Shown: positions 1 to 36,260 of the stretch, in pieces
Numbering within the stretch: the first letter of the stretch is position 1
Layout: each line of letters opens with the position of its first letter
Source: an uncultured Zetaproteobacteria bacterium
GTDB taxonomy: Bacteria; Pseudomonadota; Zetaproteobacteria; Mariprofundales; Mariprofundaceae
Reading direction: 5' to 3'
NCBI GenBank assembly: GCA_964449205.1
Contig: CAYVBG010000001.1
Coordinates: 1-36,260, forward strand
Length of the DNA stretch: 36,260 nt
The notes under the pieces: model-generated
Told to the model about the DNA's origin: nothing
Databases searched by the model: none
The model's input: the letters and a program-made list of their open reading frames with translations, nothing else
Translations under genes and position numbers: made by a program

Positions 1-708
1 GGTGTCTGAAATGACTGGCGTGCAAAAATCAACCATAAGCTGGCGTTGCAAGAAGTGAATTATCTGCTTGCTGCGCAAATTGCGCACCGGCACCGTTTCG
101 CCCGCGTTGGCTGCGCGCAGCGCCTTGCCCAGGGCCGTCACGCGAACGCCGCCGATGCGGGCGAGGATGACGACCTCGCGACCGCGTTGCACGAGCGGCG
201 GTCGCCGCACCGAAGAAGAGAACACCACCTCTCCCTTGGCGATATCGTGGTTGGCGCGCACGCCCGCGAGTTCCCGCGGATCGCGCCACCAGCGGCCGGC
301 GTGTCCGGCCACATTCGCCCGCGTCACGGTCAACATGGACGGAGCGAGAATGGCGCGGGCCGGAATATCCTCGCGCGCAACGACAGCCTTGGCCCACCAG
401 CGCACGCGCACCGGCACATACCAGCGCCGGACGCGCGGTCCCTTGCCCTGTGTGGCGGTCAGGAACAGCTGTGCCGGATGGCCGCGCAAGGCGGGCAGCG
501 TCCAGCGCAGCGCTCCGCTGGCATCCGGCCAGCGCTGCACATGCACCAGCTCGGCGCGCGCTCCGTCATGCGTCACCCCCCGCGCGAAGAACGCTTGCAG
601 CGACTGCGCCATCGCGGCATCGGCCGCGGACGCGCCCGGAGCCGCGGCCAGCCAGGCAAGCATGGACGCGATCAGCAGTGCGGGCATCCGCGGCGACGTT
701 CGCTCCAT
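1..708 (-). CDS. flgA: Flagellar P-ring assembly chaperone FlgA; 3' end runs off the window, and it is absent from the supplied ORF track because it has no in-window stop
   Basis: My own translation of the minus strand from ATG 708..706 (6 nt after the flgG stop) is continuous to position 1. It starts MERTSPRMPALLIASMLAWLAAAPGASA (signal peptide). It continues ...REVVILARIGGVRVTALGKALRAANAGETVPVRNLRSKQII, which is the SAF-domain / FlgA C-terminal signature. The position after flgG is typical. Confidence 0.8.
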   Translation of the reverse strand, partial: MERTSPRMPALLIASMLAWLAAAPGASAADAAMAQSLQAFFARGVTHDGARAELVHVQRWPDASGALRWTLPALRGHPAQLFLTATQGKGPRVRRWYVPVRVRWWAKAVVAREDIPARAILAPSMLTVTRANVAGHAGRWWRDPRELAGVRANHDIAKGEVVFSSSVRRPPLVQRGREVVILARIGGVRVTALGKALRAANAGETVPVRNLRSKQIIHFLQRQLMVDFCTPVISDT

Positions 709-714
709 CGCGCG

Positions 715-1500
715 CTACCTGCGGATGTTGTTGGCGGCCTGGAGCATTTCATCCGCCGCCTGAATGGCCTTGGAGTTCATCTCATAGGCGCGTTGCGCCG
801 CGATCAGGTTCACCATTTCATCCACGGCGCTGACATTGGATTGCTCCAGCGCGCCCTGCTCGATGGCGCCAATGCCGTTTGAACCCGGCGTGCCGTCAAT
901 CGGCGCGCCGCTGGCCTGGCTTTCCTGGAACAGGCTCTGGCCGATGGCCGTGAGCCCGCCGGGGTTGGGGAAGTCGGTCAGCTGGATTTGTCCCAATGTG
1001 GTGGACACCCCCCCCGGCTGCACGGCGGATACCGTGCCGTCGGCCGAAATGGTGATGGAGAGCGCGTCGTTGGGGATCGTGATCGAGGGTTGCAGCGGGT
1101 AGCCGTCCTGGGTGACGATCTGGCCCAGGCTGTCGATGCTGAAGTTGCCCGCGCGCGTGTAGGCCAGGTCGCCGCTGGGCAGCTGCACCTGGAAGAACCC
1201 CCGCCCCTGGATCGCCATGTCCAGCGGATTCCCCGTCTGCTGGAAGCTGCCTTCGGCGAAGATGCGGCTGACGCCGGCCGTGCGCACGCCCAAGCCCACC
1301 TGGGTGCCGCTGGGCAGTTCGTTGCCGGCGCCGTTTTGCGAGCCGGGGGCCTTGATCTGCTGATACATCAGATCCTGGAAGCTGGCCCGGGCGCGCTTGA
1401 AGCCGGTGGTGTTCACATTGGCCAGGTTGTTGGAAATGACATCCACCTTCAGGGCTTGGGCGGTCATGCCCGTGGCCGCGGTCCAAAGCGATCGCATCAT
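715..1500 (-). CDS. flgG: Flagellar distal rod protein FlgG
   Basis: 261 aa. The N-terminus [35 protein letters not shown] and C-terminus [35 protein letters not shown] are the rod/hook family terminal signatures. Length and position after flgF fit FlgG. Confidence 0.95.
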
Positions 1501-1538
1501 GTCGGAATCCTCCTTCGATTATGGGTCATCTTGCGCAT

Positions 1539-2282
1539 TCACCCCTGCACGCGGCCCACCTGCTCGGCGAGCAGGCCGGCGACGCGGTTGTATTGCTCGA
1601 TGAGTTTCATCAACCCCTGGCTGTTGCGGGTGATGGTCATCATCTCAACCATGGTCATCACGCTGTTGACGTTGGAGCCGGTGATTTGGCCTTGATGCAC
1701 GGCCGTTTCCGGGCCGGCCGGCGCGGTGTTGTCGCGCGGCGTGGCGATGCGCGCATGGCCGATTCGACGGACTTTTGACGCATCCTGGATCTTCACGATA
1801 CCGAGCTTCGCCACACGCTGCTTGTTGATATATATATTGCCATTGTTGTCGGATGCGATATCGCCGGGCGGCAGGGTGATGGCGGCGCCGGTTTCGTCCA
1901 GCACCGGCTTGCCGTCTGCCGTCAAAAGATTGCCGTTGGCGTCCAGCCGGAAGTTGCCGGCGCGCGTGTAGGCAATCTCGCCTGGCGCGACCTGCACCAT
2001 GAACCATCCGTCTCCGACAATGGCGAAATCCAGCGGGTTGCCGGTGTAGTGCGGCGCGCCCGGCGACAGATCCACGAAGGCTGCACCTTCGGTGGCGTAG
2101 GCGCCGGGGGTGATGCGACGGTTCGAATACAGTGCCAGCTTCTCGGTCAGCGCGGTGCGGAAGGCCAGATGGCTGCCCACGAAGCCGGGCGTGGTTGCAT
2201 TGGCCAGGTTGTGGGCCACCACGTCCATCTTTTTCTGTCCCGCCTGTCCGGCCACGCCGGCGATGAAGAATCCGGTCTGCAT
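1539..2282 (-). CDS. flgF: Flagellar proximal rod protein FlgF
   Basis: 247 aa with rod motif VVAHNLANATTPGF and C-terminal GSNVNSVMTMVEMMTITRNSQGLMKLIEQYN. GAGGAG RBS lies 5 nt before the ATG. Directly upstream of flgG. Confidence 0.9.
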   Translation of the reverse strand: MQTGFFIAGVAGQAGQKKMDVVAHNLANATTPGFVGSHLAFRTALTEKLALYSNRRITPGAYATEGAAFVDLSPGAPHYTGNPLDFAIVGDGWFMVQVAPGEIAYTRAGNFRLDANGNLLTADGKPVLDETGAAITLPPGDIASDNNGNIYINKQRVAKLGIVKIQDASKVRRIGHARIATPRDNTAPAGPETAVHQGQITGSNVNSVMTMVEMMTITRNSQGLMKLIEQYNRVAGLLAEQVGRVQG

Positions 2283-2336
2283 CTCGTCTCCTCACGGTGG
2301 GCTGCCGCAGCTTGCGGCGCGTTCGCTGAAGAGGAA

Positions 2337-2352
2337 CGCAAGAGTGATGCCA
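2337..2352 (-). promoter_or_regulatory. sigma54-type -24/-12 promoter candidate for flgF-flgG-flgA
   Basis: The minus strand reads TGGCAT-CACTC-TTGCG with exact GG-N10-GC spacing. Predicted +1 is near 2326, giving a leader of about 44 nt to the flgF ATG. A sigma54 activator gene lies in the same locus. Confidence 0.6.
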
Positions 2353-2406
2353 GTTTCGCTCCGCGTGCTCATGGGTTGTGTTGTATGGAAATCCGGGCCA
2401 GGCGGT

Positions 2407-2748
2407 TCAGGCGCGGCCGGACGCGGGCGGCATTTTTTGCCGGCCGGAACGGGCCATTTTTTCCGCCAGCCGCGCGTCGGTGGCGTAGAGAAAGGCCAGC
2501 AGTTCCGCCACCAGTTGGTAGGCCTCCTCCGGAATCTCCCTGCCCGGCGGCACGCGGGCCAGCAGGCCGGCCAGTGTGTCGTCTTCGTGGATATGGATGC
2601 GTTCCTGGCGGGCGATCTCAAGGATGCGCCGTGCGATCTCGCCGAAGCCCGCGGCCAGCACCGTGGGCGCGCTGCCGGCGTCGGGGCGGTATTCCAGCGC
2701 CACCGCGACTTCCCGGCCGTGACCGGCCTCCGGGTTTTGGCGGTTCAT
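2407..2748 (-). CDS. Soluble paralog of the FlhB C-terminal (post-NPTH) domain (EscU/YscU/FlhB-C family, YlqH-like)
   Basis: 113 aa from ATG 2748, which overlaps the stop of the upstream ORF as ATGA. By eye it aligns with the FlhB of this window downstream of NPTH: EVAVALEYRPDAGSAPTVLAAGFGEIARRILEIARQERIHIHEDDTLAGLL versus HIAVALAYRPEQGGAPRVLAKGRGRVAEKIRALAREHHIPVRENKPLARSL. It has no TM segments and no NPTH. The 146-aa ORF-track form (start 2847) overlaps the upstream gene and is less likely. Confidence 0.8.
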   Translation of the reverse strand: MNRQNPEAGHGREVAVALEYRPDAGSAPTVLAAGFGEIARRILEIARQERIHIHEDDTLAGLLARVPPGREIPEEAYQLVAELLAFLYATDARLAEKMARSGRQKMPPASGRA

Positions 2749-3554
2749 GCCTTGCGGGTCAGACCGGTTGCGGGCGTGTGCTCCGGCCATGCGTCGAGCA
2801 CCTCGGCGTGCGGGCCGGGCCTGTCGGCGTTTCGCTCGCGCAGCCATGCGGGCAGGGCGCGCCGAAGGTGAGCGCGGCTTGGAGCGTCGGGCGCGTGCAG
2901 CGCCAGCGACCAGTTCGCGGCATGTTCGTCCTTGCCTGTCAGGCGAAACATCACCGCGCCGAGCCGGGGCAGGTCCAGCCGGCCGAGAATGCGGAATCCG
3001 GCGGCGTCCATATCACGCGCCAGCACGCCGCGTGCCTCCCCCTGTTCGTCGCGCAGCGTCAGGTTCCGGCCTTCCGCACGGGCAAGCCACGGCAGCCCGG
3101 CCGGATTCATCGGCCAGTCGGGCATCCGAGGGCCCGGCGCAGGGGAGGCCGGATCCGCATGTGCGGGGGCATGGGATGGCGCGGCGGTGTCCGGTCGGGG
3201 CGAGCCGGGTGATGGGGAGGTGGCGCGCGATCCGGCCGGATGCGACAACATGCGTTCCAGTCGCTGACTCAGCCATTGAAGCGCCTGGTCTGCTGTCCGA
3301 AGCCGGAACCGGGCCGGCATCGCGCGGTCGAGCAGTTGCAGCCAGACGAGGCCGGAGGCGGGAATCGGCACCTCCGGCGACAGCCGGGCGGTCAGGGTCA
3401 TGCCGGGCAGGGACAGCACGGCCCGCCCGTCGCCGGCGCTCTCGATGATGGCGGGCAGCAATGCTCCCTCGGGCCAGGGCAGCCGGGCGGGCGTGCCTCC
3501 GGAGCTGGTTGCGGCCAGGGTGGACGGCGCGACCGGTTCGACCGGGTGCGGCAT
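2745..3554 (-). CDS. Pro-rich hypothetical protein with a FliK C-terminal (Flg_hook)-like segment
   Basis: 269 aa. Residues about 185-245, FRILGRLDLPRLGAVMFRLTGKDEHAANWSLALHAPDAPSRAHLRRALPAWLRE, follow the L-x-L-x-P-x-x-LG-x-V pattern. The bona fide FliK here shows the same pattern (ARLEIRLKPAHLGTVHVSLQ...). The central linker is Pro/Ser/Ala-rich. No Shine-Dalgarno is visible before ATG 3554, so the start is uncertain. Confidence 0.6.
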   Translation of the reverse strand: MPHPVEPVAPSTLAATSSGGTPARLPWPEGALLPAIIESAGDGRAVLSLPGMTLTARLSPEVPIPASGLVWLQLLDRAMPARFRLRTADQALQWLSQRLERMLSHPAGSRATSPSPGSPRPDTAAPSHAPAHADPASPAPGPRMPDWPMNPAGLPWLARAEGRNLTLRDEQGEARGVLARDMDAAGFRILGRLDLPRLGAVMFRLTGKDEHAANWSLALHAPDAPSRAHLRRALPAWLRERNADRPGPHAEVLDAWPEHTPATGLTRKA

Positions 3555-3588
3555 GACGGAGGGCCGACCCGTGATGGATGGCGCGGGA

Positions 3589-4050
3589 TCAGGCGGCGGC
3601 CTGATGCGCGTGCAGCTTCAGCATCAGTCGCACCTTGGCCAGCGGGATCTCTTCGCGCCGTGCAATCTCCTCGGCCTTGCAGCCCTCGCGGTGCAGGCGC
3701 AGCACCCGCGTGATTGGCGCGGTCTGCGCCAGGGAAGAAGCCGGCGCCTCGGCGGTATCCCGGGATGGCGGGGCGTGGCGGAAAGCGTGCCGGGATGTCG
3801 TGGCCCCGGTCTTCGCGTCATGGTTGGATGAGGTGTCGGATTGCGCGGCCTCGAGGCGGCGGATATGCGTCATCACCTGCTCCATGTGGGACAGCGCGGT
3901 ATCGAGCTGTTCTGTGGTGGCCGACAGCAATGCCTCAATCTGTCGCTGCCGGCGCGCGGCCCGTGTCCACATCAGCCACAGCCCGACGATGGCGGCGATC
4001 ATCAGTGTGTCCAGCGCCATGTTCAGTATATCGGCATTCGTGATGTTCAT
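3589..4050 (-). CDS. Small membrane-anchored coiled-coil protein with a C-terminal HTH-like motif (DUF2802-like)
   Basis: 153 aa with N-terminal TM helix LDTLMIAAIVGLWLMW, a central coiled-coil-like region, and C-terminal ITRVLRLHREGCKAEEIARREEIPLAKVRLMLKL. The start ATG 4050 overlaps the fliA stop (ATGA). The family assignment is from memory of DUF2802 proteins in flagellar/chemotaxis loci. Confidence 0.55.
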   Translation of the reverse strand: MNITNADILNMALDTLMIAAIVGLWLMWTRAARRQRQIEALLSATTEQLDTALSHMEQVMTHIRRLEAAQSDTSSNHDAKTGATTSRHAFRHAPPSRDTAEAPASSLAQTAPITRVLRLHREGCKAEEIARREEIPLAKVRLMLKLHAHQAAA

Positions 4051-4793
4051 GATGTGCCTCCATCCAGTCCCATCAGGCCCCGCAGTCGCAGCACCATTTG
4101 GGAATGAATCTGTGAGACGCGGGATTCGGTCAGGCCGAGGACCAGCGCCACTTCCTTCATGTTCAGTTCTTCATAATAGTAGAGTGTCAGCAACACGCGT
4201 TCGCGGGCCGGCAGTCGCTCAATGGCGTCGGCCAGCCGCTCCGCGAACAGGTGCAGCGCGGTGCGCGCTTCGGGCTGGTCGCCGGGGTCGCCCTCCAGGG
4301 TTTCGAGAATGTCCACGTCCTCGACCCCCGGGGGCTTGGGCAGGTCGTCGAAATAGACGACCGTCATGTCCCGCACCTGCTCCAGTCGCTGGCGGTATTC
4401 CTCCAGTGAGAGGCCCAGATGCGCCGCAACCTCGGCGTCCTCGGCCGGACGACCGTAGCGCTGCTCCAGTTCGCGGAACGCCTGCTGCATTTGCCGCGAG
4501 GAATCGCGCAGCGTGCGCGGCATCCAGTCGAACTGGCGCAGGTAGTCGATCATCGCGCCGCGCACCCGGAAGGACACGAAGGTCTTGAACTGCACGTCAC
4601 GTTGCGGATCGAACCGCTGCGCCGCGTCCAGCAGCCCCAGCACGCCCGCGTCGATCAGGTCGTCCGGCTCCACCGAGTCGGGCACGCGCCGGCGCAGCTG
4701 GTCGGCGTGGTAACGGATGAGCGGCAGGTATTCCTCGAGCAGTTGCTCGGCGCTTTTGCGCTCTTCGTGTGCGTCCTGATAGGCTAGGTTCAC
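4047..4793 (-). CDS. fliA: Flagellar sigma factor sigma28 (FliA)
   Basis: Sigma70-family regions are readable: DLIDAGVLGLLDAAQRFDP, FKTFVSFRVRGAMIDYLR, and the region 4 HTH LPARERVLLTLYYYEELNMKEVALVLGLTESRVSQIHSQ. It follows flhF-flhG as expected. I set the start to GTG 4793 (AGGAG 8 nt upstream; GTGA overlap with the stop of the 70-aa ORF). The ORF-track ATG 4979 adds 62 Arg-rich residues that overlap that ORF. Confidence 0.85.
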   Translation of the reverse strand: MNLAYQDAHEERKSAEQLLEEYLPLIRYHADQLRRRVPDSVEPDDLIDAGVLGLLDAAQRFDPQRDVQFKTFVSFRVRGAMIDYLRQFDWMPRTLRDSSRQMQQAFRELEQRYGRPAEDAEVAAHLGLSLEEYRQRLEQVRDMTVVYFDDLPKPPGVEDVDILETLEGDPGDQPEARTALHLFAERLADAIERLPARERVLLTLYYYEELNMKEVALVLGLTESRVSQIHSQMVLRLRGLMGLDGGTS

Positions 4794-5002
4794 AGCCGTC
4801 GCTCCTGTTCGTCGCGGCGATGAGGGTCGGGCAGCAGGTCGTTGAGCCAGGCCAGCAGCGCACCCATCCAGGCGCCACCGCAGGTCAGGATGGCGGCGCG
4901 CCAGGCCGCGTCCACAATATCCAGACGCATCAGCATGGCAATCGCGAAGGCGATGAGAAAACCGATGCTCCCTCCGCAAACCGCGGCCTGTCGCGTGTTC
5001 AT
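4790..5002 (-). CDS. 70-aa predicted two-helix membrane protein, function unknown
   Basis: MNTRQAAVCGGSIGFLIAFAIAMLMRLDIVDAAWRAAILTCGGAWMGALLAWLNDLLPDPHRRDEQERRL contains two hydrophobic helices. A strong GGGAGGA RBS lies 7 nt before the ATG. ATG 5002 overlaps the flhG stop (ATGA) and its own stop overlaps the fliA GTG (GTGA). Third-codon-position G+C is high, as in neighbouring genes. Confidence 0.6.
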   Translation of the reverse strand: MNTRQAAVCGGSIGFLIAFAIAMLMRLDIVDAAWRAAILTCGGAWMGALLAWLNDLLPDPHRRDEQERRL

Positions 5003-5856
5003 GCGGTCATCCTCCCGGGTTCGTCGTCTGCGGCCATTTCGCCGTGCAATGCGTGTTGCCAGAAGAAACGCAGTCCGCCGCCGCGCGCCTCGTCGCGGGG
5101 GTGGTCGAGCACTGCGTCCAGTACGCGTTCCAGCGCCCCGGGCATGGTCGAGCCGGGCATCATCAGCCGCTGGGCCTGAATGGCCCGCCGCACCTCGCCG
5201 GAGACGGGCACATGCCCCATGTAGTCCAGGTGCACGTCCAGGTAGCGGTCGGCGACGGAGAGCAGACGGCGGAACGTGATTTGCGCGTCCAGCTCTTCTG
5301 CCTGATTGACGACCACCATGAAACGGCGCATGTCGCGTTGGCGCGAGAGCACCTTGATCAGCGCGTAGGCATCGGTGAGCGAGGTGGGATCCGGTGTGAG
5401 CACGACATTCGCCGCCTCCGACGCGGACACGAAATACAGCACGTTGTCACCAATGCCGGCCGCGGTGTCGATGACGACCAGATCGTAGCGGGGCGCCAGT
5501 TCGTCCATTTCGTCGAGCAATACGCGTTGCTGTTCGGGCGAGAGGCGGGTCAATCCGTGCAGACCGGAGCCGCCGGGAATGACATCGAATCCACCGGAAG
5601 CCTCTGCCTCGCAGCGCACCAGCACGTCCGCCAGCGGGCGCTCGCCTTCCACCACCTGCTGGATGGAGATGGCGGGCGAGATGCCGAGCATCACATCCAC
5701 GTTGGCCAGCCCCAGATCGGCGTCCATCAGCAACACGCGTTGGCCGCGCTGCGCCGCGCGCGCGGCCAGATGCACAGAAAACATCGTCTTGCCCACGCCG
5801 CCCTTGCCGCTGGTGACGGCCACGACGCGGGGCGGACGGGAGATTTGGGGACTCAT
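4999..5856 (-). CDS. flhG: MinD/ParA-type flagellar number regulator FlhG (FleN)
   Basis: Deviant Walker A VTSGKGGVGKT, then LLMDADLGLANVDV. ATG 5856 forms an ATGA overlap with the flhF stop and has a GGGAGA RBS. The ORF-track start 6147 would overlap flhF by about 295 nt. Confidence 0.9.
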   Translation of the reverse strand: MSPQISRPPRVVAVTSGKGGVGKTMFSVHLAARAAQRGQRVLLMDADLGLANVDVMLGISPAISIQQVVEGERPLADVLVRCEAEASGGFDVIPGGSGLHGLTRLSPEQQRVLLDEMDELAPRYDLVVIDTAAGIGDNVLYFVSASEAANVVLTPDPTSLTDAYALIKVLSRQRDMRRFMVVVNQAEELDAQITFRRLLSVADRYLDVHLDYMGHVPVSGEVRRAIQAQRLMMPGSTMPGALERVLDAVLDHPRDEARGGGLRFFWQHALHGEMAADDEPGRMTA

Positions 5857-6923
5857 GCGCGCATCTCCCGTTCCACGTGACTGGCCAGCAATGTGGTCAA
5901 CGCGCGGGGCGTGAGCAGACCCACGCCCTCGGCGGCGTCCTGACCGTAGCCGCAGCAGCACAGCGCCATGCCGGAGGCGCCGGCCCAATTGACCAGCTTG
6001 CCGATCACGCAGGTTTCGTCCACCTTGGTGAACGCCAACTCGGCGATGTCCAGTTCCCTGGCTGCATCCATCATTCTCATGCCGTCGCTCTCGTCCATGG
6101 TCGCCGGCATCACCAGCCAGCGACGGTCGGGTTTCAGGGCGTCCCACAATGGCCGCTGGCGTTTCAGGCCGGCGCGGCTGGCGGGACTCCAGCCCTCGCT
6201 GTCCACTAGCACCAATCGTGCCGAATCGAGCCGACGCGTGATGTCGGCGGTCTGCGCCCGGTCACGCAATGCCAGCGCGGGCGCGCCGAGCACCTCTGCA
6301 TAGGCGTTCAGCGGTTCCAGCCCGCCCATGCGCTCGGTGTCCGTGCTGACAAAGGCGACCGGCACGCCGCGCAGGCTGTACCAAGTGGCCAGTTTGGCGG
6401 CGAGCAGGGTTTTGCCGCCGCCGGCCGGGCCGGTGAGCAGGATGATCTCGCGTTTGCGCCGGGGACGCGGCTTGCTTCCCCAGGCCAGCAGGTGCGTGGC
6501 CACGGGTGCGCGTTCCGCGAAATCGACGGCCATGTCGGCGGCATGGTCGGGATTGACGCCCAGGCGCACGAGCTGGTCAAAGGCTTGACGCGCGGCATCG
6601 TCCGGCAGACCGGTGCGCAACGCTTGGGCCTCCTGCCGGCTCAGGCCGGAGATCAGTCGCTCCAGCCGCTGCATGGACATCTCGAGCCGTTGCCGTTCGG
6701 ATTCTGTATCGTTTGGCGTGGCAGGGCGCTGCGCCGTTGGGTCTGTCGGCGTGGCCGTGTCGGACGACTCGGCATCCAGCGCCGCGTACACCTGCCAGAG
6801 CGAGTCGCCATCGTCGTGTTGTTTGCGCTGGCGGTCGAGAATCACGGCCTCCGGCCCCAGTTCGCGGCGCACGCGGGCCAGCGCCTCGTGCAGGCGCGGG
6901 GCGGTGAACACGCGCACGCGCAT
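5853..6923 (-). CDS. flhF: SRP-like GTPase FlhF
   Basis: 356 aa with GTPase motifs GPAGGGKT, STDTERMGG, VDSEG and TKVDET. It sits between flhA and flhG. Confidence 0.9.
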   Translation of the reverse strand: MRVRVFTAPRLHEALARVRRELGPEAVILDRQRKQHDDGDSLWQVYAALDAESSDTATPTDPTAQRPATPNDTESERQRLEMSMQRLERLISGLSRQEAQALRTGLPDDAARQAFDQLVRLGVNPDHAADMAVDFAERAPVATHLLAWGSKPRPRRKREIILLTGPAGGGKTLLAAKLATWYSLRGVPVAFVSTDTERMGGLEPLNAYAEVLGAPALALRDRAQTADITRRLDSARLVLVDSEGWSPASRAGLKRQRPLWDALKPDRRWLVMPATMDESDGMRMMDAARELDIAELAFTKVDETCVIGKLVNWAGASGMALCCCGYGQDAAEGVGLLTPRALTTLLASHVEREMRA

Positions 6924-6926
6924 CGG

Positions 6927-9002
6927 TTACGCTCCCACCTGTTCCAGCGGCTGGATGGTGACATTGGATGGAACCTCGGCGATGGAGAGCACGGCGATGC
7001 GGGGCAACACCCGGCGCAACGCGCCGGACAGTGTGGCCCTGAGCGCCGGAGAAGTGAGGATGACCGGCGTGTCCATGTCGTCGTGACGGCTGATGGCGTC
7101 GTTCAGGTTGGCGACGAATCGCTGCCAGCGCTGGAAGTCCATCGGCAGCGCGGCAGCCTGTTGCCCGGCCAGGCGTTCGCTCATGTCCTGTTCCAGCGCC
7201 GGATCCAGTGTGAAGGCGCGCAACTCGCTGCGGTCGTTCAGGTATTGCTGCGTGATGGAGCGCCCGATGCGCAGGCGCACGCGTTCGACCAGCGCGTCCA
7301 TGTCCTGTTGCTCGCCTTGGGCGTCGGCCAGGGTTTCCAGAATGACCAGCAAGTCGCGAATCGGAACCCATTCGGCCAGCAGCCGCTGGAGCACGTTTTG
7401 CAGCATCCCGGGAGACACCTGCGAAGGAACGATCTCTTCGACGATACGTGGATGCCGCTCGGAGAGGCCGTCCAGCAGCTCCTGCACCTGCGCCCGGTCG
7501 AGAATCTCGTGCGCATGTTGCCGCAACAATTCGGTGATGTGGGTGACGATGACCGTGGCCGGTTCCACCACCGTGTATCCGGCCAGTTCCGCCTGCTGCC
7601 GTCGGTCCTGTTCGATCCACAGCGCCGGCAGTCCAAACGCCGGCTCCTGCGTTGGCACGCCATCCACGGCGCCGTCGGTGTGCTGGCCTTCGAGCGCCAG
7701 CAGGTTGCGCGGACGGATCTCGCCGCGGCCGATTTCCGCGCCGCGCACCAGCACCCGATAATCGCCGACGCCCAGTTGCAGGTTGTCCTTGATGTGCACC
7801 GGCGGCAGCACGAAGCCGATCTCGCGCGCAATCTGACGGCGCACGGCTTGCAGGCGATCGAGCAGGTTGCCGTCGCGACCGGATTCCACCAGATCGATGA
7901 GCCCGTAGCCCACCTCCAGCCGGACAGGGTCCACGGCCAGCAGTTCGCTCAGCGATTCGCCTGGCCCCTCGGCCGCCGTGTCGGGCTCCGGCTCGGGTTC
8001 TGCGGCTTGGGCCTGCTCCGATTCGGCCGTGTGCAGATACCAGGCCGACGCGCCCAGCGCCAGGGACAGCAACAGGAAGGGAAGGAACGGCAGGCCCGGC
8101 ACCAATGCCATCAACAGCAGCGCGCCCGCGCCTACCATGTGCACGCGCGGATTTTGCGTGAACTGGCGGGAGAGCTCGGCGGGCAGCATGGCCTCGCCGC
8201 CGGCGCGGGTGATGATGATGCCGGCGGCGGTGGAGATCACCAGCGCCGGAATCTGCGACACCAGCCCGTCGCCGACGGTCAGGATGCTGTAGACGTCCAC
8301 CGCGTCGGACAGGCTCATGTGCTGCTGCATCACGCCGATGATCAGGCCGCCGAAGATGTTGATGGCCGTGATGATCAGACCGGCGATGGCGTCGCCGCGC
8401 ACGAACTTGGAGGCACCATCCATGGCGCCGTAGAACTCGGCTTCCCGTGCGATGGCGTCGCGGCGCGCGCGCGCGGCCTTGTCGTCGATCAGGCCGGCGT
8501 TCAGATCGGCGTCGATGGCCATCTGCTTGCCGGGCATCGCATCCAACGTGAAACGCGCCGCGACTTCAGCGATGCGGGTGGAGCCCTTGGTGATGACGAT
8601 GAAATTGATCAGCACCAGAATCAGAAAGATGATGAGGCCCACGACCGTGTTGCCGCCAACGACGAACTGGCCGAAACCCTCGATCACATGGCCGGCGGCG
8701 CTCGGGCCTTCCTGCCCGTGCAACAGGATCAATCGCGTGGTGGCCACATTCAGCGCCAGCCGGAACAACGTGGTCAAGAGCAGCAGCGACGGGAACACCG
8801 AGAAGTCCAGCGGCTTCAACACATAGATGGATGTCAGAAGAATGACGATGCCGATGGTGATGTTTGCGGCCAGCATCACGTCCATCAGCCAGGTGGGCAT
8901 GGGCACCATCATGATGAGCAGCACCAGCAGCACGCCCACGGCGAGCATCACGTCCGTGTGGCGCCCGAATCGTTGTATGGCCAGAGTCGCCGCTGCTTGC
9001 AT
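6927..9002 (-). CDS. flhA: Flagellar export gate protein FlhA
   Basis: 691 aa with a multi-TM N-terminal half (e.g. GDGLVSQIPALVISTAAGIIITR) and a large cytoplasmic C-terminal domain. Canonical neighbours are flhB upstream and flhF downstream. Confidence 0.95.
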   Translation of the reverse strand: MQAAATLAIQRFGRHTDVMLAVGVLLVLLIMMVPMPTWLMDVMLAANITIGIVILLTSIYVLKPLDFSVFPSLLLLTTLFRLALNVATTRLILLHGQEGPSAAGHVIEGFGQFVVGGNTVVGLIIFLILVLINFIVITKGSTRIAEVAARFTLDAMPGKQMAIDADLNAGLIDDKAARARRDAIAREAEFYGAMDGASKFVRGDAIAGLIITAINIFGGLIIGVMQQHMSLSDAVDVYSILTVGDGLVSQIPALVISTAAGIIITRAGGEAMLPAELSRQFTQNPRVHMVGAGALLLMALVPGLPFLPFLLLSLALGASAWYLHTAESEQAQAAEPEPEPDTAAEGPGESLSELLAVDPVRLEVGYGLIDLVESGRDGNLLDRLQAVRRQIAREIGFVLPPVHIKDNLQLGVGDYRVLVRGAEIGRGEIRPRNLLALEGQHTDGAVDGVPTQEPAFGLPALWIEQDRRQQAELAGYTVVEPATVIVTHITELLRQHAHEILDRAQVQELLDGLSERHPRIVEEIVPSQVSPGMLQNVLQRLLAEWVPIRDLLVILETLADAQGEQQDMDALVERVRLRIGRSITQQYLNDRSELRAFTLDPALEQDMSERLAGQQAAALPMDFQRWQRFVANLNDAISRHDDMDTPVILTSPALRATLSGALRRVLPRIAVLSIAEVPSNVTIQPLEQVGA

Positions 9003-9007
9003 GATCC

Positions 9008-10090
9008 TCAGACTCCCTGTTTCGCGCCGCGCAAGCGGAAGATTTCCGCCAGAATGATGGCCACGGCCTCGTAGAGTTCGGCGGGGATTTCATCACCCAC
9101 CTTGACGCTCTTATACAAGGATCTTGCCAACGGCTTGTTTTCACGGACGGGGATGTGATGTTCCCGCGCCAGGGCACGAATTTTTTCCGCCACCCGGCCG
9201 CGCCCCTTGGCCAGCACGCGCGGCGCGCCTCCTTGCTCCGGGCGGTAGGCCAAGGCCACGGCGATATGTGTCGGGTTGGTGATCACCACGTCGGCTTTCG
9301 GCACGTCGGCCATCATCCGGCTGCGGGCCTGTTCCTGCTGGATCTGGCGAATCCTCGCCTTCAGTTGCGGATCGCCCTCGGTTTCCTTGTATTCGTCTTT
9401 TACTTCCTTTTTGGACATGCGCAAGCCCTTCGCATGCTCCCATCGCTGGTAGAGCACGTCGGCCATGGCGATGAAGAAGAAGACCAGCGCGGCCAGCGCC
9501 GCCACACGCAGCGAGCCGGCGGCGGCCAGTGCCGATATTTCGGGCACTTCCATGCGACCGGAGGCGATGATGGCGGGCAACAGATCGCGCACCACCGCGC
9601 CGCAGGCGATGGCGATGAACGTGAGCTTCAGCAGCGATTTGACAAACTCCGCCAGCCCCTTGGTGGAAAACAGCCGCTTGATGCCCGAGAGCGGACTGAT
9701 TTTGCTGAGTTTGGGTTTGAGCGGTTCGAATGAGAGCACAGGCCCGGAAATGATCAGGGTCGCCAGCACGCCGAAAGCGAGCATCGGCAACACGATGGGC
9801 AGGACGATGCCGGCCATGTCCAGACCGAGGCTGGCGGCCAGTGTTTGCATGCCCGGCGCATCCGCGCGCAGTTCTGCTGGCGAGGCGCCAAGATAATGAC
9901 GCATCAGCGCCATCATGCGCCCGGCGCACCATGCGCCGATGCCGGTCACCCCCAGCCCGGCCAGCGTCAGGAAGACGATGGCTGTCGAAGGTTCCCGGCT
10001 GGTGGGCACTTGCCCTTTCTTGCGTGCGTCCTCGAGTTTTTTTGGAGTCGCTTCTTCTGTTTGCTGGGATTTGTCCTGTTCCTCGGGCAT
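9008..10090 (-). CDS. flhB: Flagellar export switch protein FlhB
   Basis: 360 aa starting MPEEQDKSQQTEEATPKKLEDARKKGQVPTSRE, with four TM segments and the NPTH autocleavage motif in VVITNPTHIAVAL. Confidence 0.95.
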   Translation of the reverse strand: MPEEQDKSQQTEEATPKKLEDARKKGQVPTSREPSTAIVFLTLAGLGVTGIGAWCAGRMMALMRHYLGASPAELRADAPGMQTLAASLGLDMAGIVLPIVLPMLAFGVLATLIISGPVLSFEPLKPKLSKISPLSGIKRLFSTKGLAEFVKSLLKLTFIAIACGAVVRDLLPAIIASGRMEVPEISALAAAGSLRVAALAALVFFFIAMADVLYQRWEHAKGLRMSKKEVKDEYKETEGDPQLKARIRQIQQEQARSRMMADVPKADVVITNPTHIAVALAYRPEQGGAPRVLAKGRGRVAEKIRALAREHHIPVRENKPLARSLYKSVKVGDEIPAELYEAVAIILAEIFRLRGAKQGV

Positions 10091-10093
10091 GGC

Positions 10094-10885
10094 CTAGGCG
10101 CCTCCGAGCGCACGCAGGAAATCCGGGACGAAACGCCCGGCGTCGCGGAATCCTGTATGCGTCAGCGACAGAAAGGCCGGCAGCGCCAGCGCGAAGGCCA
10201 GCAGGCCGAGCCCGATGGTCAGCGGAAAGCTGACGAAGAAAATCTGGATCTGGGGCACGGCGCGCGAGAGCAGCCCCAGCGCCACATAGGTGAACAGCAG
10301 CAGCAACAGCACTGGTGCGGCCAGCCGCAGCCCCAGCGTGAACATATGGGCGGCGGCGTCACTGAGCGTTTGCCAGCCCGCGCCGGCCCACGGGTGCCCG
10401 ACCGGCAATATGGAGAAGGAATCCGCGATGGCGGACAGGAAGGCGTGGTGACCGCCGGCCGTCATCCAGATGAGCATGGCCAGCACCACCGCCAGCTGGC
10501 CCACCACCGGGATCTGCGACTGGCTGACCGGGTCCATGATGTTGGCGATGCTGATGCCCATCTGGTAGCTCATGATTTGTCCGGCCAGTTGCACGGCGGC
10601 GAACACCAGTTGCGCCAGCATGGCCAGCATCGCGCCGATGATGATTTCCTGGCCGGCCAGCACGGCCAGCGCCACCGGCGCGGGCGGCGGGGCCGGAACC
10701 AGGGGCCGCGCCACGGGCCAGACCAGCAGGGTGATGAGCGCCATCAGACCGATTTTCATCTGCGGCGGCACGAGCTGATGCCCCAGCACCGGCAGGAACA
10801 TGGTCATTGCCGACACGCGCAGCAATATCAGGCCGGCGGCGACGATGTCGGCGAGGTCGGGCGCGGGGGGCATGGCGGGAGTCAT
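10094..10885 (-). CDS. fliR: Flagellar export apparatus protein FliR
   Basis: 263-aa polytopic membrane protein between fliQ and flhB, with typical hydrophobic FliR composition. Confidence 0.9.
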   Translation of the reverse strand: MTPAMPPAPDLADIVAAGLILLRVSAMTMFLPVLGHQLVPPQMKIGLMALITLLVWPVARPLVPAPPPAPVALAVLAGQEIIIGAMLAMLAQLVFAAVQLAGQIMSYQMGISIANIMDPVSQSQIPVVGQLAVVLAMLIWMTAGGHHAFLSAIADSFSILPVGHPWAGAGWQTLSDAAAHMFTLGLRLAAPVLLLLLFTYVALGLLSRAVPQIQIFFVSFPLTIGLGLLAFALALPAFLSLTHTGFRDAGRFVPDFLRALGGA

Positions 10886-10897
10886 GGCACACCACCT

Positions 10898-11167
10898 TCA
10901 GTGCAACAGTCCGGGAATGGACTCGAACAGCCGGCGCGTGAAGGTGACCATCGTGCGGGTGAGCCAGGGCGCGGCGATGACCATGCAGGCGAACACAGCG
11001 ATGATTTTCGGCACGAAGGTCAGCGTCATTTCCTGGATTTGGGTGACCGCCTGAAACAGCGAAATGGCCACGCCCACAATCAGCGCCACGGCCAGCATGG
11101 GCAGCGAAAGCCACAGTGTCATTTGCAGCGCCTGGGTGCCGAGATGAACCACGCTGTCTGGAGTCAT
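10898..11167 (-). CDS. fliQ: Flagellar export apparatus protein FliQ
   Basis: 89 aa from ATG 11167: MTPDSVVHLGTQALQMTLWLSLPMLAVALIVGVAISLFQAVTQIQEMTLTFVPKIIAVF... It is colinear from residue 1 with the FliQ family (MTPE... start, 89 aa). The ORF-track start 11233 adds 22 non-homologous residues. No Shine-Dalgarno precedes ATG 11167. Confidence 0.9.
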   Translation of the reverse strand: MTPDSVVHLGTQALQMTLWLSLPMLAVALIVGVAISLFQAVTQIQEMTLTFVPKIIAVFACMVIAAPWLTRTMVTFTRRLFESIPGLLH

Positions 11168-11178
11168 GGCCGTTCGGT

Positions 11179-11194
11179 AGCAAACCTTGGGCCA
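11179..11194 (-). promoter_or_regulatory. sigma54-type -24/-12 promoter candidate immediately upstream of fliQ
   Basis: The minus strand reads TGGCCC-AAGGT-TTGCT with exact GG-N10-GC spacing. The -12 C is at 11180, so the predicted +1 is about 11168, one nt before the fliQ ATG (11167). Confidence 0.5.
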
Positions 11195-11226
11195 AGGCGG
11201 GAGACAAGGCAGGAGATAAACGGGGG

Positions 11227-11265
11227 TTGACAATGGCGATGATACCGATAATGATTCCCACTATA
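11227..11265 (+). promoter_or_regulatory. sigma70-type promoter with overlapping Fur-box-like operator for the cupredoxin/FTR1 genes
   Basis: TTGACA at 11227..11232. GATAATGATTCCCACTATA at 11247..11265 matches 14 of 19 positions of the Fur consensus GATAATGATAATCATTATC and covers the -10 region (ATAATG / TATAAA). AAGGAG RBS at 11275..11280 lies 8 nt before ATG 11289. Confidence 0.5.
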
Positions 11266-11288
11266 AAACAAAGCAAGGAGACGAAATC

Positions 11289-11615
11289 ATGATACGCAGA
11301 CTGTTCCCGATGCTGGCAGCCGGGTTGCTGACAGCAAACGCCGCATTGGCCACCGAGGAATACCGGATTGCAATCAAGAACCACCGCTTTCAACCTGAGG
11401 AGTTGGCCGTGCCGGCCGGGGTGAAGTTCCGGCTTCGGGTGGACAACCGTGACGCCACTCCCGAGGAGTTTGAAAGCTATGATCTCAATCGCGAAAAGGT
11501 GATCGCCGGAAACAGCAGCGCCATCCTGTTCATCGGGCCGCTCAAGCCGGGAACCTATCGGTTTTTTGGCGAGTTCAATATGAAAACGGCCCGAGGCCGT
11601 CTCATCGCGAGGTGA
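11289..11615 (+). CDS. Periplasmic cupredoxin-fold protein (FtrB-like partner of FTR1 permeases)
   Basis: 108 aa with signal peptide MIRRLFPMLAAGLLTANAALA. The body YRIAIKNHRFQPEELAVPAGVKFRLRVDNRDATPEEFESYDLNREKVIAGNSSAILFIGPLKPGTYRFFGEF is typical of the small cupredoxin-like proteins encoded next to FTR1 genes. The classical Cys/His copper ligands are not evident. Confidence 0.7.
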   Translation: MIRRLFPMLAAGLLTANAALATEEYRIAIKNHRFQPEELAVPAGVKFRLRVDNRDATPEEFESYDLNREKVIAGNSSAILFIGPLKPGTYRFFGEFNMKTARGRLIAR

Positions 11616-11619
11616 GGGC

Positions 11620-12429
11620 ATGACCGCGAGCATGGTGATCGTGTTTCGCGAGGCGCTGGAGGCGGCGCTGGTGATCGGCATCGTGCTGGCTGCTACCCGC
11701 GGCCTTCCCCGGAGCCGTCTCTGGATCATGGTCGGTGGCTTTTTCGGAATCGTGGGGGCCGGTGTTGTCGCCGCCCTGGCCGAAACCATCAGCCAGGCCG
11801 CAGCCGGCATCGGGCAGGAACTGTTCAACGCGGTCGTGCTGCTGACGGCGGCCGGTGTGCTGGCCTGGACCGTGGTGTGGATGCGGGAGCATGGGCGGGC
11901 ATGGAGCGCCAGAATGACACAAGTGGGGCGTTCGGTTGCCGAGGGGGATGCCTCGGCTGGAGTGCTGGCCATTGTCGTGGGGCTGGCGGTGTTGCGGGAA
12001 GGTGCGGAAGTCGTTCTGTTTCTGTACGGGATTGCGTCCGGGGGCATGGGGGCGGGTATGGTGACCGGCGGATTGGCGGGCTTGCTGTTGGGAGCAATGG
12101 CCGGCGGGTTGATGTATGTCGGATTGCTGCGTATTCCGGCCCGGCACCTGTTTTCGGTGATTGCCGCATTGTTGACGTTGCTGGCCGCCGGTATGGCAAG
12201 CCAGGGCGCAGCCTTTTTGGTGATGGCCGATGTGCTGCCTGCTTTGGCGCAGCCCTTGTGGGATACGTCATCCATGCTGCCGCAGCAAAGCCTTGTCGGA
12301 CAGGTGCTGCACGCTCTGGCCGGGTACAGCGATCGGCCCTCGGGCATGCAGGCGCTGGCGTTTGCCGTCACCCTTTTGCTTGTGTTGTGGGCGGTGCGTG
12401 GAAGCAAGGGGCGCACCCTGGCCCAATGA
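11620..12429 (+). CDS. High-affinity iron permease, FTR1/EfeU/FtrC family
   Basis: 269-aa polytopic membrane protein. Both family-defining REXXE motifs are present: REALE (residues 10-14) and REGAE (in AVLREGAEVVLFLYG). GAGG-type RBS; start lies 4 nt after the cupredoxin gene stop. Confidence 0.85.
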   Translation: MTASMVIVFREALEAALVIGIVLAATRGLPRSRLWIMVGGFFGIVGAGVVAALAETISQAAAGIGQELFNAVVLLTAAGVLAWTVVWMREHGRAWSARMTQVGRSVAEGDASAGVLAIVVGLAVLREGAEVVLFLYGIASGGMGAGMVTGGLAGLLLGAMAGGLMYVGLLRIPARHLFSVIAALLTLLAAGMASQGAAFLVMADVLPALAQPLWDTSSMLPQQSLVGQVLHALAGYSDRPSGMQALAFAVTLLLVLWAVRGSKGRTLAQ

Positions 12430-12489
12430 AGCGATGGTGGGCGGTGCGTGACCGCCCGGGGTTCGGGATGTGCGGGGAGACGAAACATG

Positions 12490-12523
12490 TTGACATACAA
12501 AATAGATAACGATTATCATTCCT
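12490..12523 (+). promoter_or_regulatory. sigma70-type promoter with Fur-box-like operator for the outer-membrane barrel gene
   Basis: TTGACA at 12490..12495. GATAACGATTATCATTCCT at 12505..12523 matches 14 of 19 Fur consensus positions and overlaps the -10 region (TTATCA). AAGGAGG RBS at 12538..12544. Confidence 0.55.
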
Positions 12524-12549
12524 GTTATCAATCTCAAAAGGAGGCATGC

Positions 12550-13347
12550 ATGCGGATGCAATGGTTCAGAAACGAACGCCGCCGGGGGCGGAATCCCGGA
12601 AACGAAGCAAGGTGGGGTCGCGGATCGGCTTTCGGGGCCGCGATGGCGCTGTTGCTGGCAGGCGCGGCGCCCGCCGAGGCTTCCCACAAGGTTTACTCCC
12701 CCATCGTCGAGAAGGGCGAGGTGGAAATCGAGAATCGCACCCATGTCACATACGACAGCGATCCGAAAAAGGATGGGGCCGTAGTGGAAAAATACTCCGT
12801 AGGTTATGGCGTGACCGACCATACGTTTGTCGAGTTCTATGCGGTGTGGAACAAGTCTCCCGGCGGTGCGCGCAGCTACGCGGCGACTGAAGCGGTGGTC
12901 ATGCACCAGCTGTTCGAGCAGGGCGAGCGATGGCTGGATGCGGCCCTGTATTTTGAGTATGTGGCCACCGACGCCAGTCAGAACAAGCCCGACAAGCTTG
13001 AGTTCAAGGTGCTGTTGGAAAAGGGCATGGATGAGTGGCTGAACACGCTCAACGTGAACTTTGAAAAAGAGATCGGCACACGCGGATTGCAGGCGGCCGG
13101 GCTGGAGCTGGGCTACGCCTGGAAAACCAAATACCGCTTGTCTCCCCTGTTCGAGCCGGGTTTTGAGGCTTATGGCGCATTGGGCGAGATCGGAAACACC
13201 TCGTCGCCCAGCCGGCAAAAGCACCAGATCGGGCCCATGGTTTATGGAGAGTTGGGCGGTTTCGGGTATGAGGTTGGATGGTTGTTCGGCCTCACCGGAG
13301 CCACGCCCTCGGGAACGCTGCGTTTCCTGGTCGAATACGAGTTCTAG
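12550..13347 (+). CDS. Putative outer-membrane beta-barrel protein
   Basis: 265 aa from ATG 12550 (AAGGAGG 5 nt upstream). Signal peptide ...AFGAAMALLLAGAAPAEA then SHKV. It shows alternating amphipathic strands and aromatic girdle residues. The C-terminal LRFLVEYEF ends in Phe, as in OM barrels. The ORF-track start 12448 lies upstream of the promoter/RBS. Confidence 0.65.
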   Translation: MRMQWFRNERRRGRNPGNEARWGRGSAFGAAMALLLAGAAPAEASHKVYSPIVEKGEVEIENRTHVTYDSDPKKDGAVVEKYSVGYGVTDHTFVEFYAVWNKSPGGARSYAATEAVVMHQLFEQGERWLDAALYFEYVATDASQNKPDKLEFKVLLEKGMDEWLNTLNVNFEKEIGTRGLQAAGLELGYAWKTKYRLSPLFEPGFEAYGALGEIGNTSSPSRQKHQIGPMVYGELGGFGYEVGWLFGLTGATPSGTLRFLVEYEF

Positions 13348-13530
13348 GAGTCTGTCGGGCTTGGGGGATCCTGACGGGCAGGTGGGGAAGCGAGGCCAAA
13401 ATGTTCGGATTCCGAGGCGCATGGTGGCTGTGATGGAGCGGGGAAGCCGGGCATTTCGGGCCGCTGTCGCAGCCCGGCAGCAGATGCCATCCAGGTCCGG
13501 CAGACTCCCGGGTTGTGTTGCAGGCGGACG

Positions 13531-13562
13531 GGCATGGCGGCGCAAGCCGCCGTGCCTTTTTT
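13531..13562 (+). terminator. Rho-independent terminator (plus-strand orientation)
   Basis: GGCATGGCGGC-gcaa-GCCGCCGTGCC forms an 11-bp stem with one G-U pair, followed by TTTTTT (13557..13562). It lies about 185 nt after the barrel gene stop, in the convergent gap with the kinase gene. Confidence 0.75.
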
Positions 13563-13608
13563 GCTTGCGCTTGTCCGGGCGGAGCGGCTGTTTGGCGCTG
13601 CGCCGGCT

Positions 13609-16086
13609 TCAGGACAATGGCGTCATCAGCCCCTGCAAGGTGGCGATCAGTTCGCGATGGGCGAACGGCTTGCCGAGAAAGGCGTCGGCCGGCGCGTCGT
13701 CGTGCCCTGCGCCATACCCGGACACCAGAATCACCGGCACGTCCCTGCGGATATCCTTCATGCGGCGGCAGGCTTCCGCGCCGTTCATGCGCGGCATGTT
13801 CATGTCCAGCAACACCACCGAAAGTTCGGCCTGATGACGTTCGAACGCCTCCAGCCCCGCCAGCCCGTCTCCGGCGGTGACCACCTCCAGCCCCATGCGG
13901 GAGAGTACGTCGGCGGCCACTTCGCGCAGCACTTCCTCGTCGTCCACCACCAGCGCCATGCCGGAGAACCGGGCGGTCTCCGGCGCGGCGTCCGTATCGC
14001 GCGGCGTTTTGGCGGCGGATTCGAGCGCCGGAAACAGAATCCGGAATGTCGTGCCCCGGCCTGGCGCCGTTTGCAGATGAATCAGGCCGTGATGCTGATC
14101 CACGATACCAAGCAACGCGCTCATGCCCAACCCCCGGCCCGAACGTTTGGTGGTGAAGAAGGGATCAAAGATGCGTTGCCTTGTGGCCTCGTCCATGCCG
14201 CATCCGTCATCGCTTACCCGCAGGCATACATAATCGCCGGGTTCGCGACCGCCTCCCGCCAGGCATTCCGCCAGAAAGTCGCGATCCACCCGCATCAGGC
14301 CGGTGGCGATGACGATGCGTCCGGGGCGGTCGCCGATGGCTTCGTTGGCGTTGGTGATGAGATTCAGCGCCACCTGCTCCATCTGCGCCTCGTCTGCCCG
14401 GATCATCGGCAGATGCTCTGCCAGTTTTGTTTCGAGCCGCACTTGCTTGCCCAGCGAGACCTCGATCATGCCCGAGATCTCCCGCACGGCATCGTTCAGG
14501 CACAGTGGTCGGGGCGCGCGGACGGTGGATTGCCCGGCATAGGACAGCATTTGCCCGCAGAGCGCGCTGGCCCGCCGGCAGGCGCTCTCGATCTTGTGCA
14601 GGTGCTGGTCGGCGGGCGATGCCTTGCCGAGCTTCATCCGGGCCAGCGTTGCGTTGCCCATGATGGCGGCCAGAATGTTGTTGAAATCGTGCGCGATGCC
14701 GCCGGCCAGCACTCCAAGGCTCTCCAGTCGCTGCGCATGCTCCAGCCGGGCCCGGCGGTGCCGCTCTTCGGTGATATCGAAACTGACGCCCACCCAATAA
14801 CGCCCGCCATCTTCCACAAGCGGCGTGATGCGCCGCAGGAAATGCCTTCGTTGGCCGTTCACGTCCAGCACGCACTCGCCCTCCCAGCTCTGGCCGGAGC
14901 GAAAGCTGTCCATCATGGCGCGGCGGGCTTCATCGCTTTGGTGGCGTTCCATCAGGTTGCTCAAGCTGGTGGCCCCGAGCGTGGCGGCTTCCAGCCCCAG
15001 CGGTTGCAGGAAGGCGCGGTTGGCCCAGAGCAGGTGGCCCTGATCGTCGGCGACGAAGATGCCTTCCGACGCCTGCTCGATGGCGGCGCGCAACCGGCGC
15101 ATCCGGGTTTCGGCCTCGCGTTCGTGGCTGAGATCGTGTACGATGACCTCGGCGGCCGGCTTGCCGCGCCAGGTGATGGGAATGGCGGAGACCCGGGCCG
15201 GAAAACGGCTGCCGTCCACGCGCAGCAGCCATTCCTCGGCCGGTGGCAGCGCCACGCGCGCGGACGCCTTCAGGCGTTCCTGCACCATGTCGCGCGATTC
15301 GGATGCGACAAAATCCATCACGGCGCGGCCCACCAGCCCTTCACCGCCGGTTGCGCCAAACAGCCGTTCCGCCGCCGGGTTGCAGAACACGACCACACCC
15401 TCGCAATGCGCCACGACAGCGTCCGGCATGGCGTCGATCAGTTGGCGAAGCGCGCCCTTGGCGTGCGCATGTTCGATGGCAATCGCTGCCAGCGACGCGG
15501 CGGTTTCGATGATGTCGATTTCGGTGTCGGAGGGTTGGCGGGGCTCACCGTAATACATGGCGAAGGTGCCGAGCACTGCGCCATGTTCGTTCAGGATGGG
15601 TTGCGACCAGCAGGCGCGCAGGCCATGCGACAGCGTGAAGTCCCGAAAGGCCGACCACAAGGGGCTGTCGCCGATGTCTTCCGCGATGACGCGCTCCTTG
15701 CGGTGCGCCGCCGAGCCGCAGCATCCAACTCCGGGGCCGATGGCCAGCCCGTTGACCGCATCCGTGTATGCTTCCGGCAGGCTGGGCGCGGCGCCGCTCA
15801 CCAGGCGCTTGCCATCGGGGCCGACCAACAGCACCGAGCAGCGCATGCCGGGGCACAGGGCCTCAACCTCCCGGATCAGAGCCTCAAGCGCCCCGGTCAG
15901 GTCTTGCCCGGCGCGCATGACCGCTTCCAGCGCGCGCGGGCGCGCAGAGCCAACAGCCGCTCCCGGGCGGGTGCGGATGGCAATGGGGGTGGTTCGCCGT
16001 CGGGCGGCCGCTCTTCCATTCGCCCCTCCAATGTTCAGCTTCCGGCGGAGAAGCTTTGCAGCAAGGATGCGGCAACCAGATGCCAT
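13609..16086 (-). CDS. Cytoplasmic hybrid sensor histidine kinase (GAF-PAS-PAS-HisKA-HATPase-REC)
   Basis: GAF-like segment (LCPGMRCSVLLVGPDGKRL...GVGCCGSAAHRKERV...ACWSQPILNEHGAVLGTFAMYY). Two PAS-like segments (LIDAMPDAVV...; IEQASEGIFVADDQGHLLWANRAF...). H-box GGIAHDFNNILAAI. N/G boxes NLITNANEAI, DDGCGMD and GRGLGMS. Receiver ALVVDDEE...VLLDMNMPRMNG...GKPF. No TM helix. Start uncertain: ATG 16086 overlaps fliP by 52 nt, while ATG 15918 (MRAGQDL) would give 769 aa. Confidence 0.85.
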   Translation of the reverse strand: MASGCRILAAKLLRRKLNIGGANGRAAARRRTTPIAIRTRPGAAVGSARPRALEAVMRAGQDLTGALEALIREVEALCPGMRCSVLLVGPDGKRLVSGAAPSLPEAYTDAVNGLAIGPGVGCCGSAAHRKERVIAEDIGDSPLWSAFRDFTLSHGLRACWSQPILNEHGAVLGTFAMYYGEPRQPSDTEIDIIETAASLAAIAIEHAHAKGALRQLIDAMPDAVVAHCEGVVVFCNPAAERLFGATGGEGLVGRAVMDFVASESRDMVQERLKASARVALPPAEEWLLRVDGSRFPARVSAIPITWRGKPAAEVIVHDLSHEREAETRMRRLRAAIEQASEGIFVADDQGHLLWANRAFLQPLGLEAATLGATSLSNLMERHQSDEARRAMMDSFRSGQSWEGECVLDVNGQRRHFLRRITPLVEDGGRYWVGVSFDITEERHRRARLEHAQRLESLGVLAGGIAHDFNNILAAIMGNATLARMKLGKASPADQHLHKIESACRRASALCGQMLSYAGQSTVRAPRPLCLNDAVREISGMIEVSLGKQVRLETKLAEHLPMIRADEAQMEQVALNLITNANEAIGDRPGRIVIATGLMRVDRDFLAECLAGGGREPGDYVCLRVSDDGCGMDEATRQRIFDPFFTTKRSGRGLGMSALLGIVDQHHGLIHLQTAPGRGTTFRILFPALESAAKTPRDTDAAPETARFSGMALVVDDEEVLREVAADVLSRMGLEVVTAGDGLAGLEAFERHQAELSVVLLDMNMPRMNGAEACRRMKDIRRDVPVILVSGYGAGHDDAPADAFLGKPFAHRELIATLQGLMTPLS

Positions 16087-16811
16087 CCGTCAACCAGCAC
16101 GAACAGAATGAGTTTCAAGGGCAGTGAAATCATCACCGGCGGCAGCATCATCATGCCCATGCTCATCAGCACACTGGCCACCACCATGTCCAGCACCACG
16201 AAGGGGATATAGATCAGGAATCCGATTTCGAAGGCAGTGCGAAGCTCGCTGATGACGAAGGCCGGAATCAGCGCCCGCATCGGCGTGGCGTCCGGCGTGT
16301 CGGGTTTGGGGATGCGTCCCGCGCGCATGAACATCAGCAGATCATCCTCGCGCGTCTGTTTGAGCATGAATGCCCGCAACGGGCGGGCGGCGCGTTCGAA
16401 GGCCGCTTGTTGGCTGATCTCTTCGTTCAGGTAGGGGGTCAACGCGGTGGCGTCAATTTTTTGCCACACCGGTGTCATGATGAACAGGGTCATGAACAGC
16501 GCCAGACCGATGAGCACCTGGTTGGGCGGCGTCTGCTGGGTGCCCAATGCCTGCCGCAAAAAGGCGAACACCACCAGGATGCGCGTGAACGAGGTCATCA
16601 GCACCAGAATGGACGGCGCCAGCGCCAGCACGGTGAGCAGCGCCAGAATCTTCAGGCCGGTGAACCAGTCCTCGGGACTGTCCGCGCCTTCGAGTGAAAT
16701 GCTCAGGCGGGGGATCTCCGCGCTCCAGGCGTTCGCGCTCGCGCTCAGCAACATCAGCAGCAGGATGCCGGTCGGCCAGATGGCGCGGGCGCGCATGTGC
16801 CGGTCGGTCAT
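16035..16811 (-). CDS. fliP: Flagellar export apparatus protein FliP
   Basis: 258 aa with a signal-like N-terminus and the family signature LVLMTSFTRILVVFAFLRQALGTQQTPPNQVLIGLALFMTLFIMTPV. ATGA overlap with the fliO stop. Confidence 0.95.
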   Translation of the reverse strand: MTDRHMRARAIWPTGILLLMLLSASANAWSAEIPRLSISLEGADSPEDWFTGLKILALLTVLALAPSILVLMTSFTRILVVFAFLRQALGTQQTPPNQVLIGLALFMTLFIMTPVWQKIDATALTPYLNEEISQQAAFERAARPLRAFMLKQTREDDLLMFMRAGRIPKPDTPDATPMRALIPAFVISELRTAFEIGFLIYIPFVVLDMVVASVLMSMGMMMLPPVMISLPLKLILFVLVDGWHLVAASLLQSFSAGS

Positions 16812-17134
16812 GGCTTCTCCCGCGCGTCGGCGCGCCCGCTGGCTGGCGTCCCGGCATGTGTTGCTTCCGTCGGCGGATCATAGTCGCCCAGCGCCGTCAG
16901 TCCTTCGGGAGAAACACCCACCAGCCAGCGCCGCCCGCCGGCTTCCAGCTCCACCACGCTGTGCCGCGCGTCGATGGCGCAGCGTGCCGCCACGCGCATT
17001 TCTCCGCCAGTCGATGCGTGAGGCATGCGTTGTTGCCATCGGCGCAACAGCCAGACCAGGCCGGCGAACAGCGCCAGCACGGCGGCCAGCGCCGCCAGCG
17101 ACTGGAGCAGCATCGTCATCATATTGGCGCTCAT
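16808..17134 (-). CDS. fliO: Flagellar protein FliO
   Basis: 108 aa with a single N-terminal TM (LLQSLAALAAVLALFAGLVWLL) and then a segment like RWLVGVSPEGLTAL. It sits between fliN and fliP. Confidence 0.75.
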   Translation of the reverse strand: MSANMMTMLLQSLAALAAVLALFAGLVWLLRRWQQRMPHASTGGEMRVAARCAIDARHSVVELEAGGRRWLVGVSPEGLTALGDYDPPTEATHAGTPASGRADAREKP

Positions 17135-17146
17135 GCGGTGGCTGGC

Positions 17147-17500
17147 TCAGGCCAGCGTCCGGATGCGTTCGCCTGCCGGCAGGATTTCCAGGATGCGCAC
17201 ACCCAGCTTGCCGTCGGCGGAAACGATTTCACCCCGGGCGAAGGCACGGCCATTGGCGCAGATATCCACCGGTGCACCGGCCTCTTTTTGCAGATCCACC
17301 ACCGCACCCCGGCCCAGCCGGGCCACCATGTGCAGCGGCAGTTGCACCCGCCCCAGCTCCACGCTCACTTGCAGAGGGATGTGCATGATGCTTTCCAGGT
17401 TGGGGGTGGTTTCGCCCGCCGGCGGGGCGGATTCCTGCCCGGGCGCGGATGCGGCCGGGGGGGCGGATGACGGTGCGGTTTCCGTGGCGGTTTCGGTCAT
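17147..17500 (-). CDS. fliN: Flagellar C-ring protein FliN
   Basis: 117 aa with a SpoA-type domain IPLQVSVELGRVQLPLHMVARLGRGAVVDLQKEAGAPVDICANGRAFARGEIV. ATGA overlap with the fliM stop. Confidence 0.9.
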   Translation of the reverse strand: MTETATETAPSSAPPAASAPGQESAPPAGETTPNLESIMHIPLQVSVELGRVQLPLHMVARLGRGAVVDLQKEAGAPVDICANGRAFARGEIVSADGKLGVRILEILPAGERIRTLA

Positions 17501-18525
17501 GTCGGTTCTCCTTGCCTGTCGATGATTTCGGCGGCGAGCCAGCCATCCCGCTGGCCGGCGATGGCCGTGAACACGGGCTCGGACTCGATCCAGATATCCA
17601 GCGGATCGTTTTCACGCCGGCCCAGCGGCAATCGGTCGCCGGGTTTGAGCGCCAGAAAGCGGCGGACATCCATCGACACGCGCCCCAGTTCCACGCGCAA
17701 CGTCACGGGCGTGGGCGCCAGCGCCGCCGTCATGGCCGCGCGCCACTCCGGGTCGGTGTCGTGGGCGTCGCCCGGAGGGGTGTCGCGCAGCTGGTCGAGA
17801 ATGGGGTCGAGAAATGCGCGAGGGAAATGCAGGCCGATTTCGCCCGCCAATCCCGAGGCGGTCGTGATGCGGTGCACGGCGCTGAAGCACGGGTCGTCCG
17901 CCGCCGCCACACCCAGAAACTGCGGGTCGGTGTCGGTGCGTTTGAGCACGAAATCCATCGGAAACACCGGTTGCCACGCATTCTCCATCATGTGTTCGAT
18001 GTCGTTGGCCAGGCGCTTGCGGCACAGCCGCTCTTCCACCGGCGAGAGTGTGTTGGCGTCTTGCGGCGCCTCGCCCTGGCCGCCGAGCAGGGCGTCCACA
18101 TAGGCCACGGCCAGCGGAATGGTCACGCGGGCCAGCATCAGGCCCAGCCCGGCGTTTTCATACACCAGATACAGCGCGGGGTGATCGGCGTCGGTGATGT
18201 CGCCATAACGGGTCAGCGCGGGCGCCTCCATGCCGATCTCCAGTTCCTGCCGGAATCGCTCCTGCCAGTGCTCGTTCAGGATTTCGGAGAAACGCTCCTG
18301 CACGCGGGTGAACAGCGGGAATCGGTCCGGGCCGTCCGGGCCTTGCTGGCCAAGGTCAAGGGGCTCCACATGTTCCGGCTGCGGCAGTGGCGGCAGTGTG
18401 GCGAACAGCGCCGCGGCCGATTCGTCCGGGCTGATTTGTTCCATCAGCGCGGCGACTTCCTCCGGCGCCAGCACCGGCCCGTCGGGGCCGGTCCGGGCCC
18501 GGGAGTTCGTGGCCGGGGCGGTCAT
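17497..18525 (-). CDS. fliM: Flagellar C-ring protein FliM
   Basis: 342 aa with N-terminal VLAPEEVAALMEQ (CheY-P-binding-type peptide), a middle domain, and a C-terminal SpoA-like region RVELGRVSMDVRRFLALKPGDRLPL. ATGA overlap with the fliL stop. Confidence 0.9.
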   Translation of the reverse strand: MTAPATNSRARTGPDGPVLAPEEVAALMEQISPDESAAALFATLPPLPQPEHVEPLDLGQQGPDGPDRFPLFTRVQERFSEILNEHWQERFRQELEIGMEAPALTRYGDITDADHPALYLVYENAGLGLMLARVTIPLAVAYVDALLGGQGEAPQDANTLSPVEERLCRKRLANDIEHMMENAWQPVFPMDFVLKRTDTDPQFLGVAAADDPCFSAVHRITTASGLAGEIGLHFPRAFLDPILDQLRDTPPGDAHDTDPEWRAAMTAALAPTPVTLRVELGRVSMDVRRFLALKPGDRLPLGRRENDPLDIWIESEPVFTAIAGQRDGWLAAEIIDRQGEPT

Positions 18526-19040
18526 TGCGAGACGAAATCCGTGAAGTAGAGCGTTTTCACGGGTTTGCCGCCCACGGCCCGGTTGATGCGGTAGATGAGT
18601 TCTTCCTTCAGCGCATATTTGCCTTGGGGCGTGCGAATGTCCGAAAACTTCTTGCTGGAGAGCACGGTGATGATGAGGTCGTCGATCTTGGCCTTGTTGG
18701 CTTCGATCTTCGCCTTGGCGTCCTCGCTCCGCAGCGCCAGCTTGATTTTGGTGCGCAGGAACCGGCTGGCGTCGGTGTCCGCCAGATTGACCGTGATGTT
18801 GTCCAGCTCCATCAGCACCGGCGGTGCGCCGGAGTCGTCCTCGGCCTCCGGCACGACCGCATCCTCATTTTGGGTCGCCGGCGCAGCGGGGGCGGCGCCC
18901 TGCTGCTTGAGCTGCATCAGTTCCCAGGCGATGAACCCGCCCACGCCCAACAGCAGCACCAGCAGCACCAGATTGATGATCGGCAGCAGTCCGCCGCCGG
19001 ATTTCTTTTCCTGTTCCTTTGCATCCTTGTCGTCGGCCAT
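18522..19040 (-). CDS. fliL: Flagellar basal-body-associated protein FliL
   Basis: 172 aa from ATG 19040 (GGAG RBS): MADDKDAKEQEKKSGGGLLPIINLVLLVLLLGVGGFIAW, with a single TM. The FliL body follows: ELDNITVNLADTDASRFLRTKIKLAL...YFTDFVSQ. The ORF-track start 19145 overlaps the upstream gene. Confidence 0.9.
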   Translation of the reverse strand: MADDKDAKEQEKKSGGGLLPIINLVLLVLLLGVGGFIAWELMQLKQQGAAPAAPATQNEDAVVPEAEDDSGAPPVLMELDNITVNLADTDASRFLRTKIKLALRSEDAKAKIEANKAKIDDLIITVLSSKKFSDIRTPQGKYALKEELIYRINRAVGGKPVKTLYFTDFVSQ

Positions 19041-19053
19041 GGTTCGCTCCGTT

Positions 19054-19800
19054 TCAGTGTTCCTGTTGTTCGCGTTCGCGCGCGGCGGCGCGGCGCGGGT
19101 CTTCATACAGCACGATGTCCACCCGCCGGTTGCGCGCCCGGCCATAGGGGGTTGCCTCGGTGGAGACGGGTCGGGACGGGCCGTATCCGGCGATGGACAG
19201 CCGGGCCGGATTCACGCCGGCGTCCTCCAGCACATGCAAGACTGATGCCGCCCGCGCCAGCGACAGGCTCCACGGGTCGGGCCAAGGGCTGTTCGCCGGC
19301 AGGGCCGAGGTGTCGGTATGGCCCTCGATGCGAATCAGGCCGGGCGAGGCGGCCAGCATGCGCGCCAGACGCCGCAACGCGCGCACGTGCTTTGCGTTCA
19401 GGTTCGCCTGTCCGCGCGCGAACAGTACGGCGTCCGGGATGCGAAGGATCAGGCGGTTGTTCAGAATCACCGCATTGACCTTGTGCTCCAGGGTGCTGTT
19501 TTTCAGCACGACCCTCGAGTTCTGGCGCATGGCCAGCATCAGCTCGCGCGGGGAGACGATGCGTTGGAGTTTGAACGGCTGAATCATCTGCATTTCGGTC
19601 TTGCTGCCGGCGTTCAGCACCGACACCGCCTTGCGGAAGTAGCTGGAAATGTCCGAAAGCCCGGTCTGGTCCAGTGTGGACATGGACACCAACAGGATGA
19701 AGAAGGTCAGCATCAGGCTGACCAGATCGGCGAAGGTGCCCATCCACGATTCGGTGTCGGGCAGCAGCTCCGGTTCCTGCTTTCTCCTGCGGCGCGCCAT
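19054..19800 (-). CDS. motB: Stator B subunit, PomB/MotB-like with OmpA-type peptidoglycan-binding domain
   Basis: 248 aa. WMGTFADLVSLMLTFFILLVSMS closely resembles the PomB/MotB channel helix and includes the conserved Asp. The C-terminal OmpA-like region reads RIEGHTDT...SLSLARAASVLHVLEDAGV...NRRVDIVL. Confidence 0.85.
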   Translation of the reverse strand: MARRRRKQEPELLPDTESWMGTFADLVSLMLTFFILLVSMSTLDQTGLSDISSYFRKAVSVLNAGSKTEMQMIQPFKLQRIVSPRELMLAMRQNSRVVLKNSTLEHKVNAVILNNRLILRIPDAVLFARGQANLNAKHVRALRRLARMLAASPGLIRIEGHTDTSALPANSPWPDPWSLSLARAASVLHVLEDAGVNPARLSIAGYGPSRPVSTEATPYGRARNRRVDIVLYEDPRRAAAREREQQEH

Positions 19801-19802
19801 CG

Positions 19803-20579
19803 TCAGAACCTTGTCGGTGGCGCTACGGTGGGGCGCGAAATCACGTTCAGCGTGGGTTTGACCGTGTCCTCGGGCTTGGCCGTGACCGGGCGGAACTTCA
19901 ACGTGATCTCGACACGGCGGCTCATGTCCTGGCCATCGACGGTGAGCGGGTGCTTGTCGCCCATGCCGGCGACGATCATGCGGCCGCGCGGCACGCCGCG
20001 CGTCTCCAACGCCTTGAACACGCTCATCGCGCGCGCGGCGGAGAGTTCCCAGTTCGAGGGATAGAGCGTGCCGCGCGTCGGCGTTTCGTCCGTATGCCCC
20101 TCAATGGTGATTTCCACCACCTCGGGGCGGGCGAACAGCCCGGCCAGCCGGTCCATCAGTTTGTTCGCCGCGGGGGCGAGCGCAATCTTGCCGGGCGGAA
20201 AGACGATGCGTTCCGCCAGCCGCACCCTGACCGTCTCCTTGTCCAGTGGCAGCACATGGATGGCGTGTTGCAGGCCCAGCTCCCGGGCCACGTCGGTCAG
20301 CGCCTTGGCCGTGCGCTTGGGCGCCTTGGCCCCGTCCACGATGTCACGCGCGGGCAGCGCCGGGCCCTGGCCCCGGCTCAGGTTGGCGCCACGCCGCAGC
20401 GGGCTGAAGGTGCCCGCCAGCGAACCCAGCGCGGCCAACCGCTTTTCCTCCACGATCACGGCCATGGACGTGAGCAGGATGAAGAAGGCCAGCATCTGCA
20501 TCATCAGCTCCAGAAACAGCGCCCCGGCGATGTCCTTCGGTGGCTGAATCGGATCGGGCTTTTTCTCGCGCTTGGCCAT
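19803..20579 (-). CDS. Divergent MotB-type paralog (TM helix plus OmpA-like domain) with Glu at the conserved Asp position
   Basis: 258 aa. The TM helix GALFLELMMQMLAFFILLTSMA aligns on the AFF motif with E. coli MotB YADFMTAMMAFF, placing Glu24 (GAG, 20510..20508) where the Asp sits. The OmpA-like C-terminus reads ITIEGHTDE...NWELSAARAMSVFKALETRGV...SRRVEITL. Confidence 0.75.
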   Translation of the reverse strand: MAKREKKPDPIQPPKDIAGALFLELMMQMLAFFILLTSMAVIVEEKRLAALGSLAGTFSPLRRGANLSRGQGPALPARDIVDGAKAPKRTAKALTDVARELGLQHAIHVLPLDKETVRVRLAERIVFPPGKIALAPAANKLMDRLAGLFARPEVVEITIEGHTDETPTRGTLYPSNWELSAARAMSVFKALETRGVPRGRMIVAGMGDKHPLTVDGQDMSRRVEITLKFRPVTAKPEDTVKPTLNVISRPTVAPPTRF

Positions 20580-20607
20580 GCGGTTGTGTCCGTTGTCCGT
20601 TGGCCGA

Positions 20608-21366
20608 TCAGTCGAACGAGGACTGGCGTTCCTTGGGCGGCAGGAATCCGAGCAGCTTTTGCTCCATCACCCGCGGGTTTTCGCCTGCCACCAGCGACTG
20701 GATGCCGGTGAGGATGATTTCGTGCAGCAGCAACTCGTCCTTGCTGCGCGATTTCAGCTTGGCCGCCATCGGCAGCGCCACCAGATTGGCGATCAGCGCG
20801 CCGTAGAACGTGGTCAGCAATGCCACGGCCATCGAGGGGCCGATGGATGATGGGTCAGACATGTTTTGCAACATCAACACCAGGCCCACCAGTGTGCCGA
20901 TCATGCCCATGGCCGGCGCCATCGTGCCCAGTTGCGTCAAAAGATCGGCGCCCTTGCCATGCCGATCCTTCAGTTTTTCCATCTCCATGTAGAGGATGTC
21001 CTCGATTTCGTTGGGCTCCTGCCCGTCGATGGCCATTTGCAATCCCTTGGCCATGAACGGGTTGTCCACGTCGCCCACCTTCGATTCGAGGGCCAGGATG
21101 CCTTCCTTGCGCACCACCTGCGAAAACTCGACCAGCTGCGCGATGACATCCTTGGGCGCGGGCAGCTTGTAAATGAAGGTTTTCATGGATACGCCGATGA
21201 TCTTGAGCACGTCGCCCAGCGGGTAGCTGACCAGCATCACGCCGACGGTGCCGCCGATCACGATCATGGCGGATGGAGGGTCGATGAAGCTGGAGAGACC
21301 GCTGCCGATGGCGAAGACCACCAGGCCGAAGGCAAGTACCAGACCGATGAGGGTTGCAATGTCCAC
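20608..21366 (-). CDS. motA: Stator A subunit, MotA/PomA family
   Basis: 252 aa with a GTG start and AGGAG RBS 7 nt upstream. MDIATLIGLVLAFGL... and ...GTMAPAMGMIGTLVGLVLMLQNMSDPSSIGPSMAVALLTTFYGALIANLV closely resemble PomA/MotA. Confidence 0.9.
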   Translation of the reverse strand: MDIATLIGLVLAFGLVVFAIGSGLSSFIDPPSAMIVIGGTVGVMLVSYPLGDVLKIIGVSMKTFIYKLPAPKDVIAQLVEFSQVVRKEGILALESKVGDVDNPFMAKGLQMAIDGQEPNEIEDILYMEMEKLKDRHGKGADLLTQLGTMAPAMGMIGTLVGLVLMLQNMSDPSSIGPSMAVALLTTFYGALIANLVALPMAAKLKSRSKDELLLHEIILTGIQSLVAGENPRVMEQKLLGFLPPKERQSSFD

Positions 21367-21422
21367 GGTTCCACTCCTCGCGAATCGAATACGTCCCTGT
21401 ATTCAGGGGGCCGCACGCTGCT

Positions 21423-21438
21423 CACAAGAAGCATGCCA
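21423..21438 (-). promoter_or_regulatory. Weak sigma54-type promoter candidate upstream of motA
   Basis: The minus strand reads TGGCAT-GCTTC-TTGTG. The -24 element is good, but the -12 dinucleotide is GT instead of GC. Predicted +1 is near 21412, giving a leader of about 46 nt, similar to flgF. Confidence 0.35.
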
Positions 21439-21485
21439 TTTTGGCATGGCGCTTCGCGGCGGGCGTTGCGGCCGGGCGGGAAGAG

Positions 21486-21519
21486 CCAAAACAATGGCGG
21501 AGGCCGATTGGCCTCCGCC
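21486..21519 (-). terminator. Rho-independent terminator after flgE
   Basis: On the minus strand, GGCGGAGGCC-aatc-GGCCTCCGCC forms a perfect 10-bp stem followed by ATTGTTTTGG. It starts 29 nt after the flgE stop. Confidence 0.7.
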
Positions 21520-21547
21520 GAGCGCCCTTCCGGTTCAGGGATCAGCG

Positions 21548-22912
21548 CTAACGCTTGACCTGCATCAGGGAGGAAAGCATCTGGTCGGTGGTCAGAATGG
21601 TCTTCGAGTTCGCCTCATAGGCGCGCTGGATCACGATGAGTTTCACGAACTCGTTGGCCAGATCCACGTTCGACTGCTCCAGACCGTAGGGGGTGATGGT
21701 GCCCAGGCCGCCATTGCCCGGCGTGCCCATGACGGGACTGCCCGAGGCAATGGTTTCCTGCAACAGGTTGTTGCCCACATGCGAGAGCACGGCGTCGTTC
21801 GGGAAGCTGGCCAGCGCCACCTGATACAGCGCGCGCCGCTGGCCGTTGGTGAACACGCCGAAGATGCGTCCGGCGGAGTCCGTTTCCAGCCGGTCGAGGA
21901 ATCCGGCCGGGAAGCCGTCGCGCGTGATCTGGCGGGTGGCAAAGCTGCCCGCCATCTGCACCGTGCCGTTCAGGCCGGTGCCGGTCACGCCTTGGGCGTC
22001 GGTGGTGGTGGCGTTACCGAAGTCCATGCTGATGCTGCCGGGCGCGGCGTTCTTCCAGTTGATGGTGAGATTGGGCGAGATTTCGGTCACCAGCTCGCCA
22101 TTGGCGCCGAAGGCCAATGCCTGCGAGCCGAGCGTGGGTGGGGTGGAAGCTGTAACGGGCGTGTTGATTTCGGTCAGCACACCGGGCGTGCCGCCGGCCA
22201 GTTCGCCGCCGTCCACCGCCGCGCGCCAGTCCCAGATGGTGTTGCCGGCCGCGTCCTGCCCCTGCTTGATGAAACACAGGTTGACGGCATGGGTTTGGCC
22301 CAGCGAATCGTAGACATTGATCTGGGTTTTGAAGTGGAAGGTGGCCGGATTGTTCGGGTCGAATGTCGTACCGGCGGGCAGCACGGTGGCGTTGGAATCC
22401 AGCGTGATGCCGGCCAGCACCTTGGTCGTGGCCTGAGCCTGGGCGGCCAGGTTGGCGAAGGTGATGTCGGTGACGCTGCCCACCGGCTTTTGTGTCACCG
22501 GGTCGAGCTTCGTGCCCTGCACGATGTTGCCTTGGCCGTCGATCAGGTTGAAGCTCTTGTCCAGAATGAAGTTTCCGGCGCGGGTGTAGAGCAGTTTGTT
22601 GCTGGCCGGGTCGCGCAGTGCGAACAGGCCATTGCCGTTGATGGCCATGTCCGTGGCGCTGGTGGTGTTCTGGATCGTGCCCTGCTGGCGGTCGCGCGTG
22701 ATGGCTGCGATGCGCACGCCGTTGCCCACCTGATTGGCGATGTTCGACCGGGTCACGCCGATGGTTTGCGAGAGCACGTCCGAGAAGCTCACGTTCTGGC
22801 TCTTGAAGCCCAGCGAGTTGACATTGGCGATGTTGTCGCCGATCACGCGCACGGCCTCGCCATACGAGGTCAGGCCGCTGGCGCCGATGAACAATGCGTT
22901 GAAAACACCCAT
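21548..22912 (-). CDS. flgE: Flagellar hook protein FlgE
   Basis: 454 aa. N-terminal MGVFNALFIGASGLTSYGEAVRVIGDNIANVNSLGFK and C-terminal LEQSNVDLANEFVKLIVIQRAYEANSKTILTTDQML. AAGGAG RBS. Confidence 0.95.
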   Translation of the reverse strand: MGVFNALFIGASGLTSYGEAVRVIGDNIANVNSLGFKSQNVSFSDVLSQTIGVTRSNIANQVGNGVRIAAITRDRQQGTIQNTTSATDMAINGNGLFALRDPASNKLLYTRAGNFILDKSFNLIDGQGNIVQGTKLDPVTQKPVGSVTDITFANLAAQAQATTKVLAGITLDSNATVLPAGTTFDPNNPATFHFKTQINVYDSLGQTHAVNLCFIKQGQDAAGNTIWDWRAAVDGGELAGGTPGVLTEINTPVTASTPPTLGSQALAFGANGELVTEISPNLTINWKNAAPGSISMDFGNATTTDAQGVTGTGLNGTVQMAGSFATRQITRDGFPAGFLDRLETDSAGRIFGVFTNGQRRALYQVALASFPNDAVLSHVGNNLLQETIASGSPVMGTPGNGGLGTITPYGLEQSNVDLANEFVKLIVIQRAYEANSKTILTTDQMLSSLMQVKR

Positions 22913-22956
22913 AATGATGCTCCTTTGTGTTTATTTCCGCTTGCGCGCGCGGGGGC

Positions 22957-23622
22957 TCACAGGCGGATTTCCCGAATGGCCTCGGGCGATACGGCGATGC
23001 CGTTCACCACGAGTTGCGTGCCGGAATCGGTGAGGCGCACGGCGGTCACCTGTCCGTTTTGCCGGGCGGTGACGTTCACCGGCTGACCGCTCAGATCGGT
23101 GGCGCTCAGCACCACGCGGTAGTTGCCTTGCGGCGCCGGTGTGCCGGCGCTGGTCAGGCCGTCCCAAGTGATGTCGTTCACGCCCCCGGCCGGATTCAGA
23201 ACCTGCATCGTGCGCACGGTGTCGCCGCTTGCATCCACGATGGATACGGACAGTTGCGTGGCGGGTGCGTCCAGCACGGCCTGGAAACGTGCCGGCGCGC
23301 CGGCGTAATGCAACTGGTCGGCATCCACGGTCACGGCGCGTCCCAGATAGCTGGCTGCGGCGGTGGCGGGAGTTCCGTTGGGGTTGCCCGCGCCGCCGGA
23401 TTTGGCCAGTTCCGCCAGCAGTTTGTTGGTCTTGATCTGCTGCTCCACCATGTTGAACTGGGCCAGTTGGCTGGCCATTTTGGTCGGATCCTGCGGTTTG
23501 AGCGGATCCTGATTGCTCATTTGCGCCACCAGCAGTTTCAGGAATATGTCTTTCTTGCCCAGGTCATTCTGGGTGGTGCGCCGGGGTTGCTTCGGCGCGG
23601 CGGTTGCGGTGGGTGTCAGCAT
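22957..23622 (-). CDS. flgD: Hook capping/scaffold protein FlgD
   Basis: 221 aa with the signature LGKKDIFLKLLVAQMSNQDPLKPQDPTKMASQLAQFNMVEQ. Confidence 0.95.
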   Translation of the reverse strand: MLTPTATAAPKQPRRTTQNDLGKKDIFLKLLVAQMSNQDPLKPQDPTKMASQLAQFNMVEQQIKTNKLLAELAKSGGAGNPNGTPATAAASYLGRAVTVDADQLHYAGAPARFQAVLDAPATQLSVSIVDASGDTVRTMQVLNPAGGVNDITWDGLTSAGTPAPQGNYRVVLSATDLSGQPVNVTARQNGQVTAVRLTDSGTQLVVNGIAVSPEAIREIRL

Positions 23623-23641
23623 GTTGACTCTCCTTTCCGGT

Positions 23642-25333
23642 TCATGCGCGAATGCTCAGGCGTCCGGCGTATGGCGCCGGAGCACGGGAAGGGGCATCGC
23701 CGCTGTCACCGGTCTGCGTCGTGGCCGGGGTGTTCGGGCCGGATTGGCCGGCGGCGCCTTGGCTGTGCGGGCTGCTCCCCTGCCATTGGCCGCCTCCGTC
23801 ATGGCTCATGCCGGCGCTCAGCGAGAACGCGCCGGGTTGCATGCCCTGGCTTTCCAGCGCCAGACGCAATTGCGGCAGATGTTGCTGAATGGCCTGTTGC
23901 GCGGCGGGTTGTTCGGCGGTGATGTGCACCATCAATTGTTTGGCGGCGTCGGTTTGCAATGAAACATGCACCGTGCCCAGATGCGCGGGCTTGAGCCGGA
24001 TCTCCAGTCGCGCATGACCTTGGGAGGCCGAATGGGCGATCTGCTGCACGGCCTCCAATGCGTGCAGCGGGCCGAACATGCGCGAGGGGCCGCCGTGGGT
24101 TTGCGGCGTCGATGCCTGGGCGGCGTCCCCGGCCGGCGCGACGGGCGATGGCATGGCGGTCTGCGTGGCGGCTGCGGCATGGGATGTCGTGGGCGCGGTG
24201 GGTGCGGCAGCTTCCAGGGGCGGCCTGGATGTCATTGGATCCGGAGCGAGCGGGGATGATGCCGGGGCATGGGATGCCATCGGCGCGCGACCGGGCCGGG
24301 ATGACGCCTGGGGCGCGCGTTCCGGCCCGGACAATGCCTCGCCGCCGTTTGCCGGCGCATGATTCTGTCCGGGATGGTGATCGGGCTGGCGTGTTGCGGC
24401 CGGTTGCGACGCGATGTCTGCGCCTCGTGTGGTGGCGGGTCTCGGGGTGTTGCCGGCGGTCGGGCTCGGCGCAACGGCATGGGAGCGGGAATTCGCATCC
24501 TTGCGCGACGACGGGCGCTCGACCGGGGCTTGTGCCGCAGGGATCGGTGCTGTGCCGCCCTCGCCGGAGGCGATCCGCGCCGTGATGACCTGTGCGGAAA
24601 CAGGTTGTGCGGACACGGATCGCGCGATGGTTTGCGGCTCGGAGACGCCGGTTCCCGTGCGCCCCGGGGTGGTGGGGGCGGTGTCGCTCTGCCGGCGCCC
24701 GGTCGGCACATCCTCGATGGAAGCAGGCAGGGAGCGGGCGGTTTCGTTTGGGCCGGCATGGCGGGCGGTGCTTTGCGTCGCAAGGGCGGTATCGGGCCGT
24801 GCGATGTTGACTGCGGGATGGTTTTCGGTGTCGGGCTGCCGTTGGCCCGGAGACCGGGTGGACGCATGGAATGATGAGGCGATGGGGAGGGCGTCCTTTG
24901 GATTGTCTGTCTGGCTGGCGTGCGTCGGCATGGCCGGTCGGGCCGTGGCGGATTCCGCTTTCCCGGGGCGGGCCTCCTGCCGGAGGGCGATCGCCGCGAG
25001 CGCGGCCAGGGCCTCGTTGGGCAACGAACGCTTCTCGGGCTCGGCCTTGCGTTTGGCATGCGTATCGGACTGTGTGCGATGCCCCACGGTTGTGTGCGAC
25101 AGGGCGGTGGCATGCCGGGCGGCGGTCGGGTTCCGGTTTGCGCCGGCGGCATGGCGTGTTGCCGCGCCTGCGAACGCCCCGGATGCCCCCGCGCCCTTCT
25201 GCCCGCCCTTGGCCGAGAGCAGCGCCAGCAGCGCGGCGAACAATCCGCCCTTGCCGGCGTGACCTGCTTGCGTGGCCGCGGCTTGGGCGATGCCCTGCGC
25301 GGCGGAGGAGGATGCCTGGGTCTGCTCGATCAT
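23642..25333 (-). CDS. fliK: Hook-length control protein FliK
   Basis: 563 aa with N-terminal MIEQTQASSS...GGLFAALLALL and a long Pro/Ala/Thr-rich linker. The C-terminal Flg_hook domain reads HARLEIRLKPAHLGTVHVSLQTDAAKQLMVHITAEQPAAQQAIQQHLPQLRLALESQGMQ. The same-strand alternative frame 23799..25469 is Arg-rich and not protein-like. Confidence 0.9.
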   Translation of the reverse strand: MIEQTQASSSAAQGIAQAAATQAGHAGKGGLFAALLALLSAKGGQKGAGASGAFAGAATRHAAGANRNPTAARHATALSHTTVGHRTQSDTHAKRKAEPEKRSLPNEALAALAAIALRQEARPGKAESATARPAMPTHASQTDNPKDALPIASSFHASTRSPGQRQPDTENHPAVNIARPDTALATQSTARHAGPNETARSLPASIEDVPTGRRQSDTAPTTPGRTGTGVSEPQTIARSVSAQPVSAQVITARIASGEGGTAPIPAAQAPVERPSSRKDANSRSHAVAPSPTAGNTPRPATTRGADIASQPAATRQPDHHPGQNHAPANGGEALSGPERAPQASSRPGRAPMASHAPASSPLAPDPMTSRPPLEAAAPTAPTTSHAAAATQTAMPSPVAPAGDAAQASTPQTHGGPSRMFGPLHALEAVQQIAHSASQGHARLEIRLKPAHLGTVHVSLQTDAAKQLMVHITAEQPAAQQAIQQHLPQLRLALESQGMQPGAFSLSAGMSHDGGGQWQGSSPHSQGAAGQSGPNTPATTQTGDSGDAPSRAPAPYAGRLSIRA

Positions 25334-25344
25334 GCCTGCCTTGG

Positions 25345-25360
25345 AGCAGGGATTGTGCCA
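25345..25360 (-). promoter_or_regulatory. sigma54-type -24/-12 promoter candidate immediately upstream of fliK
   Basis: The minus strand reads (C)TGGCAC-AATCC-CTGCT with exact GG-N10-GC spacing. The -12 C is at 25346, so predicted +1 is about 25334, one nt before the fliK ATG (25333). Confidence 0.6.
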
Positions 25361-25407
25361 GAGTCAAACCCAATAAAATCAACAGGTTGAGGGCTGCCGG
25401 ACAAGCA

Positions 25408-25430
25408 GGGGCGGCAAGATTTGCCGCCCC
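25408..25430 (-). terminator. GC-rich hairpin downstream of the channel gene (possible terminator/insulator)
   Basis: GGGGCGGCAA-gat-TTGCCGCCCC is a perfect 10-bp stem with a 3-nt loop. No clean T-tract follows on the minus strand, so terminator function is uncertain. Confidence 0.35.
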
Positions 25431-25464
25431 GTGAGGCAAGTGTTGCCGCCTTTCCCGATGAAGT

Positions 25465-25494
25465 CGCAAAAAGGTCGTCCATGGCCTTTTTGCG
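25465..25494 (-). terminator. A/T-tract hairpin downstream of the channel gene (possible bidirectional terminator)
   Basis: CGCAAAAAGG-(10 nt)-CCTTTTTGCG is a perfect 10-bp stem whose 3' arm carries a T5 run in either orientation. Confidence 0.4.
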
Positions 25495-25609
25495 TCAAGG
25501 GGATCGAAACGCGCGGTTTCGCCCCCCCTTGCACATCCAGGACTTGCGTGGCAAGCGCATGGATGCGCGCGCCCTTTGATGGGCGCGATGATGATTGTTT
25601 ATGAAGCCA

Positions 25610-28471
25610 TCACTCCTGATCGGTGATGACGATCAGTTCCGCGATGTCCGGGCGGTGCATCAGCCAGGAATAGCGCGACACCGGATTGCCGAACGGATTC
25701 AGGATGATTTGATACTGCCGCAGGCAGGAGAAGTCGTGCTCGCGCGGAAACAGCTTGCGGATCCGGTCCTGCACCGGGTCGTGCCACTCGAATCCTTGAT
25801 GCAGCCGGTAGCCGATCCAGACATGACCGCGCTCCAGGAGGTGCGCGAACAGCGCGCCGGCGTCCTCGGGCAGATCGCCCCGCACGGTGATGGTGCGCAG
25901 ATCCATGTCGTCGTCCTCGTTGACATCGCACATCAGCTTGTCGATGGCGTGGCGCAATGTGCGTTGCAGCTCATAGGCTTCCTGGTTTTCCGACGCAAAC
26001 ATGTGGAAGCTCGTGTGGGCGATGTAGGCGCCGTAGTACTCGTCCGGCACGGTCACATGCACCTCGGTGGGCAGGTCGAAGCGATCCAGTTCCTCCTGCA
26101 ACAGGCGCGCCTGCCTGCGATCCTGAAGCAGCGGGAAGATCTGCGGTCGATCGCCATGCTCGCGCACGATGGTGATGAGGTGCGAGAGCACGGTGGCGAT
26201 GATCATGTAAGCCTGGCCGGGCATTTCCTGCGGGCGGGACAGGATGATGCGATCCGCGCCGCGCACGTGTTCGCGCAGCGCGTCCATGCGGATGAAGTTC
26301 CACCGCACGAACTTGATGTGGATGCGCTTTTCCGCTCCCGGCATTTCGCGGATGCGGCGGCGCAGGTAGTCCTCGCTTTCGGCCAGTTCGTCCGGCGTGA
26401 GCTGGTCGATGATGGTGACATGGATGTCGTCGAAGTCGTTGAGCATTCGTTTGAGAATCAGAGGCAGGGAACCCGCCCAGCCCACGATGGCCACGCGCAG
26501 GCTGGCAGGATACGCGTCCAGCGCGAGACCATGCGGCATGGGGATGGCGGGCGCGGCGTGGCTGGACTGGCTGGCACCCTTGCGAAACGCGTACACCAGC
26601 TCGCCATGCAGGTCGCGTGGCTGGATGGCCAGTCCCAGCGCGGCCGTGATGCGCATCGGCTGCGCCAGCGCACCGGATTCCATCAACTTGTAGAGCGGAT
26701 GCGCCGTGCCCGATTCGTCCACCAGCGCCACCAGCGTGACGCCGCGCGGCAGCATCGAGGCGGCCAGATGCACCATGTCCCATTTGGCGTCGGCGCCGTC
26801 CATGCGAATCACGACCCGGTCGCCGTCCCGGCGCGCCTCGCCTTCCCATTCGCAGATCTGGAGCGCGGATTCCTCGGTGCGCTCCGGAATCATCAGCCGC
26901 TCCATGACCTGGTCGAAATCCTGATAGACCAGGATATTGCGCAGCATGTTGGCGCGCACCTCGGCCTGGGACATGACCACGGTGGGCTTGTCGTAGGCCT
27001 GTTGGTTGTCCCAGCCGATTTGCAGGATGTGATGATGGCTGGAGAGCTGCGGATGCGCCAGGCTCGGCGAAGCATAGTTCAGATAGATGCCGGGATTGGT
27101 GTTTCGGATGGCCAGCAGCGAAAACATGCTGTGCGCCAGTTGCGTGGATTGCGGCACGTTGTCCGGCACGTTGACGATGGCCTGTCGCGCATGGTTCAGG
27201 TTTACGCGCCGGAGCGATTCCACCTCCATCACGTTGCCCCAGCGGTAGGACACCCACGGATGATCGAGCAGTCCTTCGGGCGGTGTGCTGCTGTCGCCCA
27301 GCAACACCAGCTTCAGCCGGGCGAACTGGCGCTCGGAGATCGTATGCAGCTTGTTCAGGATGTAGGGCGCGGCCTGCGACCAGCCCAGCATCACCATGTG
27401 ATTGCTGACATTCAGGCGCTCGTTGCGCAGTTTCTCCATCAGGCCCGACACCACCTGCGCGCCGATGCCGATGAAGAACGCGAAGATGAACACGCCGACG
27501 ATCACGGCAACGGCCGATTCCACCGCCATCTGTGCGTTGGGGGGATAGGCGATGGAGTTGCCCGGGTCGGTGAACAGCCGGAATGCGAACCAGACCTGGG
27601 CGAACAGGGTGCCGTCGGCATCGTCGATCACGCCGTCTTGCGTGTAGTCAAACGGCGGCAACAGGAAGCGCCCGATGACACCGCCCAGAATGGCCAGCAC
27701 GCCCAACAGCAGGATCACCAGATTGACCTCTTGCATGAATTGCCCTTCGCGAATGACCTCGCGCAGGTTGCGCACGATGACCAGCCACGGTCGCAGCAGC
27801 CGGATCAGGCGCAGCGCGCGCAGGGCGCTGCCGTGCGGAATGACCGCGAAGGCCGGAATCATCACCACCGTGGCGACCAGATCGATCCACCAATACACCC
27901 ATTCGGACACGCGCTCCTTGCGGTTTTCGAAGTCCATGTGGCGCATCAGCACCAGCCGGATGGCCAGTTCCACCGAGAAGAAGATGATGATGACCCACAT
28001 CAATGTGTCGTGGGCGAAGAACGACAGCAGAATCACCAGCGAGATGAACATGCCATAGGTGGGCGAGAACATGGCGCTCTGCAAATCGATGTAGCGGAAG
28101 GCGCGCAAGGTGCGCATCAGGTAGAAGGCGCGCAGCAGGCGCGCGGCGGCGGCGTCTTGCGCGTCCAGCGGAATATGGAACATGGTGATCAGCAACGAGG
28201 CCACGCCGATGATGTCCAGCACCAAAAACAGGGCGTCCAGCTTGCTGTTCAGCGAGGAACGGTAGGGATTGGTGCGAATCTTGTAGCGCATGACCGCGAT
28301 GCGCAGCCCGATCTCGATGGAAAACACGACGAACAGCACGCTGGCCAGGGCCGGATTGTGCGTGAACGAGGCCGCAATGAGCGCCAGCATCAGCACGCCG
28401 AAGCGGGGATGCATCAGCACCCATTCGATGTGATGAAACAGCAGCGGACGATCCTTCAGCACGGATTGCAT
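25610..28471 (-). CDS. Putative voltage-sensor-containing cation channel: two S1-S4-like modules, CASTOR/POLLUX-like pore, two RCK-like cytoplasmic modules
   Basis: 953 aa. Two repeats each carry S2 (FSIEIGLRIAVMR / FSVELAIRLVLMR), S3 (LDALFLVLDIIG / WWIDLVATVVMIP) and S4 (RLLRAFYLMRTLRAFR / LRALRLIRLLRPWLVIVRNLR). Then come S5 (VNLVILLLGVLAILGGVIG), pore helix/filter WFAFRLFTDPGNSIAY, and S6 (AVAVIVGVFIFAFFIGIGAQVV). Two Rossmann-like starts follow: HMVMLGWSQAAP (about aa 358) and RVAIVGWAGSLP (about aa 659). GAGG RBS 6 nt before the ATG. Confidence 0.8.
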   Translation of the reverse strand: MQSVLKDRPLLFHHIEWVLMHPRFGVLMLALIAASFTHNPALASVLFVVFSIEIGLRIAVMRYKIRTNPYRSSLNSKLDALFLVLDIIGVASLLITMFHIPLDAQDAAAARLLRAFYLMRTLRAFRYIDLQSAMFSPTYGMFISLVILLSFFAHDTLMWVIIIFFSVELAIRLVLMRHMDFENRKERVSEWVYWWIDLVATVVMIPAFAVIPHGSALRALRLIRLLRPWLVIVRNLREVIREGQFMQEVNLVILLLGVLAILGGVIGRFLLPPFDYTQDGVIDDADGTLFAQVWFAFRLFTDPGNSIAYPPNAQMAVESAVAVIVGVFIFAFFIGIGAQVVSGLMEKLRNERLNVSNHMVMLGWSQAAPYILNKLHTISERQFARLKLVLLGDSSTPPEGLLDHPWVSYRWGNVMEVESLRRVNLNHARQAIVNVPDNVPQSTQLAHSMFSLLAIRNTNPGIYLNYASPSLAHPQLSSHHHILQIGWDNQQAYDKPTVVMSQAEVRANMLRNILVYQDFDQVMERLMIPERTEESALQICEWEGEARRDGDRVVIRMDGADAKWDMVHLAASMLPRGVTLVALVDESGTAHPLYKLMESGALAQPMRITAALGLAIQPRDLHGELVYAFRKGASQSSHAAPAIPMPHGLALDAYPASLRVAIVGWAGSLPLILKRMLNDFDDIHVTIIDQLTPDELAESEDYLRRRIREMPGAEKRIHIKFVRWNFIRMDALREHVRGADRIILSRPQEMPGQAYMIIATVLSHLITIVREHGDRPQIFPLLQDRRQARLLQEELDRFDLPTEVHVTVPDEYYGAYIAHTSFHMFASENQEAYELQRTLRHAIDKLMCDVNEDDDMDLRTITVRGDLPEDAGALFAHLLERGHVWIGYRLHQGFEWHDPVQDRIRKLFPREHDFSCLRQYQIILNPFGNPVSRYSWLMHRPDIAELIVITDQE

Positions 28472-28529
28472 GGGCGACCTCGTTGCGGGGAATGAGGATG
28501 ATGCCGGCCAGACACGGGGACGGGCCGGT

Positions 28530-29195
28530 TCAGGGATTCAGCGACGCAATGCGCCGGGTCAGCGCCTGGCTGATTTTCACCGCCTGCTCGGGCGGCAGGA
28601 AGGACAGGATCTTGCCCACCTTCTTTTCGTCCATGCGCGAGAAGATGCGCACCACGATGGGCAGCTCCATGCGCGCGATGACCGGCGCGGCCTTGGCCGG
28701 CTTCATGCCCTCGTAAACGGCGGTCAGGCGCTTGATTTTCTTGTCGTTGATGCTTTTTTCCTGCGCCAGCATGTCTTGCAGGCGGGCTTCCATGTCTTCC
28801 AGTTCCTTGATGCGTTTCGCGGCCTTTTGCTCCATGTCGGCCACGGCCTGTTCACGCGCGTCCAGTTTCCGGCGGCGCTCCTCCAACTGTTGCTTGAGCT
28901 CGCGCAGGCCGAGCAGGGCCTTGCGTTCGGTTTCGCAGGCCATGGCGTCGTCCGGCGTCCAGGGCGAGGCATGGGCCCGGCGCACCAATACAGGCGTCAC
29001 GGGCGCGGCGGCGGTTGCGGCCTGTCCGGTCGATGGCGGCGTGGCGGGAGGTTCGTGGGGTGTGGCCGGGCCCGCGTCGGCCGCCGGAATGGCTTGCGTG
29101 CCGGCGGCATCGTCGCCATGGAGCAGGCCAAGCGCCAGACGACCGCCCGCCACCGCTGTGAGCAGCAGCATCAGGGTCAGCATGCGGGCGCGCAT
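28530..29195 (-). CDS. YlxF/MotE-family flagellar protein (MgtE-N-like C-terminal domain)
   Basis: 221 aa with signal/anchor MRARMLTLMLLLTAVAGG and a coiled-coil segment LKQQLEERRRKLDAREQAVADMEQKAAKRIKELEDMEARL. The C-terminal region reads LTAVYEGMKPAKAAPVIARMELPIVVRIFSRMDEKKVGKILSFLPPEQAVKISQAL. It occupies the fliJ-downstream slot held by ylxF in Bacillus-type loci. Confidence 0.7.
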   Translation of the reverse strand: MRARMLTLMLLLTAVAGGRLALGLLHGDDAAGTQAIPAADAGPATPHEPPATPPSTGQAATAAAPVTPVLVRRAHASPWTPDDAMACETERKALLGLRELKQQLEERRRKLDAREQAVADMEQKAAKRIKELEDMEARLQDMLAQEKSINDKKIKRLTAVYEGMKPAKAAPVIARMELPIVVRIFSRMDEKKVGKILSFLPPEQAVKISQALTRRIASLNP

Positions 29196-29200
29196 GCTGT

Positions 29201-29638
29201 TTAACGCTCCGCGCCGCGGACGATGGCGGCGCGGTCATCGTCCTCGCGTTGTTGGCGGATGTCCTGTTTGCGACGATGCGCCCGTTGCAGGCGCGCTTCC
29301 ATCCGGCCCAGCGCCTTGTCGCGGCCGTCCAGTTCGAGCCAGCGGCGCAGCACCGCCTGCTCCTGTTCGTGCACCCGATCCATTTGCGCTTCCAGGCGCG
29401 CGATGCGAGCCTGATGTTCGCGCATCATGTCGTCCATCAACACCAGCATGCCGGCGCGCGCGCCGGTTCTGAGCGTGTGTTCGCGCTGGCGGGCCAGCTC
29501 CTCCAGTCGGGCCTCGGTTTCATTCATGCGCTGCATGATCTCGTGCCGTTCACGGCCGAGCGCGGCCAGTTCCTGTCCGGCCCGCTGGCGCTCGCGTTCG
29601 CCGAGCTTTTGCAGAATCCGGTGCGGCGTCAGGCGCAT
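29201..29638 (-). CDS. fliJ: Flagellar export chaperone/stalk protein FliJ
   Basis: 145-aa all-coiled-coil, Arg/Glu-rich protein located immediately after fliI. Confidence 0.8.
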   Translation of the reverse strand: MRLTPHRILQKLGERERQRAGQELAALGRERHEIMQRMNETEARLEELARQREHTLRTGARAGMLVLMDDMMREHQARIARLEAQMDRVHEQEQAVLRRWLELDGRDKALGRMEARLQRAHRRKQDIRQQREDDDRAAIVRGAER

Positions 29639-29639
29639 C

Positions 29640-30977
29640 TCACGCCTCGTCCATCAGGCGCAGCAGCGCCGTGCGGGAATCCTCGAAGCGGCTGGTTTCG
29701 TGTTGTTCCTGCCGCAGAAAGGCGCGGATGGCCGGCATGCGCGCGATCACGCGATCCAGTTCGGGGTTGCTGCCGGCTTCGTATGCGCCCATGTTCACCA
29801 TGTCCTCCATGCGTTCGAACAACGCCAACTCCTCACGCAAGGATCGTGCCGCTTTTTGCATGGCCTCGTCGGCCAGTTCCGTTGCCAGACGGCTCACGCT
29901 TTTCAGGATGTTGATGGCCGGGAAATGCCCGCGTCCGGCCAGTTCGCGGTCGAGTGCCACGTGCCCGTCGAGAATGGCCAGCGCCGCGTCGGCCACCGGG
30001 TCGGCGGCGATGTCGTCGCCTTCGACGAGAATGGTGTAAATTCCGGTGATATCGCCGTCGCCCGCTCCGGGGCCGGCGCGCTCCAGCAGCTCCGCCATGC
30101 TGGCGAAGCAGGATGGCGTATAGCCCTTGCTGGCCGGCGGTTCGCCCAGCATCAAGCCGATTTCGCGTTGGGCCTGGGCGAAGCGGGTCAGGCTGTCCAT
30201 CATCAGCAGCACCTGACGCCCCTGGTCGCGGAAGTGCTCGGCGATGCTGGTGGCCAGCAATGCGCAGCGGATGCGCAACACCGGCGGCATGTCCGATGTG
30301 GCGACGATCACGACGCTGCGCGCCAGCGCCTCGCCCAGATTGCGCTCGATGAATTCACGCACCTCGCGGCTGCGCTCGCCCACCAGGGCGATGATATTGA
30401 CGTCTGCGTCCGAGTTGCGCGCCATCATGCCGAGCAACGAACTCTTGCCGACTCCCGCGCCGGCGAACAATCCCATGCGCTGGCCCCGCCCGATGGTCAG
30501 GCAGGCGTCCAGCGCCCTGACGCCGGTCTGGATGGGAGTGTCAATCAGATGACGTTCACACGGGTTCAGGGGCACGCCATGCAAGGGGCGGAATACGCCC
30601 TCGCACGCGAGCGGGCGGCCGTCCATCGGCCGGCCGTTGCCATCGATCACGCGGCCCAGCAGATGATCGTCCACCCGCAGGCCGGGTGGCGCGGCACGCG
30701 GACGCACGGCATCTCCCGGCGCGATACCGCGGTTGCGGTCCACCGGCATCAGCCATGTATGGGCGTCGCGGAATCCGACCACTTCCGCCTCGATGCGTCG
30801 GCCGGCGGCGGATTCGATTTCGCAGGCGCTGCCGGTGGGCAGGCGCAGTCCCTCGGCCTCGACCATCGGCCCCAGCACCTTCTTCACCCGACCGAACAGC
30901 GGAAAGGCCGGCATGTGACGCAAGCGCTCCAGCGCCCGCTGGCGGGCGCCGGCATGCCAGAGTGCGGGCAGGCTCAT
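29640..30977 (-). CDS. fliI: Flagellum-specific ATPase FliI
   Basis: 445 aa from ATG 30977 (ATGA overlap with the fliH stop). Walker A GLFAGAGVGKSSLLGMM; Walker B VLLMMDSLTRFAQAQREI. The ORF-track start 31097 overlaps fliH. Confidence 0.95.
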   Translation of the reverse strand: MSLPALWHAGARQRALERLRHMPAFPLFGRVKKVLGPMVEAEGLRLPTGSACEIESAAGRRIEAEVVGFRDAHTWLMPVDRNRGIAPGDAVRPRAAPPGLRVDDHLLGRVIDGNGRPMDGRPLACEGVFRPLHGVPLNPCERHLIDTPIQTGVRALDACLTIGRGQRMGLFAGAGVGKSSLLGMMARNSDADVNIIALVGERSREVREFIERNLGEALARSVVIVATSDMPPVLRIRCALLATSIAEHFRDQGRQVLLMMDSLTRFAQAQREIGLMLGEPPASKGYTPSCFASMAELLERAGPGAGDGDITGIYTILVEGDDIAADPVADAALAILDGHVALDRELAGRGHFPAINILKSVSRLATELADEAMQKAARSLREELALFERMEDMVNMGAYEAGSNPELDRVIARMPAIRAFLRQEQHETSRFEDSRTALLRLMDEA

Positions 30978-31696
30978 GCGCCTCGCGCGCTGTCGTCGAT
31001 TGGAGCGAGCAGCGAGGCGCGCAGCGCCTGCATGCAGGCCGTGACGGCTTCGCCGGCGTCCACCAGCATGTCGTGGTCGCGCGCCATGATGCGGCACGTG
31101 CCGGCGCGCACGCGTTCGTCGGCGACGATGCGGGCATGGGGCAGATCGTCGTCCAACAGTTTCTCGAGCATGGCTGCGTCTTCCGGGGCGACGGCCAGCG
31201 TGAGTTCTCCGGGGGGTGTCAGCTTGCGGGCTGCTTGCGTCACGATGTCGCGCAGGCGTTCGGGCGATTCGTCCAGCATGTCGCCCACCACGCGACGGGC
31301 GACAGCCTCGGCGATGTCGAGCACGGCCTCGCTGAAATGCGTCTGCATGTGCTGCATCGCGCGTTCGGCTTCGGCCAGCAGCGTTTCCATCTGCGCCAGA
31401 ATCTGGCGACCGCGCTCGCGGCCCAGCTCCAGCCCGGCCTTCTCGCCGGCCTGCCAGGCCTTGTCATATGCTTCTTTTTCGATGATTTCCGCCCGGCTCT
31501 GGGCGGCCTCCAGCATGGCTTCCAGTTGCCGCATGCGTTCGGCGGCGGGGTCGTGACCCGCGGGGCTTTCGGTGGATGGATCGTGCGCGGTTTCCTGCTT
31601 GGGGGTCCCGCCGCCCAGTTCCGGGAACGGCGCGGGGCGGCGCGGCCCCGCATCGACGGCGCGCACCGGCAGAGGCGCGAGCGTGGGATGCGCCAT
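30974..31696 (-). CDS. fliH: Flagellar export ATPase regulator FliH
   Basis: 240 aa with the charged helical region EAAQSRAEIIEKEAYDKAWQAGEKAGLELGRERGRQILAQ typical of FliH. It sits between fliG and fliI. Confidence 0.85.
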   Translation of the reverse strand: MAHPTLAPLPVRAVDAGPRRPAPFPELGGGTPKQETAHDPSTESPAGHDPAAERMRQLEAMLEAAQSRAEIIEKEAYDKAWQAGEKAGLELGRERGRQILAQMETLLAEAERAMQHMQTHFSEAVLDIAEAVARRVVGDMLDESPERLRDIVTQAARKLTPPGELTLAVAPEDAAMLEKLLDDDLPHARIVADERVRAGTCRIMARDHDMLVDAGEAVTACMQALRASLLAPIDDSARGA

Positions 31697-31698
31697 GT

Positions 31699-32703
31699 CT
31701 AGACCATTTCCTCGCCGGCGCCCAGCGTGATGGCGCCTTCGTCGTCAAGCTTGCGCACCACCTTCAGGATGTTTTGTTGCGCCTCCTCCACGTCCGCCAG
31801 CTTCAGCGGCCCCATCACCTCCATGTCTTCGCGCATGATTTCGGCCGCGCGGCTGGACATGTTGCCGAAGAACTTCTCGGCCAGCTCGTCGGGCGCGCCC
31901 TTGAGCGCCTTGACCAGATCGTCGGAGGAGATGTGTTTCAGAATGGTCTGGATGTCGCGGTCGGACAGCTCGTTCAGATCCTCGAACACCAGAAGCATCC
32001 GGTCCACCTGGTTGAACAGTTCCTCGTCCTTTTCCTGCAATCGCTCCAGAATTGGCTTGGCGACGGTCTTGTCGAGTTTTTTCAGGATTTCCACCACACT
32101 GACCATGCCGTCGAAGGTCAGGCCCGATGCGCCTTCCATGCTTGAGAGTTCCTCCTCCAGCGTTTCCTCGATTTCGCGCACCAGGTCGGCGGGCACGGTT
32201 TCGATCTTCGACATGCGCATGACGACCGACATCTGCATGTCCTCCGGCAACAGCGCGATGACGCGGCTGGCCACGGACGGATCGATGTTGCCCAGGATCA
32301 GGGCCACCGTCTGCGGGTGCTCCTGCTCCACATAGGGCTTGATCATTTCCGGTTTCAGGCGGGAGAGCTTTTCCCAGATGCTGAGCTTGCGCGGCGCGTT
32401 CAGTCCGGCCAGCACCCGTTCCCGCCGTTCTTCGTCCACCGCGTATTGCAGCAGGCCCATCACGTCCTTGCGGGTGGAACGCAGCAACGGGTCGTCGGAA
32501 TGGTGCATATCCAGATATTCGCGAAACACCGCGTTCAAGGTGTCGGCGTCGATCTTGCCCAACTCGGACATGCGCTGGCCCACCCGCACCAGCATGTCGT
32601 CGTCCATGTTGCGGACGATGGGGGCGGCGGCTTCCGGCCCCAGCGCATAGAGCAGGATGGCGGTCTTGTCCAGTCCCGAAAGCTTCGCGGTCTGGCCGCT
32701 CAT
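31699..32703 (-). CDS. fliG: Flagellar rotor/switch protein FliG
   Basis: MSGQTAKLSGLDKTAILLYALGPEAAAPIVRNM... The C-terminal torque-helix region reads LSDRDIQTILKHISSDDLVKALKGAPDELAEKFFGNMSSRAAEIMREDME. ATG 32703 gives an ATGA overlap with the fliF stop. The ORF-track ATG 32718 (5 extra residues) is an alternative. Confidence 0.92.
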   Translation of the reverse strand: MSGQTAKLSGLDKTAILLYALGPEAAAPIVRNMDDDMLVRVGQRMSELGKIDADTLNAVFREYLDMHHSDDPLLRSTRKDVMGLLQYAVDEERRERVLAGLNAPRKLSIWEKLSRLKPEMIKPYVEQEHPQTVALILGNIDPSVASRVIALLPEDMQMSVVMRMSKIETVPADLVREIEETLEEELSSMEGASGLTFDGMVSVVEILKKLDKTVAKPILERLQEKDEELFNQVDRMLLVFEDLNELSDRDIQTILKHISSDDLVKALKGAPDELAEKFFGNMSSRAAEIMREDMEVMGPLKLADVEEAQQNILKVVRKLDDEGAITLGAGEEMV

Positions 32704-34334
32704 GCGTGCTCGAGCCATTCGTTGACCACGCGCGCGGCGCGGTCGGGTTCGCGGGTGATGGCCTGCCGGGTCTGCTCCATGATTTCCAGACGATCATGGG
32801 CTGCGGATGTCATGGCCGGCAGGGCCTGCGCCGCGCCGGTCGCCTGCGCCGGCTCGATGGTGTCCGTGTTTGCGCCCAACCGGCGCGACAGCGGTCGCAG
32901 CACGAACCAGGCCAGCAGCGCCAGCGCCAGCGCGGCCAGCGTGTAGCGGGCGATGTCGAGATAGAACGCGCGCCGCGCGACCGCATCCATGCCGGCGTCG
33001 CCGTGTGCGGCCAGATCCATCAGCGGCAGGCTCTGGATTTCCACCGTGTCGCCCCGATCTTCGTTGTAGCCGATGGCCTTTTCGATCAGCCCCTGCAGCA
33101 CCTTCAGTTCCTGCTTGCTGCGCGGCTGGAAGGTGGAGGCGTCGCCCGGCTTGGCAAACGTGCCGCCGACGATGGCCGCCACCGAGATGCGGCGGATGCC
33201 GCCGGCGGGCACGATACGGTGCTCGGTGGTGGTGCTGATTTCATAGTTGACCGTGCGATCGGTGCGGCTGGCCGTCTCCGATGGCGCGGTCTGCGCCGCG
33301 ACCGGATTCGCGCCCGGCGTGTTCGAAGGCACGCCGGGCACCCCCACCGGGGCTGCATCCTTGCTTTGGCGGGTTTCGCTGATTTCCTTCTGACTGCGCA
33401 CGACCTGCTCGTCGGGGTTGAATCGCTTGACGTTCGCTTCCAGCACCTCGCGGTTGATGTCCGCCGTCACGCGCACCACGGCCTGACCCGGCCCCACGAC
33501 CTGCTCCAGCATGCCGGTCAGCCGCGTTTCCAGGCGTCGCTCGATGCGCGCCTGGGCGTCCGCCAGCGTCTGGCCGGCCGTCATGGGCGCATCTGCGTCG
33601 TTGTCCGAGAGCAGGTTGCCGTCAGCGTCCACCACGGTCACCGCCTTTGGCGTCAATCCGGGCACGCTGGAAGCCACCAGATTCTGAATGGCCAGCACGC
33701 CGCGCTTGCCCAGCCGTCGGCTGCCGGTGAGTTTGAGCATCACCGAGGCGCTGGCCTTGCGGTCGCGGTCGGCGAAGGCCGATTCCTTGGGCAGCACCAG
33801 CTGCACCCGGGCGGCGGCCACGCTGGGCATGACCTCGATGGTGCGCGCCAGCTCGCCTTGCAGCGCACGCTGGTAGTTGACCCGTTGCGTGAAATCGCTG
33901 ATGCCGAATTCGTTCTGGCGGTCAAACAGCTCGAATCCCATGCCGCCGCCGGGCGTGATGTCCTGTCCGGCCAGCTTCAGACGCGTGGCATACACGCGGT
34001 CGGCCGGCACCAGCACCGTGCCCGCGCCTTCCAGCTTGTAGGGAATATGCTCCTTTTGCAGGAAATCCACCACCGCCGCCGCGTCCTTGGCGTCCATGCC
34101 GGCATACAGGGGCTCGAAGGACGGGCGGGCCGACCAGGTGACCAGCGACACGAAGGCCGCCAGCAGCAGACCGGCAGCGGCGAAGAGCAGCCAGCGGCGG
34201 TGGCCGGCGATGACCGCGGCGATGCCATGCAGGCCGCCTGGCCGCGCGGTGTCGGGCGCGGCGGATTGTGGGTTCGCTTGCGCGACGGGCGCGGGAGACG
34301 CGCCTTGGGGCGATGGGGTCAGGGTTCCGGCCAT
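32700..34334 (-). CDS. fliF: Flagellar MS-ring protein FliF
   Basis: 544 aa with an N-terminal TM (WLLFAAAGLLLAAFVSLV) and the conserved FEPLYAGMDAKDAAAVVDFLQKEHIPYKL. A second TM lies near the C-terminus. Confidence 0.95.
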   Translation of the reverse strand: MAGTLTPSPQGASPAPVAQANPQSAAPDTARPGGLHGIAAVIAGHRRWLLFAAAGLLLAAFVSLVTWSARPSFEPLYAGMDAKDAAAVVDFLQKEHIPYKLEGAGTVLVPADRVYATRLKLAGQDITPGGGMGFELFDRQNEFGISDFTQRVNYQRALQGELARTIEVMPSVAAARVQLVLPKESAFADRDRKASASVMLKLTGSRRLGKRGVLAIQNLVASSVPGLTPKAVTVVDADGNLLSDNDADAPMTAGQTLADAQARIERRLETRLTGMLEQVVGPGQAVVRVTADINREVLEANVKRFNPDEQVVRSQKEISETRQSKDAAPVGVPGVPSNTPGANPVAAQTAPSETASRTDRTVNYEISTTTEHRIVPAGGIRRISVAAIVGGTFAKPGDASTFQPRSKQELKVLQGLIEKAIGYNEDRGDTVEIQSLPLMDLAAHGDAGMDAVARRAFYLDIARYTLAALALALLAWFVLRPLSRRLGANTDTIEPAQATGAAQALPAMTSAAHDRLEIMEQTRQAITREPDRAARVVNEWLEHA

Positions 34335-34342
34335 GGCTCAGC

Positions 34343-34651
34343 TCACACCTGCATGCGCATGACTTCGCGGTAGGCGTCCACGAGTTTGTTGCGCACGCTG
34401 AGCATCATCTGAAACGACACTTCCGCCTGTTGCATCGCCAGCAATGTTTCCGACACGTTGTGGCTCTTGCCGGTCGCCAGTTCCACGGCAGCCTTGTCCG
34501 CTGCGTGGTGTTGGGTGTTGACGGTTTGCACATAAGCCTGGATCAGTTCGCCGAATCTGCCGGATGCGGCGGCCTTCTGGTCCGGCGCAGCGGTGGATTC
34601 CGCCCTGGCGGCCTTGGCGTAGGCGTTCAGGGATACGGGATCGATGGCCAT
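34343..34651 (-). CDS. fliE: Flagellar hook-basal body protein FliE
   Basis: 102 aa with C-terminal LLAMQQAEVSFQMMLSVRNKLVDAYREVMRMQV, typical of FliE. Confidence 0.9.
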   Translation of the reverse strand: MAIDPVSLNAYAKAARAESTAAPDQKAAASGRFGELIQAYVQTVNTQHHAADKAAVELATGKSHNVSETLLAMQQAEVSFQMMLSVRNKLVDAYREVMRMQV

Positions 34652-34662
34652 GACTGTCTCCT

Positions 34663-35115
34663 CTAGCGCAGCAGTTCGAGGGATTTCAGGAACATGCGCT
34701 TGGCGGCTTCCATGACCGTCACGTTGGCCTCGAAGCTGCGGGCCGCCGATTGCATGTCCACCATTTCCTCGATGGTGTTGACGTTGGGCATTTTGACCAT
34801 GCCGTTCTTGTCCGCATCCGGATGCGAGGGGTTGTAGACCTCGCGGAATGGACGGGGGTCCTTGACCACGCCGGCCACCCGCACCTCGTGCGCGCCCGCG
34901 CCCTGAAACGAGGAGCGGAACACGTCGTCGAAGCGGGCGCGCTCCGGTACGGCCTGAAAGACGATTTCCCGACGGCGGTAGGGGCCGCCGTCCGGCGTGC
35001 GGGTGGATTCGGCGTTGGCGATGTTTTCGGCCACGATATCCATGCGCGCCCGCTGGGCGGACATGCCCGATGCGCTGATGCGCATGGCGGCGAAGAGCGT
35101 GTCGGCCATGATCAT
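34663..35115 (-). CDS. flgC: Flagellar proximal rod protein FlgC
   Basis: 150 aa: FAAMRISASGMSAQRARMDIVAENIANAESTRTPDGGPYRRREIVF... then NVNTIEEMVDMQSAARSFEANVTVMEAAKRM. Confidence 0.95.
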   Translation of the reverse strand: MIMADTLFAAMRISASGMSAQRARMDIVAENIANAESTRTPDGGPYRRREIVFQAVPERARFDDVFRSSFQGAGAHEVRVAGVVKDPRPFREVYNPSHPDADKNGMVKMPNVNTIEEMVDMQSAARSFEANVTVMEAAKRMFLKSLELLR

Positions 35116-35552
35116 CGACCTCCTTCCTGGATCACCTTGGACAGGCCGCTCAGACGGCCTTTGAGCAGGCGCAGGGTGAGTTCATGCATCAACTGGTTCT
35201 CGGCCATATCGACCATCTCCTGCTGGACGTTCACGGTGTTGCCGTCCATGCGCTGCATGGCATCGGAGCGACCGGCCGACAGGCGCAGCCAGGGGGAAGG
35301 CGGCGCGTCGCCGGCGGCCATGTGGCCGGGAGCGGTGCGCGCCAGATGGCCCGGCGCGGCGCGGGCTGTCCGGAGCTGCCGGGCCAGGAAATCCTCGAAG
35401 CGGCGCGTGTCCGCCTTGTAGTTTGGCGTGTCTGCGTTGGCGATGTTGGTTGCGAACACCGTCTGCATCCGCTCGCGTGCGGCCAGCGCCGCAGCCAGCG
35501 TCTGGAAGCTGTGCCCGAAGAGAGGGTTCATTCCGGCGTATGTCGTCATCAT
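35112..35552 (-). CDS. flgB: Flagellar proximal rod protein FlgB
   Basis: 146 aa: ...ERMQTVFATNIANADTPNYKA... then GNTVNVQQEMVDMAENQLMHELTLRLL. ATGA overlaps at both ends (with the activator stop and the flgC start). Confidence 0.92.
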   Translation of the reverse strand: MMTTYAGMNPLFGHSFQTLAAALAARERMQTVFATNIANADTPNYKADTRRFEDFLARQLRTARAAPGHLARTAPGHMAAGDAPPSPWLRLSAGRSDAMQRMDGNTVNVQQEMVDMAENQLMHELTLRLLKGRLSGLSKVIQEGGR

Positions 35553-36260
35553 GTTCCTCCTGCCTGGCCCGCTTCCGGCATGGATGCCGCGCGGCCGCGG
35601 TCGTTCGCGCGGGATGTCGCTCCGGATTCAGCAAGCGCCGTGCCAGCGCTGGCGTCCATGTCGTGCAGCTTGTTGCGCAAGGTGCGAATGCTGATGCCGA
35701 GCAGCCGTGCGGCCTCGGTGCGGTTGCCGCGCACATGCCGGAGCGTTTCGCGGATCAGCGCGCGCTCCATGTCGCGGATGCTCATGCCGGCGGCAATGGC
35801 CGGCGCAGCCTCGTGCGCCGGCGCGACGCGCAAGGTTTCGCCCAGTCCCAGATGTCCGCGCTGGATTCGTCCGTTTTCGGCCAGCAGAAAGGCACGATGC
35901 ATGCAGTTTTCCAGCTCGCGCGCATTGCCGGGCCAGTCGTGGGAGGTCAGCGCGGCGATGGCGTCGGCGTCCGGTTCCGGGGCGGGGCGACCATACATGG
36001 CCGCAAACCTGTCAAGAAAATGACGGGCCAGAGGCTCGATGTCCCCCGGGCGGTCGCGCAGTGCCGGCAGGCGCACAGTGACGACGTTCAGGCGGTAATA
36101 CAAATCCTGACGGAACTGTCCTTCGGCCACGGTCTGCTCGATATCGCGGTTGCTGGTGGCGATGATGCGCACGTCCACCTTCACGGGCGCGCGCCCCCCG
36201 AGCCGGTCCACCTCGCCTTCCTGCAACACGCGCAGCAGTTTGGCCTGAAGGTGGAGCGGC
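35549..36260 (-). CDS. sigma54-dependent enhancer-binding transcriptional activator (5' end outside window)
   Basis: The frame stays open to the window edge: PLHLQAKLLRVLQEGEVDRLGG...RIIATSNRDI...FRQDLYYRLNVV...DWPGNARELEN (AAA+ sigma54-interaction domain). The C-terminal Fis-type HTH reads NRTEAARLLGISIRTLRNKL. Its stop overlaps the flgB ATG. Confidence 0.9.
   Translation of the reverse strand, partial: PLHLQAKLLRVLQEGEVDRLGGRAPVKVDVRIIATSNRDIEQTVAEGQFRQDLYYRLNVVTVRLPALRDRPGDIEPLARHFLDRFAAMYGRPAPEPDADAIAALTSHDWPGNARELENCMHRAFLLAENGRIQRGHLGLGETLRVAPAHEAAPAIAAGMSIRDMERALIRETLRHVRGNRTEAARLLGISIRTLRNKLHDMDASAGTALAESGATSRANDRGRAASMPEAGQAGGT

Follow-up and report, generated by a model that had tools for sequence, protein, structure and literature searches.

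Why should a flagellar locus carry a gene for an ion channel? In Bacillus the genes follow the order flgB-flgC-fliE-fliF-fliG-fliH-fliI-fliJ-(MgtE_N protein)-fliK-flgD-flgE. The window, i.e., the whole 36,260-nt stretch of DNA from an uncultured member of Mariprofundaceae (Zetaproteobacteria) that was analyzed here, matches the fliJ-ylxF-fliK order of such Bacillus-type fla/che loci. It differs from them in the sigma-54 motifs that stand before its units and in a 2.9-kb channel gene lying between the ylxF/flbB-like gene and fliK. What does this gene encode, and does its product belong to motility?

The channel gene and its neighbors

The channel gene occupies positions 25610..28471 of the minus strand and encodes 953 amino acids plus a stop codon, with an ATG start and a GAGG ribosome-binding site 6 nt 5′ of it. 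That this is a spurious ORF of a GC-rich genome was rejected because hundreds of conserved homologs exist; the first-pass annotation of this DNA had also taken the ORF as real, and we refine it only by specifying the minus strand. The protein has 171 homologs at E ≤ 1e-3, mostly full length among the 120 listed, and a profile search with the channel family gave 793 matches at the same threshold. The N-terminus is conserved among the homologs, and the family members picked for alignment show 46–84% identity.

Directly upstream lies an FlbB/YlxF-like gene with an MgtE_N domain (28530..29195), preceded by fliJ (29201–29638), and the downstream neighbor is fliK (23642..25333), all on the minus strand. 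The stator expected in the same locus is represented by a PomA-like MotA gene and two MotB genes on this strand (19054–21366). The 58-nt gap between the channel gene and the flbB/ylxF-like gene (28472..28529, minus strand) had been described as free of promoter and terminator signals, and the motif scan found no sigma-70, sigma-54 or terminator motif there on the channel strand. The hairpins described downstream of the channel gene were recovered as well: the 276-nt spacer before fliK (25334..25609, minus strand) contains about six of them, including two GGCAA-N3-TTGCC palindromes, and its folding has z = −4.66. This spacer may be a terminator and/or an activator-binding region. The Rfam scan of the window found nothing, and a simple scan for sigma-70 promoters and terminators gave no more than chance.

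Two sigma-54 −24/−12 motifs delimit the units. One, TGGCACAATCCCTGCT (25345..25360, minus strand), stands just before fliK. The other, TGGCACGGCGCTTGCT (35630..35645, minus strand), lies about 80 nt 5′ of the flgB start codon and is the likely promoter of a flgB...fliJ-flbB-channel unit; since the activator ORF contains it at its 3′ end, the first gene of the operon is probably flgB and not the activator gene. The earlier description of the channel gene as the last gene of an activator-flgB...fliJ operon is therefore kept at its end and amended at its start. Motif positions and the structured spacer support the channel gene as the last of a flgB-flgC-fliE-fliF-fliG-fliH-fliI-fliJ-flbB-like unit, and fliK-flgD-flgE are predicted to follow under their own sigma-54 motif.

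Tandem voltage sensors on one chain

Scanned against Pfam and NCBIfam, the window protein gave no match above the cut-off, the best being Slo-like_RCK (14 bits; cut-off 24), and the domain assignment was therefore built from family profiles. Matches to PDB sequences were weak (E = 0.001–0.05). Two Pfam models proposed for this protein at first pass had unequal success. Ion_trans (PF00520) has no match in the window protein at E ≤ 1, but it was found in 3 of 43 family members (best 9e-14), passes its cut-off of 25 bits in paralogs (31–39 bits, residues 156–339) and also passes in relatives with a single voltage-sensor domain (VSD). Castor_Poll_mid matched neither the query nor any of the 43 family members.

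Hydropathy and the AlphaFold monomer model (pLDDT 81.6, pTM 0.79, with pLDDT of only 56–76 from S4b to S6) give eleven helices in a 4 + 4 + 3 pattern, that is, ten transmembrane helices plus one pore helix, and the two S1–S4 bundles that had been suggested are seen in the monomer models. The layout VSD1-VSD2-pore-RCK1-RCK2 (S1–S4, S1–S4, S5-P-S6 and two RCK domains) was upheld by profile, repeat and structure analyses, and every motif quoted in the first-pass annotation is present in the 953-aa protein within the module to which it had been assigned.

VSD1 (residues 20–128; 28088..28414, minus strand) has F50-x-x-E53...R57 in S2 (FSIEIGLR at 50–57), D86 in S3, and R111, R114, R120, R123 and R126 in S4 (RLLRAFYLMRTLRAFR at 111–126). 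VSD2 (residues 137–240; 27752..28063, minus strand) has F165-x-x-E168...R172 in S2 (FSVELAIR at 165–172), D197 in S3, and R218, R221, R224 and R227 in S4 (LRALRLIRLLR at 217–227); a short helix break follows and then S5 directly. The S2 Glu, S3 Asp and S4 Arg residues had been claimed for both repeats, and these arrays, with the whole S2 F-x-x-E, are invariant in both across 43 sequences. Each repeat shows the marks of the voltage-gated superfamily, i.e., a four-helix S1–S4, S4 arginines at every third position and a charge-transfer center.

Is VSD1 truly a second sensor module? By hhalign (97%, E = 8e-11, 93 columns) VSD1 and VSD2 are homologous to each other. An HMM of VSD1 only matches the sensor of single-VSD Ion_trans+RCK relatives (i-E down to 7e-7, hhalign 97%). 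In Foldseek, the AlphaFold model of VSD1 only has NavAb, Nav1.7-VSD4, CavAb, Kv3.1, TRPM8 and Ci-VSP on top, with probability up to 0.95 and E-values of 0.2–3, none being at E ≤ 1e-3. Together with the invariant charges, these matches uphold two S1–S4 modules per chain.

We know of no other channel with a VSD-VSD-single-pore chain, and a literature search for a tandem-VSD single-pore channel found nothing relevant. The tandem layout is also present in P0194, from a different genomic background, and the idea that it is unique to Zetaproteobacteria was rejected because P0194 also carries two sensors. Two-pore channels (TPC1/2) likewise have two voltage-sensor domains per polypeptide, but there each sensor is paired with a pore domain of its own in a dimeric channel, whereas in the window protein both sensors stand N-terminal to the only pore domain. 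A TPC-like architecture was rejected because of this single pore: one S5-P-S6 appears in hydropathy and in the AlphaFold model, as had been proposed, and no second pore loop was seen by hydropathy, model or pore-motif comparison.

It is possible, though we think it rather unlikely, that only VSD2 gates and that VSD1 is a voltage-insensitive structural or regulatory bundle, like the less voltage-sensitive TPC repeat or the S0 of BK. In functional terms the protein would then be a 6TM-RCK channel of the usual kind, extended at its N-terminus. Such a division of labor has a parallel in two-pore channels, whose repeats, according to a passage of PMC9963007, split PIP2 binding and voltage sensing, and VSD1 has no pore domain attached to it. 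Although Tyr117 stands at the expected fourth-arginine position of its S4, the five arginines of that helix are present in 43 of 43 sequences, as are the F-x-x-E of S2 and the Asp of S3, and VSD1 is conserved to the same degree as VSD2 (67% vs. 68%; the RCK domains reach 50–53%). It is also the most confidently modelled part of the membrane region (pLDDT 82–93), and the linker of about 8 residues that joins it to VSD2 is the best-conserved segment, with 83% identity to the query.

Association with motility genes

Is the position beside flagellar genes peculiar to the window? We found 71 genome loci of the family; two have MAG labels that are broader or doubtful, and the labels of all the others are of Zetaproteobacteria type. 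Both flanks were available in 42. The channel adjoins fliJ/flbB-like genes, fliK-flgD-flgE or cheY-cheA-cheW in 32 of these 42, and the flagellar linkage anticipated for homologs thus recurs across the sampled Zetaproteobacterial loci. M. micogutta, M. erugo and M. ferrooxydans PV-1 have the same synteny as the window. A literature search for a flagellar channel of Mariprofundus found nothing relevant.

The 71 loci contain 55 copies of the strict sigma-54 motif TGGCA-N6-TTGCT (54 on the channel strand), nearly all of which lie before flgB or directly before a channel gene. The motif was found within 460 nt 5′ of the channel gene in 19 loci, none of which also has an flbB-like gene upstream. 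A looser sigma-54 motif is present in 24 of 60 loci (P ~6e-20 against background). Since sigma-54 also controls non-flagellar genes, regulation with the flagellum is not proved by such a motif alone. The channel gene of the window stands behind the −24/−12 motif that it is predicted to share with flagellar genes, and those of the 19 loci stand behind a motif of their own, as would be expected of a sigma-54 flagellar regulon; judged from gene order and motifs, the membership of the channel genes in the sigma-54 motility regulon of Zetaproteobacteria is well supported.

An ordinary cation or K+ homeostasis channel with no role in motility, which came between flbB and fliK by chance in an ancestor and was then inherited, is an unlikely alternative, and the true sequence relatives of the channel speak in its favor. 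These are single-VSD bacterial "DPGN" channels of ~800–870 aa (Ion_trans + Slo-like_RCK/TrkA_N; profile E 1e-38 to 1e-15; no match to a curated NCBIfam model), which have the WWxFRQxxDPGN pore loop and the RCK region in common with the window protein but one voltage sensor instead of two. They are widespread, and flagellar or chemotaxis neighbors were found in 0 of 68 of their loci. Several members of the Zetaproteobacterial clade likewise stand alone among unrelated genes (e.g., L079), and six two-flank loci (L052, L063, L064, L072, L076 and L077) have neither a motility gene nor a strict sigma-54 motif. The linkage nevertheless outlives rearrangement, for Ghiorsea keeps channel-fliK-flgD-flgE with fliF-fliJ absent upstream, and it takes other forms elsewhere: a separate paralog clade (47–49% identity) is immediately followed by cheY-cheA-cheW at 11 of its 12 loci, and fliI/flbB-like genes, channel and che genes are combined in L055 and L078. 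Copies without an upstream flbB-like gene often bear sigma-54 motifs like those before flgB, and a distant paralog lies beside genes for PilT-type (type IV pilus retraction) ATPases, which also tells against chance insertion.

We consider it rather probable that the ORF product belongs to the superfamily of voltage-gated, RCK-regulated channels, that four copies of it make up a cation channel, and that this channel works within a sigma-54 motility regulon. The molecular identity of the channel and its place in the regulon are well supported by what was observed directly, namely domain layout, homologies, conserved residues, synteny and promoter motifs; we infer that it assembles as a tetramer, conducts with some ion selectivity, binds a ligand on its gating ring, is transcribed with the motility genes and has an effect on motility.

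Pore, gating ring and a possible mechanism

The pore domain S5-P-S6 (residues 241–350; 27422..27751, minus strand) contains the filter-like stretch WFAFRLFTDPGNS at residues 294–306 and, within it, the motif T301-D302-P303-G304-N305 (27557..27571, minus strand), where D302 and N305 are invariant and the other three residues, T301, P303 and G304, reach a conservation of 90% or more. FTDPGNS stands at the filter position, and the K+ signature TVGYG is absent. The string W-F-x-F-R-x-x-T-D-P-G-N is near-invariant in the clade, and the wider family has WW[AS]FRQxxDPGN; by this sequence comparison the DPGN pore loop is the mark of a large, uncurated bacterial channel family.

The non-TVGYG filter had been likened to that of CASTOR, and the likeness extends over four residues, the acidic D-x-G-N common to TDPGN and ADS(A)GNHA. 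The comparison is one of motifs, the PDB matches to CASTOR and DMI1 being gating rings only, and the residue after the filter Asp is Pro in the window protein but Ser or Ala in CASTOR. CASTOR itself, with the filter AD265S(A)GNHA, is Ca2+-selective, gives no current as the D265N mutant, and has four predicted transmembrane segments and no voltage sensor (PMC6697748). By analogy, the window protein plausibly passes Ca2+ or cations non-selectively. Since its DPGN loop resembles the Ca2+-channel filter of CASTOR/DMI1, the DPGN family could offer a tractable model of that filter.

The cytoplasmic part consists of an RCK1-like domain (residues 351–640; 26552..27421, minus strand) and an RCK2-like domain (residues 641–953; 25613..26551, minus strand), with Rossmann-like starts VMLGWSQAAP at 360–369 and VAIVGWAGSLP at 660–670. 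Foldseek with the whole model supported the tandem RCK ring, matching Slo2.2 (8hkq, 1.7e-16), Slo1 (5tj6, 8e-16), Slo/BK gating rings (E = 1e-16 to 1e-11), the CASTOR ring 6o7a (E = 2.5e-15, target TM 0.72) and the DMI1 ring 7vm8 (target TM 0.69). In the family profile, S2b–S6 and RCK1 align to BK (5tj6, E = 0.001), RCK1 aligns also to DMI1, CASTOR and MthK, and Slo-like_RCK was found in 19 of 43 family members (best 1e-4). RCK1 and RCK2 did not match each other significantly by hhalign (E = 0.017), and the second RCK domain is assigned from the fold match only.

Slo channels (BK/Slo1, Slo2.2/KNa1.1) gave the best whole-chain fold matches and the best PDB sequence matches, at only 10–13% identity. 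They are similar in having a voltage-sensor bundle, a short S4–S5 connection, one pore and an RCK1-RCK2 ring on one chain. Unlike the window protein, which is bacterial and has a complete extra S1–S4 module, they have a single S0 helix and a TVGYG filter. CASTOR, POLLUX and DMI1 are similar in gating-ring fold and RCK1 profile match, besides the motif-level likeness of the filter. Membership in the Slo or CASTOR families proper was rejected because the filter and transmembrane features disagree.

That the protein is a non-conducting voltage sensor whose RCK-like ring passes conformational changes on to proteins of the flagellum or of chemotaxis is very improbable: its filter is non-canonical and one paralog lineage (MAAGN) has lost the filter Asp, but in the clade and in hundreds of distant relatives conservation is among the highest in the pore helix, in the DPGN loop and in the glycine-rich S6 (GVFIFAFFIGIG), and the whole chain has the fold of conducting Slo channels.

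How might a conducting channel of this kind work? With two sensors per subunit, a tetramer would have eight sensors. A change in membrane potential would shift the S4 helices of VSD2, which is tied to S5 by a short linker as in the non-swapped Slo channels, and VSD1 would respond too, being coupled to the S1 of VSD2 through the conserved linker. A cytoplasmic ligand on the RCK ring would bias the gate. Opening would let cations through, plausibly Ca2+ or non-selectively if the D-x-G-N filter acts as in CASTOR, and the flagellar export, motor or chemotaxis machinery would read the shift in voltage or ion level that follows. The channel could thereby affect motility, perhaps, as first suggested, by tuning or reporting ion-motive force to motor assembly or rotation. 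The hosts are microaerophilic iron oxidizers that hold position in opposing gradients, and such a scheme would suit a gradient-dwelling iron oxidizer that couples its energy state to swimming.

The gene neighborhoods give hints that membrane voltage is wired into swimming. It is a tentative and on balance doubtful proposition that Zetaproteobacteria possess an excitable-membrane signalling module for motility, built on a Ca2+-type channel that is gated by voltage and ligand, has eight sensors per tetramer and is co-expressed with the flagellar basal body; changes in membrane potential or energy state would be converted into ion signals, and these would direct swimming or the assembly of the motor. 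The VSD-VSD-pore chain, both sensors of which have full gating-charge signatures, would be a natural case for coupling two sensors in series to one gate, and if true it would add a new gating architecture to the channel field. Here a non-stator ion channel is found repeatedly within operons for flagella and chemotaxis, with sigma-54 promoter motifs of the flagellar type before it, and the old idea of a membrane voltage or Ca2+ input to bacterial motility is now directly testable.

A minor observation concerns the paralogs attached to che genes, which in some genomes are accompanied by a canonical Kv channel.

Architecture of the tandem-sensor channel

The channel gene had been placed by the first-pass annotation at 25610..28471. 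An ORF of 953 aa with an ATG start does occupy these positions, but its strand must be corrected to minus. The sequence GAGG lies 6 nt 5′ of the ATG. The peptide motifs previously quoted for the channel were all found, and their residues are as had been described.

Helices were assigned from hydropathy and from an AlphaFold2 model of the channel (pLDDT 81.6, pTM 0.79). Those of the first sensor bundle, VSD1, span residues 22-34, 40-64, 74-97 and 107-127, and those of the second, VSD2, span residues 137-152, 156-178, 184-203 and 214-242. The two halves are homologous (hhalign probability 97%, E = 8e-11, 24% identity over 93 columns), which bears out the earlier claim of two S1-S4 modules. An HMM built from VSD1 alone picks out the sensor of single-sensor relatives (i-E values down to 7e-7), and it aligned with the profile of these relatives at 97%. 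Residues 1-135 modelled alone gave a pLDDT of 75.6. With this model Foldseek returned no match at E <= 1e-3, and its top matches, with probabilities of at most 0.95, were nearly all sensors (NavAb, Nav1.7-VSD4-NavAb, CavAb, Kv3.1, TRPM8, Ci-VSP and CatSper).

In Kv channels the gating-charge transfer centre is recognised by an F-x-x-E in S2 together with an Asp in S3. Among 43 sequences the invariant residues of VSD1 are F50, E53 and R57 in S2, D86 in S3, and R111, R114, R120, R123 and R126 in S4; those of VSD2 are F164, F165, E168 and R172, then D197, then R218, R221, R224 and R227. Identity to the query is equal in the two sensors (67-68%) and lower in the RCK domains (50-53%), and the eight-residue linker between VSD1 and VSD2 is the most conserved segment of all (83%). 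We conclude that the channel does have two sensors in tandem and that VSD1 is no degenerate remnant.

Hydropathy and the model both give a single S5-P-S6 after the sensors (S5 244-270, pore helix 289-301, S6 313-350), in agreement with the one pore proposed earlier. In the pore loop W294, F295, F297, R298, D302 and N305 are invariant in the 43 sequences, and T301, P303 and G304 are conserved in at least 90% of them. The loop WW[AS]FRQxxDPGN is common to the single-sensor family, and distant tandem paralogs have DPG[TSAV]. TVGYG is absent from the channel filter. The predicted filter of CASTOR, a channel of high Ca2+ selectivity whose D265N mutant gives no current, is AD265S(A)GNHA (PMC6697748). 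The likeness to CASTOR suggested by the first-pass annotation is real as a D-x-G-N resemblance, limited to four residues and judged by comparison of the motifs.

Two alpha/beta domains follow S6 in the model. The family profile matches BK (5tj6) from S2/S3 to RCK1 with E = 0.001, and it also matches DMI1 (E = 0.0014), MthK and CASTOR. Foldseek with the whole channel model found Slo2.2 (1.7e-16), Slo1 (8e-16), the CASTOR ring (2.5e-15, target TM 0.72), the DMI1 ring (0.69) and GsuK. These fold matches favour the double RCK that had been proposed. RCK1 and RCK2 gave no significant alignment with hhalign, and the second RCK is assigned because of its fold match. When the sequence was read, GxGxxG was found at neither Rossmann start. 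We regard it as highly probable that the channel joins a pair of complete sensors to a single pore, whose loop is acidic and of non-K+ type, and to a ring of the Slo/CASTOR type.

Family extent and comparison with known channels

A search of 5.8 billion proteins gave 171 relatives of the channel at E <= 1e-3. Among the 120 listed, most are full length and few are partial, the source names given are all Zetaproteobacteria, Mariprofundus or Ghiorsea, and the annotation labels are generic, for example "ion transporter" or "voltage-gated potassium channel". Family members picked for alignment are 46-84% identical to the channel. An exhaustive profile search collected 793 proteins at E <= 1e-3, which fall into three groups. 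The first consists of a few full-length 50%-identity representatives. The second consists of distant relatives (P0136, P0137, P0139, P0141, P0150, P0162 and P0194) whose alignment starts at about profile position 16, so that they too have two sensors. The third, large group contains proteins of about 800-870 aa, labelled by Pfam as Ion_trans plus Slo-like_RCK or TrkA_N and aligned solely at profile positions ~141-465, that is, a single sensor, pore and RCK1. The channel properly belongs with these bacterial "DPGN" Ion_trans+RCK proteins, an uncharacterised family that matched no NCBIfam model.

Protein P0194 (L082:8001-10703, 900 aa) carries two highly similar S1-S4 repeats and WWAFRQVQDPGN. 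The close likeness of its repeats suggests an independent duplication of the sensor in another lineage. Its locus, possibly of Planctomycetota, has a DUF1501 neighbour, and flagellar genes are absent. Locus L081 contains a tandem pair of channel paralogs (8001-13812), of which the second (955 aa, 45% identity to the window channel) has MAAGN instead of TDPGN and has lost the filter Asp, a change also found in P0121. The DPGN and MAAGN paralogs of this locus may form heteromeric channels.

With a sensor, a pore and a tandem RCK on a single chain the channel resembles Slo/BK, and in its ring and filter it resembles CASTOR/DMI1. Membership in either group was rejected because TVGYG is absent, Castor_Poll_mid was undetected and the membrane part is unlike both. 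A TPC-like architecture was rejected because the channel has one pore only. The parts are familiar, and all the evidence on them is computational. In the literature searched we found no description of a VSD-VSD-pore-RCK-RCK layout, of the DPGN filter family or of a non-stator channel recurring in flagellar or chemotaxis operons, and we know of no case of any of the three.

Flagellar and chemotaxis context, and promoters

All genes named here for the window lie on the minus strand. A sigma-54 activator gene (35549-36229), truncated by the window end, is followed by flgB, flgC, fliE, fliF, fliG, fliH, fliI and fliJ (29201-29638), and then by an MgtE_N-domain gene (28530-29195), here called flbB-like, which NCBIfam matches best, below cut-off, to the collar protein FlbB. 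The channel gene stands between it and fliK (23642-25333), which is followed by flgD and flgE; the intergenic gaps are 58 nt upstream and 276 nt downstream. Further neighbours are a MotA-type gene and two MotB-type genes (19054-21366), fliL, fliM, fliP, a hybrid histidine kinase, flhB, flhA, flhF, a FliA-like sigma factor, flgF and flgG.

Scanning one genome per species gave 71 loci, M. ferrooxydans PV-1 included. Apart from two MAGs (one labelled Gammaproteobacteria, one Proteobacteria), they carry the label Zetaproteobacteria or that of a taxon inside it. Neighbours were found by tblastn with queries taken from the window (flagellar proteins) and from a single locus (chemotaxis proteins). 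The expected flagellar linkage of homologs was recovered: 32 of 42 loci with two flanks show flbB-like, fliK or cheY adjacency. Where 900 nt or more of upstream sequence is available (61 loci), the flbB-like gene directly precedes the channel gene in 29; where 2.6 kb or more is available downstream (47 loci), fliK follows in 21 and cheY in 8. Most members of the window clade (at least 52% identity) have the order fliF-fliG-fliH-fliI-fliJ-flbB-like-CHANNEL-fliK-flgD-flgE. In Ghiorsea CHANNEL-fliK-flgD-flgE is retained and the upstream genes are unrelated. A paralog clade (47-49% identity) lies directly 5′ of cheY-cheA-cheW in 11 of 12 loci, and two mixed loci (L055 and L078) have fliI/flbB-like-CHANNEL-che. 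Genomes can hold several paralogs, as does M. erugo P3 with three (L042, L047, L064). As exceptions, the channel gene stands alone amid unrelated genes in L079 and L080. In L081 it lies 2.4 kb downstream of fliC-flaG-fliD-fliS and is followed by the second paralog. Near 68 metagenomic single-sensor loci (676 kb in total) there were no flagellar structural genes, cheA or cheW; therefore, the motility link is specific to the Zetaproteobacterial tandem-sensor group.

In three loci (L002:7735-9837, the place of L047; L051; L078) the chemotaxis-linked paralog lies beside a PilZ-domain gene and a canonical voltage-gated K+ channel gene (340 aa, filter TVGYGD, S4 LMRLFRLIRIIRL); in L051 and L078 this K+ channel gene separates the paralog from cheY. 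The distant tandem-sensor paralog P0136 (L005:1326-8508, filter DPGT) is divergent from three adjoining PilT/T2SSE-type ATPase genes. PilT-like matches also occur upstream in L033 (~6900-7200), and a single-domain response regulator gene follows P0137 (L083).

Across the 71 loci (2.1 Mb, both strands counted) there are 55 copies of the strict sigma-54 motif TGGCA-N6-TTGCT, of which 54 are on the channel strand. Nearly all sites are at two places, before flgB in operon-type loci or ahead of the channel start. Sites of the second kind occur where the channel gene does not directly follow the flbB-like gene; they lie 46-150 nt 5′ of the start, or ~410 nt from it and ahead of a small ORF in L040 and L041. 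This own-motif arrangement was seen in 19 loci, and the motif and the flbB-like gene occur together in none. A looser motif was present in 24 of 60 upstream regions, where the background rate is 0.034 per region (P ~6e-20). In the window the motif stands ~80 nt before flgB (35630-35645, minus strand) and just before fliK (25345-25360, minus strand), and the channel gene has none in front of it.

The 276-nt spacer between channel and fliK (25334-25609, minus strand) has a folding z of -4.66 against shuffled controls and about six hairpins, including two GGCAA-N3-TTGCC palindromes; Rfam gave no match in it. Related loci have longer palindromes at this position. These structures could be terminators or binding sites of a sigma-54 activator. 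On this sequence evidence, the motif sites and the structured spacer make it likely that the channel is, as had been proposed, the terminal gene of the flgB...fliJ unit. The start of this operon had been put at the activator gene; motif placement points instead to flgB. The channel is found repeatedly in flagellar or chemotaxis operons or behind flagellar-type sigma-54 motifs, and we consider it likely that it belongs to the motility regulon.

A module before the fliK ATG, composed of a long palindrome, TTGATTTATA and a -24/-12-like element, is common to the window, L008, L012 and L021. In all four the sigma-54 motif stops ~12 nt from the fliK ATG, which in the window (25333) is derived from the ORF. 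Unless the real start or the promoter has been misplaced, the fliK mRNA has almost no leader.

Possible mode of action and other genes of the cluster

The channel would be a tetramer with eight sensors. S4b of VSD2 (214-242) passes almost directly into S5 (244-270), and this short connection, non-swapped as in Slo channels, may let VSD2 gate the pore. VSD1 might modulate VSD2 via the conserved linker, and the ring might contribute ligand control. The open pore would conduct cations, possibly Ca2+, and the signal produced would act on flagellar export, rotation or taxis. Published reports describe membrane voltage as activating the flagellar export gate (PMC8179193) and the motor-driving ion-motive force as dynamic (PMC8076557), which makes such a signal plausible. 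The specific physiological mechanism is put forward as a tentative, rather doubtful proposal.

The window stator locus (19054-21366, minus strand) has one MotA gene and then two adjacent MotB/OmpA-type genes. The best NCBIfam match of MotA is PomA, at 277 bits against a cut-off of 341, and the plug match is weak in the first MotB gene (19803-20579) and strong in the second (19054-19800). Inside the flagellar cluster the hybrid histidine kinase gene (13609-16086, minus strand; GAF-PAS-PAS-HisKA-HATPase-REC) adjoins and slightly overlaps fliP; fliQ and fliR were not located there. Two minus-strand ORFs in the span 10359-13545, at 12268-13545 (425 aa) and 10359-12500 (713 aa, TTG start), have no Pfam match, and the 713-aa ORF, in sequence of 65% GC, may be spurious. 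A gene for a DUF6115 protein (3589-4050, minus strand) directly follows the FliA-like sigma factor gene (4047-4979).
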